Translations under genes and position numbers: made by a program | Notes under the pieces: model-generated | Databases searched by the model: none | What the model was told of the DNA's origin: nothing | Seen by the model: only the letters and a program-made list of their open reading frames with translations | Shown: positions 1 to 64,000 of the stretch, piece by piece | How the letters are laid out: each line of letters starts with the position of its first letter | How positions within the stretch are numbered: the stretch's first letter is position 1 | NCBI RefSeq assembly: GCF_055900595.2 | Contig: NZ_CM148325.1 | Length of the DNA: 64,000 bases | Reading direction: 5' to 3' (one strand)

Positions 1-9654: not shown

Positions 9655-11208
9655 ATGCAAATGATTACCTCGCGACAAAACAGATTATTACGATTCCTTC
9701 TACCACGAAGGGAATATACGACTATTGTTACGATTGCCGGCTATTTAAATGTTTCGGAAAAAACCATTCAACGTGATTTACGTTTACTTGAGCAATGGCT
9801 GGGGCAATGGAGAATAAATGTTGAGAAGCGTGCTGGCGCGGGTGTGATGTTAAGCGCGGAGAATATTGCTGATTTGCTGCATCTTGATCATTTGTTGGTG
9901 GCAGAATGTGAAGAGATTGATGGTGTAATGAATAATGCCAGGCGCGTTAAAATAGCGTCGCAGTTATTAAGTGAAACACCGAATGAAACGTCGATCAGTA
10001 AATTGTCAGAACGCTACTTTATCAGCGGAGCCTCTATTGTTAATGACCTGAGAGTAATTGAGTCCTGGCTTGCGCCGTTGGGGTTATCGTTGATCCGCAG
10101 CCCAAGTGGTACGCATATTGAAGGTAGTGAAGGGCAAGTCCGACAGGCAATGGCATTACTGATTAACGGCATTATTAACCATAATGAGCCGCAAGGTGTC
10201 GTGTATTCACGTCTGGATCCCGGAAGCTATAAAGCATTAGTCCATTATTTTGGAGAGGAAGAAGTGTTATTTGTCCAGTCATTGTTACTGGATATGGAAA
10301 ATGAATTAAGTTGGTCTTTGGGAGAACCTTATTACGTTAACATTTTTACTCACATCCTTATTATGATGTATCGCAACACGCACGGGAATGCGTTATCAAG
10401 AGAAGAAGATCAAACCAGGCAATATGATGAAAATATCTTTAATGTTGCCAGTCAGATGATTCATAAGATAGAACAACGAATTGCACATACATTGCCCGAT
10501 GATGAAGTCTGGTTTATTTATCAATATATCATTTCATCAGGTGTGGCGATTGATGGACAAAAAGATGTTAGCATTATTTCACATATGCAGGCCAGCAATG
10601 AAGCGCGTCTGATTACCTGGCGTTTAATTACGGTATTCAGTGACATCGTGGACTGCGATTTTAGTGAAGACAGCGCATTATATGATGGCTTGTTGGTTCA
10701 TATTAAGCCGCTGATTAACCGTTTAAATTATCGCATTCATATCCGTAATCCATTGCTGGAAGATATTAAAGCAGAATTAGCGGATGTCTGGCGGTTGACG
10801 CAATATGTGGTGAATCAGGTATTTAAAACCTGGGGTGAGAATGCAGTGAGCGAGGATGAAGTGGGTTACCTGACCGTTCATTTTCAGGCTGCGATGGAGC
10901 GGCAAATTGCCCGTAAACGTGTATTACTGGTCTGTTCAACCGGAATCGGAACTTCGCATCTACTGAAAAGCCGTATTCTGCGAGCATTTCCTGAATGGAC
11001 GATTGTTGATGTTATTTCAGCAGCGAATTTATCACAGGTTTTGCCTGACAATATCGAACTGATTATTTCGACCATTAATTTGCCTACAGTCACTATGCCG
11101 GTCGCTTATGTTACCGCTTTTTTTAATGATGCCGATATTAAGCGGGTCACTGAAATGGTGATTACGGAAAAATTACATCATGCGACGTCTCGGGTCGTTG
11201 AAATTTAA
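9655..11208 (+). CDS. PRD-containing PTS-regulated transcriptional activator (HTH + PRDs + EIIB-like domain), frz operon regulator
   Basis: 517 aa; N-terminal HTH (TIVTIAGYLNVSEKTIQRDLRLLEQW), central PRD-like region, C-terminal EIIB-like segment RVLLVCSTGIGTSHLLKSR. Confidence 0.8.
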   Translation: MQMITSRQNRLLRFLLPRREYTTIVTIAGYLNVSEKTIQRDLRLLEQWLGQWRINVEKRAGAGVMLSAENIADLLHLDHLLVAECEEIDGVMNNARRVKIASQLLSETPNETSISKLSERYFISGASIVNDLRVIESWLAPLGLSLIRSPSGTHIEGSEGQVRQAMALLINGIINHNEPQGVVYSRLDPGSYKALVHYFGEEEVLFVQSLLLDMENELSWSLGEPYYVNIFTHILIMMYRNTHGNALSREEDQTRQYDENIFNVASQMIHKIEQRIAHTLPDDEVWFIYQYIISSGVAIDGQKDVSIISHMQASNEARLITWRLITVFSDIVDCDFSEDSALYDGLLVHIKPLINRLNYRIHIRNPLLEDIKAELADVWRLTQYVVNQVFKTWGENAVSEDEVGYLTVHFQAAMERQIARKRVLLVCSTGIGTSHLLKSRILRAFPEWTIVDVISAANLSQVLPDNIELIISTINLPTVTMPVAYVTAFFNDADIKRVTEMVITEKLHHATSRVVEI

Positions 11209-11234
11209 TGTCAGAATTTTATGAGGTATGACGA

Positions 11235-11705
11235 ATGGACATAACAAAAATCCTGAATACGAATCGCGTTATTTTAGATATGCAAGCGACGAATAAAGCG
11301 GAGGCGATTGAAGAATTAACTAATCTTCTCAAAAAAGATGGTGCGATCGATTGTCGGGAAACCTTTATTAAAGATGTCTGGCAGCGCGAAGCGGAAGGCT
11401 CGACTGGTTTTGAAAATCATATTGCGATCCCGCATGGTAAATCTTCAGCTGTGATTAATACTACGCTGGCAATTGGCCGTACCCGGCAGGATATTCCCTG
11501 GGAAACGCTGGATGGCAGTAGCGTGCGCTGTATTATTTTATTTGCGGTACGTCTTGAAGATCAAAATACCACCCATATCCGTTTACTTTCCCAGGTCGCG
11601 GGCGCGCTGGCGGATGATGACATCATAGAACAATTGTTAGTTGAGACGAGTCCGCAAAAAATCATTGATCTCTTTAGTCAGTATGCACAATCCGATGTCT
11701 GCTAA
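11235..11705 (+). CDS. PTS fructose-family EIIA component
   Basis: 156 aa; EIIA(Fru/Mtl/Ntr) phosphorylation-site motif HIAIPHG. Confidence 0.8.
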   Translation: MDITKILNTNRVILDMQATNKAEAIEELTNLLKKDGAIDCRETFIKDVWQREAEGSTGFENHIAIPHGKSSAVINTTLAIGRTRQDIPWETLDGSSVRCIILFAVRLEDQNTTHIRLLSQVAGALADDDIIEQLLVETSPQKIIDLFSQYAQSDVC

Positions 11706-11722
11706 ATAACAGGGAGTATGTC

Positions 11723-12037
11723 ATGAATATTGTCTGTGTTGCCGCCTGTACGGCGGGTATTGCTCATACCTATATTGCTCGTGAAAAGTTAATCAAAGGA
11801 GCAAAAGCTCTGGGCCATACCATTAAAGTTGAAACCCAGGGAACCATTGGTACAGAAAATGAATTACAGGCGGCAGATATCTCTGCTGCTGACGTCGTGA
11901 TTCTTGCTGTAGATGTGAAAATAAAAGGAGAAGAACGCTTCACCAATAAACGTATTGTGCGAGTAAAGACAGAGATTGTCATTAAATCGCCCGTTCAATT
12001 TCTTGAAAAGGTCGAAAAATCACTGGGAAACAAATGA
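11723..12037 (+). CDS. PTS fructose-family EIIB component
   Basis: 104 aa; motif CTAGIAHTYIA matches fructose-type EIIB CxxGIAHT active-site Cys loop. Confidence 0.8.
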   Translation: MNIVCVAACTAGIAHTYIAREKLIKGAKALGHTIKVETQGTIGTENELQAADISAADVVILAVDVKIKGEERFTNKRIVRVKTEIVIKSPVQFLEKVEKSLGNK

Positions 12038-12061
12038 TCCTTATACTGGAGGGATCTTAAT

Positions 12062-13153
12062 ATGAAAGACAATAAAATTCCGGTTTCACAGGAAATTAAA
12101 AAACATTTATTAACCGGCATCTCGTGGATGATACCCCTTATTGTGGCCGCCGGGATATGTATTGCGTTGGGGCAAGTTCTTGGCGGTACAGATGTTGGTG
12201 AAAAAACAGGAACAATCCCGTGGATGCTTAATCAGATTGGCGGCTGGGGAATGGGGCTGATTGTGCCGCTGATTAGCGCGGCAATTGCCTATTCTATTGC
12301 CGATCGTCCTGGATTTGCCCCGGGCCTGATTGTCGGCTTTCTCTGCGGGCAAATCCATACCGGATTTATTGGCGGTATGTTGGGTGGTTTCCTGGTGGGC
12401 TACACCATTTTGCTACTTAAACGCTATATCCGCCTGCCGCAGTCGATGCAAGGACTCATGCCAATCATGGTGTTGCCGGTATTAAGCACCATTATCGGTG
12501 GGCTGTTAATGATGACGCTGATTGGTAAACCCATCGCCTGGTTACAAGAAGCACTGATTCATTTGCTCGAGTCGATGCAGGGCGGATCGCGCTTCCTGAT
12601 GGGGGCCATACTTGGCGCGATGGCAACCTTCGATTTCGGTGGTCCGGTAAATAAAACAATGTCGTTGTTTTCCGATGGCTTGCTGGTCAGCGGCGTCTAT
12701 GGGCCAGAAGCCGTGAAATTTGTCGGCTCAATCATCCCTCCGTTTGGCATCACACTTTCGTTCTTACTGACACGCCATAAATACACCCGTGCGGAGCGCG
12801 AGGCGCTGAAAGCCGCGTTTCCGATGGGGATCTGCATGATCACTGAAGGAGTCATTCCAATCGCCGCGCGTGACTTGCTGCGAGTGGTGGGATCTTGTGT
12901 GGTGGCTTCTGCGGTAGCTGGCGGCTTGATCATGGTGTGGGGCGTGGAGAGTCCGGTTCCGCATGGCGGCCTGTTTGTTGTGCCTTTGTTCACCCATCCT
13001 CTGCTGTTTTGCCTGGCGCTGGGTATAGGCACGGTGATTTGTGGCGTGATGCTTTCACTCTGGAAGAAACCGGTAACGGAACGTGACGAAGAGTTTGACG
13101 AACTGAGCGATCAAAAGCTGAAAGATGAAGAGATCACTTTCACCCTCGAATAA
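12062..13153 (+). CDS. PTS fructose-family EIIC permease
   Basis: 363 aa polytopic membrane protein directly after EIIA/EIIB genes. Confidence 0.8.
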   Translation: MKDNKIPVSQEIKKHLLTGISWMIPLIVAAGICIALGQVLGGTDVGEKTGTIPWMLNQIGGWGMGLIVPLISAAIAYSIADRPGFAPGLIVGFLCGQIHTGFIGGMLGGFLVGYTILLLKRYIRLPQSMQGLMPIMVLPVLSTIIGGLLMMTLIGKPIAWLQEALIHLLESMQGGSRFLMGAILGAMATFDFGGPVNKTMSLFSDGLLVSGVYGPEAVKFVGSIIPPFGITLSFLLTRHKYTRAEREALKAAFPMGICMITEGVIPIAARDLLRVVGSCVVASAVAGGLIMVWGVESPVPHGGLFVVPLFTHPLLFCLALGIGTVICGVMLSLWKKPVTERDEEFDELSDQKLKDEEITFTLE

Positions 13154-13164
13154 CCGGAGGCCCT

Positions 13165-14016
13165 ATGTTTGCCGATATGAAAAGTATGGTGATGAAAGCC
13201 TGGCATGAACATTACGCCTTGCTGGCGATCAACTGTATGAATCTGGAAAGTGCTCACGCAGCTATCCGCGTGGCGGAGAAGAATCGCGCTCCGATCATTC
13301 TCAATCTCTATCAGGGGCATCTGGCGCATTTTCCTGCACCCGTCGCGGCGGCAGTGGTTAAAACGCTCGCGGAATCTGCCTCAGTACCGGTCGCTCTGGC
13401 GCTTGATCATGGCAAAAATCCGGACTGTATTCGTCAGGCGTTTCGTGCTGGTTTCAGCGGATTAATGATTGATGCTTCTGCTTTTCCCCTGGAGGAAAAC
13501 GTGCGCCAGACCAGGGCGGTGGTGGAACTCGCCGCCGGCGCGCAGCTCTGCGTGGAAGGCGAACTGGGCCATCTGGCAGATGCGCCGCGTTACGACCAGG
13601 CCACCAATGCCGACCTGATGACGCAACCCACTGATGTGGAAACGTTTATCGCGCAGACAGGCATTGATCTACTGGCCGTCTCGGTAGGCACGGCGCACGG
13701 CATGTACGCGCCTGGTGTTGTACCTGCTATTGATTTTCAGCGTCTGGCGGAGATTTTCCACTGCTCGAGCGTGCCTCTGGCATTACATGGCGGTAGCGGT
13801 ACGCCGTTCGATCAGCTCCAGCTCTGTACGACGCTGGGGGTAGCAAAAATCAACGTGGGGGCGGCCATTTTTGAACGGGGGAAATCCGCGCTCCTGCATA
13901 CCCTCTGTCACGATATATCCATTGAACTGGTGGACGCGCTGAAAGCTATGGAACTGGCCTTCGAAGAAGCGGTTACACCGTATTTACAGGCGAGCGGCTC
14001 TATCGGCAAAGCCTGA
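13165..14016 (+). CDS. class II ketose-bisphosphate aldolase (GatY/KbaY/FbaA family), paralogue 1
   Basis: 283 aa; class II aldolase signature region ...LALDHGKN... and GxxxGxxKINV-type C-terminal pattern. Confidence 0.8.
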   Translation: MFADMKSMVMKAWHEHYALLAINCMNLESAHAAIRVAEKNRAPIILNLYQGHLAHFPAPVAAAVVKTLAESASVPVALALDHGKNPDCIRQAFRAGFSGLMIDASAFPLEENVRQTRAVVELAAGAQLCVEGELGHLADAPRYDQATNADLMTQPTDVETFIAQTGIDLLAVSVGTAHGMYAPGVVPAIDFQRLAEIFHCSSVPLALHGGSGTPFDQLQLCTTLGVAKINVGAAIFERGKSALLHTLCHDISIELVDALKAMELAFEEAVTPYLQASGSIGKA

Positions 14017-14096
14017 TTCATTTTCTGTCATGGCCTTTATGCCAGTGCAATAACGCACCGGCAGGGCGGACTACACGCTGAAACTGGAGATTTAAC

Positions 14097-14957
14097 ATGT
14101 TAGTTTCGATGAAAGAATTACTGCAACCTACCCGCCAGCACGGCTTTGCCATTGGCGCATTTAATGTGGCGGATAACTGTTTCCTTCGCGCAGTCGTGGA
14201 TGAAGCAGAAGCGACAAATACTCCGGCGATTATTGCTATCCATCCCAGCGAACATGATTTTGTGGGCGATGCCTTTTTCGCTCACGTTCGCGAAATCACG
14301 CAGCGTAGTCCGGTGCCGTTTGTGCTGCACCTCGATCATGGCGCCTCTGTGGAGCACGTTTTGCGGGCGATTCGCTGTGGATTTACCTCGGTGATGATCG
14401 ACGGTTCGCTGCTGCCGTATGAAGAGAACGTGGCGCTGACCGCAGAAGTGGTTCGCCTGGCTCATGCGGTTGGCGTGTCGGTTGAGGGTGAGCTGGGGAC
14501 CATCGGACAAACAGGAACGTCAGTGGAAGGTGGAGTTTCACAAGTGACCTACACTGACCCGGCGCAAGCCGCCGATTTTATTGCTCGTACAGGGGCCGAC
14601 ACACTGGCGGTAGCGATTGGTACGGCACACGGCATCTATCCGAAAGGGATGCAGCCGAAGCTGCAAATGGACATTTTGCGCGACATTGCCGGGCGCATTG
14701 ATATTCCATTGGTGTTGCACGGTGGTTCGGCAAACCCGGACGCGGAGATTGCTGAATCCGTTACGCTCGGCGTTGGCAAAATCAATATCTCCAGCGATAT
14801 GAAATACGCCTATTTCCAGAAAGTGCGTGAAATTCTCGCTAAAGAGAGCTGGTGGGACCCGAACGTCATCTATCCGGATGCGATTAGCGCGGCGCGGGAA
14901 GTCATTCGCCACAAAATGAAACTGTTCGGTTCGCTCGGTAAAGCATCACTGTACTAA
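14097..14957 (+). CDS. class II ketose-bisphosphate aldolase (GatY/KbaY/FbaA family), paralogue 2
   Basis: 286 aa; motifs HLDHGAS, LVLHGGS, KINISSD typical of zinc-dependent class II aldolases. Confidence 0.8.
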   Translation: MLVSMKELLQPTRQHGFAIGAFNVADNCFLRAVVDEAEATNTPAIIAIHPSEHDFVGDAFFAHVREITQRSPVPFVLHLDHGASVEHVLRAIRCGFTSVMIDGSLLPYEENVALTAEVVRLAHAVGVSVEGELGTIGQTGTSVEGGVSQVTYTDPAQAADFIARTGADTLAVAIGTAHGIYPKGMQPKLQMDILRDIAGRIDIPLVLHGGSANPDAEIAESVTLGVGKINISSDMKYAYFQKVREILAKESWWDPNVIYPDAISAAREVIRHKMKLFGSLGKASLY

Positions 14958-15004
14958 GCCAGAAGGGCGGGGTGACCCGCCTTTTACGCAACAAGGAACG
15001 AGAT

Positions 15005-15937
15005 ATGCACTATCTGGGGTTGGATATTGGTGGGACCAAAATCGCCGCCGTCGTCATGGATGCGCATGGCTGGGAGATTCGCCGTTACCGCTGCCCGACG
15101 CAAAAGTCGACATATCAACAATTTGTCTCATGCGTTGTGGCGCTTATCGAGCAGATTAGGCGGGACGTTCAACGACCGATGCTGACAGGGATCGCCTTAC
15201 CCGGCAGTATCTCGCCACTCACTGGCCTGATTAAAAATGCGAATATTCAGGTGATTAACGGTCATGCGTTACAGGCTGATTTGCAGCAATTGCTTGGGCA
15301 ACCGGTGGTGATAGCCAATGATGGTAACTGTTTCGCGCTATCAGAAGCTTGCGACGGTGCCGGGCAAGATTATGATGTGGTATTTGGTATTACGCTTGGC
15401 ACTGGCTGCGGCGGTGGCATTGCCATCAAGCAACGACCGTTTATAGGGGCCTGGGGAAATGCTGCCGAATGCGGTCATATCACGTTGCCAGGCTATACGG
15501 AGCAGGAAGATGGTCCATCAGTCAGTTGCTATTGCGGCAAACACAACTGCGTGGAGTCGTTTGTTTCCGGCAGCGGTTTTAGTGAACGCTATCAACAGAT
15601 GACTGGTAACTTGCTCATTCCTGCGGCGATTGTCACCCTGGCACAACGTGGTGATGCTTGTGCCATGCAGCAGGTGGCACGTTTTCGCCAACAGCTTGCC
15701 CGCACGCTGGCAACCATCGTTAACGTTGTTGACCCTGGCGTGATTGTGATCGGCGGCGGGCTTTCGAATGTGGAACTGCTTATCACCGATCTGAACGCAG
15801 AAGTCGCTCCACTGGTTTTCACCGATCAATTCACCACTCCCATTGTAAAAGCGCAGCACGGCGACAGTAGCGGAATGCGTGGCGCTGCCTGGCTTGCTAT
15901 GCGCAACGGAGAAGCCAATGAAACGCTCACAAATTAA
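15005..15937 (+). CDS. ROK-family sugar kinase
   Basis: Start taken at MHYLGLDIGGTKI (ATP-binding DxGGT motif); Cys-rich zinc motif CYCGKHNC characteristic of ROK kinases. Confidence 0.75.
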   Translation: MHYLGLDIGGTKIAAVVMDAHGWEIRRYRCPTQKSTYQQFVSCVVALIEQIRRDVQRPMLTGIALPGSISPLTGLIKNANIQVINGHALQADLQQLLGQPVVIANDGNCFALSEACDGAGQDYDVVFGITLGTGCGGGIAIKQRPFIGAWGNAAECGHITLPGYTEQEDGPSVSCYCGKHNCVESFVSGSGFSERYQQMTGNLLIPAAIVTLAQRGDACAMQQVARFRQQLARTLATIVNVVDPGVIVIGGGLSNVELLITDLNAEVAPLVFTDQFTTPIVKAQHGDSSGMRGAAWLAMRNGEANETLTN

Positions 15938-16598
15938 TTATGTTATTGATAAAGCACATGCCATTGCGCAGACCTTCCGCGTTTGTTTGCCAGAGTTCGC
16001 CTATTTTACGGTGGATGACTGGCTGCAGCGGGAACGGGATAACTGGCAAGAAGTAGTCGACTTACAGCTCGGTTGGGATATCACCGATTTTGGTCGTGGT
16101 GATTTCAACCAAACGGGACTAACACTGCTAACGATGCGCAACGGCGCGCTGGGGTCGGCGGCATATCCAAAACCGTATGCTGAGAAAATGTTGCAGATCC
16201 AACAAGATCAGCAGACTCCCTGGCATTTTCACACCCACAAAATGGAAGATATCCTCAATCGGGGCGGTGGAGACTTATGCATGCAGTTGGCCTGGGCCAA
16301 CGAAGCCAATCTCTGTGATGATCAACGAGTCATTACCGTGAGTGTTGATGGTCAGCGGCGTACCATGAAACCTGGTGAAACGCTGGTGCTAAAGCCGGGG
16401 CAGGGCATTTGCCTGCCGCCGCGTCTGTATCATCGCTTCTGGGCGGAAAAAGCGTTTGTTCTCGGCTGGGAAATTTCGATGGTAAATGATGACCAACACG
16501 ATAATTATTTTCTTGAGCCGGGAGGACGTTTTCCGGCGATAGAAGAAGATGAACCGGTGAAATGGTTATTGTGCAGTGAGTATGGAATTTTGCGCTAA
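15918..16598 (+). CDS. cupin-superfamily sugar isomerase (D-lyxose/D-mannose isomerase-like)
   Basis: About 226 aa from MKRSQINYV; His-containing cupin motifs (WHFHTHKMEDI); overlaps the end of the kinase gene by about 20 nt, suggesting translational coupling. Confidence 0.6.
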   Translation: MKRSQINYVIDKAHAIAQTFRVCLPEFAYFTVDDWLQRERDNWQEVVDLQLGWDITDFGRGDFNQTGLTLLTMRNGALGSAAYPKPYAEKMLQIQQDQQTPWHFHTHKMEDILNRGGGDLCMQLAWANEANLCDDQRVITVSVDGQRRTMKPGETLVLKPGQGICLPPRLYHRFWAEKAFVLGWEISMVNDDQHDNYFLEPGGRFPAIEEDEPVKWLLCSEYGILR

Positions 16599-16607
16599 TA
16601 ACGGGGA

Positions 16608-16645
16608 ACGCTAGCGCTGATATCCGCTAGCGTCCTTATTTTTAC
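16608..16645 (+). terminator. rho-independent terminator of the frz operon
   Basis: Perfect 9-bp stem ACGCTAGCG / CGCTAGCGT with 8-nt loop followed by CCTTATTTTT. Confidence 0.5.
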
Positions 16646-18351
16646 TGCACCGGCTCCGTCGACGTAACTTCACCACTGGAAACTGCGCCCGCATTCATGG
16701 TTTGAGTCACTTGCTGCTTTGTGGCATTCACGGCATGCAATTGCCCGCTAACCGTAGGTTTCAGCGGGACATTGACCTGAATATCGCCACTGGCGGTAAG
16801 CTGAATATTGCCGTCGCCAGTCAACGGTAGTTCAGGCCATCCCCACTGTTGCAAAATATTCACCGGCACACCGCGTCCATTCAGGCTGATATGGGTCTGA
16901 CGTTGTGGCGTTTGTGAAACACTGGCGGTGGCTTCCAGAATGCCTTTTTCAGTAAATGCACTCAGTTCGCTGATATTCACCGTGCTGCTGTTGGCAGTTA
17001 GCGCCAGCGACGGACGACGGACATCAACACGATTAAACGTTGCGGCGGCGGCATTCAGATTCGCCGAGCCACTCCAGACGCCCCATTTATGATCGGTAAC
17101 CAGCGTCAGATTGGCACCGTAACCATCGAGCGCGGTGAGCTGCCACGGGAAGTCAGGGTCGATATCAATGATCAGATTGCGGCTGGCGCTAAATCTCTTC
17201 AGTTGCAGGCTGTTTAACCAACCGGGTGTCGTTTCCATCCACAACTGTTGCCAGTTTTTTGGCAAGGTATATTCCAGTCCGGCAATTGCCGCATCATCAA
17301 GGATCAACATTTTCCCGTCACGCAACCAGTTCCCTGACGTTCTGACCATGCCCCCTTCCCAGCGGCTGGTGAACTGGCGCAGTGCTACGCCCTGCGGGGA
17401 AAATTCCGCGTTTATAATCGGGTCAAATAAATGCAGCGAACCATAAATGAACTCGCTGGCGTTCATCGACAGTTTGCCTTCCTGTGTCTGCCAGTCATCT
17501 TTACTGAAGGTCATGTTGCGCAAGCTGAGATCGAGGTCGGTCACCGCCCAGTCCGGACCTTGCAGACGAGCGTCAATGACTTCCAGGCGACCAATCTGCA
17601 ACGACGGGACAGAGCGTAATGGCGCAAAGAAGTCGGTTAGCGATTTTTCGCTTTGTAGACGGATATCCGCCAGCCGCAGATTTTCCACTTGCCAGCTGCC
17701 GTCGGCGTTACGCTGCGCGTTTCCGGTTAATGTCCCGCGGGCGATGTCGGCACCCAGGTTAGTCAGCGTAACGCGATCGTTATCAATACTGCCTTCAATC
17801 AGTACATTGGTGGCAGGAACATCATTGAGCGAAAGCGATCCGGCACTAAACTGAATCTGCGCCTTCGTACCCAGCACTTTACCGGCTTCTGGTGACCACG
17901 GAACCACGCCACCATTTACCCGCTGCGCGCTCAGTTTCCATTCGCTATTCGGGCTATTAAACGCCATATCACGCAGTTGCAGACGATCGGCTTTGAACGG
18001 TAGCGGCGCGGTCTGGTCGGTGAGATTCAGCGTCCCGTTTTCCAGTAGGATGGTATCGACATGGCGTGGTTCGGTCAGTTGGCGACTGCTTAGCGCAATG
18101 TCGACACTTTTTGCCACCAGGGTCGCGGGCTGACCATCACGACCAAACGTGACGTTCTCCAGCACGATATGAGATGGCGCGGAAAAACGGTGATCCATCG
18201 CCCCGAAGGCCAGATGATAGTCGCTATTCTCGGAAACCCATGCGCTGATATGTTCTGCTCCCCAGCGGGTTTGCAGAAGAAAATAGAGGCCAGCGATCAC
18301 CACTAACAGAGCGATGAGAATGTAGAGAAGCAGCTTCCCAATAAATTTCAT
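16642..18351 (-). CDS. yicH: AsmA-family outer-membrane assembly protein
   Basis: 569 aa from MKFIGKLLLYILIALLVV (N-terminal membrane anchor); AsmA-like long beta-rich protein; K-12 synteny. Confidence 0.85.
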   Translation of the reverse strand: MKFIGKLLLYILIALLVVIAGLYFLLQTRWGAEHISAWVSENSDYHLAFGAMDHRFSAPSHIVLENVTFGRDGQPATLVAKSVDIALSSRQLTEPRHVDTILLENGTLNLTDQTAPLPFKADRLQLRDMAFNSPNSEWKLSAQRVNGGVVPWSPEAGKVLGTKAQIQFSAGSLSLNDVPATNVLIEGSIDNDRVTLTNLGADIARGTLTGNAQRNADGSWQVENLRLADIRLQSEKSLTDFFAPLRSVPSLQIGRLEVIDARLQGPDWAVTDLDLSLRNMTFSKDDWQTQEGKLSMNASEFIYGSLHLFDPIINAEFSPQGVALRQFTSRWEGGMVRTSGNWLRDGKMLILDDAAIAGLEYTLPKNWQQLWMETTPGWLNSLQLKRFSASRNLIIDIDPDFPWQLTALDGYGANLTLVTDHKWGVWSGSANLNAAAATFNRVDVRRPSLALTANSSTVNISELSAFTEKGILEATASVSQTPQRQTHISLNGRGVPVNILQQWGWPELPLTGDGNIQLTASGDIQVNVPLKPTVSGQLHAVNATKQQVTQTMNAGAVSSGEVTSTEPVQ

Positions 18352-18471
18352 GGTCTTCCATCCCGTGAAATGCACATAAGGGAGTTATGCACGATTTACG
18401 CGCAATCCTCAAGGCGGGAATGGTGAAAGAGGTGAGACTGCGGCGGTAATTATCTTACCGCCGCCAGTGAA

Positions 18472-19863
18472 TTACTGTTTTTCTGGTGGGAAAATCAGAT
18501 TCAGCACGATGGCAGTAATACCGCCCGCGGCGATCCCGGAGGAGAGCAGGTTTTTCAGCCATTCAGGGGCAAACTGCAAAATCAGCGGCTGCTGAGACAC
18601 GCCCAGACCGACCGCCAGCGACAGCGCGATAATCAGAATCGCCCGACGGTTCAGCGGCTCACGAGAAACGATACGCACACCGGAGGCGGCGATGGTGCCA
18701 AACATTACAAGCGTTGCGCCGCCCAGAACCGGTTCTGGAATGTGTTGTACAAAACCACTCACTGCCGGGAACAGGCCCAGCACGATCAACATCAGTGCGA
18801 CGACAAAACCGACATAGCGGCTGGCAACTCCGGTCAACTGGATCACTCCGTTGTTCTGTCCGAAGCAGGAGTTAGGGAAGGTGTTAAACACCGCCGAGAC
18901 AAACGAGTTCAGGCCGTTTGCCAGCACGCCGCCTTTCAGGCGTTTCATGTACAGCGGACCGGACACTGGCTGTTCGGAAACGTCAGAGGTCGCCGTGATA
19001 TCGCCAATGGTTTCCAGCGAAGTGATCATAAAGACCAGCATCAGCGGTAGCAGCAGACTCCATTCAATGCCAAGACCGTAATAGAGCGGCGTTGGCACCA
19101 TAATCAGTTCTTGCGTCATCGGTTCGTTGCTTTCTGGCAACATGCCCATAAACCACGCCAGCGCATATCCTGCCGCCATCGCAATCACCAGTGAAGCCAC
19201 GCGCAAATATGGGTTACGCTGACGGTTAAGCAGGATAATTAAGGCCAAGACCACGCCTGCCAGCAACAGATTTTTCGGTGCGCCGAAGGTGTTATCGCTC
19301 ATGGCTGCGTAACCGCCGCCAATGGATGTTAGCCCAACCTGAATCAGTGACAGGCCGATAATCATCACCACAACGCCAGAAACCAGCGGCGTAATAATGC
19401 GGCGCGCCAGATGCAGAACGCGGGAGATCACCATCTCAGTGCAACTTGCCAGCATCAGCGTGCCGAACAAAGCCGCCATCATGGTAGGAACATCAGCACC
19501 ACCAGTCTTAAGCGCTGTACCGCCCATAATCAGCGGGGCAACAAAGTTGAAGCTGGTGCCCTGAATAGACAACAGCCCGGAGCCAACCGGACCCCAGGCC
19601 TTAATTTGAATAATCGACGCCACACCGGAGGCAAACAGCGACATACTAATAATGTGTTGCGTGTCTTGTGCCGGTAAACCCAGCGCCTGGCAGATTAATA
19701 GCGCTGGCGTGATCACCGCAACGAACATCGCCAGCAGATGCTGACAGGCGGCAAACAGAGTTTGAGGAAGCGGCGGACGATCTTCAAGACGGTAAATCAG
19801 TTCGCTGTTTTGAGTCTGCGCAACCGGTTGCGCATTTTCTGACTCGAGGGTGGAAACAGACAT
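18472..19863 (-). CDS. xanP: xanthine permease, NCS2 family
   Basis: About 463 aa polytopic transporter with NCS2 pattern; adjacent to gltS as in K-12. Confidence 0.85.
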
Positions 19864-20142
19864 CGAAAACAATCCCGTGGTAGCAAAGCGGGCATTTTAG
19901 CTGACCGAAAGAGAAAAGCAAACGTTTGCCACGGCCTCTGCTAAATATTTAAATGAGATAAATGCACTTTTTTATATAACTTTTGGTATTTTTCTGCTTA
20001 AAATCCATGCCATTTGTTCATTAACAGCTGAGAATTTGACCCAGGAAAGCATGACTCGATACCCGTCATATTTCATGAAGGTGCCACTGCGCGATGAAGT
20101 ATGACGAGTATGAAAGAGTGATGCGGATACAAAGGAGTAACT

Positions 20143-21348
20143 ATGTTTCATCTCGATACTTTAGCAACGCTTGTTGCTGCAACGCTGACGTTGCTGCTCG
20201 GGCGTAAGTTGGTCCATTCCGTCTCCTTTTTGAAGAAATACACCATACCGGAACCTGTTGCGGGTGGTTTGTTGGTGGCGCTGGCGCTACTGGTACTGAA
20301 AAAAAGCATGGGCTGGGAAGTCAACTTTGATATGTCCCTGCGCGATCCGTTAATGCTGGCTTTCTTCGCCACCATTGGTTTGAACGCCAACCTTGCCAGT
20401 CTGCGTGCCGGTGGGCGCGTGGTTGGCATCTTCTTGATTGTGGTTGTTGGTCTGTTGGTGATGCAAAATGCCATTGGCATTGGTATGGCTAGCCTGTTAG
20501 GGCTTGATCCGCTGATGGGGCTGTTGGCCGGTTCTATTACGCTTTCCGGCGGTCACGGTACGGGCGCTGCGTGGAGTAAATTGTTCATTGAACGTTATGG
20601 CTTCACCAATGCGACGGAAGTGGCGATGGCCTGTGCAACGTTCGGTTTGGTGCTGGGCGGCTTGATTGGCGGTCCGGTGGCGCGCTATCTGGTGAAACAC
20701 TCCACCACACCGAACGGTATTCCGGATGACCAGGAAGTCCCGACGGCGTTCGAAAAGCCGGATGTGGGCCGCATGATCACCTCGCTGGTGCTGATTGAAA
20801 CTATCGCGCTGATTGCTATCTGCCTGACGGTGGGGAAAATTGTTGCGCAACTTTTGGCTGGCACTGCTTTTGAACTGCCGACCTTCGTCTGTGTACTGTT
20901 TGTTGGCGTGATTCTGAGCAACGGTCTGTCAATGATGGGCTTTTACCGCGTCTTTGAGCGTGCGGTATCCGTGCTTGGTAACGTAAGCCTGTCGTTGTTC
21001 CTGGCGATGGCGCTGATGGGGCTGAAACTATGGGAGCTGGCTTCGCTGGCGCTGCCGATGCTGGCGATTCTGGTGGTACAGACCATCTTCATGGCGTTGT
21101 ATGCCATTTTCGTCACCTGGCGCATGATGGGTAAAAACTACGATGCGGCAGTGCTGGCAGCGGGTCACTGTGGTTTTGGCCTTGGTGCAACGCCAACGGC
21201 AATCGCCAACATGCAGGCAATCACCGAACGTTTTGGCCCGTCGCACATGGCGTTCCTGGTCGTGCCGATGGTTGGTGCGTTCTTTATTGATATCGTTAAC
21301 GCGCTGGTGATTAAACTGTATTTGATGTTGCCGATTTTTGCGGGTTAA
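20143..21348 (+). CDS. gltS: sodium/glutamate symporter
   Basis: 401 aa, polytopic; GltS family; synteny with recG/xanP. Confidence 0.9.
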   Translation: MFHLDTLATLVAATLTLLLGRKLVHSVSFLKKYTIPEPVAGGLLVALALLVLKKSMGWEVNFDMSLRDPLMLAFFATIGLNANLASLRAGGRVVGIFLIVVVGLLVMQNAIGIGMASLLGLDPLMGLLAGSITLSGGHGTGAAWSKLFIERYGFTNATEVAMACATFGLVLGGLIGGPVARYLVKHSTTPNGIPDDQEVPTAFEKPDVGRMITSLVLIETIALIAICLTVGKIVAQLLAGTAFELPTFVCVLFVGVILSNGLSMMGFYRVFERAVSVLGNVSLSLFLAMALMGLKLWELASLALPMLAILVVQTIFMALYAIFVTWRMMGKNYDAAVLAAGHCGFGLGATPTAIANMQAITERFGPSHMAFLVVPMVGAFFIDIVNALVIKLYLMLPIFAG

Positions 21349-21457
21349 TTGATGAAGCGGCGGTATAAGTGCCGCCGCAACAAAGACAAATGTCTGATAT
21401 GCTTCGCTTATCAAGTCTGCGTATTGATTCACAATTTATTGAATTTGTAGTTTTTTT

Positions 21458-21493
21458 GTAGGACGGATAAGGCGTTCACGCCGCATCCGGCAG
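21458..21493. repeat. REP (repetitive extragenic palindromic) element
   Basis: GTAGGACGGATAAGGCGTTCACGCCGCATCCGGCAG matches the E. coli REP consensus; a short hairpin plus T-run immediately follows at about 21515-21538. Confidence 0.6.
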
Positions 21494-21536
21494 GAAGGTA
21501 GGGTAACCTGAAATGGCGGTTTCTCACCGCCGCCTT

Positions 21537-23618
21537 TTACGCATTTGAGTAACGTTCTGTTTCTGGCATCCAGCGTTCTATCAGGGCTTTTGCCTGCTGT
21601 GGGTAACGTTCGTGAATATGGCGTGCCAGGCGCTGAACTTCCGGGATCATCGCCTGATCGCGCAGCAAATCCGCCACTTTAAATTCAGCATTACCCGTCT
21701 GACGCGTGCCTAACAATTCGCCAGGGCCGCGAATCTCCAGATCTTTTTGTGCAATCACAAAACCGTCGTTACTGTCGCGTAGCACTTGCAGGCGGATTTG
21801 CGCGGTTTTGGAGAGCGGCGTTTTGTAGAGCAGCACACAGTGAGAAGCCACCGCGCCACGACCTACACGCCCACGTAGCTGGTGCAACTGCGCCAGACCC
21901 AGACGCTCCGGGTTTTCGATGATCATCAGGCTGGCGTTAGGCACATCAACGCCGACTTCAATAACGGTCGTGGCAACCAGCAGGTGTAACTCGCCTTGTT
22001 TAAATGATGCCATGACGGCCTGCTTCTCGGCTGGCTTCATCCGTCCGTGTACCAGGCCAATATTCAACTCTGGTAGCGCCAGTTTCAACTCTTCCCACGT
22101 GGCTTCTGCTGCCTGCGCTTCCAGTAACTCTGACTCTTCAATCAACGTACAAACCCAGTACGCCTGACGACCTTCAGTCATGCAGGCGTGGCGCACGCGG
22201 TCGATAATGTCGTTGCGGCGGGTATCCGGGATAGCCACCGTCGTCACAGGCGTACGACCTGGCGGTAACTCATCAATGACCGAGGTATCGAGATCGGCAT
22301 ATGCAGTCATTGCCAGCGTGCGGGGGATCGGCGTGGCGGTCATGATCAACTGATGCGGATGGAAGCCCTGCTGCTGGCCTTTCTCCCATAACGCCAGACG
22401 CTGATGCACGCCAAAACGATGCTGTTCGTCGATGATCACCAGCGCCAGGCCGTTAAACTGCACCTGTTCCTGGAAGATGGCGTGTGTACCGACAATCATC
22501 TGCACCTGACCGCTGGCGATGGCTTCCTGCTGTGCCAGTCGTGCTTTACCTTTCTGTTTACCGGCGAGCCAGCCCACTTCGATACCGAGCGGAGCAAACC
22601 AGTTACGGAAGTTATTGGCGTGCTGCTCGGCGAGTAATTCGGTTGGTGCCATCAATGCCACCTGTTTGCCGTGCGCAATAGCACGCAACGCGGCGAGGGC
22701 GGCGACCAGCGTTTTACCGGAACCTACATCGCCCTGCACCAGGCGCATCATCGGCACATCCAGCGCCATATCGCGCTCGATCTCCGCCACCACGCGTGCC
22801 TGTGCGCCCGTTGGCTTGAACGGTAAGGCTGCGAGGAGTTTATTTTTCAGCGCGTCATTGGCGCTCAGCGGCTGGGCATGAAAACGCTGTGCTCCGGCAC
22901 GTAAGGCTAACATGCTGAGGTTATGCGCCAGCAACTCTTCCAGAATCAGCCGGCGTTGTGCCGGATGCTGCCCGGTTTCGAGATCGCTAAGCTGTAGCGT
23001 CGGCGGCGGGCGGTGCAAAGTGCGCAACGCTTCCGGTAGCGTCATCATTCCTTGTGACAGTTCCGGCGGCAGGAGTTCTTCAATGGCGCAGGTGTCGAGC
23101 AGATCCAGCGCCTGGTCGGTTAATTTACGCAGCGTGGCCTGCTTTACGCCTTCCGTAGTTGGGTAAACCGGCGTTAGCGTTTCCTGCAACTCTGGCATAC
23201 TGAGATCGCCCTGCACGCGGTATTCCGGGTGGATCATCTCTGCACCGTATTTACCGCGCTTTGCTTCTCCATAGGCCAGCACACGGCGGCCCGTCGCCAG
23301 GCTATTTTTCATTGCCGCGTTGAAATTGAAAAAGCGCATGGTGAGAATGCCGGAACCGTCGCTGATCTGGCAGGTCATCATCCGCCGACCGCCGAAGGAG
23401 ATATTGCAATTCAGCACTTCGCCTTCCACCGTGGCGTAAACGCCCGGCAGTAGTTCACCGATGGGGTAGAGATGGGTGCGATCTTCGTAGCGCAGAGGAA
23501 GGTGTAAGAGTAAATCCTGCACGGTATGCAGATTGATTTTCGCCAGCTTATTACTTTGCGCCGCGCCAACGCCCGTTAGCGAACTGAGCGGAACAGCATC
23601 TAACAGGCGACCTTTCAT
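21537..23618 (-). CDS. recG: ATP-dependent DNA helicase RecG
   Basis: 693 aa from MKGRLLDAVPLSSL; helicase motifs GDVGSGKT and DEQH (LVIIDEQHRFG). Confidence 0.9.
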   Translation of the reverse strand: MKGRLLDAVPLSSLTGVGAAQSNKLAKINLHTVQDLLLHLPLRYEDRTHLYPIGELLPGVYATVEGEVLNCNISFGGRRMMTCQISDGSGILTMRFFNFNAAMKNSLATGRRVLAYGEAKRGKYGAEMIHPEYRVQGDLSMPELQETLTPVYPTTEGVKQATLRKLTDQALDLLDTCAIEELLPPELSQGMMTLPEALRTLHRPPPTLQLSDLETGQHPAQRRLILEELLAHNLSMLALRAGAQRFHAQPLSANDALKNKLLAALPFKPTGAQARVVAEIERDMALDVPMMRLVQGDVGSGKTLVAALAALRAIAHGKQVALMAPTELLAEQHANNFRNWFAPLGIEVGWLAGKQKGKARLAQQEAIASGQVQMIVGTHAIFQEQVQFNGLALVIIDEQHRFGVHQRLALWEKGQQQGFHPHQLIMTATPIPRTLAMTAYADLDTSVIDELPPGRTPVTTVAIPDTRRNDIIDRVRHACMTEGRQAYWVCTLIEESELLEAQAAEATWEELKLALPELNIGLVHGRMKPAEKQAVMASFKQGELHLLVATTVIEVGVDVPNASLMIIENPERLGLAQLHQLRGRVGRGAVASHCVLLYKTPLSKTAQIRLQVLRDSNDGFVIAQKDLEIRGPGELLGTRQTGNAEFKVADLLRDQAMIPEVQRLARHIHERYPQQAKALIERWMPETERYSNA

Positions 23619-23623
23619 GGCGC

Positions 23624-24313
23624 TTACCCTGCTGCCTGCATAGTGGCCCACCAGTCAGCATCGGCTTCAATTTCGCCTTGCTGATTAACGTGGGGGTAGG
23701 GCAGGCCTTTGCGTTTTGCGACTTTCGCCAGCACCGGATAGCCGCCTTCAAACAGCAGGCGTTGTTGCTCCGCTTCCGGCAACATGCTGTTTTCCCGCAG
23801 ATACATGCCTGCGTTTTGCCGCTGGCGCTGGGCTTCGTAAAGAATAAGGGCTGAGGCAACGGAAACATTCAGCGACTGCACCATGCCGATCATCGGAATG
23901 ATGATGTCCTGATCCGCCAGGGCTAACGCTTCCTGCGTGATACCCGTTTTCTCCTGACCCATCAAAATACAGGTCGGGCGGGTGTAATCAATTTCGCGGA
24001 AATCGACAGCGTTATCAGAAAGATGTGTAGCCAGAATCTGCATGCCCTGGCCTTTCAGATGGGCGACGGCATCGCCAATGGTACGGTGCGTTTTTACCTG
24101 TACCCAACTGTTGCTGCCAGCCGCAGCCGAAGCCATGGTGCGCATCCGACTGCCAGGCCAGACAGCATGAACTTCATGTACGCCAACGGCATCTGCAGTA
24201 CGAATAATCGCAGAAACGTTATGAGGTTTGTGGACCTGCTCCATGCAGACGGTCAGATCAGGCTGCCGCCTGGCGAGCATTTCGCAGATGCGTGCATAAC
24301 GTGTTGGGTTCAT
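23624..24313 (-). CDS. trmH: tRNA (Gm18) 2'-O-methyltransferase, SpoU family
   Basis: 229 aa SpoU-type methylase; last gene position in the rpoZ-spoT-trmH-recG cluster. Confidence 0.85.
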   Translation of the reverse strand: MNPTRYARICEMLARRQPDLTVCMEQVHKPHNVSAIIRTADAVGVHEVHAVWPGSRMRTMASAAAGSNSWVQVKTHRTIGDAVAHLKGQGMQILATHLSDNAVDFREIDYTRPTCILMGQEKTGITQEALALADQDIIIPMIGMVQSLNVSVASALILYEAQRQRQNAGMYLRENSMLPEAEQQRLLFEGGYPVLAKVAKRKGLPYPHVNQQGEIEADADWWATMQAAG

Positions 24314-24319
24314 AAAACA

Positions 24320-26428
24320 TTAATTTCGGTTTCGGGTGACTTTAATCACGTCTGGCATCACGCGGATTTTGCGCATGATATTCGCCAGATGCACACGGTC
24401 ACGGGCAGTCAGACGAATAAAGGCGCTGTAGACGCGACCATCTTTTTCTTCTGTATTCAAACTTTGAATATTCGAGGTCGTGGTGTTAATTGCCGCCGTC
24501 AGGTTTGCCAGCGCGCCCTGATGATTGAACATCTCCACCTTGATTTCGGTGATGAACTCCTGTGCCGTCTCTTTATCCCATTCCACAGCCATAAATTTCT
24601 CTGGCTCTTTCTGGTAGCCACGGATGTTACGGCAGGATTCATGGTGGATCACCAGACCTTTACCGGGGCTGACGTGGGCGATAATCGGGTCGCCAGGAAT
24701 AGGGCGGCAGCATTTCGCAAAGGTGATCAACACGCCATCAGCACCTTTAATTGGCAGATGTCCGTGACTTTGGGTTGCCGGTGGAATGGAACCGTCTCCC
24801 TGCTGCAGATTTTTCGCGACCACCACGCTCATTGCGTTACCAAGGCCGATTTCGGCCAGCAGATCGTCAAGCGTTGCCAGCTTCATGCGGTCCAGCTCGC
24901 GCTGAATATTTTCCGGCGGGATTTCATTGAGCTTACGGCTGCCACCCAACGCGTGATTGAGCAGACGACGGCCCAGGCTTACAGAATCATCACGCTTGAG
25001 GTTTTTCAGCAACTGACGAATTTTGGCGCGCGCTTTCGAGCTAACGACAAAGTTCAGCCATGCGGCATTCGGGCGAGCGCCCGGTGCGGTAATGATTTCA
25101 ACGGTTTGGCCACTGGAGAGCGGCTGCGACAGCGGGTAAGGCTGACGGTCGACGCGAGCGCCCACGCAGGCATGACCGATATCGGTATGCACCGCATAAG
25201 CGAAGTCGACGGGCGTTGCACCGGCAGGCAGCTCTACAATGCGCCCTTCCGGTGTGAAAACGTAAATCTCATCCGGGAAGAGATCGGATTTAACGCTCTC
25301 GATAAATTCAAACGAACTACCGGCACTCTGTTGCAGCTCCAGCAGGCTTTGCATCCAGCGCTGGGCGCGGATTTGTGCAGTCGTGCTGGTTTCGCCGTGC
25401 TCTTTATAAGCCCAGTGCGCGGCAACACCCATCTCCGCCATCTGATCCATATCTTCGGTACGGATCTGGACTTCAACCGGCACGCCGTGCGGGCCAATCA
25501 TCGAGGTGTGCAAAGACTGATAGCCGTTCGCTTTTGGAATAGCGATGTAGTCTTTCACGCGACCCGGACGCGGCTTGTACAGGCTATGCATTTGCCCGAG
25601 CACGCGATAACAGGTGTCGGAATCATTGACGATCACGCGGAAGGCGTAGATGTCCATGATCGAGTGAAAACGCTGCTCTTTGAGCACCATTTTGCAGTAA
25701 ATCGAATAAAGATGCTTCTCGCGACCACTGACGCGGCACGGTATTCCCGCTTCCTGCAAACGCCCTTCGATTTCCGAGAGGATTTTTTGGATCATCTCTT
25801 TACGGTTGCCGCGTGCGGCTTTCACCACTTCTTTGATTACGCGGTAACGGTTGGGATACAGCGCCTCAAAACCCAGCTCTTCGAGTTCGGTTTTAATGTG
25901 GTGGATACCTAAACGGTGTGCCAGCGGGCTGTAAATTTCGAGGGTTTCACGGGCGATGCGGCGACGTTTGTCCGGGCGAAGTGAGCCCAGCGTGCGCATA
26001 TTGTGGGTACGGTCAGCAAGTTTGATGAGAATGACGCGGATATCCTGCACCATCGCCATAATCATCTTGCGAAAGTTTTCGGCCTGCGCCTCTTTCTTAT
26101 CGCGGAACTTGAGTTTATCAAGTTTCGACACCCCCTCTACCAGCTCGGCGACGCTTTTACCAAAAAGCTGTTCCATGTCCTGGTAGGTGGCGGGTGTATC
26201 TTCAATCACGTCATGCAGCAGCGCCGCCATTAGCGTTTCATAGTCGAGTTTCATCTCGGCCAGAATGCAGGCAACCGCTACCGGGTGCGTGATATAGGGT
26301 TCACCGCTTGAACGTGTTTGCCCCTCGTGAGCATCACGTGCAACGAGATACGCCTGCCGCAGACGCTTGATTTGGTCTTCCGGCAGGTAGGTTTGAATCA
26401 GTTGATTCAGGCTTTCAAACAGATACAA
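24320..26428 (-). CDS. spoT: bifunctional (p)ppGpp synthetase/hydrolase SpoT
   Basis: 702 aa; HD hydrolase domain (HDVIEDT), RelA/SpoT synthetase domain, TGS/ACT C-terminus. Confidence 0.95.
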   Translation of the reverse strand: MYLFESLNQLIQTYLPEDQIKRLRQAYLVARDAHEGQTRSSGEPYITHPVAVACILAEMKLDYETLMAALLHDVIEDTPATYQDMEQLFGKSVAELVEGVSKLDKLKFRDKKEAQAENFRKMIMAMVQDIRVILIKLADRTHNMRTLGSLRPDKRRRIARETLEIYSPLAHRLGIHHIKTELEELGFEALYPNRYRVIKEVVKAARGNRKEMIQKILSEIEGRLQEAGIPCRVSGREKHLYSIYCKMVLKEQRFHSIMDIYAFRVIVNDSDTCYRVLGQMHSLYKPRPGRVKDYIAIPKANGYQSLHTSMIGPHGVPVEVQIRTEDMDQMAEMGVAAHWAYKEHGETSTTAQIRAQRWMQSLLELQQSAGSSFEFIESVKSDLFPDEIYVFTPEGRIVELPAGATPVDFAYAVHTDIGHACVGARVDRQPYPLSQPLSSGQTVEIITAPGARPNAAWLNFVVSSKARAKIRQLLKNLKRDDSVSLGRRLLNHALGGSRKLNEIPPENIQRELDRMKLATLDDLLAEIGLGNAMSVVVAKNLQQGDGSIPPATQSHGHLPIKGADGVLITFAKCCRPIPGDPIIAHVSPGKGLVIHHESCRNIRGYQKEPEKFMAVEWDKETAQEFITEIKVEMFNHQGALANLTAAINTTTSNIQSLNTEEKDGRVYSAFIRLTARDRVHLANIMRKIRVMPDVIKVTRNRN

Positions 26429-26446
26429 GGGCGACCCGCTTTGTGA

Positions 26447-26722
26447 TTAACGACGACCTTCAGCAATAGCGGTAACGGCTTGTAATTCAGCGGCTTCCTG
26501 CTCTTGCTGTTCCTGGCGTTCGCGAACGTCGAGGATCTGGTTGTTGATCAGACCTTCTTCGATTTCGCGCAGCGCGATTACTGTGGTTTTATCGTTTTCT
26601 TCCGGTACCAGCGGATCCTTTCCGCCTACCTGCATCTGACGAGCGCGACGCGCGGCGACCAGTACCAGGTCAAAACGGTTACCAATTTTCTCTACAGCGT
26701 CCTGAACAGTTACGCGTGCCAT
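26447..26722 (-). CDS. rpoZ: RNA polymerase omega subunit
   Basis: 91 aa [29 protein letters not shown]..., canonical RpoZ. Confidence 0.95.
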
Positions 26723-26776
26723 ACTTAAAAAGCTCCACAGGTGAAGAAATGACTGGGCATGATACTGAAATCAGGT

Positions 26777-27541
<765 letters not shown>

Positions 27542-27565
27542 GATTCACTGCAATAAAGACGATTC

Positions 27566-27609
<44 letters not shown>

Positions 27610-27610
27610 T

Positions 27611-29954
<2,344 letters not shown>

Positions 29955-30205
29955 GGTTCTCTCCCTAAAAATCTGTCTGGCAGGGTAGCGATTTGTGCGC
30001 ATTGTCACGATTGAGATTTTTTAAGGTGAGAGGGAATTGATAACTTGTAGTTATGTGAAATTGTTATTTTCTGTAGTGTGAATGCATTATTCTGATTTCG
30101 TGATAAGTAAAATGCATTAGAAAAAGTATGGAGTAATTAAACGTGAGGACGAAACTATATGCGTAGCGCCGCTGTAATTTACAACGGCCTACGGAGATAT
30201 GTTGT

Positions 30206-31069
30206 TTACTCAATATTCTGGATTTGCTCGCGCATCTGCTCGATCAACACTTTCAGCTCGATGGCAGAGTTTGTCACTTCGGCATTGATAGACTTCGAGG
30301 CCAGGGTGTTTGACTCGCGGTTGAACTCCTGCATCATAAAGTCCAGACGACGACCAACGGCTTCTTTTTTCTTCAGAATGTTGTAGGTCTCTTTAACATG
30401 CGCTTCGAGGCGGTCCAACTCTTCGGCAACGTCAATTCGTTGTGCCAGCAGAACCAACTCCTGCTCCAGACGGTTGTTCTCCAACTGAACCTGAGCATCT
30501 TCCAGCTTAGCGACCAGACGCTCACGCTGCCATTGCAGGATTTCCGGCATATGGGCGCGGACTTTGACCACTTCGGCGGTAACGCCTTCCAGACGCTGCT
30601 CGATCAATGCTTTCAGCGCCTGACCTTCGGTTTCGCGCGCGACGATAAAGTCATCCAGCGTACCATCCAGCGCCGCGAGAATTTCAGCAGCAATCGCGTC
30701 GAGATCCTGCTCCTGGGCTGCCATCACGCCTGGCCAACGGAGAATATCAACCGGGTTGATTTCCCCTTCGTCACTCTGCATTTTTACCCAGTTCGCGGCA
30801 GTTACCAGCTGTTTAGCCAGTTTTTCGTTGAGGATCAGCTCACCTTGTGCGCTGACATCTGGCTCATAGCGCAGGGTACATTCCACTTTACCACGCGTCA
30901 GGCGAGAACGAATACGCTCGCGAACGACAGGTTCAAGGCTACGGAACTGCTCCGGCAGACGAAAGTAAGTTTCCAGATAACGCTGGTTTACCGAGCGCAT
31001 TTCCCAGGTTGCGCTCCCCCATTCACCCTTGATTTCACGCCGGGCGTAGGCGGTCATACTGCGGATCAT
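30206..31069 (-). CDS. yicC: YicC-family stress-induced protein
   Basis: 287 aa; YicC N/C-terminal domain pattern; divergent from rph-pyrE. Confidence 0.85.
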   Translation of the reverse strand: MIRSMTAYARREIKGEWGSATWEMRSVNQRYLETYFRLPEQFRSLEPVVRERIRSRLTRGKVECTLRYEPDVSAQGELILNEKLAKQLVTAANWVKMQSDEGEINPVDILRWPGVMAAQEQDLDAIAAEILAALDGTLDDFIVARETEGQALKALIEQRLEGVTAEVVKVRAHMPEILQWQRERLVAKLEDAQVQLENNRLEQELVLLAQRIDVAEELDRLEAHVKETYNILKKKEAVGRRLDFMMQEFNRESNTLASKSINAEVTNSAIELKVLIEQMREQIQNIE

Positions 31070-31195
31070 AGACGTTCCTGTTTATAAAAGGAGAGGTGGA
31101 AGGATTATAGCCATCGATGCCTTGTCAGGATAGGAATAACCGCCGGAAGTCCGTATAATGCGCAGCCACATTTGTTTCAAGCCGGAGATTTCAAT

Positions 31196-31912
31196 ATGCG
31201 TCCAGCAGGCCGTAGCAATAATCAGGTGCGTCCCGTTACCCTGACTCGTAACTATACAAAACATGCAGAAGGCTCGGTGCTGGTCGAATTTGGCGATACC
31301 AAAGTGTTGTGTACCGCCTCTATTGAAGAAGGCGTGCCGCGCTTCCTGAAAGGTCAGGGCCAGGGCTGGATCACCGCAGAATACGGTATGCTGCCGCGTT
31401 CTACTCATACCCGTAATGCCCGTGAAGCGGCGAAGGGTAAGCAGGGCGGCCGCACGATGGAAATCCAGCGTCTGATCGCTCGTGCATTGCGCGCCGCAGT
31501 AGATTTGAAAGCCCTCGGTGAGTTTACTATTACGCTGGACTGCGACGTACTTCAGGCTGATGGCGGCACCCGCACTGCTTCTATCACCGGTGCTTGTGTT
31601 GCACTAGCCGATGCCCTGAATAAACTGGTTGAAAATGGCAAGCTGAAAACCAACCCGATGAAAGGGATGGTAGCCGCGGTTTCTGTCGGGATTGTGAACG
31701 GCGAAGCGGTTTGCGATCTGGAATACGTTGAAGACTCTGCCGCTGAAACGGACATGAACGTGGTGATGACCGAAGACGGGCGCATCATTGAAGTGCAGGG
31801 AACGGCGGAAGGCGAGCCGTTTACCCATGAAGAGCTACTCACCTTGTTGGCGCTGGCCCGAGGGGGAATCGAATCCATTGTAGCGACGCAGAAGGCGGCG
31901 CTGGCAAACTGA
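31196..31912 (+). CDS. rph: ribonuclease PH (apparently full-length, 238 aa)
   Basis: From [30 protein letters not shown]; reads through to a C-terminus ending ...ATQKAALAN just before the pyrE attenuator. Confidence 0.9.
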
Positions 31913-31919
31913 TTTTTAA

Positions 31920-31945
31920 GGCGACTGATGAGTCGCCTTTTTTTT
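31920..31945 (+). promoter_or_regulatory. pyrE attenuator (intrinsic terminator hairpin + U-tract between rph and pyrE)
   Basis: GGCGACTGATGAGTCGCC hairpin followed by TTTTTTTT, 30 nt upstream of the pyrE start. Confidence 0.65.
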
Positions 31946-31977
31946 GTCTGTAGAAAAGTAAGATGAGGAGCGAAGGC

Positions 31978-32619
31978 ATGAAACCATATCAGCGCCAGTT
32001 TATTGAATTTGCGCTTGGCAAGCAGGTATTAAAGTTTGGCGAGTTTACGCTGAAGTCCGGGCGCAAAAGCCCCTATTTCTTCAACGCCGGGCTGTTTAAT
32101 ACCGGGCGCGATCTGGCACTGTTAGGCCGTTTTTACGCTGAAGCGTTAGTGGATTCCGGCATTGAGTTCGATCTGCTGTTTGGCCCTGCTTACAAAGGGA
32201 TCCCGATTGCCACCACAACTGCCGTGGCGCTGGCGGAGCATCATGACCTGGACCTGCCGTACTGCTTTAACCGCAAAGAAGCAAAAGACCACGGTGAAGG
32301 CGGCAATCTGGTTGGTAGCGCGTTACAAGGACGCGTAATGCTGGTGGATGATGTGATCACCGCCGGAACGGCGATTCGCGAGTCGATGGAAATTATTCAG
32401 GCCAATGGCGCGACGCTTGCTGGTGTATTGATTTCGCTCGATCGTCAGGAGCGTGGTCGCGGCGAGATTTCGGCAATTCAGGAAGTTGAGCGTGATTACA
32501 ACTGCAAAGTGATCTCTATCATCACCCTGAAAGACCTGATTGCTTATCTTGAAGAGAAGCCGGAAATGGCGGAACATCTGGCGGCGGTTAAGGCCTATCG
32601 CGAAGAGTTCGGCGTTTAA
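31978..32619 (+). CDS. pyrE: orotate phosphoribosyltransferase
   Basis: 213 aa from [13 protein letters not shown]; PRPP-binding motif [13 protein letters not shown]. Confidence 0.9.
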
Positions 32620-32690
32620 AAATATGCGCTGCGCAGGTTTTTACTGTGCGCAGCGTGATGCGGTTTAAGATATCGTGTTAATCTGCTTTC

Positions 32691-32883
32691 GCCAGCAGTG
32701 GCAATAGCGTTTCCGGCCTTTTGTGCCGGGAGGGTCGGCGAGTCGCCGACTTAACGCCAGTAGTTTGTCCAGATACCCAAAGTCGCTCCATTGTACTTAA
32801 GTACGCTTCGCGTACGTCGCGCTGACGCGCTCAGTACAGTTACGCGCCTTCGGGATAGTTTGAGGGTATTGCCGCTGTTGGTG
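32691..32883 (+). ncRNA. retron msr-msd region (template/primer RNA for msDNA), bounded by a1/a2 inverted repeats
   Basis: a1 GCCAGCAGTGGCAATAGC (32691-32708) pairs with a2 GGTATTGCCGCTGTTGGT (about 32865-32882) at 17/18 positions when G-U pairs are allowed; internal palindromes (GTACGC-TTC-GCGTAC) fit an msd stem; lies immediately 5' of the RT gene. Confidence 0.6.
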
Positions 32884-32915
32884 CCTCTTTTGGTCGCCGT
32901 GATGTGGAGAGTGGA

Positions 32916-33875
32916 ATGGATGCTACCCGGATAACCCTTCTGGCGCTTGATTTGTTCGGCTCGCCGGGCTGGAGCGCCGATAAAGAAATACAGCGGCTGT
33001 ATGCGCTCAGTAATCATGCCGCACGCCATTACCGACGGATTATTCTTTCTAAGCGTCACGGCGGTCAGCGGGTGGTGTTAGCCCCTGATTACTTGCTCAA
33101 AACCGTACAGCGCAACATTCTTAAGAACGTCCTTTCACAATTCCCTCTTTCCCCTTTTGCTACCGCCTACCGACAGGGTCGCCCAATCGTCAGCAACGCG
33201 CAGCCTCACTGCCAACAGCCGCAGATCCTTAAACTCGATATCGAAAACTTTTTCGATAGCATTAGCTGGTTACAGGTCTGGCGTGTGTTTAGCCAGACCC
33301 AGTTGCCACGCAATGTGGTAACCATGCTGACCTGGCTTTGTTGCTATAACGACGCGTTACCGCAGGGGGCGCCAACTTCGCCTGCCATTTCCAATCTTGT
33401 GATGCGCCGTTTTGATGAGTGCATAGGGGAATGGTGTCAGGCTCGGGGAATTACCTACACCCGCTACTGCGATGACATGACCTTTTCTGGTCACTTCAAT
33501 GCCCGCCAGGTTAAAAATAAAGTATGCGGATTGTTAGCGGAGCTGGGCCTGAGCCTCAATCAACGCAAAAGTTGCCTGATAGCTGCCTGTAAGCGCCAGC
33601 AGGTAACCGGGATTGTTGTTAATCACAAGCCACAGCTTGCCCGTGAAGCGCGCCGGGCGCTGCGTCAGGAAGTACACTTGTGCCAAAAATATGGCGTTAT
33701 TTCGCATCTTAGTCATCGTGGTGAACTTGATCCTTCTGGCGATCTCCACGCACAGGCAACGGCGTATCTTTATGCTTTGCAGGGAAGAATAAACTGGTTA
33801 TTGCAAATCAATCCTGAGGATGAGGCCTTTAAACAGGCGAGGGTGAGTGTAAAGCGAATGCTGGTGGCATGGTAA
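32916..33875 (+). CDS. retron-type reverse transcriptase (Ec107-like, 319 aa)
   Basis: RT motifs LPQGAPTSPAISNL and YTRYCDDMTF (YxDD catalytic box) plus retron-specific VTG motif (QQVTGIVVNHKP); 319 aa if started at MDATRITL; located between pyrE and slmA. Confidence 0.85.
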   Translation: MDATRITLLALDLFGSPGWSADKEIQRLYALSNHAARHYRRIILSKRHGGQRVVLAPDYLLKTVQRNILKNVLSQFPLSPFATAYRQGRPIVSNAQPHCQQPQILKLDIENFFDSISWLQVWRVFSQTQLPRNVVTMLTWLCCYNDALPQGAPTSPAISNLVMRRFDECIGEWCQARGITYTRYCDDMTFSGHFNARQVKNKVCGLLAELGLSLNQRKSCLIAACKRQQVTGIVVNHKPQLAREARRALRQEVHLCQKYGVISHLSHRGELDPSGDLHAQATAYLYALQGRINWLLQINPEDEAFKQARVSVKRMLVAW

Positions 33876-33918
33876 GAAAAGCGTCAGGCAGACGTTTCTG
33901 CCTGAACGTTTGGGAGAA

Positions 33919-34515
33919 TTACTGCAACTGCGCAGCAATTAGCGGCCAGCGGGCGTCAAAGTCATCCGTCGGGCGGTATTTAAACTCGCTGCGGACAAAG
34001 CGTGACAGCATACCTTCACAGAAGGCCAGGATCTGGCTTGCCAGCAGGGTTTCGTCGGTGGTGTAACCTTCACCCTCACGCATTCTCTTTTCACGCAATA
34101 CCTGACGCAACTGCGCTTCAATACGCTCGAATAGCTGGTTGATGCGCCCTTGCAGGCGATCCTGTTCAAACATTAGTGCATGACCAGTGAGGATGCGGGT
34201 CAGGCCAGGATTACGCTCACCAAAACCGAGAAGCAGCAACACAATCAGACGCAGGCGCGCTGTGGTGTCTTTCTCATCTTTCAGAATCAGATTGATGCGA
34301 GTAATCAGGCTATCTTCGATAAACTCAATCAGGCTATCGAACATGCGGGTCTTACTGGGGAAGTGGCGATACAGTGCCGCTTCGGAAACGCCGACAGAGG
34401 CGGCCAGTTTTGCCGTCGTGATACGTTGGCTTCCATCGCTGGATTCCAGCATCAGCGCCAGAGACTGAAGTATTTCCTCGCGACGGTTCCTTTTCGCAGT
34501 TTGTTTTTCTGCCAT
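33919..34515 (-). CDS. slmA: nucleoid occlusion factor SlmA (TetR family)
   Basis: 198 aa from [20 protein letters not shown]; TetR HTH. Confidence 0.9.
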
Positions 34516-34620
34516 GTTACAAAATACCCCTGAAAATAAGCACTTGCCAGGCGGCACCCACGCTATGACCGCAAACGAAATGTTTGCGGCTATGTTATGA
34601 CGTTATTCGGATGCGTAGTG

Positions 34621-35079
34621 TTACTGACGACCAGAGTGACCAAAGCCGCCTTCACCGCGGTCGGTGGCGTCGAAATCTTCCACCAGATTAAATTCAGCCT
34701 GTACTACCGGAACAAAAATCATCTGGGCGATGCGTTCGCCAGGTTGAATGGTGAAGCTGTCCTGACCACGGTTCCACACGGAAATCATCAACTGGCCCTG
34801 ATAGTCAGAATCGATCAATCCTACCAGGTTACCAAGCACGATACCGTGCTTATGTCCCAATCCGGAGCGCGGCAGCATCATTGCCGCCAGTGAAGGATCG
34901 GCAATATGAATCGCCAGCCCGGTCGGAACCAGCGTAGTGTCACCCGGAGCCAGTTCTACGGCGTCGTCGAGACAGGCACGCAGGTCAAGTCCGGCAGAGC
35001 CAGAGGTGGCATAAGTCGGGAGCGGAAATTCCTTCCCAACGCGCGGGTCCAGAATCTTAACGTCGATTTTTTTCATCAT
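34621..35079 (-). CDS. dut: dUTP diphosphatase
   Basis: 151-152 aa; [14 protein letters not shown]..., dUTPase motifs (GLDLRA, RSGLG). Confidence 0.9.
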
Positions 35080-36277
35080 AACGGGTCACGATCTCGTCGA
35101 GTAATAATTGGCCAAGGAGCTCTTTGCGCTCAAGCGGTAAGACTTTATCTCCGTCCTGCCAGAAAAGGTGTAATGCGTTGTTGTCGCTGTTAAATCCTTG
35201 AGTTGGCTGGGAAACATCGTTCGCGCAGATCAGATCAAGGTTTTTACGGATACGTTTTTGCCGGGCGTATTCTTCCACATTATTTGTTTCGGCGGCAAAT
35301 CCAACGACGTAGGGTCGATGGTCTTTTAGTGCGGCAACGCCTGCGACGATATCGGGGTTTTTAACCATTTTTATTGTTAATTCATCACCCTGCGTGGCCT
35401 GCTTTTTGATTTTCTCTGGGGCTACGGTAGCTGCGCGATAATCCGCCACGGCGGCGCAACCGATAAAAATATTTTGCTGCTGTACAGAAGCATTTACGGC
35501 GGCTTCCATTTCCAGCGCAGTCATTACATCAACACGTTTAACAAACGGTGGCGTCGGTAGCGAAACCGGACCTGATACCAGTGTGACGTTCGCGCCACGA
35601 CGGGCAGCAGCAGCAGCGATAGCAAACCCCATCTTGCCGGAGCTGTGATTAGAGATATAACGCACCGGGTCAAGCGGTTCACGCGTCGGGCCGGCGGTAA
35701 TCATAATGTTCAGATGTTTCAGGTCGTTGACGGGCGAAAAATGTGCTACCGCCATATCAACAATGGTTAACGGATCGAGCATTCGCCCAGGGCCGATATC
35801 ACCACAAGCCTGACTGCCGCTATCTGGCCCCCAGATGAGCAAACCACGCGAGGCAAGCAGCTCTAAATTATGCTGCGTGGCAGCTGCACGGTACATCTGC
35901 TGGTTCATGGCGGGCAGCACGGCTACAGGCGCAGGTGTAGCCAGGCAAATCGTCGATACCAGGTCATTCGCCATTCCGGCAGCAACACGGGCAATCAAAT
36001 CTGCCGTGGCAGGGGCGAGAATCACTAAATCAGCCCATTTACCCAGCTCAATATGGCCCATAGCGGCTTCGGCTGCCGGGTCAAGCAGACTGTCGGAAAC
36101 GGGATACCCCGAAACTGCCTGCAAGCTAAGTGGGGTAATAAAGGCTTTTGCCGCTTCGGTCATGGCTACGCGGACGTCGGCCCCGCGATCGCGCAAACGA
36201 CGCGCCAGTTCAGGGGTTTTATAGGCAGCAATACCGCCGCTGACGCCGAGAACGATTTTTTTACCGGCCAGGCTCAT
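35057..36277 (-). CDS. dfp: phosphopantothenoylcysteine decarboxylase / phosphopantothenate-cysteine ligase (CoaBC)
   Basis: 406 aa from [20 protein letters not shown] (flavoprotein fold). Confidence 0.9.
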
Positions 36278-36442
36278 GATGATTTTTCCTGTTGGGTGAC
36301 ACCAGAAGTTGGCGATTTTATCACAATACTTTTGTTGTCGTGCCTTCACCTGAAAATCACTTTGCGAGGCGCTTTCCAGGATTGAAAACTGACCGTCGAT
36401 TTAACGGAACGGCTATGACAGGATGCGAGCACCACAAAGGAG

Positions 36443-37117
36443 GTGAAGGTGAAAAACAATGCACAGCTGTTGATGCCGCGCGAAAAAATGCTGAAGTTTG
36501 GCATTGGTGCGTTAACGGATGTTGAGCTGCTGGCGCTATTTCTGCGTACCGGAACGCGCGGTAAAGATGTATTAACCCTGGCAAAAGAGATGCTGGAGAA
36601 TTTCGGCTCTCTTTATGGCTTGTTAACCTCTGAATATGAACAATTTAGCGGTGTTCATGGAATTGGTGTGGCGAAGTTCGCTCAGTTAAAGGGGATTGCT
36701 GAACTGGCGCGGCGTTACTACAACGTGCGGATGCGTGAAGAAAGCCCTTTACTCAGCCCGGAGATGACGAGGGAATTTTTACAAAGCCAGCTCACGGGCG
36801 AGGAGCGGGAGATCTTTATGGTGATCTTTCTCGACTCCCAACACAGGGTTATAACGCATAGCCGTCTTTTTTCCGGCACGCTAAACCATGTTGAAGTCCA
36901 TCCTCGGGAAATTATCCGCGAAGCGATAAAAATAAACGCCTCGGCGCTGATCCTTGCACATAATCACCCTTCGGGTTGTGCTGAACCCAGTAAAGCGGAT
37001 AAACTCATTACCGAACGGATAATAAAAAGTTGTCAGTTCATGGATTTACGCGTGCTCGACCATATCGTGATTGGGCGTGGAGAGTATGTTTCTTTTGCCG
37101 AACGCGGCTGGATTTAA
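36443..37117 (+). CDS. yicR: JAB/MPN-domain protein YicR (RadC-like)
   Basis: JAMM motif [10 protein letters not shown]; conserved position upstream of rpmB. Confidence 0.85.
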
Positions 37118-37312
37118 CCCGCTATGCGCGATCCTTCGGGATCTTTGTCTGTTCGGGACTTGAGCACATCGCTGAGTCAGCGTATACTACGCCACCTTTG
37201 AGAATCTCGGGTTTGGCATTTGGGCCTGGCAATCGAGAGTTCACATAGAACTGCGATGACCGGGCTGTAAAGCCTGACGAGGCGCCAATACCCCATACGA
37301 AGCTCGAGCTAA

Positions 37313-37570
<258 letters not shown>

Positions 37571-37587
37571 GTACTTAGAGGAAATAA

Positions 37588-37758
<171 letters not shown>

Positions 37759-37780
37759 TTCTCGCTTTGATGTAACGAAA

Positions 37781-37806
37781 AACCTCGCTCCGGCGGGGTT
37801 TTTTGT
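37781..37806 (+). terminator. rpmBG operon terminator
   Basis: GC-rich imperfect hairpin (CCTCGCTCCGGCGGGG) followed by TTTTTTGTT. Confidence 0.5.
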
Positions 37807-37855
37807 TATCTGCTTGCCCCCATATTGACTGCATCTGTTGATTCCTGGAGATGCT

Positions 37856-38665
37856 ATGCCTGAATTACCCGAAGTTGAAACCAGCCGCCGCGGCATAGAA
37901 CCGCATCTCGTTGGTGCAACCATTCTTCATGCGGTGGTGCGCAACGGACGCCTGCGCTGGCCGGTTTCGGAAGAGATCTACCGTTTAAGCGACCAACCAG
38001 TGCTTAGCGTGCAGCGCCGGGCTAAATATCTGCTGCTGGAGCTGCCTGAGGGCTGGATTATCATTCATTTAGGGATGTCTGGCAGCCTGCGCATCCTTCC
38101 AGAAGAGCTTCCCCCTGAAAAGCATGACCATGTTGATTTGGTGATGAGCAACGGCAAAGTGCTACGCTACACCGATCCGCGCCGCTTTGGTGCCTGGCTG
38201 TGGACCAAAGAGCTGGAAGGGCACAACGTGCTGGCCCATCTTGGACCGGAGCCGCTTAGTGACGATTTCAACGGTGAGTACCTGCATCAGAAGTGCGCGA
38301 AGAAAAAAACGGCGATTAAACCGTGGCTGATGGATAACAAGCTGGTGGTAGGCGTAGGGAATATCTATGCCAGCGAATCTCTGTTTGCGGCGGGGATCCA
38401 TCCGGATCGGCTGGCGTCATCACTGTCGCTGGCGGAGTGTGAATTGTTAGCTCGGGTGATTAAAGCGGTGTTGCTGCGTTCGATTGAGCAGGGCGGTACA
38501 ACTCTGAAAGATTTTCTGCAAAGTGATGGTAAACCGGGCTATTTCGCTCAGGAATTGCAGGTTTACGGGCGAAAAGGCGAGCCGTGTCGGGTGTGCGGTA
38601 CGCCGATTGTGGCGACGAAACATGCGCAGCGGGCAACGTTTTATTGTCGGCAGTGCCAGAAGTAA
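37856..38665 (+). CDS. mutM: formamidopyrimidine-DNA glycosylase
   Basis: 269 aa from [13 protein letters not shown] (catalytic Pro2/Glu3); C-terminal zinc finger CRVCGTPI...YCRQCQ. Confidence 0.9.
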
Positions 38666-38674
38666 TTGATGCGC

Positions 38675-38696
38675 GCCGGATGGCATACCATCCGGC
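38675..38696. terminator. hairpin between convergent mutM and coaD (probable bidirectional terminator)
   Basis: Perfect 9-bp stem GCCGGATGG / CCATCCGGC with 4-nt loop CATA. Confidence 0.45.
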
Positions 38697-38703
38697 ATAA
38701 ACG

Positions 38704-40468
<1,765 letters not shown>

Positions 40469-40819
40469 AGTAAATAGCTGACTTATGGATGTGCTGGGGA
40501 TTCTATGTATTTAGCTGTGGCTTTACCATTACTTTTCCCGTTTTTGACTTAAATAGCAATTTACCCACCAATTCTTGCTGAACATCTATACTTTTTTTGT
40601 ATTTTTATGCGATTCATTGATTTCCGCAGTACGTGCAGTAAGGAATCGCGGAGCAACAGTGAAAGAATATTGTTGCTAATGATTTTATTTGATTGATTTC
40701 TTTATTGAAAAACAACGATGTGCTTAAAAATCATTCGGATCGGATTGCCGCGAAAGAAGTGATACACTAGCGCGTCAATATCAGTACGGTATCAGTATTC
40801 AGGTAGCTGTTGAGCCTGG

Positions 40820-40831
40820 GGCGGTAGCGTG
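40820..40831 (+). promoter_or_regulatory. ops element (GGCGGTAGCGTG) within a JUMPStart-like leader upstream of waaQ; RfaH recruitment site
   Basis: Exact ops core GGCGGTAG-CGTG on the non-template strand about 50 nt upstream of the waaQ start. Confidence 0.7.
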
Positions 40832-40880
40832 CTTTTTCTGCTTCACCTTAATCGGATAATCTCAACAAAAAGAGTTACTT

Positions 40881-41939
40881 GTGGATAAGCCATTTCGAAG
40901 AATTTTGCTCATTAAGATGCGTTTTCATGGGGATATGTTATTAACTACTCCTGTCATTAGTTCGCTGAAAAAAAATTACCCTGACGCAAAAATCGATGTG
41001 CTGCTTTATCAGGATACCATCCCGATTCTGTCTGAAAATCCAGAGATTAACGCGCTCTACGGCATAAAAAATAAAAAAGCAAAAGCCTCAGAGAAAATTT
41101 CCAACTTTTTTCATCTCATCAAGGTATTACGTGCCAATAAGTATGACCTTATCGTCAATCTTACCGATCAATGGATGGTTGCTATACTGGTTCGCTTATT
41201 AAATGCCCGTGTGAAAATTTCCCAGGATTATCATCATCGGCAGTCTGCTTTTTGGCGTAAAAGCTTCACCCATCTGGTGCCGTTGCAGGGTGGAAATGTG
41301 GTGGAAAGTAACTTATCCGTGCTGACGCCACTGGGTCTCGAATCGTTGGTGAAGCAGACAACGATGAGTTACCCGCCTGCAAGCTGGAAACGAATGCGTC
41401 GCGAACTGGATCACGCAGGTGTTGGACAAAATTATGTGGTTATCCAACCTACCGCGCGGCAAATCTTCAAATGCTGGGACAACGCCAAGTTTTCCGCTGT
41501 GATTGATGCCTTACATACACGTGGCTATGAAGTCGTTCTGACGTCCGGCCCGGATAAAGACGATCTGGCCTGCGTCAATGAAATTGCGCAGGGATGCCAG
41601 ACGCCACCAGTAACGGCGTTGGCCGGAAAGGTAACCTTCCCGGAACTTGGTGCGTTAATCGATCATGCGCAGCTGTTTATTGGCGTTGATTCCGCACCGG
41701 CGCACATTGCCGCTGCAGTTAATACGCCGCTGATATCGCTGTTTGGTGCAACAGACCATATTTTCTGGCGTCCCTGGTCAAATAACATGATTCAATTCTG
41801 GGCGGGAGATTACCGGGAAATGCCAACACGCGATCAGCGTGACCGAAATGAGATGTATCTTTCGGTTATTCCGGCGGCAGATGTCATTGCTGCTGTTGAT
41901 AAATTATTGCCATCCTCCACGACAGGTACGTCGTTATGA
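40881..41939 (+). CDS. waaQ: LPS heptosyltransferase III (GT9)
   Basis: GT9 heptosyltransferase; first gene of the central waa operon; start uncertain (GTG at 40881 or ATG at MRFHGD). Confidence 0.85.
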   Translation: MDKPFRRILLIKMRFHGDMLLTTPVISSLKKNYPDAKIDVLLYQDTIPILSENPEINALYGIKNKKAKASEKISNFFHLIKVLRANKYDLIVNLTDQWMVAILVRLLNARVKISQDYHHRQSAFWRKSFTHLVPLQGGNVVESNLSVLTPLGLESLVKQTTMSYPPASWKRMRRELDHAGVGQNYVVIQPTARQIFKCWDNAKFSAVIDALHTRGYEVVLTSGPDKDDLACVNEIAQGCQTPPVTALAGKVTFPELGALIDHAQLFIGVDSAPAHIAAAVNTPLISLFGATDHIFWRPWSNNMIQFWAGDYREMPTRDQRDRNEMYLSVIPAADVIAAVDKLLPSSTTGTSL

Positions 41940-43060
41940 TCGTTGCTTTCTGTTTATATAAATATTTTCCCTTTGGCGGTTTGCAACGCGATTTTATGCG
42001 TATTGCTCAGACAGTTGCGGCCCGAGGGCATCATGTTCGGGTTTATGCCCAGTCATGGGAAGGCGAATGCCCTGATGTGTTTGAACTGATCAACGTGCCG
42101 GTTAAGTCGCATACCAATCACGGGCGTAACGCGGAGTATTTTGCCTGGGTGCAAAAACATTTACGCGAGCATCCGGTCGATAAAGTCGTTGGATTCAACA
42201 AAATGCCGGGGCTGGACGTTTATTATGCCGCTGATGTTTGTTATGCCGAGAAAGTGGCGCAGGAGAAAGGCTTTTTCTATCGCCTGACGTCACGTTATCG
42301 CCATTATGCCGCCTTTGAGCGGGCAACCTTTGAACAGGGCAAGCCGACACAGTTGCTGATGCTGACGGACAAGCAAATCGCCGATTTCCAGAAACATTAT
42401 CAGACTGAAGCGGAGCGTTTTCATATTTTGCCTCCGGGGATTTATCCTGACCGTAAATATAGCCAGCAGCCAGCCAATAGCCGTGAAAGCTTTCGTAAGA
42501 AAAATGGAATAACAGAACAACAATATTTATTGTTGCAGGTCGGTTCAGACTTCACGCGTAAAGGTGTCGATCGTTCCATTGAAGCACTTGCTTCGCTCCC
42601 GGATTCACTGCGCCACAACACATTGCTATATGTTGTTGGGCAGGATAAACCGCGAAAATTTGAGGCACTGGCAGAAAAACGCGGCGTGCGCAGTAATGTT
42701 CACTTCTTCTCTGGGCGTAACGATGTCTCGGAATTAATGGCGGCGGCGGATTTATTACTGCATCCTGCCTACCAGGAAGCGGCGGGAATTGTGCTGCTGG
42801 AAGCGATTACTGCAGGATTACCGGTTCTAACAACTGCTGTTTGTGGTTATGCGCATTATATTGTTGACGCGAATTGCGGCGTGGCTATTGCTGAGCCATT
42901 CCGTCAGGAAACATTGAATGAGTTTTTACGCAAAGCGTTAACGCAATCTTCATTGCGCCAGGCCTGGGCGGAAAATGCGCGACATTATGCTGATACACAA
43001 GATTTATACAGTCTGCCAGAGAAAGCGGCGGATATCATAACGGGTGGTCTGGATGGTTGA
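41936..43060 (+). CDS. waaG: LPS core alpha-1,3-glucosyltransferase I (GT4)
   Basis: 374 aa; GT4 family; ATGA overlap with waaQ stop. Confidence 0.9.
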
Positions 43061-43850
43061 ACTGAAAGAGCCGTTTGCCACGTTATGGCGCGGTAAAGAT
43101 CCTTTTGAGGAAGTTAAAACCTTGCAGGGTGAGGTATTTCGTGAACTGGAAACTCGCCGCACTCTGCGCTTTGAAATGGCGGGCAAAAGCTATTTTCTCA
43201 AATGGCATCGCGGCACGACCCTGAAAGAGATAATCAAAAATTTACTCTCATTGCGGATGCCAGTATTAGGTGCAGACCGTGAATGGAATGCGATTCATCG
43301 GCTGCGGGATGTCGGCGTTGATACTATGTATGGGGTGGCATTCGGCGAAAAAGGCATTAATCCGCTGACCAGAACTTCGTTTATTATTACCGAAGATCTG
43401 ACGCCAACTATCAGTCTGGAAGATTACTGTGCTGACTGGGCGACTAACCCACCAGATGTCCGCGTAAAGCGTATGCTTATTAAACGTGTCGCGACGATGG
43501 TGCGCGATATGCATGCTGCGGGCATTAACCACCGTGACTGTTATATCTGTCATTTCCTGCTGCACTTGCCTTTTTCTGGTAGGGAAGATGAGTTAAAAAT
43601 TTCAGTAATTGACCTGCACCGGGCGCAGCTTCGCACGCGCGTTCCACGTCGTTGGCGCGATAAAGATCTTATTGGGCTTTATTTTTCTTCGATGAATATT
43701 GGCCTGACTCAGCGTGATATCTGGCGATTTATGAAGGTATATTTTGCCGTACCGCTTAAAGACATACTCAAGCAGGAACAAGGGCTGCTGTCGCAAGCAG
43801 AAGCAAAAGCCACGAAAATCAGGGAAAGAACGATTAGAAAATCGTTGTAA
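43053..43850 (+). CDS. waaP: LPS core heptose(I) kinase
   Basis: 265 aa from [12 protein letters not shown]; kinase-like motif ([11 protein letters not shown]). Confidence 0.9.
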
Positions 43851-43865
43851 TTTCCGGAGAGAAAT

Positions 43866-44882
43866 ATGAGTGCCCACTATTTTAATCCACAAGAGATGAT
43901 CAATAAGACAATCATCTTCGATGAAAGGCCAGAGGCGTCAGTGGCATCATCATTCCATGTTGCTTATGGCATTGATCAGAACTTTCTTTTTGGTTGTGGT
44001 GTTTCAATCACGTCAGTTTTGTTACATAACAACGACGTGAGTTTTGTCTTCCACGTTTTTATTGATGATATCCCTGACGCCGATATCCAGCGTTTATCCC
44101 AATTGGCGAAAAGCTATCATACCTGTATCCAGATCCATCTGGTAAATTGTGAACGGCTTAAGGTATTACCGACGACCAAAAATTGGTCTATTGCCATGTA
44201 TTTCCGTTTTGTAATTGCAGATTACTTTATTGATCAACAAGATAAGATCCTGTACCTGGATGCTGATATCGCCTGTCAGGGAACCTTAAAACCGCTGATA
44301 ACAATGGATCTTGCCAATAACGTTGCTGCTGTTGTTACTGAACGCGATGCTAACTGGTGGTCGTTACGGGCTCAAAGTCTGCAGTGTAATGAACTTGAAA
44401 AGGGTTACTTTAATTCAGGTGTCCTGTTAATTAATACACTAGCGTGGGCGCAGGAGTCCGTTTCTGCTAAAGCGATGTCGATGCTTGCTGATAAAGCCGT
44501 CGTTTCCCGTTTAACCTATATGGATCAAGATATACTAAATCTTATCCTGTTAGGGAAAGTTAAATTCATTGATGCTAAATACAATACGCAATTTAGTTTA
44601 AATTATGAATTAAAAAAATCATTTATTTGTCCAATTAATGATGAAACCGTATTAATTCATTATGTCGGCCCGACAAAACCTTGGCATTACTGGGCCGGTT
44701 ATCCAAGCGCGCAGCCATTTATCAAAGCCAAAGAAGCATCGCCATGGAAAAATGAACCGTTAATGCGGCCAATTAACTCAAATTATGCTCGTTATTGCGC
44801 TAAGCATAATTTTAAACAAAATAAACCAATTAACGGGATAATGAATTATATTTATTATTTTTATTTAAAGATAATAAAATGA
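43866..44882 (+). CDS. waaO: LPS outer-core alpha-glycosyltransferase, GT8 family (WaaO/WaaI-like)
   Basis: 338 aa; GT8 DxD motif YLDADIACQG; AT-rich. Confidence 0.7.
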   Translation: MSAHYFNPQEMINKTIIFDERPEASVASSFHVAYGIDQNFLFGCGVSITSVLLHNNDVSFVFHVFIDDIPDADIQRLSQLAKSYHTCIQIHLVNCERLKVLPTTKNWSIAMYFRFVIADYFIDQQDKILYLDADIACQGTLKPLITMDLANNVAAVVTERDANWWSLRAQSLQCNELEKGYFNSGVLLINTLAWAQESVSAKAMSMLADKAVVSRLTYMDQDILNLILLGKVKFIDAKYNTQFSLNYELKKSFICPINDETVLIHYVGPTKPWHYWAGYPSAQPFIKAKEASPWKNEPLMRPINSNYARYCAKHNFKQNKPINGIMNYIYYFYLKIIK

Positions 44883-44898
44883 CATTGAGAAAAGTTAA

Positions 44899-45894
44899 AT
44901 GAATGAATTTATAAAAGAACGGTTTTCGTATTTAGCAGATAATAAAAAAGAAAACGTCCCAGAGCTAAATGTTTCCTACGGTATCGATAAGAATTTTTTG
45001 TATGGTGCTGGCGTTTCAATTTCTTCCGTTTTGATTAATAATTCAGATATTAATTTTGTCTTTCATGTTTTCACTGATTATGTGGATGATGATTATTTAA
45101 AGTCATTTGATGAAACAGCAAAACAATTTAATACCTCAATTATTGTATATTTAATTGACCCAAAATACTTTGCTGATCTGCCGACGTCACAGTTTTGGTC
45201 GTACGCGACATACTTCAGGGTATTGTCCTTTGAATATCTGAGTGAAAGTATTTCCACACTGCTGTATCTGGATGCCGATGTCGTTTGTAAAGGAAGTCTG
45301 AAACCTCTCACAAAAATTATATTTAAAGATGAGTTTGCTGCGGTTATTCCTGACAATGATAGTACTCAGGCGGCATGTGCAAAACGTCTTAACATTCCCG
45401 AAATGAATGGACGTTATTTCAATGCAGGCGTTATCTATGTCAATCTTAAAAAATGGCATGAAGCAAATTTGACACCGTATTTACTCACGCTTTTACGAGG
45501 GGAAACTAAATATGGCTCTCTTAAATATTTAGATCAGGATGCGTTGAATATCGCATTTAATATGAATAATATCTACCTCGCGAAGGATTTTGATACTATT
45601 TATACCCTGAAAAACGAACTTCATGATCGTAGTCATCGAAAGTATCAGCAAACCATTACCGATAAAACAGTATTGATTCACTATACAGGGATAACTAAAC
45701 CATGGCATAGCTGGGCTGGATATCCGTCTGCATCATACTTTAATATCGCGCGTGAACAATCTCCCTGGAAGAAATATCCTCTTAAAGAGGCGCGGACTGT
45801 TGCAGAAATGCAGAAACAATATAAGCATCTGTTTGCCCATGGTGAGTATATAAAAGGCATAACTTCATTAATTAAGTACAAGCTTAAGAAATAA
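44899..45894 (+). CDS. LPS outer-core alpha-glycosyltransferase, GT8 family (WaaT-like position)
   Basis: 331 aa; GT8 motif YLDADVVCKG; position between waaO and waaY as in R1/R4 core loci. Confidence 0.6.
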   Translation: MNEFIKERFSYLADNKKENVPELNVSYGIDKNFLYGAGVSISSVLINNSDINFVFHVFTDYVDDDYLKSFDETAKQFNTSIIVYLIDPKYFADLPTSQFWSYATYFRVLSFEYLSESISTLLYLDADVVCKGSLKPLTKIIFKDEFAAVIPDNDSTQAACAKRLNIPEMNGRYFNAGVIYVNLKKWHEANLTPYLLTLLRGETKYGSLKYLDQDALNIAFNMNNIYLAKDFDTIYTLKNELHDRSHRKYQQTITDKTVLIHYTGITKPWHSWAGYPSASYFNIAREQSPWKKYPLKEARTVAEMQKQYKHLFAHGEYIKGITSLIKYKLKK

Positions 45895-45903
45895 ATTACT
45901 CTT

Positions 45904-46596
45904 ATGATTACAAGTATACGTTATCGCGGCTTCTCATTTTATTACAAAGATAATGATAATAAATATAAAGAAATCTTTGATGAAATACTGGCCTATAATT
46001 TTAAAACAGTAAAAGTATTACGTAATATTGATGATACCAAAGTATCGTTGATTGATACGAAATATGGTCGCTATGTTTTTAAAGTCTTTGCTCCGAAAAC
46101 GAAAAGGAATGAACGTTTTTTAAAATCTTTTGTAAAAGGTGACTACTATCAGAATTTGATCGTTGAAACCGATCGTGTCAGAAGTGCAGGTCTTACTTTT
46201 CCTAATGATTTTTATTTTCTGGCTGAGCGTAAAATTTTCAACTATGCCAGTGTTTTTATCATGCTTATCGAGTATGTCGAGGGCGTAGAGCTCAATGATA
46301 TGCCGATTATTCCAGAAAATGTTAAAGCAGAAATTAAGGCTTCAATGGAAAAATTGCATGCCTTAAATATGCTATCGGGCGACCCACACCGGGGTAACTT
46401 TATCGTTAGTAAAGATGGTGTCAGGATAATTGACCTATCCGGTAAAAGCTGTACGGCAGAGCGTAAAGCTCGTGATCGTCTGGCCATGGAACGTCACCTG
46501 GGTATTGCCAACGAAATAAAAGATTATGGCTACTATTCAGTAATCTACAGAACCAAACTACGCAAATTTATTAAAAAATTAAAAGGCAAAGCGTAA
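45904..46596 (+). CDS. waaY: LPS core heptose(II) kinase
   Basis: 230 aa; small kinase-like protein with DPHRGNF motif. Confidence 0.75.
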   Translation: MITSIRYRGFSFYYKDNDNKYKEIFDEILAYNFKTVKVLRNIDDTKVSLIDTKYGRYVFKVFAPKTKRNERFLKSFVKGDYYQNLIVETDRVRSAGLTFPNDFYFLAERKIFNYASVFIMLIEYVEGVELNDMPIIPENVKAEIKASMEKLHALNMLSGDPHRGNFIVSKDGVRIIDLSGKSCTAERKARDRLAMERHLGIANEIKDYGYYSVIYRTKLRKFIKKLKGKA

Positions 46597-46621
46597 ACCA
46601 CACAGTCAAAACGGAACCAAC

Positions 46622-47650
46622 ATGGATTTATTAGCTGAGAGTATTACTGAAGTCGCTGTCTCTGGGGAAATTGCTAACACCGATCGTGTGTTAAATATCG
46701 CTTACGGTATTGACCGTAATTTTTTATTTGGTGCGGCAGTATCTATGCAATCAGTTGTTATGCATAACCCAGACCTTGCGGTTAAGTTTCATCTCTTTAC
46801 CGACTACATTGATGAAGATTATCTACAACGTGTTAACGCTTTTACCAGCAAAAATGCTAACGTTGAAGTAAGAATTTATAAAGTCTCCAGTGTCTTTATT
46901 GATATCTTCCCCAGCCTGAAACAGTGGTCTTATGCAACATTCTTCCGTTTAGTTGCGTTCCAGTATCTGAGTGAAACTATTGAAAATCTGTTATATATCG
47001 ATGCTGATGTCATCTGTAAAGGCTCATTAGCTGGATTGCTTGATATTAATTTTGATGGCGATAAATTCGCAGCTGTTATTAAAGATGTGCCTTTTATGCA
47101 GGAAAAACCAGCGAAGCGTCTGGCTATAGAGGGGCTTCCAGGGAATTATTTCAACGCCGGTGTAGTATATCTGCAGCTTGAAGCGTGGGCGAAAAATGAT
47201 TTTATGAATAAAGCCATTGCTATGCTGGCAAGTGACCCGCAGCACACGAAGTATAAATGCCTTGATCAGGATATTTTAAATATTCTGTTCTTTGGTCATT
47301 GTATTTTTATTAGCGGCGATTATGATTGCTTTTATGGCATTGACTATGAGTTAAAAAATAAAAGCGATGAAGATTATAAAAAGACCATTACCGATGATAC
47401 TAAGCTGATTCATTATGTTGGCGTAACGAAGCCCTGGAACGACTGGACGAATTATCCCTGCCAGAAGTATTTTAATGAGGCTTATCAAGCTTCTTGCTGG
47501 AATGATGTGGCGTTTATTCCAGCCACGAATGAAAAACAGTATCAAGTGAAATCCAGACATTTGAAAAGAAATGGTAATATTGCATCTTCATTTTACTATT
47601 TCATGCTCTATTATAGTAAGAAAATAGCGCGTAAGCATTTTTCCAAATAA
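46622..47650 (+). CDS. LPS outer-core alpha-glycosyltransferase, GT8 family (WaaW-like position)
   Basis: 342 aa; GT8 motif YIDADVICKG. Confidence 0.6.
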   Translation: MDLLAESITEVAVSGEIANTDRVLNIAYGIDRNFLFGAAVSMQSVVMHNPDLAVKFHLFTDYIDEDYLQRVNAFTSKNANVEVRIYKVSSVFIDIFPSLKQWSYATFFRLVAFQYLSETIENLLYIDADVICKGSLAGLLDINFDGDKFAAVIKDVPFMQEKPAKRLAIEGLPGNYFNAGVVYLQLEAWAKNDFMNKAIAMLASDPQHTKYKCLDQDILNILFFGHCIFISGDYDCFYGIDYELKNKSDEDYKKTITDDTKLIHYVGVTKPWNDWTNYPCQKYFNEAYQASCWNDVAFIPATNEKQYQVKSRHLKRNGNIASSFYYFMLYYSKKIARKHFSK

Positions 47651-47681
47651 TTATTAAGACTAATCATCCAGGGATTTTTTA

Positions 47682-48455
47682 ATGAACTTGCCCATTTATA
47701 TTGTCTCACTTAAAAGAGATATTGAGCGAAGAAATAAAATAAATGATGTCTTTCATCGATTAAACATTAATTTTGATTTTTTTGATGCCATAGATGCTAA
47801 AGATCCTCAAAATAAAGAAATTATTAATGAAATGAGATTAAGTGGTGTCGGCGCAGAAATGACTGATGGAGAAATTGCTTGTACGTTAAGTCATCAGCTT
47901 ATATATCAGGATATGATAGATAAAAATATAGAATGGGCAGTCATTCTAGAGGACGATGTTATCGTCAATGAGAAATTTAAAAATTTCCTTCAATACTTTA
48001 ATCCTTCTGAAAAAGACAAGTTAAAATATAATAATTTGTATTTGCTTGGAGGTCAGAAAGGATTACATGATTATCCAGTATTGGGGCAAAGCCTTTTTAG
48101 TAAAGTTAAGGTAAGTACTTGTATTTTTCGTCGTGTTAATTTTAATAAAAATAAAATTCGTCGTACATGTTCATATTTGATGAATAACGATATGGCACTA
48201 AAGTTGCTCAAATTGACAAAGGATTATGGCACCTATCGAGCTGATAGCTGGAAGTTAATGCATCAACATAATATTATAAAAGATTTTTATTTAGACGAAA
48301 TAATATTACATCCTATTTTAAATGAGTTTAATAGTCACCTTGAAAGTGAAAGGCTTTTAATATCGGAAAAAAAACAACCCAGGACAAGGCTTCAGAAAAA
48401 AATGAAGTTTATACGTTCCTGGATAAAGGTGGCTTTTTTTTCTCTTTTGAAATGA
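47682..48455 (+). CDS. LPS outer-core beta-glycosyltransferase, GT25 family (WaaV/WaaX-like)
   Basis: 257 aa; GT25 (Lic2A/LgtB-like) N-terminal pattern IYIVSLKRDIERRNKI...FFDAID. Confidence 0.55.
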   Translation: MNLPIYIVSLKRDIERRNKINDVFHRLNINFDFFDAIDAKDPQNKEIINEMRLSGVGAEMTDGEIACTLSHQLIYQDMIDKNIEWAVILEDDVIVNEKFKNFLQYFNPSEKDKLKYNNLYLLGGQKGLHDYPVLGQSLFSKVKVSTCIFRRVNFNKNKIRRTCSYLMNNDMALKLLKLTKDYGTYRADSWKLMHQHNIIKDFYLDEIILHPILNEFNSHLESERLLISEKKQPRTRLQKKMKFIRSWIKVAFFSLLK

Positions 48456-48489
48456 GATTGTTAATTTCAATTTATTGTGAGATATTAAC

Positions 48490-49743
48490 GTGGAAGTAAA
48501 AATTGAGCAATTTCGAAATAATAGCTGTAATTTTATTTTTTTATTATATTTAATCGGTTTGTTGTTTGTGCCAATTGATCTAAATATTACCACTAAAATA
48601 ATTAATGCTACAGGTGCATTTTCTCTTTTTTTATTAATTGTAAATAACAAGCATAATTATAATAAAAATATCATTATATTAATTCTTGGCTTACTTCTTT
48701 TGGGTGCAATGAACCTGATATGGTATGAGTTTTATAAAACAGAAGATGTAGTATATAGAAATGCTTATCGAGGCTATCTTGAGTCTGGAAAACTATTAGT
48801 ATTTAGCTCGTTGACATTTTTATTACTAAGTAAAAATAAATTCAGGCAAAATGAAAAGCTACATTTTATTTCAGCTATCTTAGTTCAAATAATCATGCTA
48901 TGTAGAGCATATTATCAAGGGATATATTTGCATGCAGACCGCATTCCCCTCTCCGCCATGAATGGGAATATTGGTCAGATGGGGGCAGCGACTATTGCGG
49001 CTTATGTGATTACATTCACTACTTTATATTCTTCAATTGTATTCATCAAAATGCAATCGAAATATAAATGGTTTCTATTTTATGCTAACTTTGCTTTAAG
49101 CTTTGCAGCAGTAATGATGACAGGAACGCGTGCGGCAATTTTCACATTCCCACTTATGATTATGGTCATATTATTTCTTCAGCATCGTGATCAAAAAGTG
49201 TTTTTATTTAAAGGATTGAGTGGTGTTTTTATATTGCTACTTGCTTGTGGTTTGATATTTAATAAGGAAATTGAGAGGCGAATTAATTCATTAAAAGCTG
49301 ATGTTATTTCATATGCTACAAAAAATAACAGTCAATCCTCGGTCGGAGCACGTTTTGCAATGGTTAATGCAGGAATTAAAGGAAGTCCTGATGGTTTTAA
49401 TTGGCAATCTCTTGAGCAGCGTGCTGAAAAGATAAAAGCATTAAGTGCAGAAAATAATATTTATAGTGGAGCTTTATTATTCCTTGATGTACATATGCAT
49501 AATGAAATTGTTGAAGCTCTTTCCACGAAAGGGAAAATTGGTCTTCTTGTTCTTATTATGTTCTATGTTGCAATGATCTACTACTGTATCCGGGAGAAAA
49601 AATATATACTTTTGGTTTTCCCTGCTTCTATTATGTTATTTGGCATTAGTGATGTCATTACGCATGCTAAACCAATACCGGCATCGTGGATTGTGTGCCT
49701 CTTCCTGTCTATATCGTTTTTGAGTAAAAAAGAACCACAATAA
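48490..49743 (+). CDS. waaL: O-antigen ligase (start codon uncertain)
   Basis: 417 aa, very hydrophobic polytopic protein with large periplasmic loop; last gene of outer-core operon; AT-rich. Confidence 0.75.
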   Translation: MEVKIEQFRNNSCNFIFLLYLIGLLFVPIDLNITTKIINATGAFSLFLLIVNNKHNYNKNIIILILGLLLLGAMNLIWYEFYKTEDVVYRNAYRGYLESGKLLVFSSLTFLLLSKNKFRQNEKLHFISAILVQIIMLCRAYYQGIYLHADRIPLSAMNGNIGQMGAATIAAYVITFTTLYSSIVFIKMQSKYKWFLFYANFALSFAAVMMTGTRAAIFTFPLMIMVILFLQHRDQKVFLFKGLSGVFILLLACGLIFNKEIERRINSLKADVISYATKNNSQSSVGARFAMVNAGIKGSPDGFNWQSLEQRAEKIKALSAENNIYSGALLFLDVHMHNEIVEALSTKGKIGLLVLIMFYVAMIYYCIREKKYILLVFPASIMLFGISDVITHAKPIPASWIVCLFLSISFLSKKEPQ

Positions 49744-49790
49744 TAAAAACGTTGATTAAGTAAGTGGGTATAATGCCCACTTACTATTTA

Positions 49791-50750
49791 TTAAATCAAT
49801 GTAATTTCTTTATAAACAGCCGCTGCTTCTAAATTATTTAAACTCTTTAGCGGAGCCCTACAAACCATCTGATTCTTCCCATACCCGCCAATTAATCCCG
49901 GATCGGTTGGCCCATAAACCGTGATATTGGGTCTATCCAGTGCCGCCGTTAAATGGCTTAACCCCGTATCCACCGACACCACAAATTTAGCCCCCGCCAG
50001 CACACAAGCAACGCCTTCCAGACTCATCTTCGGCAATACGTCGACATAATCAAATCCTTCCGCCAGTCTTTTTGCCCGCTCTTCTTCATGCGGCGCGCCC
50101 CACGGAAGTTTAATGCGAATCCCTGAATCTGCCAGTAAACCAATCAACTCTCGCCAGTGTGCTTCCGGCCAGTGTTTATCATCACGGGTTGTTGCATGAA
50201 GAAATACGGCATATTCGCCAGCATCTGTCGGCAGGTTCGTCAGGAAATGCTGCGCAATGGCATAATCGCCCTGAGTCTGCGGTTTGCTGTAACCCAGACT
50301 TTTGGCAAACAGTTCGCGGGTGCGTTCTACGGCGTGCTGCTGTTTTGCAATATGATGCTTACGATTGTAAAACAGGCTGGCTAAGGGTTCGCGAGCGGTT
50401 TGCCAGTCCATTCCATGCTTTACGCCATGCGCCAGACGCGTCACCAGCGCCGCGCTTTTTACCAGCCCCTGAGCGTCGATAATTGCGTCATAGTTCTCTG
50501 CTTGTAGCGCTTCACGAAACGCTTTCCGTTCAGCTTTTATGGGGGCCGAGAACCAGGCTTTACGCCAGCGACGTATTGCCACAGGAATAACTCGCTCAAC
50601 GGCAGCGTGCCAGGAAGGAATCTGTGCGAACCCTTCTTCCACCACCCAGTCAAACTTAATCCCTGGGATTGCCTGCTGGGCATCAGTGAGTGCGGGCAGC
50701 GTATGGAGAACATCGCCCATCGACGATGTTTTAACGATCAGAACCCGCAT
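49791..50750 (-). CDS. waaC: LPS heptosyltransferase I
   Basis: 319 aa GT9; hldD-waaF-waaC operon. Confidence 0.9.
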   Translation of the reverse strand: MRVLIVKTSSMGDVLHTLPALTDAQQAIPGIKFDWVVEEGFAQIPSWHAAVERVIPVAIRRWRKAWFSAPIKAERKAFREALQAENYDAIIDAQGLVKSAALVTRLAHGVKHGMDWQTAREPLASLFYNRKHHIAKQQHAVERTRELFAKSLGYSKPQTQGDYAIAQHFLTNLPTDAGEYAVFLHATTRDDKHWPEAHWRELIGLLADSGIRIKLPWGAPHEEERAKRLAEGFDYVDVLPKMSLEGVACVLAGAKFVVSVDTGLSHLTAALDRPNITVYGPTDPGLIGGYGKNQMVCRAPLKSLNNLEAAAVYKEITLI

Positions 50751-50753
50751 CCG

Positions 50754-51800
50754 TCAGGCTTCCTCTTGTAACAATAGCGCGTTGAGTTCTTCCAGTACGC
50801 GCTGGGGAGTAATGTCGATCAAGCTCTGGTGATAACCCTCCGCAGCGTCACCTTTACGCACTTTGTGATAGCCGGTAATCAGGCGGATCACGCGCGCTTT
50901 ATGGGATAGTGGCGGTGTGAAGTCCGGGCTACTCGGACCATACAGGGCAACCAGCGGACGATTGAGCGCCGCCGCAACGTGCATCAGGCCAGAATCGTTA
51001 GTGACAATGGCTTTACAGGCTGCAATCAGGATAACCGCTTGATCAAGCTGTGTTTCCCCCGCCAGGTTCCGGCACCATGCCTGCTGCTCGGTATTCAAAG
51101 CGGCAAGAATCTCATTGCCCGCTTCATGATCTTTCGCCGAGCCAAACAGAACCACCTGATAACCTTCATCAATCAGCTGCTTTGCCAGCTCCGCATAGTG
51201 GTAGTGTGGCCAGCGTTTTGCCGGACCAAACTCCGCTCCGGGGCAAAAGCCAATCATCGGACGTTCTGATGAGAGCGAAAATTGATTACAGGTATATGAT
51301 TTTTCACCTTCGCTCACCTGCAACTGCGGCCATAACAATGGCTGCGGCAGATCTTGTGCGGTACGCATAATGCCTTTGTCATAGGCTAGCGCGACATAGC
51401 GTTCCACCATTAGCGGCCAGGCTTCTTTATCGAGCACGCGTACATCGTTAAGTAAACCGTAGCGCATCTCGCCGCGCCAGCCGGTGCGATGAGGAATACC
51501 CGCGAAGAAAGGCACTAATGCGGACTTGAAGGAGTTGGGTAAGACGTAGGCGCGGTCGTAGCGCTTTTCACGCAGACTATGACCCAGTTTGCGGCGTTCG
51601 CCGATTTCCAGCGCTCCGTGACCGAGAGGCATAGGGATAGCTTCGTTAACTTCCGGCATCCGCGATAACAATGGACGGCACCATGCCGGTGCCATCACGT
51701 CGATTATCGCCTGGGGATAGCGCGCCTGGAGCGTGCGATAGAGACTTTGCGACATCATCATGTCGCCAACCCAAGACGGGCCGATCACCAGTATTTTCAT
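50754..51800 (-). CDS. waaF: LPS heptosyltransferase II
   Basis: 348 aa GT9. Confidence 0.9.
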   Translation of the reverse strand: MKILVIGPSWVGDMMMSQSLYRTLQARYPQAIIDVMAPAWCRPLLSRMPEVNEAIPMPLGHGALEIGERRKLGHSLREKRYDRAYVLPNSFKSALVPFFAGIPHRTGWRGEMRYGLLNDVRVLDKEAWPLMVERYVALAYDKGIMRTAQDLPQPLLWPQLQVSEGEKSYTCNQFSLSSERPMIGFCPGAEFGPAKRWPHYHYAELAKQLIDEGYQVVLFGSAKDHEAGNEILAALNTEQQAWCRNLAGETQLDQAVILIAACKAIVTNDSGLMHVAAALNRPLVALYGPSSPDFTPPLSHKARVIRLITGYHKVRKGDAAEGYHQSLIDITPQRVLEELNALLLQEEA

Positions 51801-51809
51801 GCAGAGCTC

Positions 51810-52742
51810 TTATGCGTCGCGATTCAGCCAGGCCATATATTCCGTTACGCCTTCGGCAACGGTTTTGAACGGTTTATCGTAACCCGCCGCGCGCAGATTC
51901 GTCAGATCCGCCTGAGTGAATGCCTGATAGCGGCCTTTCAGTTTATCCGGGAACGGAATGTATTCGATCTGGCCTTTCTTGTGATAAGCAAGCGTAGCAT
52001 CCGCTACTGCCTGGAAGGATTCTGCACGACCGGTACCGAGGTTGAAGATGCCGGATACGCCATTTTCCAGGAACCACAGATTCACATCAGCCACGTCGCC
52101 CACATAGACGAAGTCACGTTTGAAGTTCTCGCTACCTTCGAACAGCTTCGGTGATTCACCGTTGTTAAGCTGAGTGTTGAGATGGAAAGCGACGCTCGCC
52201 ATGCTGCCTTTATGGCCTTCACGCGGTCCATAAACGTTGAAATAGCGGAAGCCAACAATCTGCGAGTTCGCTTCTGGCAGGATTTGGCGAACATATTCAT
52301 CAAACAGGAATTTTGAGTAACCGTAGACGTTCAACGGTTTTTCGTACTCGCGGGATTCAATAAAGTCGGAGGTGCGACCGCCGTAAGTGGCCGCGGAAGA
52401 GGCATACAGGAACGGGATTTCGCGTTCCAGACAGTAGTGCAGCAGCTCTTTGGAGTATTGATAGTTGTTATCCATCATATACTTGCCATCCCACTCGGTG
52501 GTGGAAGAGCACGCGCCTTCGTGGAAAATCGCTTCGACATCGCCGAACTCTTCGCCAGCCATAATCTGGATCAGGAAGTCTTCCTTATCCATATAGTCCG
52601 CGATATTCAGATCCACCAGGTTCACAAACTTGGTGCCGTCTTTCAGGTTGTCCACCACCAGAATATCGGTGATGCCTTTATCATTCAGGGCCTTAACGAT
52701 GTTGCTGCCGATAAAGCCCGCGCCGCCGGTAACGATGATCAT
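51810..52742 (-). CDS. hldD: ADP-L-glycero-D-manno-heptose 6-epimerase
   Basis: 310 aa; Rossmann motif [11 protein letters not shown]. Confidence 0.95.
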
Positions 52743-52955
52743 AACTGTAACCTTCGAATTATGGAGTCAGAGACAATCTCAGACACGAATGCTTCTATCA
52801 TATCACTACACGGCGTTCGCTTCAGCCATTCGCCAAAAGTGAGATTGATGGACGTTATTTATCCTGAATTTTGCAGAAGTGTTAACGCGTCATCTCGTCG
52901 CAACCTATAAGTTTGGGTAATATGTGCTGGAATTTGCCCTGTCTGGAGAATCGCA

Positions 52956-54152
52956 ATGCGTGGAGAATTTTATCAGCAGTTAACCAACGATCTGGAAACC
53001 GCAAGGGCGGAAGGGTTGTTTAAAGAAGAGCGCATTATTACGTCTGCGCAACAAGCAGACATCACTGTGGCTGATGGAAGCCACGTCATTAACTTTTGTG
53101 CCAATAACTATCTCGGACTGGCGAATCATCCGGATCTGATTGCGGCGGCAAAGGCGGGAATGGATTCTCACGGTTTCGGCATGGCTTCGGTGCGTTTTAT
53201 TTGCGGCACTCAGGACAGCCATAAAGAGCTTGAACAAAAACTGGCGGCCTTCCTGGGGATGGAAGATGCGATTCTCTACTCTTCCTGCTTTGATGCTAAC
53301 GGTGGCCTGTTTGAAACGCTGCTGGGCGCGGAAGACGCCATTATCTCCGACGCACTGAACCACGCGTCTATTATTGATGGTGTGCGTCTGTGCAAAGCTA
53401 AACGCTATCGTTATGCCAACAACGATATGCAGGAGCTGGAAGCACGTCTGAAAGAAGCGCGTGAAGCCGGTGCGCGTCATATGCTGATTGCCACCGATGG
53501 TGTGTTCTCAATGGACGGCGTGATTGCCAACCTGAAAGGTGTTTGCGATCTCGCCGATAAATACGATGCGCTGGTGATGGTGGATGACTCTCACGCGGTC
53601 GGTTTTGTCGGTGAAAACGGTCGTGGCTCCCATGAATACTGCGATGTGATGGGCCGGGTCGATATTATCACCGGCACGCTCGGTAAAGCGCTGGGTGGCG
53701 CTTCTGGTGGTTATACCGCGGCGCGCAAAGAAGTGGTTGAGTGGCTGCGCCAGCGTTCTCGTCCGTACCTGTTCTCCAACTCGTTGGCACCGGCCATTGT
53801 TGCCGCTTCCATCAAAGTGCTGGAGATGGTTGAAGCGGGTAGCGAGCTGCGTGACCGTCTGTGGGCGAACGCGCGTCAGTTCCGTGAGCAAATGTCGGCG
53901 GCGGGCTTTACCCTGGCGGGTGCCGATCACGCCATTATTCCGGTCATGCTTGGCGATGCTGTAGTGGCGCAAAAATTTGCACGTGAACTGCAAAAAGAGG
54001 GCATTTACGTCACCGGTTTCTTCTATCCGGTCGTTCCTAAAGGTCAGGCGCGTATTCGTACCCAGATGTCTGCGGCGCATACCCCTGAGCAAATTACGCG
54101 TGCGGTAGAAGCGTTCACGCGTATTGGTAAACAACTGGGCGTAATCGCCTGA
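52956..54152 (+). CDS. kbl: 2-amino-3-ketobutyrate CoA ligase (glycine C-acetyltransferase)
   Basis: 398 aa PLP-dependent class II aminotransferase family. Confidence 0.95.
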
Positions 54153-54165
54153 GTGAGGATGTGAG

Positions 54166-55191
54166 ATGAAAGCGTTATCCAAACTGAAAGCGGAAGAGGG
54201 CATCTGGATGACCGACGTTCCTGAACCGGAACTCGGACATAACGATCTGCTGATTAAAATCCGTAAAACAGCCATCTGCGGGACTGACGTTCACATCTAT
54301 AACTGGGATGAGTGGTCGCAAAAAACCATCCCAGTACCGATGGTTGTAGGCCATGAATATGTCGGTGAGGTGGTTGGCATCGGTCAGGAAGTGAAAGGCT
54401 TCAAGATCGGCGATCGCGTTTCTGGCGAAGGCCATATCACTTGTGGTCATTGCCGCAACTGTCGTGGTGGCCGTACCCATTTGTGCCGCAACACGATAGG
54501 CGTTGGTGTTAATCGCCCGGGCTGCTTCGCCGAATATCTGGTGATCCCGGCATTCAACGCCTTCAAAATCCCCGACAATATCTCCGATGACTTAGCCGCA
54601 ATTTTCGACCCGTTCGGTAACGCCGTGCATACCGCGCTGTCGTTTGATCTGGTGGGCGAGGATGTGCTGGTCTCTGGTGCAGGCCCGATTGGTATTATGG
54701 CGGCGGCGGTGGCGAAACACGTTGGTGCACGTAACGTGGTGATTACTGATGTTAACGAATACCGCCTTGAGTTGGCGCGTAAAATGGGTATCACCCGTGC
54801 GGTTAACGTCGCTAAAGAGAACCTCAATGATGTGATGGCAGAACTGGGCATGACCGAAGGCTTTGATGTTGGTCTGGAAATGTCCGGTGCGCCGCCAGCG
54901 TTTCGTACAATGCTCGACACCATGAACCACGGCGGTCGCATTGCGATGCTGGGTATTCCGCCGTCTGATATGTCTATCGACTGGACCAAAGTGATCTTTA
55001 AGGGCTTGTTCATTAAAGGTATTTACGGTCGTGAGATGTTTGAAACCTGGTACAAGATGGCGGCGCTGATTCAGTCTGGCCTCGATCTCTCGCCGATCAT
55101 TACCCATCGTTTCTCTATCGATGATTTCCAGAAGGGCTTTGACGCTATGCGTTCGGGCCAGTCCGGGAAAGTTATTCTGAGCTGGGATTAA
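54166..55191 (+). CDS. tdh: L-threonine 3-dehydrogenase
   Basis: 341 aa zinc-dependent MDR dehydrogenase (GHEYVGEV, Cys-rich structural zinc site). Confidence 0.95.
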
Positions 55192-55243
55192 CACGAACAA
55201 GGGCTGGAATACCAGCCCTTGAAGCTGATGGCAAACACAAAAT

Positions 55244-55343
<100 letters not shown>

Positions 55344-55602
55344 TAAACAAAGCGCACTTGGTCTACAATCTGAAAATCCAAAATACCAGCCCTTTTCCCT
55401 GAGGATAATCTGTTAAATATGTAAAATCCTGTCAGTGTAATAAAGAGTTCGTAATTGCGCTGATCTCTTATATAGCTGTTCTCATTATCTCTCTACCCTG
55501 AAGTGACTCTCTCACCTGTAAAAATAATATCTCACAGGCTTAATGGTTTCTTAATACAAAGCCTGTAAAACATCAGGATAACTTCAGAGGTCGTCGGTAT
55601 TT

Positions 55603-56637
55603 ATGATGAACAGCACCAATAAACTCAGTGTTATTATCCCGTTATATAATGCGGGAGATGATTTCCGTACTTGCATGGAATCTTTAATCGCGCAAACCTG
55701 GACTGCTCTGGAAATCATTATTATTAACGATGGTTCAACGGATAATTCTGTTGAAATAGCAAAGCATTACGCGGAAATCTATCCGCACGTTCGTTTGCTG
55801 CATCAGGCGAATGCTGGCGCATCGGTAGCGCGTAATCGTGGGATCGAGGCAGCGACGGGTAAATATGTCGCTTTTGTCGATGCTGATGATGAGGTCTATC
55901 CCACCATGTACGAAACGCTGGTGACGATGGCCGAGCAGGACAACCTTGACGTGGCGCAGTGCAACGCTGACTGGTGTTTTCGTGAAACGGGAGAAACCTG
56001 GCAGTCCATCCCCACCGATCGCCTTCGCTCAACCGGCGTATTAACCGGCCCGGACTGGCTGCGAATGGGGCTTTCTTCCCGCCGTTGGACTCATGTTGTC
56101 TGGATGGGCATTTATCGTCGTGATGTCATTGCTAAAAATAACATTAAATTTATTGCCGGATTACATCATCAGGATATTGTCTGGACAACAGAATTTATGT
56201 TTAACGCGCAACGCGTGCGATATACCGAGCAATCGTTATATAAATATTATTTGCATAATACGTCAGTGAGCCGATTGAATAGACAGGGAAATAAAAACCT
56301 TAATTATCAACGCCACTATATTAAGATTACCCGACTGTTGGAAAAGTTAAATCGCGATTACGCAGACAGAATAGTGATTTACCCGGAATTTCATCAACAA
56401 ATAACTTACGAAGCATTACGTGTTTGCCATGCGGTACGTAAAGAGCCAGATATTATTACCCGCCAACGGATGATTGCTGAGATATTTACTTCCGGTATGT
56501 ATAAGCGCCTGATTTCCAATGTACGCAGCATAAAGGTGGGTTATCAGGCGTTACTGTGGTCTTTCCGCTTATGGCAATGGCGCGACAAAACGCGGTCGCA
56601 CCATCGCATTACGCGTAGCGCCTTTAATTTGCGCTAG
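55603..56637 (+). CDS. waaH: GT2-family LPS glycosyltransferase WaaH (YibD)
   Basis: 344 aa; GT2 motifs SVIIPLYN and DADD. Confidence 0.8.
   Translation: MMNSTNKLSVIIPLYNAGDDFRTCMESLIAQTWTALEIIIINDGSTDNSVEIAKHYAEIYPHVRLLHQANAGASVARNRGIEAATGKYVAFVDADDEVYPTMYETLVTMAEQDNLDVAQCNADWCFRETGETWQSIPTDRLRSTGVLTGPDWLRMGLSSRRWTHVVWMGIYRRDVIAKNNIKFIAGLHHQDIVWTTEFMFNAQRVRYTEQSLYKYYLHNTSVSRLNRQGNKNLNYQRHYIKITRLLEKLNRDYADRIVIYPEFHQQITYEALRVCHAVRKEPDIITRQRMIAEIFTSGMYKRLISNVRSIKVGYQALLWSFRLWQWRDKTRSHHRITRSAFNLR

Positions 56638-64000: not shown

Follow-up and report, generated by a model that had tools for sequence, protein, structure and literature searches.

In E. coli K-12 the DNA-damage-inducible gene dinD lies between yicC and yicG. 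In the DNA stretch analyzed here, a 64-kb window (64,000 nucleotides of contig NZ_CM148325.1, assembly GCF_055900595.2), yicC and yicG are separated by only a short spacer. This raises the question whether dinD was lost from this chromosome or whether the spacer represents the state of the locus before dinD arrived. A sequence-only reading of the window had proposed that dinD is missing, that it is an accessory gene and that the window holds its empty site. The K-12 gene order on which it relied is correct: MG1655 is annotated with yicC (b3644), dinD (b3645) and yicG (b3646), followed by ligB.

The genes in the window are arranged as ligB (+), yicG (−), spacer, yicC (−), rph (+) and pyrE (+); the coordinates are collected in Table 1. 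The RefSeq annotation of NZ_CP098223.1, a genome that is 100% identical to the window over 29700–30500 and 99.8% identical in the retron segment described below, names the same genes. The spacer comprises 251 bp and not about 200 bp as first estimated. The spacer start at 30009 given in the sequence-only reading was an artefact of the longest possible extension of the yicG reading frame, to a GTG at 30008, since in the identical genome yicG is annotated to start with the ATG at 29954. An Rfam scan of 29800–34000 (E ≤ 1) returned nothing in the spacer, and a scan of 29900–30300 for consensus promoters and terminators yielded no site of either kind. A RyhB-like match at 31900–31945 remained below threshold (24.5 bits vs a gathering score of 55) and was taken as a chance hit.

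Table 1. Features of the yicG–yicC region and of the neighboring genes, in window coordinates
Feature	Position	Strand	Description
ligB	27658–29340	+	sequence divergent from K-12
yicG	29337–29954	−	205 aa; PF03458 Gly_transporter, trimeric intracellular cation channel family; Pfam E = 9e-43
yicG–yicC spacer	29955–30205		37.8% GC (whole window 49.3%)
yicG-proximal spacer part	29955–30128	−	174 bp, AT-rich, 35% GC; also in dinD-carrying strains
Near-invariant block in yicG-proximal spacer	~29986–30028	−	from cross-genus alignment; upstream of yicG
Putatively ancestral segment	30129–30205	−	77 bp directly 3′ of yicC stop codon; not in K-12
Conserved stem-loop	30162–30193	−	stem 13–14 bp with one bulge; loop 5 nt
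yicC	30206–31069	−	287 aa; YicC/YloC family endoribonuclease; Pfam YicC-like_N (PF03755) E = 9e-44, YicC-like_C (PF08340) E = 4e-39
rph	31196–31912	+	sequence divergent from K-12
Insertion between pyrE and slmA	32621–33917		1297 bp
Reverse transcriptase ORF	32904–33875	+	Pfam RVT_1; YCDD catalytic core

The window was compared with the K-12 locus via BLASTN at word size 7. Window positions 31100–30206 correspond to K-12 locus 2646–3540, the match stopping exactly at the yicC stop codon, and homology resumes at 30128 (window 30128–29300, K-12 locus 4701–5529). The flanking genes, their orientations and the yicC coding sequence up to its stop codon are therefore shared, and the 174-bp yicG-proximal part of the spacer is ∼90% identical between the two. 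Between the matched blocks the window carries 77 bp, for which no K-12 match was found at this word size, and K-12 carries 1160 bp. As 77 unrelated base pairs stand in place of 1160 bp, the event that separates the two alleles is a replacement. The proposal of an empty site thus held as far as the site is unoccupied; what had to be refined is that the alleles do not differ by a simple insertion or deletion. The K-12 cassette consists of a hairpin with T-run terminator right after yicC, a LexA operator (aactgtatataaatacagtt, K-12 locus 3699–3718), dinD (825 bp) and a 115-bp tail, in contrast to the 77 bp of the window with their putatively ancestral hairpin. Its GC content is 45%, compared to 53–54% for yicC and yicG. 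We found neither a recombinase in the K-12 cassette nor, beyond 6–8-mers, any terminal direct or inverted repeats at its ends.

The absence of dinD from the spacer was borne out by tblastn: with three DinD variants as queries no significant match and no DinD-like coding capacity was found anywhere in the 64 kb, and the top-scoring hit (E = 0.09) lay inside the retron reverse transcriptase gene. A LexA box (CTGT-N8-ACAG) does not occur in 29955–30205, its sole occurrence in the window being at 41739, and neither BLASTN against K-12 nor tblastn nor the box search revealed leftovers of cassette, gene or operator in the spacer. The genome-wide check made use of a chimeric query composed of the window's retron insertion and K-12 dinD (blastn 'distant' mode, word 11). 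The window's eight nearest complete genomes, 99.8–99.9% identical to it over the retron segment, match this query in its retron part alone; E. coli E2348/69, IAI39 and CE10 match both parts. As far as testable, the lineage of the window thus appears to lack dinD genome-wide, judging from these eight genomes and the window itself.

How common the two states are was determined in 5426 complete E. coli genomes. The dinD cassette is present in 4714 of them (87%) and a contiguous yicG–yicC match, that is an empty site, in 719 (∼13%). The 77-bp segment was detected in 709 genomes: 21 carry it with at least 99% identity to the window, 10 with 95–99% and 678 with 93–94%; the last group represents an ST131-like haplotype and makes up the bulk of the empty alleles. 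Strains with dinD belong to several phylogroups, including the B2 and F strains UTI89, E2348/69, IAI39 and CE10. These counts support the classification of dinD as an accessory ('shell') gene with the window showing the unoccupied form of its site, as had been suggested from the sequence. The presence or absence of dinD is an ordinary accessory-gene polymorphism at a locus already known from K-12 and unoccupied here; a literature search returned no paper on the subject.

Which allele is ancestral was judged from homology to outgroups. A YicG scan with one genome per GTDB species provided 80 loci (E. fergusonii and E. marmotae are not among them), on which YicC, DinD, YicG and LigB were searched by tblastn. 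Gaps between yicC and yicG measured 252–253 bp in 'E. coli SCPM-O-B-8794', Escherichia sp. E1V33 and E. whittamii, 258–261 bp in most Citrobacter and ∼205–230 bp in Enterobacter, Lelliottia, Raoultella and others. Spacers of E1V33, E. whittamii, SCPM-O-B-8794 and Citrobacter species align with the 77 bp of the window, hairpin included, and in these Escherichia and Citrobacter the hairpin also stands directly after the yicC stop. RNA folding gives it −25 kcal/mol (z = −4.5 vs shuffled sequences). In an alignment of 13 sequences, 13 consensus pairs are predicted, four of them with compensatory double changes. A T-run 3′ of the hairpin is present in Citrobacter but degraded in Escherichia including the window, where the terminator scan makes no call; because the T-run follows in Citrobacter, the element looks like an old yicC terminator, and it probably represents the ancestral yicC 3′-end hairpin or a putative terminator. 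Going by these alignments, the window spacer is to be read as the ancestral allele and not as a deletion scar, because deletion of the cassette could not have recreated 77 bp that are homologous to outgroup spacers.

The same intergenic site is occupied differently in other genera. Eight loci show yicC–yicG gaps of 1.3–3.6 kb with unrelated genes: a Mur-ligase-like gene in Atlantibacter, a sulfatase-family gene in Kluyvera, a CLC channel in Klebsiella, PEP mutase and Ada in K. pneumoniae, DUF3289 in Kosakonia, and a LysR gene with a metallo-beta-lactamase-fold gene in S. enterica arizonae. Across Enterobacteriaceae, the content of the yicC–yicG spacer is generally variable. A DinD homologue at this very site was found in a Pseudocitrobacter MAG (74% amino acid identity to K-12 DinD, 82% to the UTI89 form); the spacer is empty in P. 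vendiensis and P. faecalis. There, 105 bp are replaced by 1062 bp, starting right after the yicC stop, and the similarity to the E. coli cassette is confined to the coding region. Since the divergence of DinD between E. coli and Pseudocitrobacter (74–82% amino acid identity) falls between that of YicG (89%) and LigB (60%), a very old vertical presence of dinD with many losses would be compatible with divergence considered by itself.

DinD matches the profiles Pfam Bro-N, NCBIfam NF008573 (DNA damage-inducible protein D) and PHROG 8036. To our knowledge, no strong phenotype has been reported for a dinD deletion and the gene is non-essential. Full-length homologues with 53–55% identity occur in many Streptococcus satellite-phage records (Javan satellite records), and others in Thiothrix and Zymomonas plasmids and in Neisseria. 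In phage-like chromosomal islands, according to a passage in PMC4129442, the streptococcal dinD-family gene is an 'indel' gene that is optional and sits directly upstream of int. The protein family is thus the same and its gene is optional cargo in both settings; the streptococcal genes, however, reside in Firmicutes on elements that bear an integrase, whereas the E. coli copy is a stand-alone, LexA-controlled chromosomal cassette. K. pneumoniae strain 176 carries a DinD homologue (75% amino acid identity; CP125156.1, 4001–4804 of the locus) at a different chromosomal site, between ibpB and a putative transporter. This record (5.4 Mb) as well as NZ_CP141089.1 and NZ_OL790696.1 are chromosomes filed as plasmids in PLSDB. 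The Campylobacter phage A18a/A11a records MG065686.1 and MG065691.1 encode a protein 100% identical to K-12 DinD, most likely as a result of E. coli contamination or mis-assembly. Within E. coli, dinD exists in two forms with ∼50% nucleotide identity over 216 bp within the Bro-N region (K-12 locus 3790–4005, codons ∼11–82, vs UTI89 locus 4251–4466) and 97–99% identity elsewhere; the K-12 form was counted in 1899 and the UTI89 form in 2809 genomes of the complete set.

We consider it highly probable (roughly 0.85) that window 29955–30205 is the unoccupied ancestral yicC–yicG spacer and that in most E. coli its 77 bp were replaced by a foreign dinD cassette. The ancestral spacer would have combined 77 bp that contain the old 3′ hairpin of yicC and the 174-bp region upstream of yicG. 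A foreign single-gene cassette of 1160 bp and low GC content would then have taken the place of the 77 bp, bringing along dinD with its LexA operator as well as a replacement terminator for yicC. Because the cassette carries neither a recombinase nor terminal repeats, we infer that it entered once, by illegitimate recombination. Since then, homologous recombination in the conserved flanks, yicC and yicG, would have carried both the occupied and the empty allele from one lineage to another. The haplotype of the window would never have held dinD, and its yicC transcript would presumably end at the ancestral hairpin.

If the 251-bp spacer had instead been left by a deletion in descendants of a dinD-carrying ancestor, the majority status of dinD in E. 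coli and its occurrence in several phylogroups, B2 and F among them, would be readily accounted for. However, no deletion can recreate 30129–30205, a segment missing from the dinD-carrying alleles and homologous to other Escherichia and Citrobacter, and no fragment of cassette, dinD or LexA box has been left behind; a simple deletion was rejected on account of the outgroup-homologous sequence at the junction, and we regard secondary loss as extremely improbable. Considerably better placed, and to be taken as a genuine if less probable possibility, is an allelic replacement in which the lineage of the window and ST131 descend from dinD-carrying ancestors and regained the empty allele by homologous recombination, so that the site is ancestral and the dinD-less state derived. 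UTI89 (with dinD) and an ST131 strain (without) both belong to B2 and have identical YicC, YicG and Rph proteins. Their flanks are near-identical except for 21 differences in 200 positions of the spacer by the indel and 4 in 200 at the yicC end. This pattern indicates that the alleles were exchanged within a short patch of homologous recombination, and would fit an imported empty allele; UTI89 could equally have been the recipient in this B2 swap. A further argument for replacement comes from local divergence: nucleotide identity between window and K-12 is 91.9% in rph, 95.6% in yicC, 97.2% in yicG and 93.4% in ligB, as compared to 99.6–99.7% in gmk and rpoZ. One 200-bp block of rph shows 33–34 differences to K-12 and ST131 but only 10–13 to non-coli Escherichia representatives, 10 being the distance to the nearest of these genomes. 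As the stretch from rph to ligB is unusually divergent from K-12 and gmk and rpoZ are not, its sequence suggests an old or imported haplotype, against which it has to be held that ligB of the window is clearly E. coli-like and not outgroup-like.

The site has also received an element that does carry an integrase. In E. coli MS 16-3 (NZ_CP146667.1, ∼1030–13300 of the locus) 12.3 kb with genes for a tyrosine integrase, a DNA primase, an Icd-like protein and HTH regulators are located exactly between the yicC stop and an intact 77-bp segment. A 19-bp direct repeat (GGTACAGTCTTGGGTACAA), absent from the window spacer, occurs near both ends of the element, at 72 bp from one junction and 109 bp from the other. 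This location, the presence of DinD homologues next to int on streptococcal chromosomal islands and satellite phages and the low GC content of the cassette would fit a scenario in which an integrative element (satellite phage or PICI) with its attachment site at the yicC 3′ flank has decayed until only dinD is left, the empty site being attB. Yet the MS 16-3 element has no sequence similarity to the K-12 cassette and no DinD-like ORF, and it leaves intact the 77 bp that the cassette removes. The lack of terminal direct or inverted repeats in the cassette and the restriction of the likeness between the Pseudocitrobacter and E. coli cassettes to the coding region also argue against such an origin, which we therefore judge quite unlikely. 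Replacement of an ancestral spacer by a dinD cassette remains the reading that we prefer.

The closest parallel to this replacement is found 2.4 kb away from the dinD empty site. K-12 has a 36-bp spacer between pyrE and slmA; the insertion at this position of the window (Table 1) matches retron-Ec107 (Eco5), which is also present in E2348/69, IAI39 and CE10. According to a passage in PMC6868368, retron-Ec107 'replaces a palindromic 34 bp' intergenic sequence between pyrE and slmA and is without mobility features. Like the dinD cassette, it is a strain-polymorphic single-function cassette of ∼1.2–1.3 kb that stands in for a short, palindrome-bearing intergenic segment and has no recombinase or repeats. 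The cargo differs, being a reverse transcriptase with msr/msd in the retron and a Bro-N protein in the case of dinD. The states in the window are opposite, with retron-Ec107 present and dinD absent, and the likeness is one in the kind of event. Both sites could belong to one recurrent process in which short, conserved intergenic hairpins are replaced by recombinase-free single-gene cassettes of mobile origin, dinD being an SOS-controlled, domesticated satellite-phage gene that is engaged in phage conflict and subject to diversifying selection. Within this doubtful generalization, a role in phage conflict rather than in housekeeping control of RecA is proposed because two highly diverged Bro-N forms are kept.

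The presence or absence of dinD is in itself routine pan-genome variation and carries little weight alone. The locus can be used as a clean marker with three states, namely empty, K-12-type dinD and UTI89-type dinD. It also illustrates that the SOS regulon of K-12 is not the regulon of the species: without dinD, the SOS regulon of ST131-like strains and of the window lineage would have one RecA modulator fewer. DinD (PcsA) is characterized as a LexA-regulated inhibitor of RecA filaments in passages of PMC4129442 and PMC4849656 that cite Uranga et al. 2011.

Further observations concern the part of the spacer next to yicG and its boundary. A block of ∼45 nt upstream of yicG (CACCTTAAAAAATCTCAATCGTGACAATGCGCACAAATCGCTA) hardly varies across Escherichia, Enterobacter and Pseudocitrobacter and is conserved above the level of the spacer around it. 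Neither the Rfam scan nor the consensus promoter scan hit this block; given its conservation, it may be a yicG promoter or leader or another yicG regulatory element. In the E. albertii type strain (NBRC 107761) not yicC but dtpC–lysU is located directly upstream of the yicG spacer, and this rearrangement has its breakpoint just where the variable segment ends on the right (window ∼30131); E. albertii was dropped as an outgroup locus, since yicG abuts lysU and dtpC there. In the non-coli Escherichia sp. MOD1-EC7003 the contig reaches only 120 bp beyond the shared spacer on its upstream side. The K-12 dinD cassette tail is matched by bases 64–130 (87%), and bases 1–63 have no dinD match. This may reflect a different cargo that shares the same right junction. 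Because MOD1-EC7003 has a K-12-like tail, the cassette may not be confined to E. coli sensu stricto and is possibly older than assumed.

Follow-up and report, generated by a model that had tools for sequence, protein, structure and literature searches.

The rph–pyrE locus described here is very probably an ordinary wild-type rph–pyrE operon with a translation-coupled pyrE attenuator, and its rph allele is not rph-1. The locus lies on contig NZ_CM148325.1 of NCBI RefSeq assembly GCF_055900595.2, of which we analysed a stretch of 64,000 nucleotides, referred to as the window in the following. It shares with the wild-type operon of E. coli the gene order yicC / rph / attenuator / pyrE, an RNase PH of 238 aa, an intact run of five G (G5) and an rph stop codon 7 nt before the hairpin, and neither the hairpin and U8 tract nor the pyrE leader and its Shine-Dalgarno sequence differ from K-12. 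In contrast to the common E. coli allele, rph nt 186–657 are about 12% divergent in the window and introduce three amino-acid changes, and unlike the K-12 operon, the locus features a retron 3' of pyrE instead of a 36-bp spacer. The operon comprises the following elements:

31154–31159, + strand: candidate −10 hexamer TATAAT of a putative rph–pyrE operon promoter (sequence read directly)
31184–31187, + strand: probable rph Shine-Dalgarno sequence GGAG, 8 nt 5' of the ATG (sequence read directly)
31196–31912, + strand: rph, intact RNase PH gene, 238 aa plus TGA (open reading frame, translation, profile matches)
31381–31852, + strand: rare divergent mosaic rph haplotype, rph nt 186–657 (alignment with K-12 rph+)
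31862–31866, + strand: G5 run in the wild-type state, site of the one-base deletion of K-12 rph-1 (alignments, genome counts)
31881–31883, + strand: out-of-frame TAG, a stop in the rph-1 allele only and unused here (MG1655 translation mapped on the alignment)
31918–31945, + strand: pyrE attenuator, with hairpin 31918–31939 and U8 31938–31945 (terminator scan, fold, identity with MG1655)
31965–31970, + strand: probable pyrE Shine-Dalgarno sequence GAGGAG, 7 nt 5' of the ATG (sequence read directly)
31978–32619, + strand: pyrE, orotate phosphoribosyltransferase, 213 aa (TIGR00336; RefSeq annotation of a strain with an identical stretch)

Results

From the open reading frames and their translation, rph could be placed between an ATG at 31196–31198 and a TGA at 31910–31912, corresponding to 239 codons and a product of 238 aa. 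The first-pass annotation had described a frame running uninterrupted to a stop just 5' of the hairpin and T8, giving a 238-aa RNase PH, and this description holds in all its coordinates. Upstream of the gene, the block 31006–31205 shows 0 differences to MG1655, and a consensus scan called no complete promoter at 31154–31159. The rph product matches the NCBIfam equivalog model TIGR01966 at 380.9 bits (cut-off 141.5), with residues 2–236 spanning profile positions 1–235 of 236, and contains PF01138 (107.1 bits) and PF03725 (58.3 bits), both above their gathering scores. Residues 3–238 of the P. aeruginosa RNase PH 1R6L align with rph residues 2–237 (E = 4.7e-104); the alignment thus extends through residue 238 of 1R6L and includes an intact C-terminus, the portion missing in rph-1, where residues 217–238 are identical to K-12 rph+. 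A DGGTRT motif, which we take from RNase PH structures to be the phosphate-binding motif, is located at residues 122–127 and is the same in 1R6L. The full-length likeness to the solved structures 1R6L/1R6M, 1OYP and 1UDN, from P. aeruginosa, B. subtilis and A. aeolicus, respectively, marks the window rph as an ordinary orthologue; we know of no E. coli structure among the PDB entries matched by the rph product. At the DNA level, rph of NZ_CP098223.1 (protein WP_001247087.1) is 100% identical to the window gene, and WP_001247087.1 is the RefSeq protein accession of rph in six strains compared. rph encodes a complete RNase PH, whose activity should be normal according to what is established for this enzyme, a phosphorolytic 3' exoribonuclease that takes part in tRNA 3'-end trimming. 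Antisense open reading frames of 108, 108, 74 and 46 aa within rph were treated as chance occurrences in a conserved gene.

Between the ATG codons of rph and pyrE, the window and MG1655 (NC_000913.3) align with a single gap at rph nt 667–671, where the window reads GGGGG and MG1655 reads GGGG; the rph-1 deletion is a feature of MG1655 that the window lacks. As a consequence of its G4 run, MG1655 rph translates to 228 aa with the end ...ARGESNPL* and is annotated as 'truncated RNase PH'. The TAG terminating this product precedes the normal stop by 29 nt and is separated from the core stem of the attenuator hairpin by 36 nt, compared to 7 nt for the stop used in the window. Relative to K-12 rph-1, as carried by MG1655, W3110, W1485 and EMG2, the locus is therefore the same, with the first 185 nt of rph and the final 125 nt before pyrE (rph 3' end, attenuator and leader) identical except for one G, while the window differs in having G5 instead of G4, 238 instead of 228 aa and a stop at 7 instead of 36 nt from the stem.

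The earlier statement that a frameshift near the rph 3' end truncates the protein in K-12 MG1655 is borne out by the G4 run and the 228-aa product, and the literature agrees on low pyrE expression. For MG1655, W3110 and EMG2, the rph-1 frameshift is held responsible for low pyrE expression and pyrimidine starvation (PMC9997739; PMC2784333), with rph-1 both truncating RNase PH and lowering pyrE expression (PMC9997739). W1485, however, which had been proposed alongside MG1655 for comparison, is not valid as a wild-type comparator, since it carries rph-1 itself (PMC5379014). A usable reference is rph of ER1709, a K-12-background rph+ strain with the MG1655 sequence but with G5. Its protein aligns with that of the window without gaps over 238 codons and is identical at 235/238 positions, leaving V138A, Q142N and I216T as the only protein differences of the window rph from K-12 rph+, at positions that are not conserved in the P. 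aeruginosa enzyme 1R6L either. Because this alignment is gapless, the last ~30 codons are free of insertions and deletions when compared to wild-type rph; an indel there had been named in the first-pass annotation as the observation that would contradict an intact gene.

The core hairpin GGCGACTGATGAGTCGCC (GGCGACU-GAUG-AGUCGCC) is located at 31920–31937 and followed by T8 at 31938–31945. In the terminator scan, two flanking A–U pairs extend the stem to 9 bp, AAGGCGACU-GAUG-AGUCGCCUU, at 31918–31939. Between the rph TGA, ending at 31912, and the core stem, starting at 31920, lie the 7 nt TTTTTAA. Folding of 41 nt yielded −15.8 kcal/mol, compared to −4.8 ± 1.8 kcal/mol for shuffled sequences (z = −6.0), with 0/200 shuffles being as stable. 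By itself, the generic terminator scan showed no enrichment, with 3 sites found vs 2.5 expected, and the attenuator has no Rfam match at gathering thresholds, where JUMPstart (40793–40831) and tRNA-Sec are the only matches in the window. The rph–pyrE spacer comprises 65 nt, with 31977 as the last base before the pyrE ATG (31978). The pyrE product matches TIGR00336 at 238.9 bits (cut-off 106.8), and its start agrees with that annotated by RefSeq in strain Z0117EC0005, whose sequence matches the window exactly from the first base of rph up to the base preceding pyrE. Profile matches identify yicC as the upstream divergent gene and pyrE as the downstream gene.

Nine other taxa sampled, namely E. 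albertii, two divergent Escherichia, two Salmonella subspecies, Phytobacter, two Yersinia species and Enterobacterales CwR94, have retained the core stem GGCGAC...GUCGCC together with a U-run of 6–8. Among these, no more than about 10 nt separate the rph stop from the stem wherever it is directly readable, and the hairpin loop and the remaining spacer vary while the core stem stays. Since the stem never varies among the taxa sampled and within the hairpin only the loop does, covariation cannot be assessed and lends no support to the hairpin in this set. Conservation of the attenuator from Escherichia to Yersinia nevertheless supports its putative function.

To assign the state of the G run throughout the species, 5,426 complete E. 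coli genomes were searched by megablast with 50- and 51-nt queries, designed so that any 28-nt seed includes the G run. Of these genomes, 5,250 (about 97%) contain the G5 context and 170 the G4 context. Almost all of the latter (167 of 170) match the K-12 sequence exactly, and the exact-match strains listed all look like K-12 laboratory derivatives (MG1655, BW25113, J53 and similar). The remaining three G4 genomes have flank mismatches; one of them, 2015C-3101, has non-K-12 flanks and is annotated as frameshifted. By blastn, the 78-nt stretch 31900–31977 falls into the band of at least 99% identity in 4,567/5,424 genomes, where a full-length match is an identical one, a few partial matches are counted too and T7 is not told from T9; most genomes outside this band have one change in the 78 nt. 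From these counts, an intact rph with the standard attenuator is the rule in the species. The U-tract of the attenuator is T7 in ER1709 and T9 in R32_14_1F, and homopolymer variants of the G run and of the U-tract may represent slippage events or assembly errors.

Within rph, the window differs from K-12 rph+ at 55 positions, all of which are located in the 472 nt of rph nt 186–657 (~12%), while nt 1–185 and nt 658–717 show zero differences (Fisher test for clustering over the 717-nt CDS, p = 6e-11). Across the syntenic regions of the window, less than 1% of equally long segments are as divergent from MG1655 as this patch. Third codon positions hold 51/55 of the differences, and 49 codon changes are synonymous compared to 3 non-synonymous ones. 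This excess of synonymous changes points to purifying selection on the protein, so that the divergent patch leaves the assignment as a wild-type operon unchanged. The window rph is ~93% identical to rph of 5,388/5,424 genomes, whereas 36 of the 5,424 exceed 95% identity and 8 are identical to it. Sub-segments of the haplotype are present in other strains (2013C-4282, E2348/69, E7-1N7 and 95-3322), and the patch bears the signature of a deeply diverged allele broken up by recombination.

We further scanned GTDB species representatives with a degenerate protein pattern (15 letters), which returned 10 loci; the pattern demands A138 and N142, so that lineages with other residues at these positions are left out. 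No exact donor of the segment was present among these 10 loci. Nearest among the loci scanned were 'E. coli SCPM-O-B-8794' with 25/472 differences and Escherichia sp. E1V33, whose rph segment is itself mosaic, with 35/472, compared to 49/472 for E. albertii and 55/472 for K-12. Import of rph nt 186–657 from a non-coli Escherichia lineage is a conceivable origin.

Sequence context of the operon

The pyrE–slmA interval comprises 1,299 bp in the window vs 36 bp in MG1655, and the K-12 palindrome is absent. A retron of the Retron-Eco5 (Ec107) type replaces the pyrE–slmA (ttk) spacer at window positions 32620–33918, with the following components:

32692–32881, + strand: candidate retron non-coding RNA, ~190 nt bounded by inverted repeats
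32904–33875, + strand: open reading frame of the retron reverse transcriptase, annotated start equivalent to 32916, 319 aa

The candidate RNA is bounded by 15-nt a2/a1-like inverted repeats at 32692–32706 and 32867–32881, which are 87% complementary and located 5' of the reverse transcriptase (RT), and has no Rfam match at gathering thresholds. The RT reading frame contains RYCDDMTF with the catalytic YCDD box and is matched by PF00078 at 76.6 bits; its best NCBIfam retron model is retron_St85_RT at 229.1 bits, just below the cut-off of 235. As judged from the published description, Retron-Eco5 (Ec107) occupies the same site between pyrE and slmA, where it likewise replaces the short palindromic spacer, and its RT has the same YCDD box, as reported for RT-Eco5 (PMC6868368). 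The inverted repeats and the ~190 nt that they bound may correspond to the a1/a2 repeats and the msr-msd RNA of such a retron. Related retron sequence was found in 381/5,426 genomes, always single and chromosomal. The variant in the window is 95.4% identical to that of most carriers and reaches at least 99% identity in only nine genomes. Joint arrival of the rph patch and the retron was rejected as the whole story: 2013C-4282, E7-1N7 and 95-3322 have parts of the patch without the retron, and NZ_CP053785.1 combines the common retron variant with the common rph allele (92.8% identity).

A 9-bp GC-rich hairpin (CGCTGCGCA ... TGCGCAGCG) is located at 32627–32655, just 3' of the pyrE stop. Since no U-run follows it, transcripts of pyrE may be terminated only incompletely before the retron RNA.

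Further away from the operon, the window lacks dinD, which MG1655 carries between yicC and yicG, at about 30009–30205. The neighbours of the missing site are:

29337–30008, − strand: yicG
30206–31069, − strand: yicC

dinD is also missing in Z0117EC0005, 2013C-4282, R32_14_1F and 95-3322, is present in E7-1N7 and is a pseudogene in C9. Between yicI and yicH, the window contains a 7.2-kb insertion relative to MG1655 (9383–16638), which encodes a PRD/Mga-type regulator, PTS EIIA and EIIC, two class-II aldolases, a ROK kinase and a D-lyxose isomerase and resembles an accessory island for sugar utilisation. In the waa (LPS core) region, the window differs from K-12 by 20–30% at 40500–43746 and shows no alignment to K-12 at 43746–49834, which suggests a core type different from K-12. 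Background identity of the window to MG1655 is ~96% and patchy, with further divergence peaks at about 1083–1800, 21100–21600 and 27838–28038. Within E. coli, the strain is thus distant from K-12.

Discussion

The geometry of the locus fits the model of translation-coupled attenuation. A UTP-sensitive, translation-coupled pyrE attenuator is said to have been described for rph+ E. coli by Bonekamp et al. in 1984 and by Jensen in 1993. Transcription starting 5' of rph would reach pyrE only on readthrough of the intrinsic terminator in the 65-nt spacer. A ribosome following close behind the polymerase at the end of rph would cover the 5' arm and thereby prevent hairpin formation, so that transcription could proceed into pyrE, while with a lagging ribosome the hairpin would form and transcription would stop before pyrE. 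In the established model, low UTP would slow down the polymerase and tighten the coupling, leading to more pyrE. The ribosome footprint is generally known to reach past the stop codon, and a ribosome whose A site is occupied by the TGA would shield ~12–15 nt past this codon, corresponding to the stem base and the first bases of the 5' arm. With the rph stop only 7 nt before the core stem, occlusion of the 5' arm by a closely following ribosome would thus be expected in the window, whereas in K-12 rph-1 the ribosome would halt 29 nt early, out of reach of the hairpin, leaving pyrE under-expressed. Since not a single base of the attenuator or the pyrE leader differs from MG1655, normal translation-coupled attenuation of pyrE is a reasonable inference for this strain; from established knowledge of the system, occlusion by the ribosome, sensing of UTP, enzyme activity and pyrE expression at a normal level would be predicted here. 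In accordance with this model, correct pyrE regulation has been reported to require the rph stop codon near the attenuator loop (PMC2784333), and MG1655 grown in minimal medium repeatedly gains an 82-bp deletion or a true reversion at this site (PMC2784333; PMC5933015), with the adaptive deletions shifting the rph stop back toward the attenuator (PMC5933015; PMC2784333).

It could be argued that the full-length rph is functionally altered, with the divergent middle third and V138A, Q142N and I216T changing activity, translation speed or coupling. The clustering of all 55 differences in rph nt 186–657 and the rarity of the allele, exact in only 8 genomes and above 95% identity in 36, are in line with such a view, and the 49 synonymous codon changes could conceivably shift the local translation rate. 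We nevertheless regard it as quite improbable: the ratio of 49 synonymous to 3 non-synonymous changes indicates strong purifying selection, the three substituted positions vary between E. coli and P. aeruginosa, one RefSeq protein accession is common to several unrelated strains including E2348/69, and the last 20 codons as well as the attenuator are identical to K-12. For the hairpin itself, the strong canonical intrinsic terminator in the 65-nt spacer would equally be compatible with a plain rph terminator, in which case pyrE would have a promoter of its own and it would not matter where the rph stop is located. Taking the available space into account, this is very unlikely, since the scan detected no promoter-like site in the ~32 nt between hairpin and pyrE. 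In MG1655, moreover, moving the rph stop alters pyrE expression and growth, and deletions restoring stop proximity recur (PMC2784333; PMC5933015), and the rph stop stays beside the hairpin across genera.

Homopolymer length is a further point to consider, since G and T runs do vary between assemblies, as in 2015C-3101 (G4), ER1709 (T7) and R32_14_1F (T9), and an intact frame could in principle arise as an assembly artefact masking a true G4 sequence. With the G5 context in 5,250/5,426 genomes and eight independent assemblies 100% identical to the window across all 782 nt, such an error is extremely unlikely. We therefore retain the assignment of the locus as a wild-type operon with a translation-coupled attenuator.

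The retron raises the additional question whether an Ec107-type element might be functionally tied to the rph–pyrE unit. As there is no strong terminator between pyrE and the retron RNA, readthrough of the attenuator at low UTP could drive the retron, and PyrE, being a phosphoribosyltransferase, might replace the PRTase-like partner of related retron RTs. Mestre et al. 2020 point out the position of the retron next to pyrE and the linkage of its closest RT relatives to PRTase-like proteins, and leave the meaning of the pyrE–retron adjacency open (PMC7736814). We consider a functional tie of this kind a distinctly unlikely scenario; if true, the intact rph stop would matter for retron expression too.

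Conclusions

An intact rph with a standard pyrE attenuator is the norm in E. coli and already-known biology, to which the K-12 frameshift is the exception. The strain is spared a defect specific to one laboratory lineage and, with rph-1 being absent, pyrimidine limitation of the MG1655 type is therefore not expected. The mosaic rph haplotype and the divergent allele of the Ec107-type retron are small additions to known patterns of recombination and accessory genes in E. coli, and neither of them alters the verdict on the rph–pyrE locus. For annotation and comparison, it follows that MG1655 and W1485, rather than natural isolates, are the aberrant references at rph.

Follow-up and report, generated by a model that had tools for sequence, protein, structure and literature searches.

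The 64,000-nt stretch of DNA analyzed here (the window) very probably carries, at positions 32621–33917, an intact allele of Retron-Eco5 (retron Ec107), a minimal two-part retron that consists of an msr–msd noncoding RNA (ncRNA) and a reverse transcriptase (RT) and is chromosomally fixed between pyrE and slmA. In an element of this kind, the RT and the folded RNA jointly produce a short single-stranded DNA (msDNA). The element is already known, having been described in 1992 at exactly the pyrE–slmA site, and this allele is present in genomes sequenced previously, including that of E2348/69, so that the identification in itself adds little. Ec107 is, in addition, the sole experimentally validated Escherichia coli retron without an effector, and it was omitted from phage-defense tests (Millman et al. 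excluded it). A natural carrier of the window allele is well suited to finding out what a retron does without an effector, because the locus has two states, the occupied site recurs in other genera, both the RNA and the protein are under strong purifying selection, and the msd is conserved across phyla.

The insertion at the pyrE–slmA site

Two core genes, both outside the element, form its edges. On the left lies pyrE, encoding orotate phosphoribosyltransferase (31978–32619, plus strand, stop codon 32617–32619), and on the right slmA, formerly ttk, encoding a nucleoid occlusion factor (33919–34515, minus strand); both were assigned from their ORFs and from annotation, for pyrE that of RefSeq in a 99.9%-identical genome. 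The pyrE–slmA spacer of MG1655 is 36 nt long, contains the hairpin CGCCGGATGAAAAGTCATCCGGCG, and has in common with the window just its first and last A (window 32620 and 33918). Therefore, exactly 34 nt were replaced, and the whole inserted element measures 1297 bp (32621–33917, plus strand). A review likewise states that in Retron-Eco5 (Ec107) a palindromic 34 bp of the intergenic region is replaced and that its RT has a YCDD box (PMC6868368), and Mestre et al. describe Ec107 as adjoining the orotate phosphoribosyltransferase gene (PMC7736814). The retron Ec107/Retron-Eco5 is attributed to Herzer, Inouye & Inouye 1992, as that work is cited in the review (PMC6868368).

These comparisons bear on several statements of the initial annotation. 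Its statement on the site and on a replaced palindrome agrees with both publications and with the MG1655 spacer, and its proposal of an Ec107-like retron between the convergent pyrE and slmA genes is upheld by the match of the RT to the RT_Ec107-like profile, by the site, and by a fold with covariation. It had delimited the element as 32620–33918, which gave the pyrE and slmA edges correctly but took in A32620 and A33918, both common to K-12. It was also right that the strain is not K-12, because the site in K-12 is empty.

Two hairpins lie near the ends of the insert. The first, an inverted repeat just 3′ of the pyrE stop (32627–32655), has a perfect 9-bp stem (CGCTGCGCA/TGCGCAGCG) and an 11-nt loop; four of its pairs show compensatory changes in an alignment of nine enterobacterial lineages, and a T-run lies beyond it on the minus strand only. 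This hairpin is probably a terminator or boundary element. The second (33884–33905), found by a terminator scan, has a 9-bp stem with five GC pairs and the minus-strand tail CGCTTTTCTT. It is the terminator common to the convergent RT and slmA transcripts, and only the minus (slmA) strand shows a clear T-run. No mobility genes or repeats flanking the element were found among the ORFs or in a repeat search of the window.

The E. coli locus is strictly two-state. Among 5426 genomes examined, 5424 have pyrE and the locus; 381 of these contain the retron (∼7% carriers) and 5043 have the empty site. Without exception, the 381 full-length copies are chromosomal and occur once per genome. The msr–msd of the window belongs to the minority E2348/69 type, being 100% identical to the E2348/69 allele, so that the initial annotation must be corrected in one respect: comparison with the 042 type shows that this ncRNA is not the published allele. 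Against the majority, published-type (E. coli 042-type) allele, identity over the ncRNA region is 94.6%, and between a1 and a2 (32690–32883) there are 10 substitutions but no insertion or deletion. The RT gene has a mosaic structure: it matches that of E2348/69 exactly up to 33086 and is ∼5% divergent beyond that point. The primers that Kong et al. (PMC8563936) labelled Ec107 correspond to the 042-type allele of E. coli at pyrE–slmA, and their RT primers encode an MDATRTT... N terminus and ...KRMLVAW. Compared with Ec107/Eco5, the window element thus has the same site (pyrE–slmA(ttk), at the cost of 34 bp of the K-12 spacer), a 319-aa YCDD RT, the same msr–msd architecture and length, and no accessory gene, but is an allelic variant by virtue of the 10 ncRNA substitutions and the mosaic RT gene.

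The noncoding RNA and its predicted msDNA

An extended −10 promoter-like element, TG-T-TAATCT (32676–32684, plus strand), was recognized by reading the sequence and by conservation: the pattern TGnTAnnCT is kept in nine of nine lineages, and the sequence upstream of it is variable, with indels. A simple sigma-70 scan upstream of the msr called no promoter. The extended −10 would place the start of transcription near 32690–32692, and one transcript beginning at ∼32690 would then include the msr, the msd, and the RT gene.

The 206-nt ncRNA region folds at −90.4 kcal/mol, compared with −69.4 ± 4.1 kcal/mol for shuffled sequences (z = −5.1), and none of 200 shuffles folds as well. In both the minimum free energy and the centroid folds, the 5′ arm of the closing helix, a1 (32690–32706, plus strand), pairs with the 3′ arm, a2 (32867–32883, plus strand), the latter also being evident as an inverted repeat. 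The best register by folding is a continuous 17-bp helix between these two segments. The initial annotation had paired a1 at 32691–32708 with a2 at about 32865–32882; its count of 17 of 18 pairs, with G-U pairs included, is correct, but at the DNA level the complementarity is 14 of 18 and the register given here is better. The folding check that it proposed yielded a stem that is both stable and covarying.

Support for the fold also comes from other bacteria. Of the cells in the nine-lineage alignment, 97.7% are paired, and compensatory changes occur at 11 pairs, compared with 1–4 in slid controls; one such pair in the a1/a2 helix, at columns 102:270, is GC or AU in a 5:4 ratio. The a1/a2 helix is not a chance repeat, because compensatory changes keep it in other lineages. 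A covariance model built from the nine lineages found matches in 38 other species (E < 1e-5), lying immediately 5′ of the RT gene in the same orientation and nearly all of them full-length. Helices 1 and 2 are 90–95% paired across 57 sequences, and 62 of 64 pairs covary in the covariance-model set, the alignment of which is fitted to the model. Across lineages, conservation is higher in the ncRNA than in the RT. At either of two thresholds, no retron or group II intron family of Rfam matched the region; near it, Rfam gave only a spurious lncRNA match and a weak RyhB-like one that falls on a terminator hairpin.

At the end of the a1/a2 helix, G32707 lies unpaired opposite G32866 in the fold. 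The position of the branching guanosine in Ec86 is well established, and by analogy G32707 (plus strand, UAG*C context with the asterisk after the G), which is invariant in the nine lineages (ATAG), is predicted to be the branching guanosine, the 2′-OH of which would prime cDNA synthesis. The msr, the RNA part, extends approximately from 32690 to 32765 (plus strand) and folds into two hairpins, 32711–32731 and 32732–32752. Both hairpins show compensatory changes (columns 113:128 and 136:148), and the second contains the motif GCGAGTCGC, which is conserved across phyla. The 3′ end of the msr was placed from a reported RNA length of 75 nt and is therefore a predicted one.

The msd (32759–32865, minus strand) is the template of a predicted 107-nt msDNA; it was delineated by DNA folding and covariation, with ends that follow from the length of 107 and the priming geometry of Ec86. 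The predicted msDNA is the reverse complement of the msd, 5′-CCTCAAACTATCCCG...ACTACT-3′, and folds into a branched stem that encloses two mini-hairpins. Its DNA fold has an energy of −20.8 kcal/mol (z = −3.1), and the msd helices covary both in the nine lineages and in the 57-sequence set. Two of the four pairs of helix 6, the basal helix of the msd stem, are broken in the window. The geometry is compatible with 107 nt of DNA and a 6–7 bp RNA–DNA overlap, the msDNA ends being predicted ones. The core sequence of the msd is conserved between Proteobacteria and Firmicutes.

These features suggest how the cassette might work. Pairing of a1 with a2 would present G32707 at the helix end, and the RT would bind the msr hairpins and prime from the 2′-OH of this residue. 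The msd would then be copied leftwards, from ∼32865 to ∼32759, and trimming of the template by host RNase H1 would leave a branched RNA–DNA molecule with a DNA part of ∼107 nt (msDNA-Ec107). In the literature on Ec107, the length of the msDNA depends on RNase H, and a 2′-5′ phosphodiester bond between msDNA and RNA is reported for Ec107, as distinct from the window allele (PMC6868368). From the intact and selected state of the cassette, it is reasonable to infer that the window allele produces msDNA.

The reverse transcriptase

The RT gene (32916–33875, plus strand) is an ORF that begins with ATG and encodes 319 aa; the same start codon is annotated by RefSeq in the 99.9%-identical genome. Six nucleotides before it lies a Shine–Dalgarno sequence, GGAG (32906–32909, plus strand), which is invariant in the nine lineages. 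The YCDD and VTG motifs that the initial annotation had read in a 319-aa RT are present at residues 184–187 and 230–232, and a third motif, NAQPH (NAxxH, region X), occupies residues 94–98. All three, NAxxH, YCDD, and VTG, are invariant among 29 RT relatives.

The best PADLOC profile for the protein is RT_Ec107-like, with a full-length match of 440 bits (6.9e-133), and the runner-up model, RT_III-A, scores ∼128 bits below it (313 bits, 7e-94). The Pfam match is RVT_1 (3.8e-21). The RT is identical at 305 of 319 positions (96%) to Q05804_ECOLX, which is presumably the Ec107 RT, deposited in 1992; a literature search on the accession Q05804 found nothing relevant. All of the closest solved structures are retron RTs (1e-39 to 1e-22), Ec86 being first (1.2e-39). 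With Ec86/Eco1, a type II-A retron with solved RT–msDNA–effector complexes (e.g., 7v9u), the window retron has in common this closest solved RT, the a1/a2 closure, the predicted branch G in a UAGC context, and the presumed 2′-5′ priming logic; in contrast to Ec107, Ec86 has an effector protein and a prophage location. Type III-A retrons resemble the window retron in that theirs are the next closest RT models, and according to Mestre et al. both belong to RT clade 2 (PMC7736814). They differ in that the type III-A RT is linked to PRTase-like and winged-helix proteins (Mestre et al. 2020), neither of which accompanies the window cassette. The sole PRTase near the window retron is the housekeeping pyrE product.

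The RT is under strong purifying selection. Its dN/dS ratio is 0.08–0.22 across the lineages compared, and none of the lineages examined has a disrupted ORF, not even where synonymous sites are saturated, as in the four most distant lineages (pS 0.71–0.74, with a corrected dS that is >2 or not computable). An Escherichia cryptic clade, Pseudocitrobacter, and other Enterobacteriaceae have relatives, with 68–87% RT identity, at the same position. At this shared pyrE–slmA site, the divergence of the cassette rises with that of the host among Enterobacteriaceae genera.

The missing effector and the role of the cassette

Tripartite defense retrons have a linked effector (Millman, Mestre), and the window cassette has none, which is the known exception of the Ec107 branch. 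Between pyrE and slmA, the ORFs show no gene besides that of the RT, leaving ncRNA and RT only. Ten immediate neighbors resemble ordinary cellular genes, seven of them matching NCBIfam housekeeping families, and PADLOC gave no match for any of the 10. No effector gene was found with the cassette in 80 species, and no neighbor family is common to more than 8 of the 80 loci. This agrees with Mestre et al. 2020, who found no effector with Ec107-branch retrons (PMC7736814). Two recurrent ORFs were considered and rejected: a 366-aa downstream gene common to six Mollicutes/Bacilli MAG loci is the housekeeping ATPase YchF, and antisense ORFs inside the RT gene, which recur in 43 loci, are a by-product of RT conservation.

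Because both the RT and the ncRNA are under purifying selection, the cassette evidently does something. Our best guess is that this clade is a stand-alone cassette, unlike the tripartite defense retrons, and that the msDNA–RT complex itself is the functional product. A more specific reading, of rather low probability, is that the Ec107-like cassette has been domesticated and is passed on mainly by vertical descent, with the msDNA–RT complex as its working product in place of the usual tripartite defense. Consistent with this reading are the same site in several genera, with divergence that rises with that of the host, the purifying selection, the conservation of the msd core in Firmicutes, and the lack of a partner gene. 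The role of such a domesticated cassette could be tied to starvation, stationary phase, or nucleotide metabolism; higher Ec107 expression under starvation and in stationary phase has been reported (PMC6868368).

Alternatively, the cassette could belong to a normal tripartite defense retron, the effector of which is encoded elsewhere, with the msDNA–RT restraining a toxin until phage infection frees it. Every other tested E. coli retron works with an effector, the purifying selection on RT and ncRNA implies a working cassette, and effectors in trans are raised as a possibility by Mestre et al. (PMC7736814). However, the cassette lies among unrelated housekeeping genes throughout the 80 species, and a partner would need to be conserved, or recruited anew, across phyla. 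In addition, the msd of defense retrons is usually variable, unlike the strongly conserved msd found here. According to Mestre et al. (PMC7736814), moreover, most hosts of orphan retrons are without homologues of known retron-associated proteins. We therefore regard an effector in trans as unlikely.

It is very improbable that the pyrE phosphoribosyltransferase serves as an effector in cis, as PRTase-like proteins do in the sister type III retrons, even though RT_III-A models are the next best in PADLOC and Mestre et al. put the Ec107 branch beside RTs linked to PRTase-like genes (PMC7736814). All Enterobacteriaceae relatives found (68–100% RT identity) lie directly downstream of pyrE, an adjacency that we explain by shared descent of a single insertion. 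Indeed, the core gene pyrE is all but universal in E. coli and the retron is confined to the 381 carriers, K-12, with its empty site, and the retron carriers 042 and E2348/69 all encode the same PyrE protein (WP_000806177.1), and neither pyrE nor any shared gene adjoins the cassette in Leminorella, in Budvicia, or at the other 76 loci, which are mostly from Firmicutes and Mollicutes. A literature search on retron and pyrE found no papers.

Equally hard to sustain is the idea that the cassette merely happens to persist at pyrE–slmA, as a relic without function or as purely selfish DNA. The low carriage among E. coli genomes would fit such an idea, as would the literature covered, in which no phenotype has been established. 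Against it stand the uniformly intact ORF with its low dN/dS even at synonymous saturation, an ncRNA whose conservation exceeds that of the RT and whose helices are kept by compensatory changes, and the lack of flanking mobility genes or repeats.

Finally, it is scarcely credible that the RT is of another class (group II intron, DGR, or Abi/DRT-type) with an incidental fold upstream: although RVT_1 is common to all these classes, the top 25 PADLOC matches are all retron RT models, solved non-retron RTs score far more weakly than the retron structures (group II intron RT, 2.3e-7; Drt2, 1e-6), Rfam matched neither a group II intron nor another RNA family, and the 319-aa protein has no maturase or endonuclease domain but does have the retron-specific NAxxH and VTG motifs. 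The profile search that the initial annotation had put forward as a check thus places the RT with retron models and structures and well away from group II intron RTs.

The retron at the pyrE–slmA junction

The gap between the stop codons of pyrE (plus strand, ending at 32619) and the convergent slmA (formerly ttk; minus strand, ending at 33919) spans 1299 nt and contains a single long ORF with ~300 nt of non-coding DNA 5′ of it. The gene order matches the RefSeq annotation of a 99.9%-identical genome, which reads rph, pyrE, "reverse transcriptase family protein," slmA, dut, and coaBC. In K-12 MG1655 the empty pyrE–slmA spacer is 36 nt long (AGAAACTCGCCGGATGAAAAGTCATCCGGCGTCATA), with an obvious hairpin, and its only bases in common with the window are the first and last A. 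Thus, 34 of the 36 nt have been replaced by 1297 nt (32621-33917). Together with the RT profile match and the ncRNA fold described below, this replacement bears out the initial annotation, which had placed an Ec107-like retron between pyrE and slmA and had correctly stated that the strain is not K-12. Retron-Eco5 (Ec107) is described as an element with a YCDD box that "replaces a palindromic 34 bp in an intergenic region," where signs of mobile elements are absent (PMC6868368); the window element resembles it in both the 34-nt replacement and the YCDD box.

The ORF (32916-33875, plus strand) has an ATG start with GGAG ahead of it and encodes 319 aa; RVT_1 is its sole Pfam domain. The best PADLOC match, spanning the full protein, is to RT_Ec107-like (6.9e-133, 440.7 bits); RT_III-A comes second (312.7 bits), and the top 25 matches are all retron RT models. 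The best relatives of known structure are also retron RTs, with Ec86 first (1.2e-39), then Ec83, Ec78, Ec67, Kva2, and Eco8, whereas among non-retron structures a group II intron RT is far weaker (2.3e-7) and Drt2 scores 1.3e-6. The motifs NAQPH (residues 94-98), YCDD (184-187), and VTG (230-232) are invariant across 29 aligned relatives. The profile match and the motif positions confirm the retron-type RT of 319 aa, with YCDD and VTG motifs, that had been called from the sequence. The protein is identical at 305 of 319 positions to the cluster member Q05804_ECOLX, which we take to be the original Ec107 RT entry.

A hairpin at 32627-32655 directly follows the pyrE stop codon, and compensatory changes keep it in all nine lineages of enterobacterial retron carriers. 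Its T-run is on the minus strand only, not downstream of pyrE, so pyrE transcription may read through past the hairpin and into the retron.

The ncRNA and its predicted msDNA

The fold of 32685-32890 reaches −90.4 kcal/mol, compared with −69.4 ± 4.1 for shuffled sequences (z = −5.1), and not one of the 200 was as stable. Its arms, a1 and a2, close in a continuous 17-bp helix (32690-32706 with 32867-32883) that includes three G-U pairs, and in the predicted fold G32707 is unpaired and faces G32866. The initial annotation had paired 32691-32708 with 32865-32882 at 17 of 18 positions when G-U pairs are counted; this count is correct and the helix itself stands, but the exact register is one or two bases off that of the fold. 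Two hairpins of the msr, the RNA part (32711-32731 and 32732-32752), have a long branched stem 3′ of them (32770-32862).

The ncRNA regions of relatives can be aligned from a TGnTAnnCT element to just 3′ of a2, with a mean column identity of 87%. In the nine-lineage alignment 97.7% of cells pair, and both sides have changed in 11 pairs, compared with 1-4 in controls with partners displaced by one to three columns; the compensatory changes are located in a1/a2, both msr hairpins, the msd stem, and the hairpin after pyrE. In 38 further species, including Leminorella, Budvicia, and many gut Firmicutes, a covariance model made from the nine-lineage sequences has a match (E<1e-5) on the RT strand and directly 5′ of the RT, and nearly all matches are full-length. 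Compensatory change is seen at 62 of 64 pairs in the model alignment, where 88.7% of cells pair, although fitting to the model biases this alignment toward the structure. Sequence conservation across phyla includes the motif GCGAGTCGC of msr hairpin 2. The msd core CTGCTCC..GTAC...GCACA...TGTGC...GTACA (window 32776-32855) is likewise conserved between Enterobacteriaceae and gut Firmicutes (alignment A4). As the msd of retrons is usually variable, its retention across phyla hints at constraint on the msDNA sequence itself.

The anatomy of the element and established retron biochemistry together suggest how msDNA would arise. Transcription would start near 32690, with an extended −10, and a1/a2 pairing would expose G32707, the putative branch position. 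The 2′-OH of G32707 would prime the RT, which would copy the msd, the msDNA template, from about 32865 down to about 32759; RNase H1 would then remove the template, leaving a 107-nt msDNA linked to ~75 nt of RNA, the two 3′ ends hybridized over 6-7 bp. Without RNase H1, the length of Eco5 RT-DNA is reportedly altered. The predicted msDNA folds as a stem enclosing two mini-hairpins (−20.8 kcal/mol, z = −3.1). The strain likely makes msDNA.

A mosaic allele and its history

Of 5426 complete E. coli genomes, 381 carry the element, as one chromosomal copy each, and 5043 have the K-12-type empty junction. No genome with the locus (5424 in total) falls outside these two groups, so the site is two-state; no other insertion was found in the spacer among them. 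Compared with the window, the ncRNA region is ~94.6% identical in 364 copies and at least 99% identical in 13, including E2348/69 at 100%. The Ec107-labelled primers of Kong et al. (PMC8563936 supplement), ACTTAACGCCAGTAGTATGTCCAT and the complement of ATGGTTTAATGGTATTGCCGCTG, fit the majority, E. coli 042-type allele instead of the window, so that the window ncRNA is a minority allele; their RT primers specify the residues MDATRTT... and ...KRMLVAW that Q05804 and 042 also carry. From a1 to a2 the two alleles differ by ten substitutions and zero indels, and the msDNA should therefore be of the same length in both.

Over 32548-33086 the window matches E2348/69 exactly; this interval takes in the end of pyrE, the entire ncRNA, and the initial 170 nt of the RT gene. 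In the next interval, 33087-33868, the two differ at 41 sites. This sequence pattern implies a recombination breakpoint within the RT gene. The element is a known retron, here with an E2348/69-type ncRNA allele and a recombinant RT gene. The last 200 nt of pyrE (32420-32619) are at least 99% identical in 8 of the 5424 genomes and 90-97% identical in the remainder; the lineage of the host is sparsely sampled, and its nearest genomes come from human stool isolates, E200086 (Mali) among them.

Relatives of the RT with 68-87% identity occupy the same site in an Escherichia cryptic clade, another Enterobacteriaceae lineage, two metagenomic lineages, and Pseudocitrobacter (loci L003/L004, 6001-6960; L083, 4001-4963; L086, 4001-4963; L090, L091, and L092). 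Mestre et al. (PMC7736814) found only 2 of 59 branch members beside a phosphoribosyltransferase (PRTase) gene. The Pseudocitrobacter RT ORF runs 4 nt into the 3′ end of slmA. The cryptic-clade carriers of the 87%-identical retron contain a phage-type integrase just beyond yicC (L086, 1-1102; L087, 1-1101), where the window and K-12 have ligB/yicG. Relative to the window, RT dN/dS ranges over 0.14-0.22 among E. coli copies and over 0.08-0.12 among the more distant lineages with a computable value; two others are too saturated at synonymous sites to yield one. The dS values for RT and pyrE are 0.13 and 0.11 in E. coli 042 (slmA not computed), while those for RT, pyrE, and slmA are 0.57, 0.25, and 0.29 in the cryptic clade and >2, 0.85, and 1.04 in Pseudocitrobacter faecalis. 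RT dS and flanking-gene dS thus increase together, which fits long residence of the retron at pyrE–slmA with a faster clock; the retron may also have spread by recombination through the conserved pyrE/slmA flanks.

Neighboring genes and other features of the window

No linked effector emerged from the gene neighborhoods of 80 species: in the 4.5 kb around the RT, the only protein family to recur in more than 8 loci is the RT itself, and the neighbors vary in size and orientation. None of ten immediate neighbors has a PADLOC match; NCBIfam assigns seven of the same ten to ordinary families and leaves three unmatched, the named ones including adenylate cyclase (Leminorella), CdaR (Budvicia), YchF, a MATE transporter, and a U32 peptidase family protein. 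Ec107 adjoins the orotate phosphoribosyltransferase gene, as Mestre et al. (PMC7736814) describe, but pyrE is unlikely to be the effector, given that distant clade members have no adjacent PRTase and that the same PyrE protein (WP_000806177.1) is shared by K-12, whose site is empty, and two carriers, 042 and E2348/69. Ec107 was omitted from the phage tests of Millman et al., and its expression reportedly rises in phosphate starvation and stationary phase (PMC6868368). A natural carrier of the retron provides a clean system for asking what effector-less retrons do.

Between rph and pyrE (31900-31945), a GC-rich hairpin is followed by eight T (GGCGACTGATGAGTCGCCTTTTTTTT). Rfam gives it a weak, sub-threshold RyhB-like match (24.5 bits), and we take it to be the pyrE attenuator position and not an sRNA. 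selC (tRNA-Sec; 5267-5357, minus strand), a well-known insertion hotspot, shows no integrated island at its direct flanks in the window, which are, on one side, a sugar efflux gene of the SetB/SetC type (3439-4623) and, on the other, transporter and alpha-xylosidase genes of the yicJ/yicI type (5593-9360). A JUMPstart element (40793-40831, plus strand, 55.2 bits) precedes a run of same-strand ORFs (40881-45894) that is probably the LPS core (waa) operon.

Follow-up and report, generated by a model that had tools for sequence, protein, structure and literature searches.

How a retron might work when no effector gene lies beside its reverse transcriptase (RT) is the question raised by a 1.3-kb element between pyrE and slmA in the 64,000-nucleotide stretch of DNA analysed here (hereafter the window; NCBI RefSeq assembly GCF_055900595.2, contig NZ_CM148325.1). 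The element is, to near certainty, retron Ec107 (Retron-Eco5), a two-part retron that is complete in itself; its RT model, YCDD catalytic box, pyrE/slmA site and two-part architecture are all like those of the published element (Herzer et al., 1992). The initial annotation had described a retron Ec107 without an adjacent or fused effector, unusual among characterized retrons, and this was borne out by the RT profile and by the lack of an effector ORF or an extra domain; the linked or fused effector of the tripartite definition of retrons was absent. The puzzle is not the fresh one that the annotation took it to be. Both the Ec107 element and its missing effector are already in print, the latter having been stated for the Ec107 branch by Mestre et al. 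(2020; PMC7736814).

Alignment with K-12 gave an insert size of 1297 bp, and the junction alignment showed that the K-12 pyrE/slmA terminator palindrome, CGCCGGATGAAAAGTCATCCGGCG, is replaced by the retron insert (Table 1). Reviews of retron Ec107 report a matching picture, with a short palindrome replaced at this site. Upstream of the RT, 296 nt hold the retron RNA gene; downstream, the 43 nt between the RT stop codon and the end of the insert fold into a hairpin. No second ORF of the insert was conserved in relatives, a 102-aa antisense ORF being confined to E. coli alleles. Because the flanks are filled in this way and no second ORF is conserved, the annotation was right that an accessory gene would not fit. 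ORF analysis and the lack of a conserved ORF also excluded mis-set gene boundaries that hide an effector gene. Both ends of the insert are marked by hairpins. Relatives 70–72% identical to the window copy occupy the pyrE/slmA gap in Pseudocitrobacter and in locus L001 (related loci bear L numbers) and have homologous boundary hairpins, with a GCTGCG...CGCAGCGTGAT hairpin at the position of the left one; the right hairpin, CAGGCAGA...TCTGCCTG, is kept in same-site copies of other genera.

Table 1. Coordinates of the retron Ec107 locus, numbered from the first letter of the window.
Feature	Position	Strand	Basis or remark
pyrE	31978-32619	+	left flank; TIGR00336, E = 3e-71
Whole retron Ec107 insert	32621..33917	+	absent from K-12; blastn of the window against K-12 gave no match here
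Left boundary hairpin, GCGCTGCGCAG...CTGTGCGCAGCG	32626..32655	+	read from sequence; directly 3′ of the pyrE stop codon
Extended -10-like box TGTTAATCT, putative promoter	32676..32684	+	conserved TGnTAnnnT; ~6 nt ahead of the RNA 5′ end
Retron non-coding RNA gene (msr-msd), 191 nt	32691..32881	+	covariance model R1, fold, covariation
a1 arm of terminal inverted repeat	32692..32706	+	pairs with 32867-32881
Putative branching G (2′-OH primer)	32707	+	G of the ATAG motif at the a1 end
msr hairpin 2 with invariant GCGAGTCG core	32732..32752	+	core conservation, covarying stem pairs
msd stem-loop, msDNA template	32770..32865	+	inverted repeat 32776-32797 / 32833-32854, fold
a2 arm of terminal inverted repeat	32867..32881	+	inverted repeat, covariation
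Retron RT, 319 aa, YCDD catalytic box	32916..33875	+	profile matches, motifs, structure model
Right boundary hairpin	33884..33905	-	terminator scan; terminator-like on the slmA strand
slmA	33919-34515	-	right flank; NF007015, E = 7e-93

The RT ORF (32904..33875, plus strand) encodes 323 aa if translation begins at a GTG codon and 319 aa if it begins with the ATG at 32916. The ATG is likely to be the start; GGAG precedes it at 32906-32909, RefSeq uses it at the locus of E. coli strain E200086, which is 99.9% identical, and the RTs of relatives likewise begin with MD(A/S)TR. Among PADLOC models, RT_Ec107-like matched residues 9–318 (E = 7e-133) with 441 bits, as compared with 313 bits for the best RT_III-A model, the next-best matches. 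RVT_1 made up the entire Pfam content, and the top sequence match among solved structures was the Ec86 RT (E = 1e-39). In the 319-aa numbering, the NAxxH motif reads NAQPH at 94–98 (N94, A95, H98), YCDD lies at 184–187 and VTG at 230–232.

The annotation had offered three possibilities: an effector encoded elsewhere in the genome that works in trans, a non-defence or unknown role, and a cryptic effector in the C-terminal ~90 aa of the RT. Structure prediction and fold search ruled out the third and leave the first two as candidates. In an AlphaFold (AF2) model of the RT (pLDDT 94.6), residues 243–318 formed four helices (pLDDT ~95), and Foldseek aligned the 319-aa model with the Ec86 RT subunit over 309–310 columns (TM 0.74–0.77). 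The RTs of Ec78, Ec83 and Eco7, all three of which work with separate effectors, aligned equally well. Because this high-confidence model aligns end to end with RT subunits that carry no effector, such as that of Ec86, the C-terminus is modelled as an ordinary thumb; the protein is predicted to consist of fingers, palm and thumb only, with no extra fold. Of the annotation's overall reading, then, the effector-less retron stood and the hidden effector did not. The Ec107 RT resembles that of Ec86/Eco1 (type II-A3) in size and fold, and the general msr-msd logic is alike in the two retrons, but Ec86 uses a separate effector (title of PDB 7v9x), Ec107 is without one and the RTs are only 26% identical.

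The flanking genes did not supply the missing component. PyrE and SlmA are unaltered housekeeping proteins, 99.5% and 100% identical, respectively, to the proteins of retron-free K-12, and were rejected as co-opted effectors on this near-identity and on the lack of a match to any PADLOC family; the positive controls, a type III-A phosphoribosyltransferase (PRTase) and a winged-helix protein (L085, L090), matched at E = 4e-89 and 2e-23. PyrE had the PRPP loop alone in common with the retron PRTase (E = 0.05). A DRT2-type repeat gene was excluded, since a concatemer of the msd has 3–4 stop codons in each of the six frames.

Besides the retron, the window-specific segments longer than 1 kb within 30 kb on either side were positions 1-1082 at the window edge, a PTS sugar operon and, in the waa cluster, the variable core region; neither the operon nor the waa region gave a pointer to defence, and on these two a nearby effector or defence island was rejected. 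The stretch 9384-16637, between yicI and yicH, is a 7.25-kb insertion when compared with K-12. The products of its genes are a PRD-type regulator, PTS IIA/IIB/IIC, a pair of class-II aldolase-like proteins, a ROK kinase and one protein resembling cupins, and it looks like a sugar-utilization island rather than a defence island. Part of the waa LPS-core cluster (43747-49833) had no K-12 match, which suggests a core type different from that of K-12.

The RNA gene was characterized with a covariance model, R1, built from a 15-sequence alignment of the regions upstream of the relatives' RTs. R1 had a sole match in the window, at the msr-msd gene, with 172 bits (E ~1e-36); its training set includes the window sequence, and relatives left out of R1 still scored up to 160 bits. 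The RNA is predicted to fold with an energy of -90.4 kcal/mol (z = -4.6). An Rfam scan of the locus returned no retron RNA family, only a chance lncRNA match. The a1 arm is followed by the ATAG motif, two msr hairpins and the long msd stem-loop. The a1 and a2 arms are 87% complementary before G-U pairs are counted, and all 13 pairs of their helix covary. G32707 was invariant in 15 sequences (alignment A4) and at least 75–90% conserved in 51 sequences (A7).

Conservation of the RNA exceeded what its neighbour retains at silent positions: between genera the whole RNA was 72–77% identical and the msd 75–82%, as compared with 39–45% for RT third codon positions. Several msr and msd motifs were invariant across phyla. 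The GCGAGTCG core of msr hairpin 2 was unchanged from E. coli to Lachnospiraceae and Neisseria, and the msDNA core GTAC...GCACAC-TCGTGTGC...GTAC was common across phyla. Compensatory changes were found in 27 of 42 predicted pairs in 15 sequences (E. coli, Neisseria, Lachnospiraceae). In 51 sequences, compensatory double changes affected 39 of the 42, 92% of cells were paired, and the covariation score was 0.59, as against ≤0.13 when partners were slid by one to three columns; these figures come from an alignment that was fitted to the model and is biased towards the structure in it. The window allele retains all the motifs needed for msDNA production.

About 6–8 nt before a1 lies the TGnTAnnnT box, which may be an extended -10 promoter. 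It was kept in L001, L004, L020 and Leminorella (L005), and Pragia (L007) has a looser form of it; a strict sigma-70 consensus scan made no call at 32676-32684. In three related Lachnospiraceae loci (L022, 5343-5707; L023, 5608-5928; L024, 2393-2752) the R1 match spanned 320–365 nt instead of ~190, implying a large insertion inside the RNA gene.

About 66 relatives, ranging from Enterobacterales to gut Firmicutes, retained the RNA-plus-RT architecture in unrelated housekeeping contexts, and at least 60 species-level genomes kept the two-part form at RT identities of 42–70%. Of 87 related loci, 66 had exactly one R1 match, which lay on the RT strand immediately 5′ of the RT gene. The Leminorella copy lies between cyaY and cyaA; in Pragia and Budvicia the unit is flanked by genes for a CdaR-like regulator and a galactarate-dehydratase-like protein, and the copies of Robinsoniella, Neisseria and Bariatricus have other, unrelated surroundings. 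Seven relatives picked by protein identity (Enterobacterales, Neisseria, Lachnospiraceae) had no neighbour in common. For 80 further genome loci, every ORF lying up to 3 kb from the RT was then entered into a clustering. PRTase_III-A (~290 aa) and WH_III-A (~100 aa) alone recurred as neighbours; they precede the RT at nine loci whose RTs are among the most distant (36–41% identity). Where the RT was at least 42% identical, the pair was never present and the neighbours were mixed housekeeping genes.

Other downstream genes, including those for MazG, YchF and WYL regulators, were rejected as recurrent neighbours, being one-offs or explained by synteny. PADLOC, run on ten sampled neighbours, reported a generic TatD-like match and a WYL regulator and nothing else. 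In Bariatricus massiliensis (L012–L014, 7005-7442) a 145-aa MazG-family gene begins 5 nt after the RT stop codon on the same strand; no other relative had a MazG-family gene next to the RT. In two Firmicutes loci, L031 and L061, an HTH regulator follows 30 nt and 21 nt, respectively, after the RT stop. The L031 regulator matched the PADLOC WYL model (E = 4e-59) and the L061 protein is similar by eye; the pattern was not recurrent.

A neighbour-joining tree divided the RTs cleanly into a PRTase-linked group without Ec107-type RNA and a stand-alone group with it, R1 having no match in PRTase-linked loci. By these sequences the stand-alone clade is placed as sister to the PRTase-linked type III-A retrons (Retron-Eco11, III-A3; III-A1-like L078–L098). 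Members of both clades make msDNA, but the RNA of type III-A retrons is of a different type, and these retrons defend by PRPP depletion and need for it a PRTase-like effector, to which a winged-helix protein may be added; Ec107 has neither. Mestre et al. (2020; PMC7736814) had described a stand-alone branch of RT clade 2 with 59 RTs, mostly from Gammaproteobacteria. The present survey reproduces and broadens that result, and extends the stand-alone clade to many gut Firmicutes. The same authors described clade 11 stand-alone retrons of Actinobacteria, which by the published description are likewise (msr-msd)-RT units without an associated protein, although they belong to another RT clade and have another host range.

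Within E. coli the element is patchily distributed, with carriers making up 381 of 5426 complete genomes (7%). Ec107 is dispensable, given this patchiness. All 381 copies were chromosomal, single-copy, full-length and located between pyrE and slmA. The E. coli alleles form at least four groups, up to ~6% apart, one of which occurs in EPEC E2348/69. The window copy is a minority allele, with ~95.5% DNA identity to most other carriers and at least 99% identity in only nine genomes; its RT is 96% identical in protein sequence to that of the L017 allele. The window as a whole is only ~96% identical to K-12. As compared with other E. coli alleles, rph (31196-31912) had a dS of 0.33–0.36, and pyrE and slmA had 0.04–0.09. 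The rph value and the K-12 identity suggest a divergent lineage or a recombined patch. At 30129-30205, dinD, which in K-12 lies between yicC and yicG, is absent, with ~1.1 kb of K-12 sequence reduced to 77 bp, as in E200086.

The five E. coli RT alleles sampled were all intact, with dN/dS of 0.12–0.23; between genera dN/dS was ~0.07, a rough figure because dS is saturated there. RT dN/dS of 0.07–0.23, together with compensatory changes in 39 of 42 RNA pairs, argues for a maintained, functional two-part unit and not a wreck. On these comparisons, the unit is kept by purifying selection across a deep clade. Same-site copies in different genera had a saturated RT dS (>3), as against 0.8–1.1 for the flanking genes, and simple vertical inheritance at pyrE/slmA was not supported by these values. 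In the tree, the RTs of Pragia (L007) and Budvicia (L021) clustered with those of Firmicutes and Neisseria, apart from the group of Escherichia, Pseudocitrobacter and Leminorella, in which L001, L004 and L005 fall. The two-part unit must thus have entered Enterobacterales on two or more occasions. The high RT dS relative to the flanks and the grouping of Budvicia and Pragia with Firmicutes together indicate that the unit has moved horizontally.

What such a unit does may be approached from its product. Production of msDNA by Ec107 is documented in the earlier literature, RNase H affects the length of msDNA-Ec107, and clade 2 retrons are among the top RT-DNA producers. By analogy with known retrons and from the Ec107 literature, a single transcript would carry both RNA and RT. 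The RT would bind the msr hairpins, prime from the 2′-OH of G32707 and copy the msd leftwards from ~32866, giving a branched, high-copy msDNA-Ec107 hairpin, which we take to be 107 nt long. The conserved msDNA core could then act as high-copy bait or as a sensor for a DNA-processing protein, with the output passing through an unlinked, probably core host partner or arising by direct sequestration, and with no adjacent toxin involved. The analogy here is with the sister type III-A3 retrons, whose msDNA is bound by the phage helicases UvsW and D10 (UvsW binding msDNA-Eco11).

We tentatively favour the reading in which the RT-msDNA particle is the working part, acting via an unlinked partner or by binding directly, and give it somewhat less than an even chance. 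A bolder version is possible but doubtful. In it, Ec107-like retrons would form a distinct class whose RT-msDNA particle is itself the effector, titrating or sensing a conserved phage or host DNA-processing protein directly, or acting via a core host enzyme. [quoted passage not shown] Their RT lineage differs from that of Ec107 (Drt2 model, 57 bits against a cutoff of 390; TM 0.53–0.56), and DRT2 makes a cDNA-encoded gene, whereas the Ec107 msd cannot encode a repeat ORF.

It is unlikely, though the context invites the idea, that the retron has been domesticated and now supplies a chromosomally resident RNA-DNA particle for the physiology of starvation or stationary phase. The surroundings were purely housekeeping at every locus examined, phage and plasmid records held no relative at 60% identity or more, and the pyrE/slmA site and boundary hairpins are common to Escherichia, Pseudocitrobacter and L001. 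Expression of Ec107 rises on starvation according to the review of Simon et al., and domestication was raised for clade 2 by Mestre et al. (2020; PMC7736814). A fixed host function is nevertheless hard to reconcile with patchy presence within E. coli, with an RT dS saturated between same-site copies whose flanks are not, and with the horizontal movement indicated by the Budvicia and Pragia copies; moreover, all characterized retrons are defence systems.

The element might instead be a relic, a type III-A-like retron that has lost its PRTase and winged-helix effector and makes msDNA to no further use; we regard this as quite unlikely. The sister relationship to PRTase-linked RTs and the 7% carriage in E. 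coli are in keeping with it, and effector loss was proposed by Mestre et al. (2020; PMC7736814). In type III-A3 retrons all three components, the effector included, are needed for defence, so that loss of the effector might simply abolish it. A functionless gene would, however, be expected to decay, and here the five sampled alleles are intact and every one of the 381 copies is full length. The low RT dN/dS, the conservation of the RNA, compensatory changes included, all the way from E. coli to Firmicutes, and persistence of the two-part form down to 42% RT identity likewise stand against a relic.

Decidedly improbable is a selfish element, a 1.3-kb unit persisting by movement into intergenic terminator hairpins without benefit to the host. 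Its precise, gene-free insertion into several different gaps between convergent housekeeping genes (pyrE/slmA, cyaY/cyaA, and CdaR-like regulator/galactarate-dehydratase-like gene), the boundary hairpins that it brings with it, and a tree that points to cross-phylum spread would all suit such a unit. Yet no integrase, transposase or target-site duplication was seen, each genome has one copy and the window one RNA gene, and conservation of the msd is stronger than mobility alone would need. We know of no retron with a demonstrated mobility mechanism. Finally, an effector present in cis after all, as a cryptic C-terminal fold, an overlooked ORF, a co-opted PyrE or SlmA, or a DRT2-like cDNA gene, is highly improbable: PyrE is indeed a phosphoribosyltransferase, and its gene, which precedes the retron in the same orientation, occupies the position that the PRTase gene has in type III-A1 retrons, but most relatives adjoin no PRTase, PyrE and SlmA are near-identical to the K-12 proteins and match no PADLOC model, the RT C-terminus is modelled as canonical thumb, the insert holds no conserved ORF and the msd concatemer is closed in all six frames.

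In the only systematic phage tests that we found, Ec107 was left out (Millman et al.), and we found no later anti-phage test of Ec107, or paper resolving the effector puzzle, in the literature that we searched. The present analysis removes the hidden-domain, hidden-ORF and PyrE options, documents selection on both the RT and the RNA, extends the clade and provides a covariance model for the RNA.

The mechanistic models of retrons all rest on a toxin that is restrained by the RT-msDNA complex. A large, selected clade without a toxin gene, which includes the element of EPEC E2348/69 and those of many gut Firmicutes, implies one of two things: an unlinked partner exists, or msDNA can act alone. 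For genome editing, Ec107 would represent a naturally non-toxic, high-output retron. Resolving its function would extend the retron paradigm, and, if the RT-msDNA particle is indeed the working part, Ec107 would exemplify retron function without any dedicated toxin gene.

Follow-up and report, generated by a model that had tools for sequence, protein, structure and literature searches.

A probable RfaH-loading ops site between waaA and waaQ in an Escherichia coli strain with an R4-type LPS core

The control region between the divergent genes waaA and waaQ contains the 12-mer GGCGGTAGCGTG, which is very probably the genuine ops site of the waaQ operon and loads RfaH for anti-termination. The element as such is already known, as a JUMPStart/ops sequence in front of waaQ is textbook biology. 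That RfaH loading, the pause at ops and the RNA RirA also hold in the R4 strain is what we infer from the identical or near-identical sequences of other strains.

The ops site, its JUMPStart context and its surroundings

The window, i.e. the whole 64-kb stretch of DNA that was analysed, is from E. coli and carries an R4-type LPS core locus; compared with E. coli strain Z0117EC0005, there are 6 mismatches in 28412 bases (about 28.4 kb). waaQ and the eight genes after it all lie on the + strand and make up an operon of about 8.9 kb. Pfam assigned GT9 to WaaQ, GT25 to the waaX slot (47682-48455) and Wzy_C to WaaL; the order waaQGPOTYW, followed by the GT25 gene waaX and then by waaL on the same strand, is that of the R4 type. 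In R1 strains, the slot of the GT25 gene waaX holds a GT2 gene. In agreement with this assignment, the primers R4-F and R1R4-R of the typing PCR match exactly in silico and give a product of 380 bp (47491-47870); primers and product length have been published (PMC13293308). The outer-core (distal) genes contain 30-38% GC, a low value that fits an H-NS/Rho-sensitive operon. Transcription of waaA, whose ATG is at 40468, runs away from the control region.

The initial annotation had described an AT-rich gap of about 410 bp between divergent waaA and waaQ. The gap measures 412 bp and has a GC content of 37.9%, compared with 49.3% window-wide; about 9% of 412-bp windows equal or exceed its AT-richness. 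The ten small ORFs that overlap the gap (21-46 aa) were rejected as candidate genes; the ATG ORF at 40607 is, in comparison with K-12, unconserved past its first four codons. Table 1 lists the features of the region.

Table 1. Features of the waaA-waaQ control region and of the adjacent genes
Feature	Position	Strand	Basis or content
waaA (kdtA), Kdo transferase	39191..40468	-	425-aa ORF; RefSeq annotation of Z0117EC0005
Candidate waaA promoter	40500..40528	-	-35 TGGTAA 40528-40523, 17 nt, -10 TAGAAT 40505-40500
Conserved island	40582..40620		core TTTTTTTGTATTTTTATGCGATTCATTGA within otherwise unalignable spacer
Haplotype-specific AT-rich spacer	40621..40718 (with 40558-40581)		common to R4/R1/R3, replaced in K-12/R2
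waaQ/rirA promoter	40740..40768	+	conserved TCGGATTGC (40740-40748) and extended -10 TGaTACACT (40760-40768)
Inferred transcription start of waaQ mRNA and RirA	40775	+	MG1655 rirA 5' end (3808238) by homology
RirA homologue (RfaH-interacting RNA)	40775..40846	+	local alignment to MG1655 rirA
Predicted extended RNA hairpin, then U5 tract	40783-40833, 40833-40837	+	folding; function hypothetical
JUMPStart element	40793..40831	+	Rfam RF01707, 55.2 bits (gathering score 35)
JUMPStart 5-bp hairpin	arms 40800-40804 and 40814-40818	+	CAGGU pairs with GCCUG
ops, RfaH recruitment and pause signal	40820-40831	+	exact 12-mer, 0 mismatches
Shine-Dalgarno-like AAGAG (weak) and GTG start of waaQ	40870-40874 and 40881-40883	+	cross-genus conservation
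waaQ	40881-41939	+	starts with GTG
Operon waaQ-G-P-O-T-Y-W-X-L, R4 core type	40881..49743	+	ORFs, Z0117EC0005 annotation, Pfam, typing PCR

The exact ops core upstream of waaQ, which the initial annotation had placed at 40820-40831, was found at this position on the + strand. It is the only full ops 12-mer in the window; one other site matches with at most one mismatch (GGCAGTAGCGTG at 11514; 0.32 expected at that stringency). The motif conforms to the consensus GGCGGTAGnnTG, and bases 3-8, which RfaH contacts and which are needed by RfaH and not for pausing (PMC5995543), are all intact. T11-G12 is present as well, and the pause positions are G10 (40829) and U11 (40830). The 8-mer GGCGGTAG occurs six times in the window (1.16 expected); since the five other copies lie inside long ORFs and lack both T11-G12 and the JUMPStart sequence, only the copy at 40820-40831 is a complete element. 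All of the additional ops-like sites, i.e. the one at 11514 and these five 8-mers, were rejected: each lies in an ORF, two are on the template strand, and none is accompanied by T11-G12 or JUMPStart. The five 8-mers thereby agree with the finding that ops-like sites in coding regions do not bind RfaH (PMC9765446).

Neither of the two conditions that the initial annotation had named as refuting applies: the motif lies on the + strand and hence on the non-template (coding) strand with respect to waaQ, and it is excluded from the coding sequence, ending 49 nt before the most upstream start that the in-frame stop codon TAA (40857-59) permits. With the transcription start placed by homology, ops would occupy +46 to +57 of the untranslated leader.

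The ops sequence is the 3' end of a complete JUMPStart element. The match spans the Rfam model completely (positions 1-38 of 38); its E-value is 8e-12 locally and 6.4e-10 window-wide, and it is one of only two Rfam matches in 64 kb. A JUMPStart pattern scan of one genome per species gave at least 120 loci; the 5' arm of the stem was unconstrained by the search pattern. Among the 120 loci listed, which come from other genomes, stem pair 2 is U-A in 77, A-U in 24, G-U in 9 and G-C in 4 cases and unpaired in 6, and pair 5 is U-G in 112, G-C in 6 and A-U in 2; pairing within the stem reaches 95-100%, compared with 22-32% if the 5' arm is slid. The predicted 5-bp stem is thus backed by compensatory changes at pairs 2 and 5. 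The leader 40775-40883 (109 nt) folds no better than shuffled sequences (z = -0.3), and the same is true for 40793-40840 (z = +0.5), so that it is the covariation, and not the folding of the whole leader, that would support any role of JUMPStart at the RNA level. Folding the 12 nt of ops as DNA gave a marginal hairpin only, whose register differs from the published one.

The element is nearly universal in the species: the 48-mer 40793-40840, which comprises JUMPStart and ops, was found in 5423 of 5426 complete E. coli genomes with an identity of at least 95.9%. The stretch 40790-40837 is identical in the R1, R3, R4 and K-12 alleles, and the R2 allele has a single A-to-G change in it, which preserves the base pair. 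For 29 of the 120 listed JUMPStart loci, waaQ is directly downstream, in most cases with divergent waaA upstream; these waaQ-type loci include those of E. albertii, E. whittamii, several Citrobacter, Kosakonia, Shimwellia, Pluralibacter, Silvania, Cedecea and Intestinirhabdus. In the Pectobacterium, Symbiopectobacterium and Serratia loci, which also have waaQ downstream, tblastn detected no upstream waaA. Judged from these sequence comparisons, the layout waaA/JUMPStart/waaQ recurs in other Enterobacterales.

Concerning the start of waaQ, GTG 40881 is the most upstream codon possible, and an alternative ATG (40917) is further downstream; the MG1655 annotation lets waaQ begin at the internal ATG (344 aa). 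Comparison of 14-15 leaders from at least nine genera showed an invariant GTG and, 6 nt before it, an almost invariant AAGAG (AAGGG in C. youngae). The 12 codons between the GTG and the internal ATG change mostly synonymously or conservatively, and the segment RILLIK, which precedes the internal ATG, is presumably the first strand of the GT9 fold. For these reasons, GTG 40881 is favoured over the internal ATG; either start leaves ops in the leader. Note that reviews describe RfaH operons as being without a ribosome-binding site, whereas a nearly invariant AAGAG is found here 6 nt before the GTG.

Transcription of the leader and loading of RfaH

The proposed promoter includes the -10 hexamer TACACT (40763-68), preceded by TG at 40760-61. 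The pattern TGnTAC(A/T)(C/A)T is kept, with n being free, in every Enterobacteriaceae-type waaQ leader examined, and the extended -10 improves to TGGTACAAT in Kosakonia (TACAAT) and to TGGTATAAT in Citrobacter youngae (TATAAT). A fixed TG and hexamer with a free base between them is what one would expect of an extended -10 promoter. A sigma-70 scan of the region gave two promoter-like sites where 1.6 were expected, which is not above chance, and a separate hexamer scan found no convincing promoter by score; the assignment is consequently based on cross-genus conservation and on the rirA annotation of K-12. In NC_000913.3, the sRNA rirA (b4760) is annotated at 3808166-3808238. Its homologue in the window comprises 72 nt instead of 73 and differs by six substitutions and one missing T (about 90% identity). 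RirA has been described as an RNA of 73 nt that contains JUMPStart and ops and has its 5' end in common with the waaQ mRNA (PMC5736990, PMC6358824, PMC8745692). The start derived from this homology, 40775, is about 6-7 nt past the extended -10 and 45 nt upstream of ops, and would give a 5' UTR of 106 nt. The transcription-unit start predicted from RNA-seq in CFT073 maps to 40793, 18 nt further downstream, which is compatible with a coverage-based estimate.

The recruitment of RfaH, which the initial annotation had claimed for this motif, is supported by the identity of the region to sequences tested in two other strains, by ChIP-seq in CFT073 and by Term-seq in K-12. The R1-core strain CFT073 aligns collinearly with the window, differing at 12 of 472 nt and not at all in 40787-40930, and ops precedes the gene start by 61 nt in both. 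In CFT073, the RfaH ChIP-seq signal begins at the rfaQ ops and extends over the rfaQ transcription unit (PMC9765446, Data set S2); this signal is gone in an rfaH deletion (PMC9765446). In the R4 strain, the gene for the factor, rfaH, maps outside the window. RfaH has been characterized as a counter-silencer of H-NS on the rfa operon (PMC9765446). For K-12, Term-seq located the dominant 3' end of the leader at 3808184 (LB) and 3808183 (PMC7815308), which are G10 and U11 of ops and correspond to 40829 and 40830 in the window. The format of the Term-seq table was checked on the rpmG terminator, which shows that base 51 of the 61-nt string marks the 3' end. The leader 3' end in K-12 is Rho-independent (Rho score 1.04; PMC7815308), and U11 is the known pause position of ops, whose individual bases have defined roles (PMC5995543). 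The K-12 3' ends thus correspond to RNAs of 55-56 nt, and not to the 73 nt of RirA.

Based on the published steps of RfaH action at ops (non-template hairpin, refolding, block of NusG, Rho and H-NS, ribosome recruitment; PMC5995543, PMC9765446), the following sequence of events may be proposed. RNA polymerase would start at about 40775 from the extended -10 promoter, transcribe JUMPStart, and pause when its active site reaches U11 of ops (40830). The non-template strand of the paused bubble, GGCGGTAGCGTG, would fold into a small hairpin exposing G5 and T6. RfaH would bind this ops hairpin, its C-terminal domain would refold, and the factor would stay on the polymerase, where it would exclude NusG, suppress pausing and Rho/H-NS-mediated termination, and assist ribosome recruitment at the weak start site (AAGAG, 6 nt, GTG 40881). 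As a consequence of this action, the AT-rich waaQGPOTYWXL operon of about 8.9 kb would be transcribed to its end. The same leader would also yield the short RNA RirA (40775 to about 40846), which holds the ops sequence; RirA has been reported to titrate RfaH (PMC6358824, PMC5736990, PMC8745692).

Loading of RfaH at ops has to be weighed against two other readings. One is that the 12-mer matches by chance or is simply a consensus pause unconnected with RfaH. Short G-rich motifs do recur, as the six copies of GGCGGTAG in the window illustrate, and ops matches the general pause consensus (PMC5995543). However, this reading is extremely improbable given the complete JUMPStart context of 39 nt (window-wide E = 6e-10), the near-universal presence of the element in E. 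coli and its occurrence at the same position before waaQ across genera, the RfaH ChIP signal on the identical CFT073 sequence, and the intact bases 3-8, which only RfaH needs. According to the other reading, the element would work mainly in trans: it would chiefly be the gene for the sRNA RirA, a decoy sequestering RfaH, and anti-termination in cis would be secondary. The annotation of rirA at the homologous K-12 position is in line with this idea, but the phenotypes of RirA come from overexpression, the RfaH ChIP signal spans the whole rfa transcription unit in CFT073 as well as in K-12 (PMC9765446), and JUMPStart/ops precedes many other long operons without a RirA-like role. Moreover, structural and mutational work has established that RfaH reads the non-template DNA strand (PMC5995543). 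We therefore judge a predominant role in trans to be quite improbable and retain RfaH loading in cis as the main explanation, which none of the observations contradicts.

A further proposal would add to RfaH loading and is not exclusive of it. The leader may act as an attenuator, in which the predicted hairpin 40783-40833 and its U tract make the ops pause prone to termination and thereby generate RirA, while RfaH drives read-through; the availability of RfaH would then set the ratio of RirA to full-length waaQ mRNA. We regard this model as possible but rather unlikely. In the hairpin, which is long and imperfect, the ops RNA is the 3' arm and pairs with the upstream segment CAGUACGGUAUCAGU. 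The fold of 40775-40838 is stable, with an MFE of -20.3 kcal/mol and z = -2.9 (z = -2.3 for K-12 RirA), and 96% of cells are paired in 15 cross-genus leaders, compared with 28-52% when the arms are slid; note, however, that the shuffle control is weak (7/500), that the structure was derived from the same alignment as the pairing count, and that the invariance of ops makes only one-sided base changes visible. Among the matches listed, a hairpin followed by a U-run of at least four occurs in 21 of 29 waaQ-type leaders and in 6 of 90 other JUMPStart loci, but owing to the phylogenetic relatedness of the waaQ-type leaders, the 21 cases are not independent of each other. The hairpin was not picked up by the terminator scan. 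The K-12 data bear on the model in both directions: the leader 3' end is Rho-independent and has an intrinsic-terminator score of 6.28, which exceeds the threshold of 3.0 (PMC7815308), yet the Term-seq ends are at G10/U11 of ops instead of in the U tract, 7-9 nt beyond the stem, and Term-seq lists no 3' end at the U tract or at the annotated end of RirA. The possibility that Term-seq had recorded an end after the U tract was ruled out, as the table format puts it at G10/U11. With 3' ends at these two bases, the simplest reading is that they stem from complexes paused or released at ops.

Haplotype structure of the intergenic region

The statement that the regulatory leader is retained while the downstream cargo is swapped applies to one comparison and has to be qualified for another. 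Relative to the R1 and R3 loci it applies: the intergenic region and waaQGP are 96-100% identical, and the similarity ends further downstream, namely at 47580 for R1 (F11; 97% over 39000-47579, with the break extending until waaC) and after waaP, at 43850, for R3. Relative to K-12 and R2, the leader is not kept as a block, and what is preserved is the functional island. Aligning the region with the K-12 waaQ leader, as the initial annotation had suggested, gave 48 identical bases (40790-40837) that cover JUMPStart and ops. The identity to K-12 is 95% in waaA and 100% in the intergenic segment 40469-40557, drops to 46% in 40558-40718, amounts to 91% in the island 40719-40837 with promoter, JUMPStart and ops, and is 60% in the post-ops leader 40838-40880; for waaQ, waaG and waaP the values are 70%, 79% and 74%. 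As only the island 40719-40837 is kept with respect to K-12/R2, it is a functional island that is conserved and not the leader as a block. By this sequence comparison, the whole operon, including the flanks of the leader, is a diverged haplotype relative to K-12/R2. Two main classes of the intergenic region can be distinguished among 5426 genomes: in 4467 its identity to the window is at least 95%, and in 937 it is 60-80%. These classes, in combination with the identities of the segments, place the boundary between the haplotypes (R1/R3/R4 versus K-12/R2) at about 40558, within the intergenic region.

The waaA-proximal block 40469-40557, which houses the candidate waaA promoter, is 100% identical in R1 F11, R1 B, R3 and K-12 and 89.9% identical in R2; it is also strongly conserved across genera. 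The adjacent block 40558-40718 has an identity of 90.5% to the R1/R3 alleles and of 46-52% to K-12/R2. Within it lies the short island 40582-40620. Six E. coli alleles share its core, which begins at about 40592, without any change, and four positions at the 5' edge vary; the core can also be recognised in E. albertii, E. whittamii, Citrobacter, Pluralibacter and Kosakonia. In 40582-40620, no conserved ORF, no Rfam match and no promoter were found; the island could be the site of a regulator not yet described. Two other candidates in this part of the region were rejected. A terminator-like hairpin at 40652-40677, inside the haplotype-specific spacer, is at chance level (one found, 0.6 expected), and a snoR03 match at 40597-40738 (E = 0.29; 28 bits, threshold 80) was treated as a chance hit.

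Relation to known systems and implications

Among the closest known systems is the waaQ (rfaQ)/rirA leader of K-12, with which it has in common the flanking genes, the extended -10 (TGATACACT), the position of the transcription start, the 48 identical bases 40790-40837, the RirA region (about 90%) and the start context of AAGAG, 6 nt and GTG. It differs from K-12 in a U tract that is one T shorter, in five substitutions within the first 18 nt of the transcript, and in the downstream genes, which are of the R4 type; the spacer (46%), the post-ops leader (60%) and waaQGP (70-79%) represent a different, old haplotype. The difference to CFT073 concerns the last two genes of the operon, which are the GT2 gene waaV and an R1 waaL there and the GT25 gene waaX and an R4 waaL here. 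With the leaders of rfb/wzx, wza/cps, kps, hly and tra (RF01707), the region shares the 39-nt element, its 5-bp hairpin and GGCGGTAGCGTG at the 3' end and, as in other RfaH operons, the element belongs to the untranslated 5' region of an operon that is long, AT-rich and horizontally exchanged. In contrast to other JUMPStart sequences, the waaQ-type copies of Escherichia and Citrobacter have A-U instead of U-A at stem pair 2; the same copies have CAGTATT instead of CAGTGCA upstream, and in most cases a U tract comes after them and a stretch complementary to the ops RNA before them.

As with ops, a signal transcribed early makes the polymerase resistant to termination in the cases of nut and N of phage lambda, of lambda Q at qut, and of the put RNA of HK022. 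Whereas nut and put act as RNA hairpins and Q acts at a promoter-proximal, sigma-dependent pause, ops works as single-stranded non-template DNA, which is read by a NusG paralogue at the pause site (PMC5995543).

For the annotation of the locus, the analysis yields the start of waaQ at GTG 40881 instead of the internal ATG used in MG1655, a transcription start and RirA homologue at 40775-40846, and the assignment of the locus to type R4. If the leader did act as an attenuator, the polymerase would stop near ops in the absence of RfaH and release RirA as a decoy, and would read through in its presence; this would be a built-in feedback between the supply of RfaH and the expression of the LPS core. 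The constancy of the island amid exchanged genes is the signature expected of purifying selection on the RfaH signal. In summary, the classic element of JUMPStart/ops, RfaH and RirA was re-identified where it is expected in an R4 strain of E. coli, and the haplotype comparison gives a cleaner picture of the variation of the waa locus.

Transcript 3' end and start codon of waaQ

Published Term-seq data for E. coli K-12 class the 3' end within the waaQ leader among the unexplained "orphan" ends; its intrinsic-terminator score is 6.28 (PMC7815308). Transferred to the window, the K-12 3' ends 3808183 and 3808184 fall on positions 40830 and 40829, which are exactly U11 and G10 of ops. The annotated 3' end of RirA, the sRNA originating from this leader, lies 17-18 nt beyond the Term-seq 3' end; therefore, the length of RirA in vivo may differ from the annotated one.

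For waaQ itself, two start codons have been annotated. The MG1655 annotation uses an internal ATG (window position 40917), which gives 344 aa, and PGAP uses an upstream GTG (40881), resulting in 352 aa here and in 356 aa in K-12 C600. Because the GTG, the preceding AAGAG, and the 12 codons between GTG and ATG are kept across genera, sequence conservation favours the GTG as the probable start.

Conserved and inserted elements of the waaA-waaQ spacer

The spacer also contains an AT-rich conserved island (40582-40620) with the core TTTTTTTGTATTTTTATGCGATTCATTGA. This core does not vary among six E. coli waa alleles and can still be made out in Citrobacter, Pluralibacter, Kosakonia, E. albertii, and E. 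whittamii; spacer sequence flanking the island cannot be aligned. In E. coli strain E2, which has an R2 core, the IS4-family element ISVsa5 is located inside the spacer (locus L005 of this strain, 10696-11904). Downstream of the insertion, the promoter/JUMPStart island is intact and matches window positions 40725-40875.

Occurrences of ops-like sequences elsewhere

The 8-mer GGCGGTAG occurs six times in the 64 kb, compared to 1.16 copies expected from shuffles, and in all six cases the next base is a C. The five copies outside the leader (see table) are probably a codon-usage effect, brought about by Gly-Gly-Ser or Ala-Val-Ala. Exact JUMPStart/ops sequences were also found in contigs labelled as Arthrobacter, an Erysipelotrichia MAG, a Peptococcaceae MAG, and Chryseobacterium (loci L029, L054, L096, and L125); most likely, these are contaminant or mis-binned enterobacterial contigs.

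Features located in the window outside the waaA-waaQ spacer
Feature	Position	Strand	Remark
GGCGGTAG copy	13789	+	inside ORF
GGCGGTAG copy	14606	+	inside ORF
GGCGGTAG copy	29742	+	inside ORF
GGCGGTAG copy	33167	-	inside ORF
GGCGGTAG copy	35753	-	inside ORF
Retron-type reverse transcriptase	32904-33875	+	Pfam RVT_1; PADLOC RT_Ec107-like, E = 7e-133
selC (tRNA-Sec gene)	5267-5357	-	Rfam; only match in the window besides JUMPStart

Variation and exchange in the neighbourhood

The retron-type reverse transcriptase is flanked by pyrE and slmA, and its locus gave no Rfam match at the gathering threshold. K-12 C600, F11, O55:H7 DEC5B, B, and EC-14-2-9 lack the gene at this site, where retron Ec107 is reported to be inserted. 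A common integration hotspot is selC. Judged by the annotation of the near-identical genome of strain Z0117EC0005, dinD is missing here from the gap between yicG and yicC (about 30008-30206), where K-12, F11, B, and the R2 strains carry it.

The genes coaBC, coaD, and waaA (34600-40468) are unusually diverged, reaching 21 mismatches per 200 nt, and to an equal extent from the K-12, R1, R2, and R3 alleles; waaA is about 95% identical. By contrast, the 89 nt of intergenic DNA next to waaA show 100% identity with four of the five alleles compared. This pattern suggests that coaBC-coaD-waaA was imported or is an old allele, and that a recombination edge lies near the waaA start. The GC content of the outer-core genes waaO through waaL (43866-49743) is 30-38%, compared to 47-48% for waaQGP and 51-55% for waaA, waaC, and waaF; this low value fits horizontally exchanged, H-NS-prone DNA.

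Follow-up and report, generated by a model that had tools for sequence, protein, structure and literature searches.

The R4 outer-core locus of Escherichia coli lipopolysaccharide (LPS) was reportedly sequenced and functionally dissected by Heinrichs and co-workers in 1998. In the R4 waaQ operon, with strain F2513 as prototype, the GT25 gene waaX precedes waaL, and the published R4 typing amplicon measures 380 bp. The locus described here, located in a stretch of 64,000 nucleotides (the window), has the same gene order and no structural difference from this prototype, its copy being a minority allele. The R1 waaQ operon (prototype F470, represented here by strain HS) has the same architecture with waaL in last position and 94-99% nucleotide identity over the first seven genes, but it harbours waaV, encoding a GT2 beta-glucosyltransferase (327 aa; beta-1,3), in place of the GT25 waaX of the window (257 aa), and also differs at the 3' ends of waaW and waaC and in its WaaL. 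With respect to enzyme family, WaaX resembles Haemophilus Lic2A and Neisseria LgtB/LgtE, which are GT25 beta-1,4-galactosyltransferases of LPS or LOS, and the protein of structure 8xc8; all are PF01755 proteins with an N-terminal Rossmann-like domain bearing an EDD motif. The relationship with 8xc8 is distant (E=2e-12, N-terminal 100 residues only) and, unlike that of Lic2A and LgtB/LgtE, the WaaX acceptor would be the enterobacterial outer-core glucose.

Gene content and order of the central operon

Six intact + strand genes, waaO-waaT-waaY-waaW-GT25-waaL, fill positions 43866-49743 (the block) 3' of waaQ-waaG-waaP in the ORF map, and the RefSeq annotation, whose annotated locus is 100% identical over the block, is concordant gene for gene. 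The ORF map and family matches together give a central operon of nine intact genes on one strand in the order waaQ-waaG-waaP-waaO-waaT-waaY-waaW-waaX-waaL, within which none of waaS, waaB, waaZ, waaU, waaK, waaD and waaJ was found. The initial annotation had described three GT8 genes, waaY, a GT25 gene and waaL on one strand after waaQ-waaG-waaP, and the ORF coordinates match this description exactly; its statement that waaL is terminal and that waaS, waaB and waaZ are missing is borne out by the same map. The features are as follows.

40793..40831, + strand: JUMPstart element with ops GGCGGTAG (40820-40827) in the waaQ leader; Rfam RF01707, 55.2 bits (gathering score 35), E=6e-10
40881..41939, + strand: waaQ, heptosyltransferase III, opening the central operon; NCBIfam NF007742 RfaQ, E=3e-215, and RefSeq annotation
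41936..43060, + strand: waaG, GT4 alpha-1,3-glucosyltransferase (GlcI); RefSeq annotation, 97.6% aa identity to HS WaaG
43053..43850, + strand: waaP, heptose I kinase; NCBIfam NF011703 RfaP, E=9e-145 (annotated start 43053, longest-ORF start 43044)
43866..44882, + strand: waaO, putative GT8 alpha-1,3-glucosyltransferase (GlcII), 338 aa; NCBIfam NF011718, 610.8 bits (cut-off 461), 95.9% aa identity to R1 WaaO
44899..45894, + strand: waaT, putative GT8 alpha-1,2-galactosyltransferase (GalI), 331 aa; GT8, E=1e-89, 98.8% aa identity to the R1 protein
45904..46596, + strand: waaY, heptose II kinase, 230 aa; NCBIfam NF007684 RfaY, E=1e-120
46622..47650, + strand: waaW, putative GT8 alpha-1,2-galactosyltransferase (GalII), 342 aa; GT8, E=2e-82
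47682..48455, + strand: waaX, putative GT25 beta-galactosyltransferase defining the R4 core, 257 aa; Pfam PF01755, E=4.9e-50, UniRef 'Beta-1,4-galactosyltransferase'
48490..49743, + strand: waaL, O-antigen ligase of putative R4 type, 417 aa; Pfam Wzy_C, E=7e-8
47580..49850, + strand: R4-specific cassette, running from the waaW 3' end through waaX and waaL to the waaC 3' end, the only part of the locus that lacks nucleotide similarity to the R1 locus
49759..49785, unstranded: hairpin with a 12-bp stem, candidate bidirectional terminator by terminator consensus match only

The three proteins of about 335 aa all match PRK15171 (GT8 LPS alpha-hexosyltransferase), with E values of 6e-184 for WaaO, 1e-89 for WaaT and 2e-82 for WaaW, and the GT8 motifs of WaaO lie at residues 132 (DAD) and 220 (DQD). 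Cluster names for waaT include 'UDP-glucose/galactose:(glucosyl)LPS alpha-1,2-glucosyl/galactosyltransferase', and a member of the waaW cluster is named 'UDP-galactose:(galactosyl) LPS alpha1,2-galactosyltransferase WaaW'. The families of WaaX and WaaL were assigned with Pfam, NCBIfam having no model for either. The EDD motif of WaaX, at residues 90-92, aligns with that of the solved GT25 structure 8xc8, and residues R214, R288 and H335/H337 of WaaL are unchanged in an alignment of four divergent WaaL proteins. The sugar specificities given for WaaO, WaaT, WaaW and WaaX are predictions transferred from orthologues.

Upstream of the operon, the ops/JUMPstart element of the waaQ leader is the expected, predicted loading site of the antiterminator RfaH, and a promoter scan of the sequence gave sigma-70-like sites at a level not above that of shuffled sequence (28 vs 30.6 expected). 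At the other end, waaL and waaC are convergent and separated by a gap of 47 bp, in which the candidate terminator hairpin sits.

Assignment of the R4 core type

In-silico typing PCR was performed with the primers of Trofimova et al. 2025 (PMC13293308), allowing at most 2 mismatches and using HS as R1 control. Primers R1R4-R (47491-47510) and R4-F (47852-47870) bind opposite strands with 0 mismatches and delimit a product of exactly 380 bp, the published size of the R4 waaW-waaX product (PMC13293308), while the HS control gives the published R1 size of 842 bp (waaW-waaV). The R1, R2, R3 and K-12 typing primers have no site in the window within 2 mismatches. The initial annotation, which had proposed the core-type PCR, read the locus as R1 or R4 rather than K-12 and named a K-12, R2 or R3 match as the result that would speak against it; no such match is seen, the O157:H7 strain sharing only 50 bp of the block (one R3-type genome listed, its type taken from the literature), and the choice it left is settled in favour of R4 by the Pfam GT25 assignment and the 380-bp amplicon. 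It was mistaken in considering the 257-aa GT25 protein as possibly 'WaaV-like', WaaV being a 327-aa GT2 protein at the equivalent R1 position. Since WaaV belongs to GT2, the GT25 identity of the 257-aa protein already decides for R4; the protein encoded at 47682-48455 shows 17% aa identity with R1 WaaV and corresponds to WaaX.

The R1 and R4 loci were also compared along their length. Alignments by blastn between the window and E. coli HS are found at 46001-47579 and 49851-51500 only; similarity stops at 47579, so that the 3'-terminal 71 nt of waaW form part of the R4-specific segment. The window WaaL is clearly distinct from the R1 allele, with which it shares 33.5% aa identity, and occurs with waaX in 690 genomes; Leclercq et al. 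2021 used an R4-specific waaL allele as their criterion for typing. An R1-type core set could be argued for from the 93-99.6% aa identity of WaaO, WaaT, WaaY and WaaW to their counterparts in HS and from R1 being the most frequent core type, but the window has a GT25 gene where R1 has the GT2 waaV, the R1-F primer site is absent with the R4 amplicon exact, and 47580-49850 does not align with the R1 locus at the nucleotide level. The R1 reading was consequently ruled out, its probability being practically nil. The core type is resolved as R4, not R1, and the block almost certainly represents the half of the central waaQ operon that encodes the outer core in an E. coli strain of R4 LPS core type.

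The distribution in the population agrees with this assignment. Among 5,426 complete E. coli genomes, 690 (12.7%) carry the full block and about 1,840 (34%), including the R1 control HS, share waaO-waaW alone, a split that agrees with the frequencies of R4 (12.3%) and R1 (35.4%, the commonest type) in the literature. In BL21, which belongs to the partial-match class, an IS1 lies within the block.

The cassette itself is found in 690-692 of the 5,426 genomes, of which 11 (Z0117EC0005 and E400634 among them) carry it at 99% identity or more, 605 at 95-99% and 78 at 90-95%; the window copy is 96-98.5% identical to that of most R4 genomes and represents a minority allele. Its rarity, a patch of about 5% nucleotide divergence within waaX (47800-48200) and the 10-12 substitutions separating its WaaX from the common R4 WaaX alleles (95-96% aa identity) could be taken as signs of lineage-specific waaX/waaL alleles producing an altered R4-like core, with a different donor sugar, linkage or O-antigen attachment preference. 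However, WaaX retains every column invariant among five homologues (down to 66% identity), EDD included, its substitutions, for the most part conservative (K/R, D/N), fall in variable columns, all invariant WaaL residues are kept, and 95-96% identity is the normal allelic range for the waa locus. Such a sub-variant core is therefore judged very improbable, and the locus is treated as a standard R4 locus.

Base composition and exchange of the outer-core block

The G+C content of the block is 34.6% compared with 50.8% elsewhere in the window, as the initial annotation had described, with values of 29.8% for waaX and 32.1% for waaL beside 51-55% for waaC, waaF and waaD. A recent import of the block from a donor of low G+C that does not belong to the Enterobacteriaceae would fit this 16-point drop, which is abrupt at both edges, as well as the typical occurrence of GT25 enzymes in Haemophilus and Neisseria, both genera of low G+C. 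Against this, the nearest non-Escherichia homologues of WaaX are all from Enterobacterales and lie at the corresponding waa locus of the chromosome, where a G+C of 30-35% adjoins flanks of 50-55%, and the full nine-gene order is also present in Citrobacter amalonaticus and Leminorella. Homologues of equal locus, order and low G+C within the Enterobacterales imply a composition maintained over a long time instead of the signature of a fresh import, which makes recent import from such a donor highly unlikely. Low G+C is documented for all five core types (PMC8715443), and the outer-core block of the homologous C. amalonaticus locus, which has the same order, is likewise AT-rich (30-35% G+C); consequently, base composition is no proof of recent import, and the low G+C of the block is an old, conserved property.

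Divergence is more informative on exchange between lineages. Relative to mainstream E. coli, divergence amounts to 3.0-4.6% in the flanks of the block and to 0.9-1.9% in the outer-core block itself, a contrast significant by Fisher test (p=4e-20 to 4e-6). The E. coli background that carries the locus is rare and deep-branching; identity of at least 99% over 56800-62000 is found in only 10 of 5,424 genomes. Stronger constraint on the block was considered as the cause of its low divergence and was rejected, because two mainstream R4 strains differ in the block (1.4-2.5%) as much as, or more than, in the flanks (1.2-2.5%). The initial annotation had regarded AT-richness as consistent with horizontal exchange; composition alone is weak evidence for it, whereas the exchange itself is backed, and better shown, by the discordant divergence, an independent test. 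The block would move among E. coli lineages through homologous recombination in the conserved flanks.

R4-ordered loci in other genera, core assembly and significance

Outside Escherichia, the closest WaaX proteins are those of Cedecea (70%), Pluralibacter (67%), Citrobacter (66%) and Leclercia (64%), and waaX and waaL are adjacent in 5 of 5 other genera, the upstream genes being variable. The waa loci of C. amalonaticus and Leminorella grimontii have the nine-gene order of the window, closed by the GT25-WaaL pair, and are undetectable at the nucleotide level. The outer-core proteins of C. amalonaticus are 63-85% aa identical to those of the window (66% for WaaX), and the Leminorella WaaX is 61% identical. 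On the basis of this shared order, the GT25-WaaL adjacency in all five genera and the block being 2-4 times less divergent than the flanks between the rare lineage and mainstream strains, it may tentatively be proposed that the R4 order, and the waaX-waaL pair in particular, is an ancient Enterobacterales cassette and not an acquisition specific to E. coli, kept AT-rich and polymorphic under long-term balancing selection by phage or immunity and recombined across deep Escherichia lineages; this is regarded as possible, at somewhat less than even chances.

The products of the operon would act in the R4 pathway that PMC13293308 and PMC3526765 summarise from Heinrichs et al. 1998 (J Biol Chem 273:29497). 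RfaH loaded at ops would carry transcription across the long AT-rich operon. On the cytoplasmic side of the inner membrane, WaaG would place GlcI on HepII, after which WaaO would attach GlcII (alpha-1,3), WaaT GalI (alpha-1,2) and WaaW GalII (alpha-1,2), with HepI and HepII phosphorylated by WaaP and WaaY and HepIII added by WaaQ. WaaX, as an inverting GT25 enzyme using UDP-galactose, would provide the beta-galactose side branch that sets R4 apart from R1; secondary sources conflict on its linkage, given as beta-1,4 (PMC13293308) or as beta-1,3 on GlcII (PMC3526765). Once the molecule is flipped by MsbA, the putative R4-type WaaL would ligate undecaprenyl-PP-linked O-antigen or ECA to the finished core, presumably at or beside the beta-Gal branch.

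The R4 locus is already known and adds no new biology in itself. The core type governs phage adsorption, the O-antigen attachment site and the cross-reaction of anti-core antibodies and vaccines, which makes a firm R4 assignment useful as strain metadata. The analysis also yields two mildly useful by-products: a clean example of the outer-core module being exchanged between mainstream E. coli and a lineage that branches deeply, and the observation, at the protein level, that R4-ordered loci exist in other enterobacterial genera. According to PMC8715443, the variable central region lacks homologues beyond Escherichia and Shigella, a statement that would be revised if the proposed ancient Enterobacterales origin of the cassette is true.

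Gene content and core type of the outer-core block

The ORF map of the central waaQ operon reproduced exactly the coordinates proposed by the initial annotation after waaQ-waaG-waaP. The arrangement described there (three GT8 genes, waaY, a GT25 gene and waaL on one strand) was borne out by NCBIfam, Pfam and RefSeq annotation, the latter from the locus of E. coli strain E400634, which is 100% identical across the block (43866-49743) and whose gene annotation agrees. Beyond waaL, the ORF map places waaC, waaF and waaD in convergent orientation.

Genes of the central waaQ operon
40881-41939, +, waaQ (ORF map; NCBIfam RfaQ above curated cut-off)
41936-43060, +, waaG (ORF map)
ends at 43850, +, waaP (ORF map; NCBIfam RfaP above curated cut-off)
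43866-44882, +, waaO, 338 aa (NCBIfam GT8 LPS alpha-hexosyltransferase model)
44899-45894, +, waaT, 331 aa (same GT8 model)
45904-46596, +, waaY, 230 aa (NCBIfam RfaY above curated cut-off)
46622-47650, +, waaW, 342 aa (same GT8 model)
47682-48455, +, waaX, 257 aa (Pfam Glyco_transf_25, E=4.9e-50)
48490-49743, +, waaL, 417 aa (Pfam Wzy_C)

Four independent lines (gene family, primers, population and names) establish that the core type is R4, narrowing the earlier R1-or-R4 call. In the R1 control strain HS, waaW and waaL are separated by a gene for a 327-aa GT2 glycosyltransferase with 17% identity to the window GT25 protein; WaaL is only 33.5% identical between the two, and WaaO, WaaT, WaaY and WaaW are 93-99.6% identical. 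With a GT2 enzyme at the diagnostic position in HS, the choice posed initially between a WaaV-like and a WaaX-like GT25 is no real dilemma, and membership in GT25 therefore already identifies WaaX. The core-type PCR was simulated in silico using the nine-primer set of Trofimova et al. 2025 (PMC13293308), whereby the shared waaW primer (47491-47510) and, on the opposite strand, the waaX-specific R4-F primer (47852-47870) each matched with 0 mismatches and delimited a 380 bp product, the exact published R4 size. This was the only product, the R1, R2, R3 and K-12 primers having no site in the window even at 2 mismatches, while the HS control typed as R1 with its published 842 bp product. The whole block was found in 690 of 5,426 complete E. 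coli genomes (12.7%) and its first 3.7 kb only in about 1,840 (34%), in agreement with published shares of 12.3% for R4 and 35.4% for R1; BL21, HS and KO11FL belong to the partial-match class, BL21 with IS1 inside the block. UniRef lists the exact WaaX sequence as 'Beta-1,4-galactosyltransferase', and for the neighbouring proteins other cluster members bear the names of the WaaW and WaaT/R functions. An ISKpn26 insertion was seen within the R4 block of strain OkiPb01710.

The blastn alignment against the HS locus ends at 47579 and resumes at 49851, so the type-specific cassette spans 47580-49850, taking in the final 71 nt of waaW, all of waaX and waaL, an intergenic hairpin and the final 60 nt of waaC. 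Because the waaC 3' end is included, WaaC has 319 aa here versus 323 aa in HS. Of 695 matches to the cassette in the E. coli genome collection, three are on plasmid-labelled records and may stem from misassembly or from a truly mobilised copy.

Regulatory elements, catalytic motifs and proposed pathway

A JUMPstart element with the ops octamer within it was located by Rfam at 40793-40831, upstream of waaQ; such elements are a hallmark of long operons dependent on RfaH. Between waaL and waaC, a candidate hairpin with a 12-bp stem (49759-49785) is a consensus match only. All three GT8 proteins keep the HY.G.TKPW box along with DAD and DQD motifs. WaaX has an intact EDD motif, which aligns with that of the solved GT25 structure 8xc8, and WaaL residues R214, R288 and H335/H337 do not vary among four WaaL proteins with identities as low as 35%.

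Following the established pathway, the nine-gene operon would be transcribed with RfaH assistance, and the core would be assembled stepwise in the cytoplasm by WaaG (GlcI), WaaO (GlcII), WaaT (GalI) and WaaW (GalII), with WaaP, WaaQ and WaaY decorating the inner core and WaaX putting on the beta-Gal side branch, Und-PP-linked polymers then being ligated by WaaL in the periplasm. The R4 attachment site is assumed to be the beta-Gal branch (PMC7504096); the WaaX linkage is given as beta-1,4 (PMC13293308) and, in disagreement, as beta-1,3 on GlcII (PMC3526765).

Chromosomal background and other features of the window

In the housekeeping stretch 56800-62000, identity of at least 99% was found in only 10 of 5,424 genomes, sampled others standing at 96.3-96.8%. 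These comparisons indicate a lineage that is rare and branches deeply, and that may be a cryptic Escherichia clade. The background, for example 53200-62000, shows 3-4.5% divergence from nearly every complete E. coli genome, and waaH, in this divergent background, reaches only ~91% identity in one bin of 500 bp.

A putative retron insertion (32620-33918) separates pyrE from slmA and carries a reverse transcriptase gene (32916-33875, +, 319 aa; PADLOC RT_Ec107-like retron model, E=7e-133) with no adjoining effector gene, and upstream of the gene an inverted repeat of 15 nt, with its halves at 32692-32706 and 32867-32881, resembles msr-msd a1/a2 arms; the insertion is absent in MLI106K1 and present in CFSAN061771. 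Window 1-5357 differs from E400634, the remainder matching apart from a handful of mismatches. At this left end, the genes next to tRNA-Sec (5267-5357, -) are a SetB-like sugar efflux gene, a DMT transporter, nlpA, yicS and one for a type III secretion chaperone of the SicA/LcrH family (282-779, -); at selC, E400634 instead carries an island with an integrase. The cluster at 9655-16598, between yicI and yicH, contains a BglG-type antiterminator, fructose-family PTS IIA/IIB/IIC, two aldolases, a ROK kinase and a lyxose/mannose isomerase, as read only from the annotation of the E400634 record, whose sequence has few mismatches to the window there. In the tdh-waaH intergenic region (55221-55382), ~160 bp missing from two mainstream comparator strains are edged by an imperfect 19-nt inverted repeat; this segment is part of a repeat scattered through intergenic regions, with a median of 33 matches in each E. 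coli genome, and so resembles a MITE- or ERIC-like element.

Base composition, relatives and exchange of the module

The AT-rich character first noted for the block was confirmed, with 34.6% G+C versus 50.8% in the remainder of the window. Values are 35-38% for waaO-waaW, 29.8% for waaX and 32.1% for waaL, intermediate for waaQGP (47-48%) and 51-55% for waaC, waaF and waaD. The variable central region is low in G+C for all five core types, and it has been claimed to have no homologue beyond Escherichia and Shigella (PMC8715443). The nine-gene R4 order of the waaQ operon was found in Citrobacter amalonaticus (2180-11065 of the Citrobacter sequence, WaaX 66% identical, outer-core proteins 63-85% identical at the amino acid level) and in Leminorella grimontii (183-9080 of the Leminorella sequence, WaaX 61% identical). 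Since the C. amalonaticus locus combines this order with 30-35% G+C between flanks of 50-55%, and the nearest non-Escherichia WaaX homologues (49-70% identity) all belong to Enterobacterales, the low G+C of the block is, on these sequence comparisons, old and maintained; no recent donor of the block is visible among those homologues. In 5/5 other genera examined (Cedecea, C. amalonaticus, a Pluralibacter-type contig, L. grimontii and Shimwellia blattae), a GT25 gene lies directly 5' of the ligase gene with varying upstream genes, a context that supports a functional link between WaaX and WaaL.

Composition alone did not hold as the sign of horizontal exchange proposed initially, but exchange itself was supported by the divergence test. 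In comparisons with three mainstream strains, divergence is 2.9-4.6% in the flanks and only 0.9-1.9% in waaO-waaW; for the R4 cassette it is 1.4% relative to strain CFSAN061771 (Fisher p between 4e-20 and 4e-6 for the block versus flank contrast). Constraint on the block as the cause of its low divergence was rejected because the block evolves no slower than the flanks when two mainstream R4 strains are compared with each other. The discordance supports exchange of the outer-core module between the deep lineage and mainstream E. coli after the lineages split.

The locus itself is a textbook R4 waa locus, already known. Slightly beyond the cited literature are the R4-ordered loci and the waaX-waaL pair, recognized at the protein level in other enterobacterial genera, and the discordant divergence of block and flanks in a rare lineage.

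Follow-up and report, generated by a model that had tools for sequence, protein, structure and literature searches.

The stretch of DNA considered here (the window, 64 kb in all) holds two operons that face away from each other across a short spacer. On one side lies hldD, also called rfaD (51810-52742, minus strand), the first gene of the hldD-waaF-waaC operon, whose product is an ADP-glyceromanno-heptose 6-epimerase with a score of 677 bits against the NCBIfam equivalog NF008360 (cut-off 452). On the other side lies kbl (52956-54152, plus strand), the first gene of the kbl-tdh operon, which codes for a glycine C-acetyltransferase with a score of 746 bits against the equivalog TIGR01822 (cut-off 493); the adjoining tdh (54166-55191, plus strand) passes its own NCBIfam equivalog cut-off by a wide margin. 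Both hldD and kbl are likewise named in the PGAP annotation of Escherichia coli E200086, a strain from human stool in Mali that is 100% identical to the window over the hldD-kbl stretch, and its HldD protein (WP_000587764.1) is common to this strain and K-12 J53. The start codon of hldD ends at 52742 and the ATG of kbl stands at 52956, leaving 213 bp (52743-52955) between two divergent genes, exactly as the original prediction had it. From its length and its collinearity with other genera, this spacer can be described as an uninterrupted bidirectional control region that constitutes the empty site for the yibB cassette.

In K-12, for which strain J53 was consulted, the same interval contains a further gene: the order is rfaD (minus), yibB (plus) and kbl (plus), with yibB transcribed away from rfaD and in the same direction as kbl, and with rfaD and kbl lying 1435 bp apart. 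The K-12 order of kbl, htrL (the other name of yibB) and hldD on which the original prediction depended is thus confirmed by annotation, and its central claim, that the gene is missing between kbl and hldD in the window, also holds. A tblastn search of the 64-kb window with K-12 YibB returns nothing significant (best E = 3), a blastn search with the whole K-12-specific segment reveals no residual cassette DNA there (best E = 0.07), and no ORF of the window matches the HtrL_YibB family (PF09612/TIGR02192). A copy of the gene elsewhere was also sought, and none was found in the window or on the E200086 chromosome: a chimeric query, in which the R4-type waaL-waaC-waaF-hldD segment is joined to the K-12 cassette, finds a single match on that chromosome, which ends at the cassette boundary, indicating that, at megablast sensitivity, yibB is not present elsewhere on it. 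The spacer of the window displays no scar, cassette remnant or repeats, and the 60-mer at 52792-52851 is unique within the window.

Those 60 bp (52792-52851) are what K-12-type alleles have exchanged for a cassette of 1282 bp (locus L001, 3983-5264), as delineated by pairwise and multiple alignments. The flanks on either side of the exchange are nearly the same in K-12 and the window, with 49 bp on the hldD side being 100% identical and 104 bp on the kbl side differing by two mismatches. In the cassette, a 285-aa ORF of the HtrL_YibB (WlaTC/HtrL) family is accompanied by a promoter and a terminator of its own, and the GC content is 36% versus 49% for the window. Its hldD-proximal end deserves closer attention. 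A first pairwise MAFFT alignment misplaced the 60 bases of the window against the kbl-proximal end of the cassette, and the multi-species alignment was used in its stead; there, the first ~45 bp of K-12-specific DNA emerge as a diverged copy of the conserved hldD promoter block. Over columns 51-96 of alignment A3, which span this block, the identity of K-12 is 78% with Enterobacter sp. Ag1 and 57% with the window, and the presence of such a foreign-looking copy of the hldD promoter within the cassette suggests import by homologous replacement. The notion that the 60 bp of the window are unrelated filler was dropped, most of them being homologous to this hldD-proximal end of the K-12-specific DNA. 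The yibB-bearing spacers of strains with K-12, R1 and R3 cores are all 1435 bp long with 1-6 mismatches, from which it follows that the cassette has the same junctions in all three backgrounds.

The exchange also bears on the regulatory make-up of the region. Genomic SELEX in K-12 has reported constitutive promoters with the motifs TATACA-18-TATAAT for yibB and TTAATA-17-CATAAA for hldD, with the spacer being flagged for H-NS (PMC3946193). Both of these motifs fall inside the K-12 cassette (L001, 4177-4206 and 4194-4222), and neither the yibB promoter nor the predicted distal promoter directed at hldD is therefore present in the window. The upstream control of hldD-waaFC may accordingly differ between strains that have yibB and those that do not.

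To place the two arrangements in an evolutionary perspective, the neighborhood of hldD was taken from 80 species-representative genomes, with kbl and yibB being located in each. A compact divergent spacer is seen in most of the loci where kbl adjoins hldD: it is 213 bp long in E. albertii and in the GTDB representative of E. coli, nearly always 212-217 bp in the closest Enterobacteriaceae genera, among them Citrobacter, Enterobacter, Pluralibacter, Kosakonia, Kluyvera, Pseudescherichia and Superficieibacter (20 Enterobacteriaceae genomes have a spacer of 212-216 bp), and 228-280 bp in most of the remoter Enterobacterales that keep kbl beside hldD, such as Yersinia, Serratia, Pantoea and Photorhabdus. 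A ChIP study of Salmonella likewise gives the region as kbl<>rfaD (PMC10268841). The empty-site kbl<>rfaD pair of E. albertii, Citrobacter, Enterobacter and Salmonella is thus the same gene pair as that of the window, with a spacer of 212-216 bp and the same invariant blocks, and these relatives differ from it by ordinary nucleotide divergence only, mostly in a central, poorly conserved stretch of ~20 bp; the spacer of E. albertii, for instance, departs from the window at 13 of 213 positions. In alignment A2 the spacer of the window is collinear over its whole length with the spacers of 11 further taxa, inclusive of the 60 bp missing from K-12, at a mean column identity of 82%. Such a compact, collinear spacer across outgroup genera marks the empty site as the ancestral condition and K-12 as the derived one. 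Within E. coli the cassette is present in 1959 of 5426 complete genomes (36%) and absent from 64%. The original prediction, which took K-12 as its point of comparison, needs correcting in this respect: the absence is both the ancestral and the majority state, and K-12 bears the insertion.

A separate variant of the empty site is seen in the R2-core E. coli AR_0162, whose hldD-kbl spacer (locus L087, 14017-14229) is also 213 bp long and has 35 differences from the window as against 13 for E. albertii. About 480 genomes belong to this class of 90-95% identity, and the pattern suggests that the waa flank of R2 strains came in from a remoter lineage.

The conservation of the spacer is concentrated in two sets of blocks. 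On the hldD side, the blocks TATCATATCA..ACA and CTTCAGCC show no variation across 12 genera and persist in the alleles of K-12 and Enterobacter sp. Ag1. They cover a putative hldD core promoter (52797-52825, minus strand), with a -35-like CTGAAG (52825-52820), a 17-nt spacer and an extended -10 of the form TGaTATGAT (52805-52797). On the kbl side, CGTCATCTCGT and TTTGGGTAATATGTGC, which take up the invariant columns 145-156 and 170-185 of alignment A2, belong to the presumed promoter and regulatory region of kbl-tdh (52887-52927, plus strand) and are kept downstream of the cassette or its equivalent in K-12, Enterobacter sp. Ag1 and Citrobacter youngae. The spacer thus probably holds two divergent promoter regions, one for hldD-waaFC and the other for kbl-tdh. 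A strict scan for sigma-70 and terminator consensus over 52650-53050 made no call, and these promoter statements accordingly rest on conservation and on the reading of the sequence; a search of the literature on the heat-shock promoter of rfaD yielded no usable coordinates. The description of the spacer as promoter-like in the original prediction therefore finds support in the cross-genus invariant blocks and none in the strict scan. Between the putative hldD promoter and the gene, in what is presumably the hldD leader, a small hairpin is conserved (52767-52783, minus strand), with a 7-pair stem and a 3-nt loop. Across 12 genera, 84.5% of cells are paired versus 76.9% in shuffles, and compensatory changes occur at 4 of the 7 pairs; it might function as a 5' stabilizer or a regulatory element.

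As to the type of LPS core, in-silico PCR on the window with primers R1R4-R and R4-F, taken along with the expected product sizes from LPSTyper (PMC13293308), gives the 380-bp waaW-waaX product of the R4 outer core (47491-47870, plus strand) with 0 mismatches. No R1, R2, R3 or K-12 typing product is obtained from the window and the R1-F primer site is absent, while an R1 control locus (L085) yields its 842-bp waaW-waaV product as expected. The gene content agrees: the waa locus of the window reads waaQ-G-P-O, a GT8 gene, waaY, a second GT8 gene, a GT25 gene (waaX) and a convergent waaL, with no difference from E. coli R4 being noted. In contrast, the R1 core has waaV (GT2) where the R4 core has waaX, and its waaL is different, whereas the gene upstream of waaL in the window is of the GT25 type. 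With an exact R4 product and no R1 product, the core is R4, and the R1 core that the original prediction had taken for this strain has to be set aside. The R4-type waaL, coding for the O-antigen ligase (48490-49743, plus strand, convergent with waaC), provides by annotation a core-type marker linked to the yibB site.

Using waaL as this marker, the 5426 complete E. coli genomes were typed with contiguous or chimeric queries, each built to be covered at >80% in a single class of genomes only. The cassette is found in all 1364 genomes with an R3 waaL (100%), in 451 of 1033 with a K-12 waaL (44%), in 140 of 1834 with an R1 waaL (7.6%) and in 3 of 690 with an R4 waaL (0.4%), and by subtraction in at most 1-2 (about 0) of the remaining 505 or so R2-like and untyped genomes; these percentages describe the database rather than natural populations, given the clonal bias of a collection with many O157 strains, K-12 laboratory derivatives and ST131-like strains. 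The R2-like genomes in a systematic sample were all without yibB (5 of 5), one of them being confirmed as R2 by in-silico PCR. The suggestion that the absence of htrL correlates with core type is thus borne out as a strong statistical association but not as a rule, since 140 R1 genomes have the gene and most genomes of the K-12 type are without it. A strict rule leading from core type to yibB was rejected after the exceptions had been checked singly in both directions: the O25:NM strain 2014EL-1343-2 combines an R1 core with yibB, and Ecol_AZ159 has a K-12-type core without it. That yibB varies as an accessory gene together with the waa genes was already implicit in pan-genome work (PMC8303582). 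As yibB and waaL are only 3 kb apart and the sampling is clonal, physical linkage is the economical explanation of the association and is likelier than function as its cause. Outside these counts stands E. coli EC77 (locus L084, from bovine milk), with an R1-like waa locus, a yibB in fragments and frameshifts in many genes; it was considered as an odd variant, but may be a low-quality assembly, and was not used on account of its frameshift-rich annotation.

In light of the above, the window very probably presents the ancestral, never-interrupted hldD-kbl allele, with yibB being an accessory cassette rather than a core gene that was deleted; yibB would then be absent from the strain because the original, uninterrupted 213-bp spacer has been kept. 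The strain might, instead, descend from an ancestor with yibB into which an empty-site allele was brought by homologous recombination, for example along with an R4-type waa locus, in which case the sequence would still be that of the ancestral-type allele but the history of the lineage would be one of loss and not of non-acquisition. The waa region is indeed exchanged between lineages, and R1 cores with yibB, K-12-type cores without it and three R4 genomes with it all occur; furthermore, most other complete E. coli genomes are 95-97% identical to the window at hldD-kbl and only 8-9 reach at least 99%, implying that the region may be recombinant. Since an empty-site allele can be moved in this manner, the data cannot show that the lineage of the strain never had yibB. 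Nevertheless, nothing in the sequence demands a secondary loss, with just 3-4 bases separating the spacer from other empty-site alleles of E. coli, and the absence of yibB from 687 of the 690 R4 genomes also speaks against it, making this history quite improbable to our minds.

The two other alternatives fare far worse. That this lineage once had a K-12-like arrangement and lost yibB from it by a precise deletion has in its favor only the bare absence of the gene. A deletion could not have regenerated the 60 bp, whose conservation extends to E. albertii and other genera, and no scar, residual cassette DNA or repeats of the kind that it might have left are to be seen; the presence of these ancestral bases, combined with the lack of a scar, excludes a simple deletion, and we attach practically no weight to it. 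That yibB was relocated, or that the gap is an artefact of assembly, is hardly credible either: a diverged YibB paralogue (59% identity) is present in some E. coli and a homologue (61%) stands at another locus in C. freundii, but the searches of the window and, at megablast sensitivity, the single matching place on the E200086 chromosome speak against a relocation, and the identical 213-bp junction in thousands of independent complete genomes speaks against an artefact.

As to what the window is missing, K-12 YibB (285 aa) reaches 436 bits with the PF09612 model and 550 bits with NF008462, and NCBI names related proteins "WlaTC/HtrL family glycosyltransferase". Members of the HtrL_YibB family are also found in the LOS/LPS loci of other bacteria (PMC4172580). 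A search of the PDB with the YibB sequence gave no significant match. Its AlphaFold2 model (pLDDT 89.7), when compared to the PDB using Foldseek, retrieves GT-A enzymes (XXYLT1, the blood-group transferases GTA/GTB and LARGE1) and RmlA-type nucleotidyltransferases, with TM-scores of only 0.43-0.45 and E-values of ~2e-5; the DDD motif D232-D233-D234 of YibB is invariant. YibB may plausibly be a sugar transferase with the GT-A fold. This R4 strain is without YibB and also without the AT-rich DNA of the cassette, which was reported as H-NS-associated.

The emergence of the K-12 arrangement may be envisaged along the following lines. A single entry of the cassette into E. coli would have taken place by homologous replacement, hldD and kbl serving as recombination arms and an enterobacterium that already held yibB between these two genes being the probable donor. 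In those E. coli that have it, a minority to which K-12 belongs, the cassette would have displaced the middle 60 bp of the spacer, between the promoters of the two operons, and it might later have spread, or have been retained, along with the neighboring waa alleles. Such joint spread or retention would explain how yibB tracks the core type, being always present with R3 and almost never with R4, without being fixed by it. Consistent with a donor of this kind, the nearest YibB proteins from outside E. coli are 76-82% identical in amino acid sequence, and all those that were looked up sit at the hldD-kbl site, as in Enterobacter sp. Ag1 (81%), C. amalonaticus (80%) and Atlantibacter hermannii (76%). 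A search for the donor itself, by protein comparison, look-up of genomic contexts and blastn, recovered no near-identical cassette, with the other genera reaching only ~75% DNA identity, and a single import is hence something that we infer.

The hldD-kbl site also receives other genes. In C. youngae (locus L070, 2552-3703) and Citrobacter sp. Cu233 (locus L008), it is occupied by a gene for a 383-aa GT4 glycosyltransferase with Glycos_transf_1 and Glyco_transf_4 domains, a family unrelated to YibB, and the spacer is expanded to ~1600 bp. The occupants in other genera sit between the hldD-side and kbl-side conserved blocks, where the window has nothing inserted. In a Providencia sp. MAG (locus L068, 7115-7960), a 51%-identical homologue of YibB lies 3' of hldD, inside the waa cluster, which indicates that members of the YibB family take up varied places in LPS loci. 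One might go further and see the hldD-kbl spacer as a recurrent docking site on the border of the waa locus, at which small cassettes for sugar transferases (yibB in Escherichia, C. amalonaticus, Atlantibacter and Enterobacter sp. Ag1, the GT4 gene in C. youngae) come to lie between two conserved divergent promoters and are exchanged across genera by homologous recombination. The complete yibB-R3 association, set against the near-absence of the gene from R4, R2 and R1, would then reflect a genuine part played by YibB in the decoration of certain LPS cores and not linkage alone; we regard this combined proposal as an unlikely one.

Taken on its own, the feature is ordinary: it is the standard enterobacterial arrangement, and the presence or absence of yibB is a common kind of accessory-gene polymorphism. 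The analysis has nonetheless furnished several by-products, namely the recognition of K-12 as the derived state, the exact boundaries of the cassette, the quantification of the association between yibB and the core in 5426 genomes and the finding that the hldD-kbl site hosts different sugar-transferase genes in other genera, all of which could aid in assigning a function to YibB/HtrL.

Three further observations were made elsewhere in the window. A gene for a retron reverse transcriptase (32904-33875, plus strand; PADLOC RT_Ec107-like, E = 7e-133) sits between pyrE (31963-32619) and slmA (33919-34557) and is absent from K-12 at this position; we take this insertion point to be the site described for retron Ec107. 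Downstream of kbl-tdh, the spacer between tdh and waaH (55192-55602) measures 411 bp versus 238 bp in K-12, the extra ~173 bp being made up of REP/BIME-like palindromic units inserted at the tdh terminator hairpin, which is itself partly duplicated. Finally, beside lldP, a large gene for a YadA-like family protein, an autotransporter adhesin by the E200086 annotation, extends over ~60419-64000 (L002, 34743-38343, minus strand) and runs off the end of the window.

Follow-up and report, generated by a model that had tools for sequence, protein, structure and literature searches.

In the 64,000-nt stretch of DNA analysed here (the window), the genes waaH and yibQ converge and run into each other at their stop codons. 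This locus raises the question of whether the shared 3' ends are genuine, where the two transcripts can then end and whether the transcription of one gene affects the expression of the other. The coding features at the junction are the following:

55603..56637, plus strand: waaH (yibD) coding sequence, 344 amino acids, UDP-glucuronate:LPS(HepIII) glycosyltransferase (ORF list, RefSeq, NF007482, PF00535)
56624..57583, minus strand: yibQ (renamed sddA) coding sequence, 319 amino acids, divergent polysaccharide deacetylase, last gene of the gpmM-envC-yibQ cluster (ORF list, RefSeq, PF04748)
56624..56637, both strands: tail-to-tail overlap of the two coding sequences, TTAATTTGCGCTAG (ORF list and raw sequence)
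56627..56869, minus strand: region encoding the C-terminal tail of YibQ (residues 239-319), outside the Pfam domain (C-terminal comparison)

The ORF listing and the raw sequence concordantly assign the 14 nt of the overlap to the 3' ends of both genes. These nucleotides encode the end ..(F)NLR* of WaaH on the plus strand and the end ..(A)SAN* of YibQ on the minus strand, with TAG at 56635-56637 serving as the stop codon of waaH and TAA at 56626-56624 as that of yibQ. Position 56626 represents codon position 1 in both reading frames, and consequently position 2 of the waaH codons lies opposite position 3 of the yibQ codons and position 3 of waaH opposite position 2 of yibQ. Both deduced proteins belong to well-defined families. 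WaaH matched the NCBIfam equivalog NF007482 with 627.6 bits (cut-off 423) over residues 1-334 of 344 and additionally Pfam PF00535, and YibQ matched Pfam PF04748 with 250.9 bits (cut-off 27.5) over residues 28-238 of 319; the family models NF007482 and PF04748 thus end before the respective C-termini.

The 14-nt convergent overlap that had been proposed in the original prediction is correct, as it is present not only in the ORF list and the raw sequence but also in the RefSeq annotation of two E. coli genomes. The genome of E. coli E200086 (NZ_CM128605.1) is 100% identical to the window over 55400-57800, a region in which most other E. coli are approximately 95% identical, and the RefSeq ends of waaH and yibQ in E200086 are exactly those of the window. 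In the RefSeq annotation of E. coli K-12 MG1655, yibQ is located at 3788101..3789060 (plus strand) and waaH at 3789047..3790081 (minus strand) with the same 14-nt overlap; the surroundings of the junction are 99% identical to the window and the overlap itself contains no difference. The overlap is therefore already part of the reference annotation and, in this sense, known.

The C-terminus of a protein is set by the stop codon of its gene, barring sequence error or recoding. An annotation artefact, in which one of the true C-termini would be shorter than the ORF call, had been named beforehand as the finding that would overturn the overlap. This explanation is scarcely conceivable, since homology supports both reading frames right to their stops, the ends are the same in K-12 RefSeq, and a comparison of orthologues placed both stop codons at the same positions in 13 sequences from seven genera.

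Convergent overlaps are by no means rare in E. coli, as 663 overlapping pairs of adjacent genes have been counted in this species, 75 of which are convergent (Huvet & Stumpf 2014, PMC4161906). Within the 64-kb window, two of the nine convergent junctions overlap, namely waaH/yibQ with 14 nt and ligB/yicG with 4 nt, and the other convergent junctions have gaps of just 24-188 nt. The ligB gene (plus strand) and the yicG gene (minus strand) share the nucleotides 29337-29340. The waaH/yibQ pair consists of two genuine genes with shared 3' ends on opposite strands and conserved stop codons, and it resembles the known convergent overlaps of E. coli (PMC4161906) in that two real genes share a few 3'-terminal codons as a result of the position of a stop codon that is conserved among relatives. 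There is no substantive difference from this class, apart from the fact that 14 nt exceeds the 4 nt shared by ligB and yicG, an overlap length that also occurs at waaH/yibQ itself in five other species.

The conservation of the junction was analyzed within and beyond E. coli. Of 5426 complete E. coli genomes, 5363 contained a single match to a 60-nt junction probe, and the annotation places both genes at the match. Furthermore, yibQ loci were sampled with one genome per species, of which 80 were fetched and, including E200086 and K-12, 83 were analyzed. A convergent waaH homologue, defined by at least 60% identity and by its location adjoining yibQ, was detected in 32 of the 83 loci, in the following configurations:

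13 of 32 loci: 14-nt overlap (E. coli, E. albertii, several Citrobacter, S. enterica subsp. diarizonae, a Leclercia MAG, Enterobacter sp. ENT03, Silvania confinis and Cedecea colo)
5 of 32 loci: 4-nt overlap
10 of 32 loci: abutting stop codons
4 of 32 loci: spacer of 10, 14, 72 or 113 nt, one each

The 13 sequences with the 14-nt form span the genera Escherichia, Citrobacter, Salmonella, Leclercia, Enterobacter, Silvania and Cedecea, and the geometry has been kept across these seven genera despite five to six variable positions within the overlap.

The C-terminal comparison revealed that the two proteins end in very different ways. The end of WaaH is fixed in position and carries the conserved sequence ..LLWSxRLWxWRDKTxSxxRxxRKALNLR* in every configuration of the junction. 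In YibQ, a conserved ..QHQWQGW motif is followed by an extreme end of 1-13 residues that varies across genera, with unconserved final residues such as ASAN, NAD, TPG, SEG, KTD, NPG and NTD. According to the study that renamed YibQ as SddA and published its deacetylase activity (bioRxiv 10.1101/2025.02.18.638797), residues 239-319 of the protein are predicted to be disordered and are dispensable for this activity; the tail gets cleaved, and docking into the Prc protease is predicted for its last residues. At the nucleotide level, the pairwise identity among genera amounted to 0.75 in the overlap itself, 0.63 in the last 30 nt that belong to waaH only and 0.41 in the 30 nt next to the overlap that belong to yibQ only. 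As judged from these alignments, the three values fit one constrained reading frame that carries the other as a passenger. Where the overlap measures 14 nt, reverse complementation of the conserved (Leu/Phe)-Asn codons of WaaH (TT-TAA-T or CT-CAA-T) yields, at the junction of these codons, the TAA or TGA with which yibQ ends, and it is the conservation of the WaaH codons that holds this stop in position. The stop codon of waaH, in turn, falls within yibQ codons that tolerate changes.

These data argue for an ordinary convergent overlap of two independent, well-characterised genes that has been inherited within the Enterobacteriaceae and has no dedicated function, a reading in which we have considerable confidence. 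The overlap would have originated passively, with the low-constraint tail of YibQ running on until the complement of the WaaH (Leu/Phe)-Asn codons provides a stop. One observation runs counter to a purely passive origin: 28 of the 32 species hold the two stops within the range from the 14-nt overlap to abutment, by way of three configurations. Accordingly, a junction free of any spacer could have been selected rather than merely tolerated.

The surroundings of yibQ differ markedly among species. In species without waaH, the DNA located 3' of yibQ is highly variable and contains another convergent gene at a distance of about 50-60 nt, a co-directional glycosyltransferase-like gene or a canonical intrinsic terminator. 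The 3' flank of yibQ thus appears to be a site at which the insertion of envelope genes varies. Within E. coli, some strains contain an IS1 element within waaH or in place of most of this gene (e.g. NZ_CP101705.1), and in strain G5 waaH is reduced to a 3' remnant of 114 nt that has retained the 14-nt overlap with yibQ.

With regard to transcription, the claim of the original prediction that the junction leaves no room for an intergenic terminator holds, as an overlap of 14 nt between the coding sequences allows for no spacer. Any terminator of either transcript must consequently be located inside the other gene. A consensus scan for intrinsic terminators, consisting of a hairpin and a U-tract, found none at the junction, and an Rfam search of 54000-60000 detected nothing at this position. 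Two structures relevant to the junction were examined individually:

56574..56607, minus strand: 13-bp hairpin in the yibQ-sense RNA, beginning 17 nt past the yibQ stop inside the waaH codons W-Q-W-R-D-K-T-R-S-H-H-R
56611..56640, either strand: palindromic bulged 10-bp stem-loop, ACGC-G-UAGCGC / 9-nt loop / GCGCUA-GCGU, centred on the overlap

Candidate waaH terminators in the yibQ tail, at 56700-56719 and 56755-56773 on the plus strand, were rejected: they form weak 6-bp stems, their conservation tracks the coding motif of YibQ, and other genera show a disrupted stem. The hairpin at 56574-56607 is more stable, with -23.0 kcal/mol and a z-score of -4.65 relative to shuffled sequences on the minus strand, and it is weaker on the plus strand (-16.8 kcal/mol) because two G-U pairs turn into C-A. 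As a conserved yibQ terminator or 3'-protecting structure, this hairpin was likewise dismissed, since the outer stem is lost outside Escherichia, covariation is lacking (75.0% of cells paired versus 74.8% in shuffles), the stem is not followed by a U-tract and no K-12 Term-seq 3' end is located there (PMC7815308). Its stability is nevertheless far above that of shuffled sequences, and the passive explanation of the overlap leaves the hairpin unaccounted for.

Published 3'-end data from K-12, the kind of evidence that had been proposed as a check, answered the question in part. Adams et al. 2021 (PMC7815308) list Term-seq 3' ends for three growth conditions, none of which is assigned to yibQ or waaH; the neighbouring ends are one within envC at 3786938 (plus strand) and the primary end of tdh at 3790287 (minus strand). 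The same study reported a Rho region at 3789384 (plus strand) that is antisense to waaH, with a Rho score of 5.55 and p=1.8e-15 (PMC7815308, Supplementary file 2). The position of such a region is coarse, as the method compares windows of 800 nt on each side. Since neither waaH nor yibQ differs in length between K-12 and the window, the coordinates can be mapped linearly, and a scan of nucleotide composition additionally pointed to a stretch closer to the yibQ stop:

56250..56350 (about 56300), minus strand: K-12 Rho region 3789384 (plus strand) after linear mapping, approximately 324 nt beyond the yibQ stop
56464..56603, minus strand: modest stretch with C in excess of G (C/G 1.2-1.43), +20 to +160 nt after the yibQ stop

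On the basis of its composition, the latter stretch is a possible candidate for a Rho loading region; it also holds the stable hairpin at 56574-56607. Termination inside the opposing gene, as the original prediction had claimed, is supported in the yibQ direction by the published Rho region. The published data show that in K-12, with a junction 99% identical to that of the window, read-through increases upon inhibition of Rho and that the gpmM-envC-yibQ transcript enters waaH as untranslated antisense RNA that is ended by Rho. This resembles the class of Rho-terminated antisense read-through (PMC7815308), in that the yibQ-sense RNA is untranslated past the stop codon, antisense to waaH and sensitive to bicyclomycin. 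It differs from this class in that yibQ is not known to have a defined rut site or a discrete 3' end and in that the bias of C over G is modest. In K-12, transcription of the gpmM-envC-yibQ cluster continues beyond the yibQ stop, and Rho ends the RNA within a few hundred nucleotides, leaving no discrete and stable 3' end. For the opposite direction, waaH transcripts probably end inside yibQ: mainly under phosphate limitation, they would likewise enter the region of the yibQ tail and would be ended by Rho and/or by an encounter with oncoming polymerases.

A second Rho region was reported within waaH on its own strand, at K-12 position 3790042 (minus strand) with a score of 5.77 and p=7e-13 (Adams et al. 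2021, PMC7815308). It maps linearly, and at coarse resolution, to about 55642 on the plus strand, approximately 40 nt into waaH, and suggests that Rho curtails waaH transcription early in LB-grown K-12 cells while the gene is uninduced.

The palindromic stem-loop at 56611-56640 raises the possibility of a bidirectional terminator that acts by collision and is embedded in coding sequence. For convergent gene pairs of E. coli, bidirectional terminators that are driven by collision were described by Ju et al. 2019, as related in Wang et al. 2022 (bioRxiv 10.1101/2022.10.23.513370). According to Wang et al., a stem-loop positions the head-on collisions, and such terminators do not resemble intrinsic ones (bioRxiv 10.1101/2022.10.23.513370). 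The likeness is that a convergent gene pair has a symmetric stem-loop at its boundary, and the structure at waaH/yibQ indeed spans the overlap exactly, forms equally on both strands and gives a weak covariation signal. In this alignment, seven cells changed on both sides, which was matched by 2 of 500 shuffles, and the covariation score of 0.171 was matched by 12 of 500 shuffles and equalled by a control slid by +1. Most of the double changes set Escherichia apart from the remaining sequences, which points to a small number of evolutionary events. With -13.5 kcal/mol (z -0.9) on the plus strand and -14.4 kcal/mol (z -1.4) on the minus strand, the stability is no better than that of shuffled sequences. 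There is no flanking U-tract on the minus strand, and the plus-strand tail reads UAAGUUUUG in the window strain and UAAACUUCG in K-12. The known collision-type terminators are described as intergenic and Rho-independent, with defined ends, whereas the waaH/yibQ stem-loop lies inside both coding sequences, its stem is unremarkable in stability, transcription in the yibQ direction depends on Rho for its termination, which takes place about 320 nt farther along, and the published lists give no defined 3' ends. Measured against this description, the published K-12 data provided neither Rho-independent termination nor defined 3' ends on both strands, and the Term-seq lists for the three conditions have no 3' end at the junction. 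Because of its ordinary stability and of a weak covariation that the slid control equals, the stem-loop was rejected as a bidirectional terminator, and a collision-type function is quite improbable.

The more far-reaching suggestion of the original prediction was that transcripts terminating inside the opposing gene could give rise to antisense interference. In its developed form, the junction would be a regulatory device, either because induction of waaH lowers yibQ/sddA by antisense pairing or polymerase collision or because Rho-limited read-through from gpmM-envC-yibQ silences waaH in phosphate-replete cells. The geometry forces the transcripts to overlap, yibQ-sense transcription enters waaH as Rho-limited antisense RNA, and the tight junction is conserved across genera. 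Moreover, both units are transcribed in low phosphate, with about 12,000-14,000 normalised counts for waaH and 2,000-2,400 for envC in the available part of the expression table of Fitzgerald et al. 2023 (PMC10294691, Table S1). This RNA-seq data set allows a comparison of cells that differ in waaH expression, since in low phosphate the values for waaH were 13,872 and 11,547 in the wild type versus 3,032 and 2,925 in the delta-phoB strain. This corresponds to a 4.3-fold higher expression in the wild type (log2 2.1, p=1.6e-22; PMC10294691). In the same comparison, envC changed by a log2 value of -0.4 (p=0.19; PMC10294691), and yibQ is not among the rows listed up to p=0.569 in the available part of the p-sorted Table S1 (PMC10294691), from which we infer that its change was not significant. 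In these rows, an inverse change in expression, as expected for cis-antisense control, was thus not observed, in a library that may be non-strand-specific and with a change in waaH of only about 4-fold. Accordingly, antisense interference between waaH and yibQ finds no support: yibQ and envC showed no significant change at a 4.3-fold difference in waaH. A study of transcriptional interference (PMC10349824) contributed no more than one uninformative entry for yibD. Additional arguments against a regulatory device are that the partnership is not obligatory, as unrelated genes or plain terminators follow yibQ in species lacking waaH, that E. coli strains with an IS1-disrupted or truncated waaH exist, and that convergent overlaps are common. 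Altogether, a regulatory role of the junction appears unlikely, and the interpretation given in the original prediction is partly supported as a whole. In an ordinary overlap of two independent genes, any interference would be too small to matter.

A related and very unlikely idea, against which the evidence is weak, is that the spacer-free junction has been selected and reciprocally tunes the glucuronylation of LPS and the deacetylation of septal peptidoglycan. If this were true, the cell-division cluster gpmM-envC-sddA would lower waaH expression in phosphate-replete cells through Rho-limited read-through, and waaH transcription during phosphate starvation would shorten the sddA mRNA at its 3' end or make this end unstable. 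It is this end that encodes the tail for which docking in Prc is predicted.

As a member of a common class that is present in the reference annotation, the waaH/yibQ overlap matters little in itself. It represents, however, a clean example of an overlap that is held in place, in which conserved C-terminal codons of WaaH supply the stop for the low-constraint tail of YibQ. In practical terms, the last four to five codons are common to waaH and sddA, and a C-terminal tag or scar introduced into one gene changes the other. Likewise, knocking out waaH takes away the region in which Rho normally ends the gpmM-envC-sddA transcript.

Several further observations were made in the window. Inside the start of envC, a terminator-like 12-bp hairpin with a T-rich tail is located at 58798..58772 on the minus strand, and the K-12 Term-seq 3' end at 3786938 (plus strand) lies 100 nt into envC (at about 58746), is not Rho-dependent and has a score of 1.04 (PMC7815308). 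The envC 5' region at 58746-58798 may therefore represent an intragenic attenuator or a processing site upstream of yibQ. On the other side of the junction, the spacer between tdh and waaH comprises 411 nt in the window versus 238 nt in K-12, and about 174 nt with REP-type sequence are inserted at the tdh terminator (55221-55394). This insertion is flanked by ATACCAGCCCTT on both sides (55209-55220 and 55383-55394), by which the 3' arm and the U-tract of the tdh terminator have been displaced downstream. The Rfam matches in this spacer were REP-derived and below threshold, namely naRNA4 at 55312-55348 (plus strand) and ES036 at 55266-55307 (minus strand). The htrL gene, which is located between kbl and rfaD in K-12, is missing in the window strain (around 52743-52955) and in strain G5. 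A coding sequence annotated as 'reverse transcriptase family protein' is located between pyrE and slmA (32916-33875, plus strand) and, as judged from its annotation, may specify a retron-type defence enzyme. Finally, the region 1952-5357 beside tRNA-Sec encodes a tyrosine recombinase/integrase and a tetratricopeptide-repeat protein along with a small hypothetical gene and looks like an island that has been integrated at selC.
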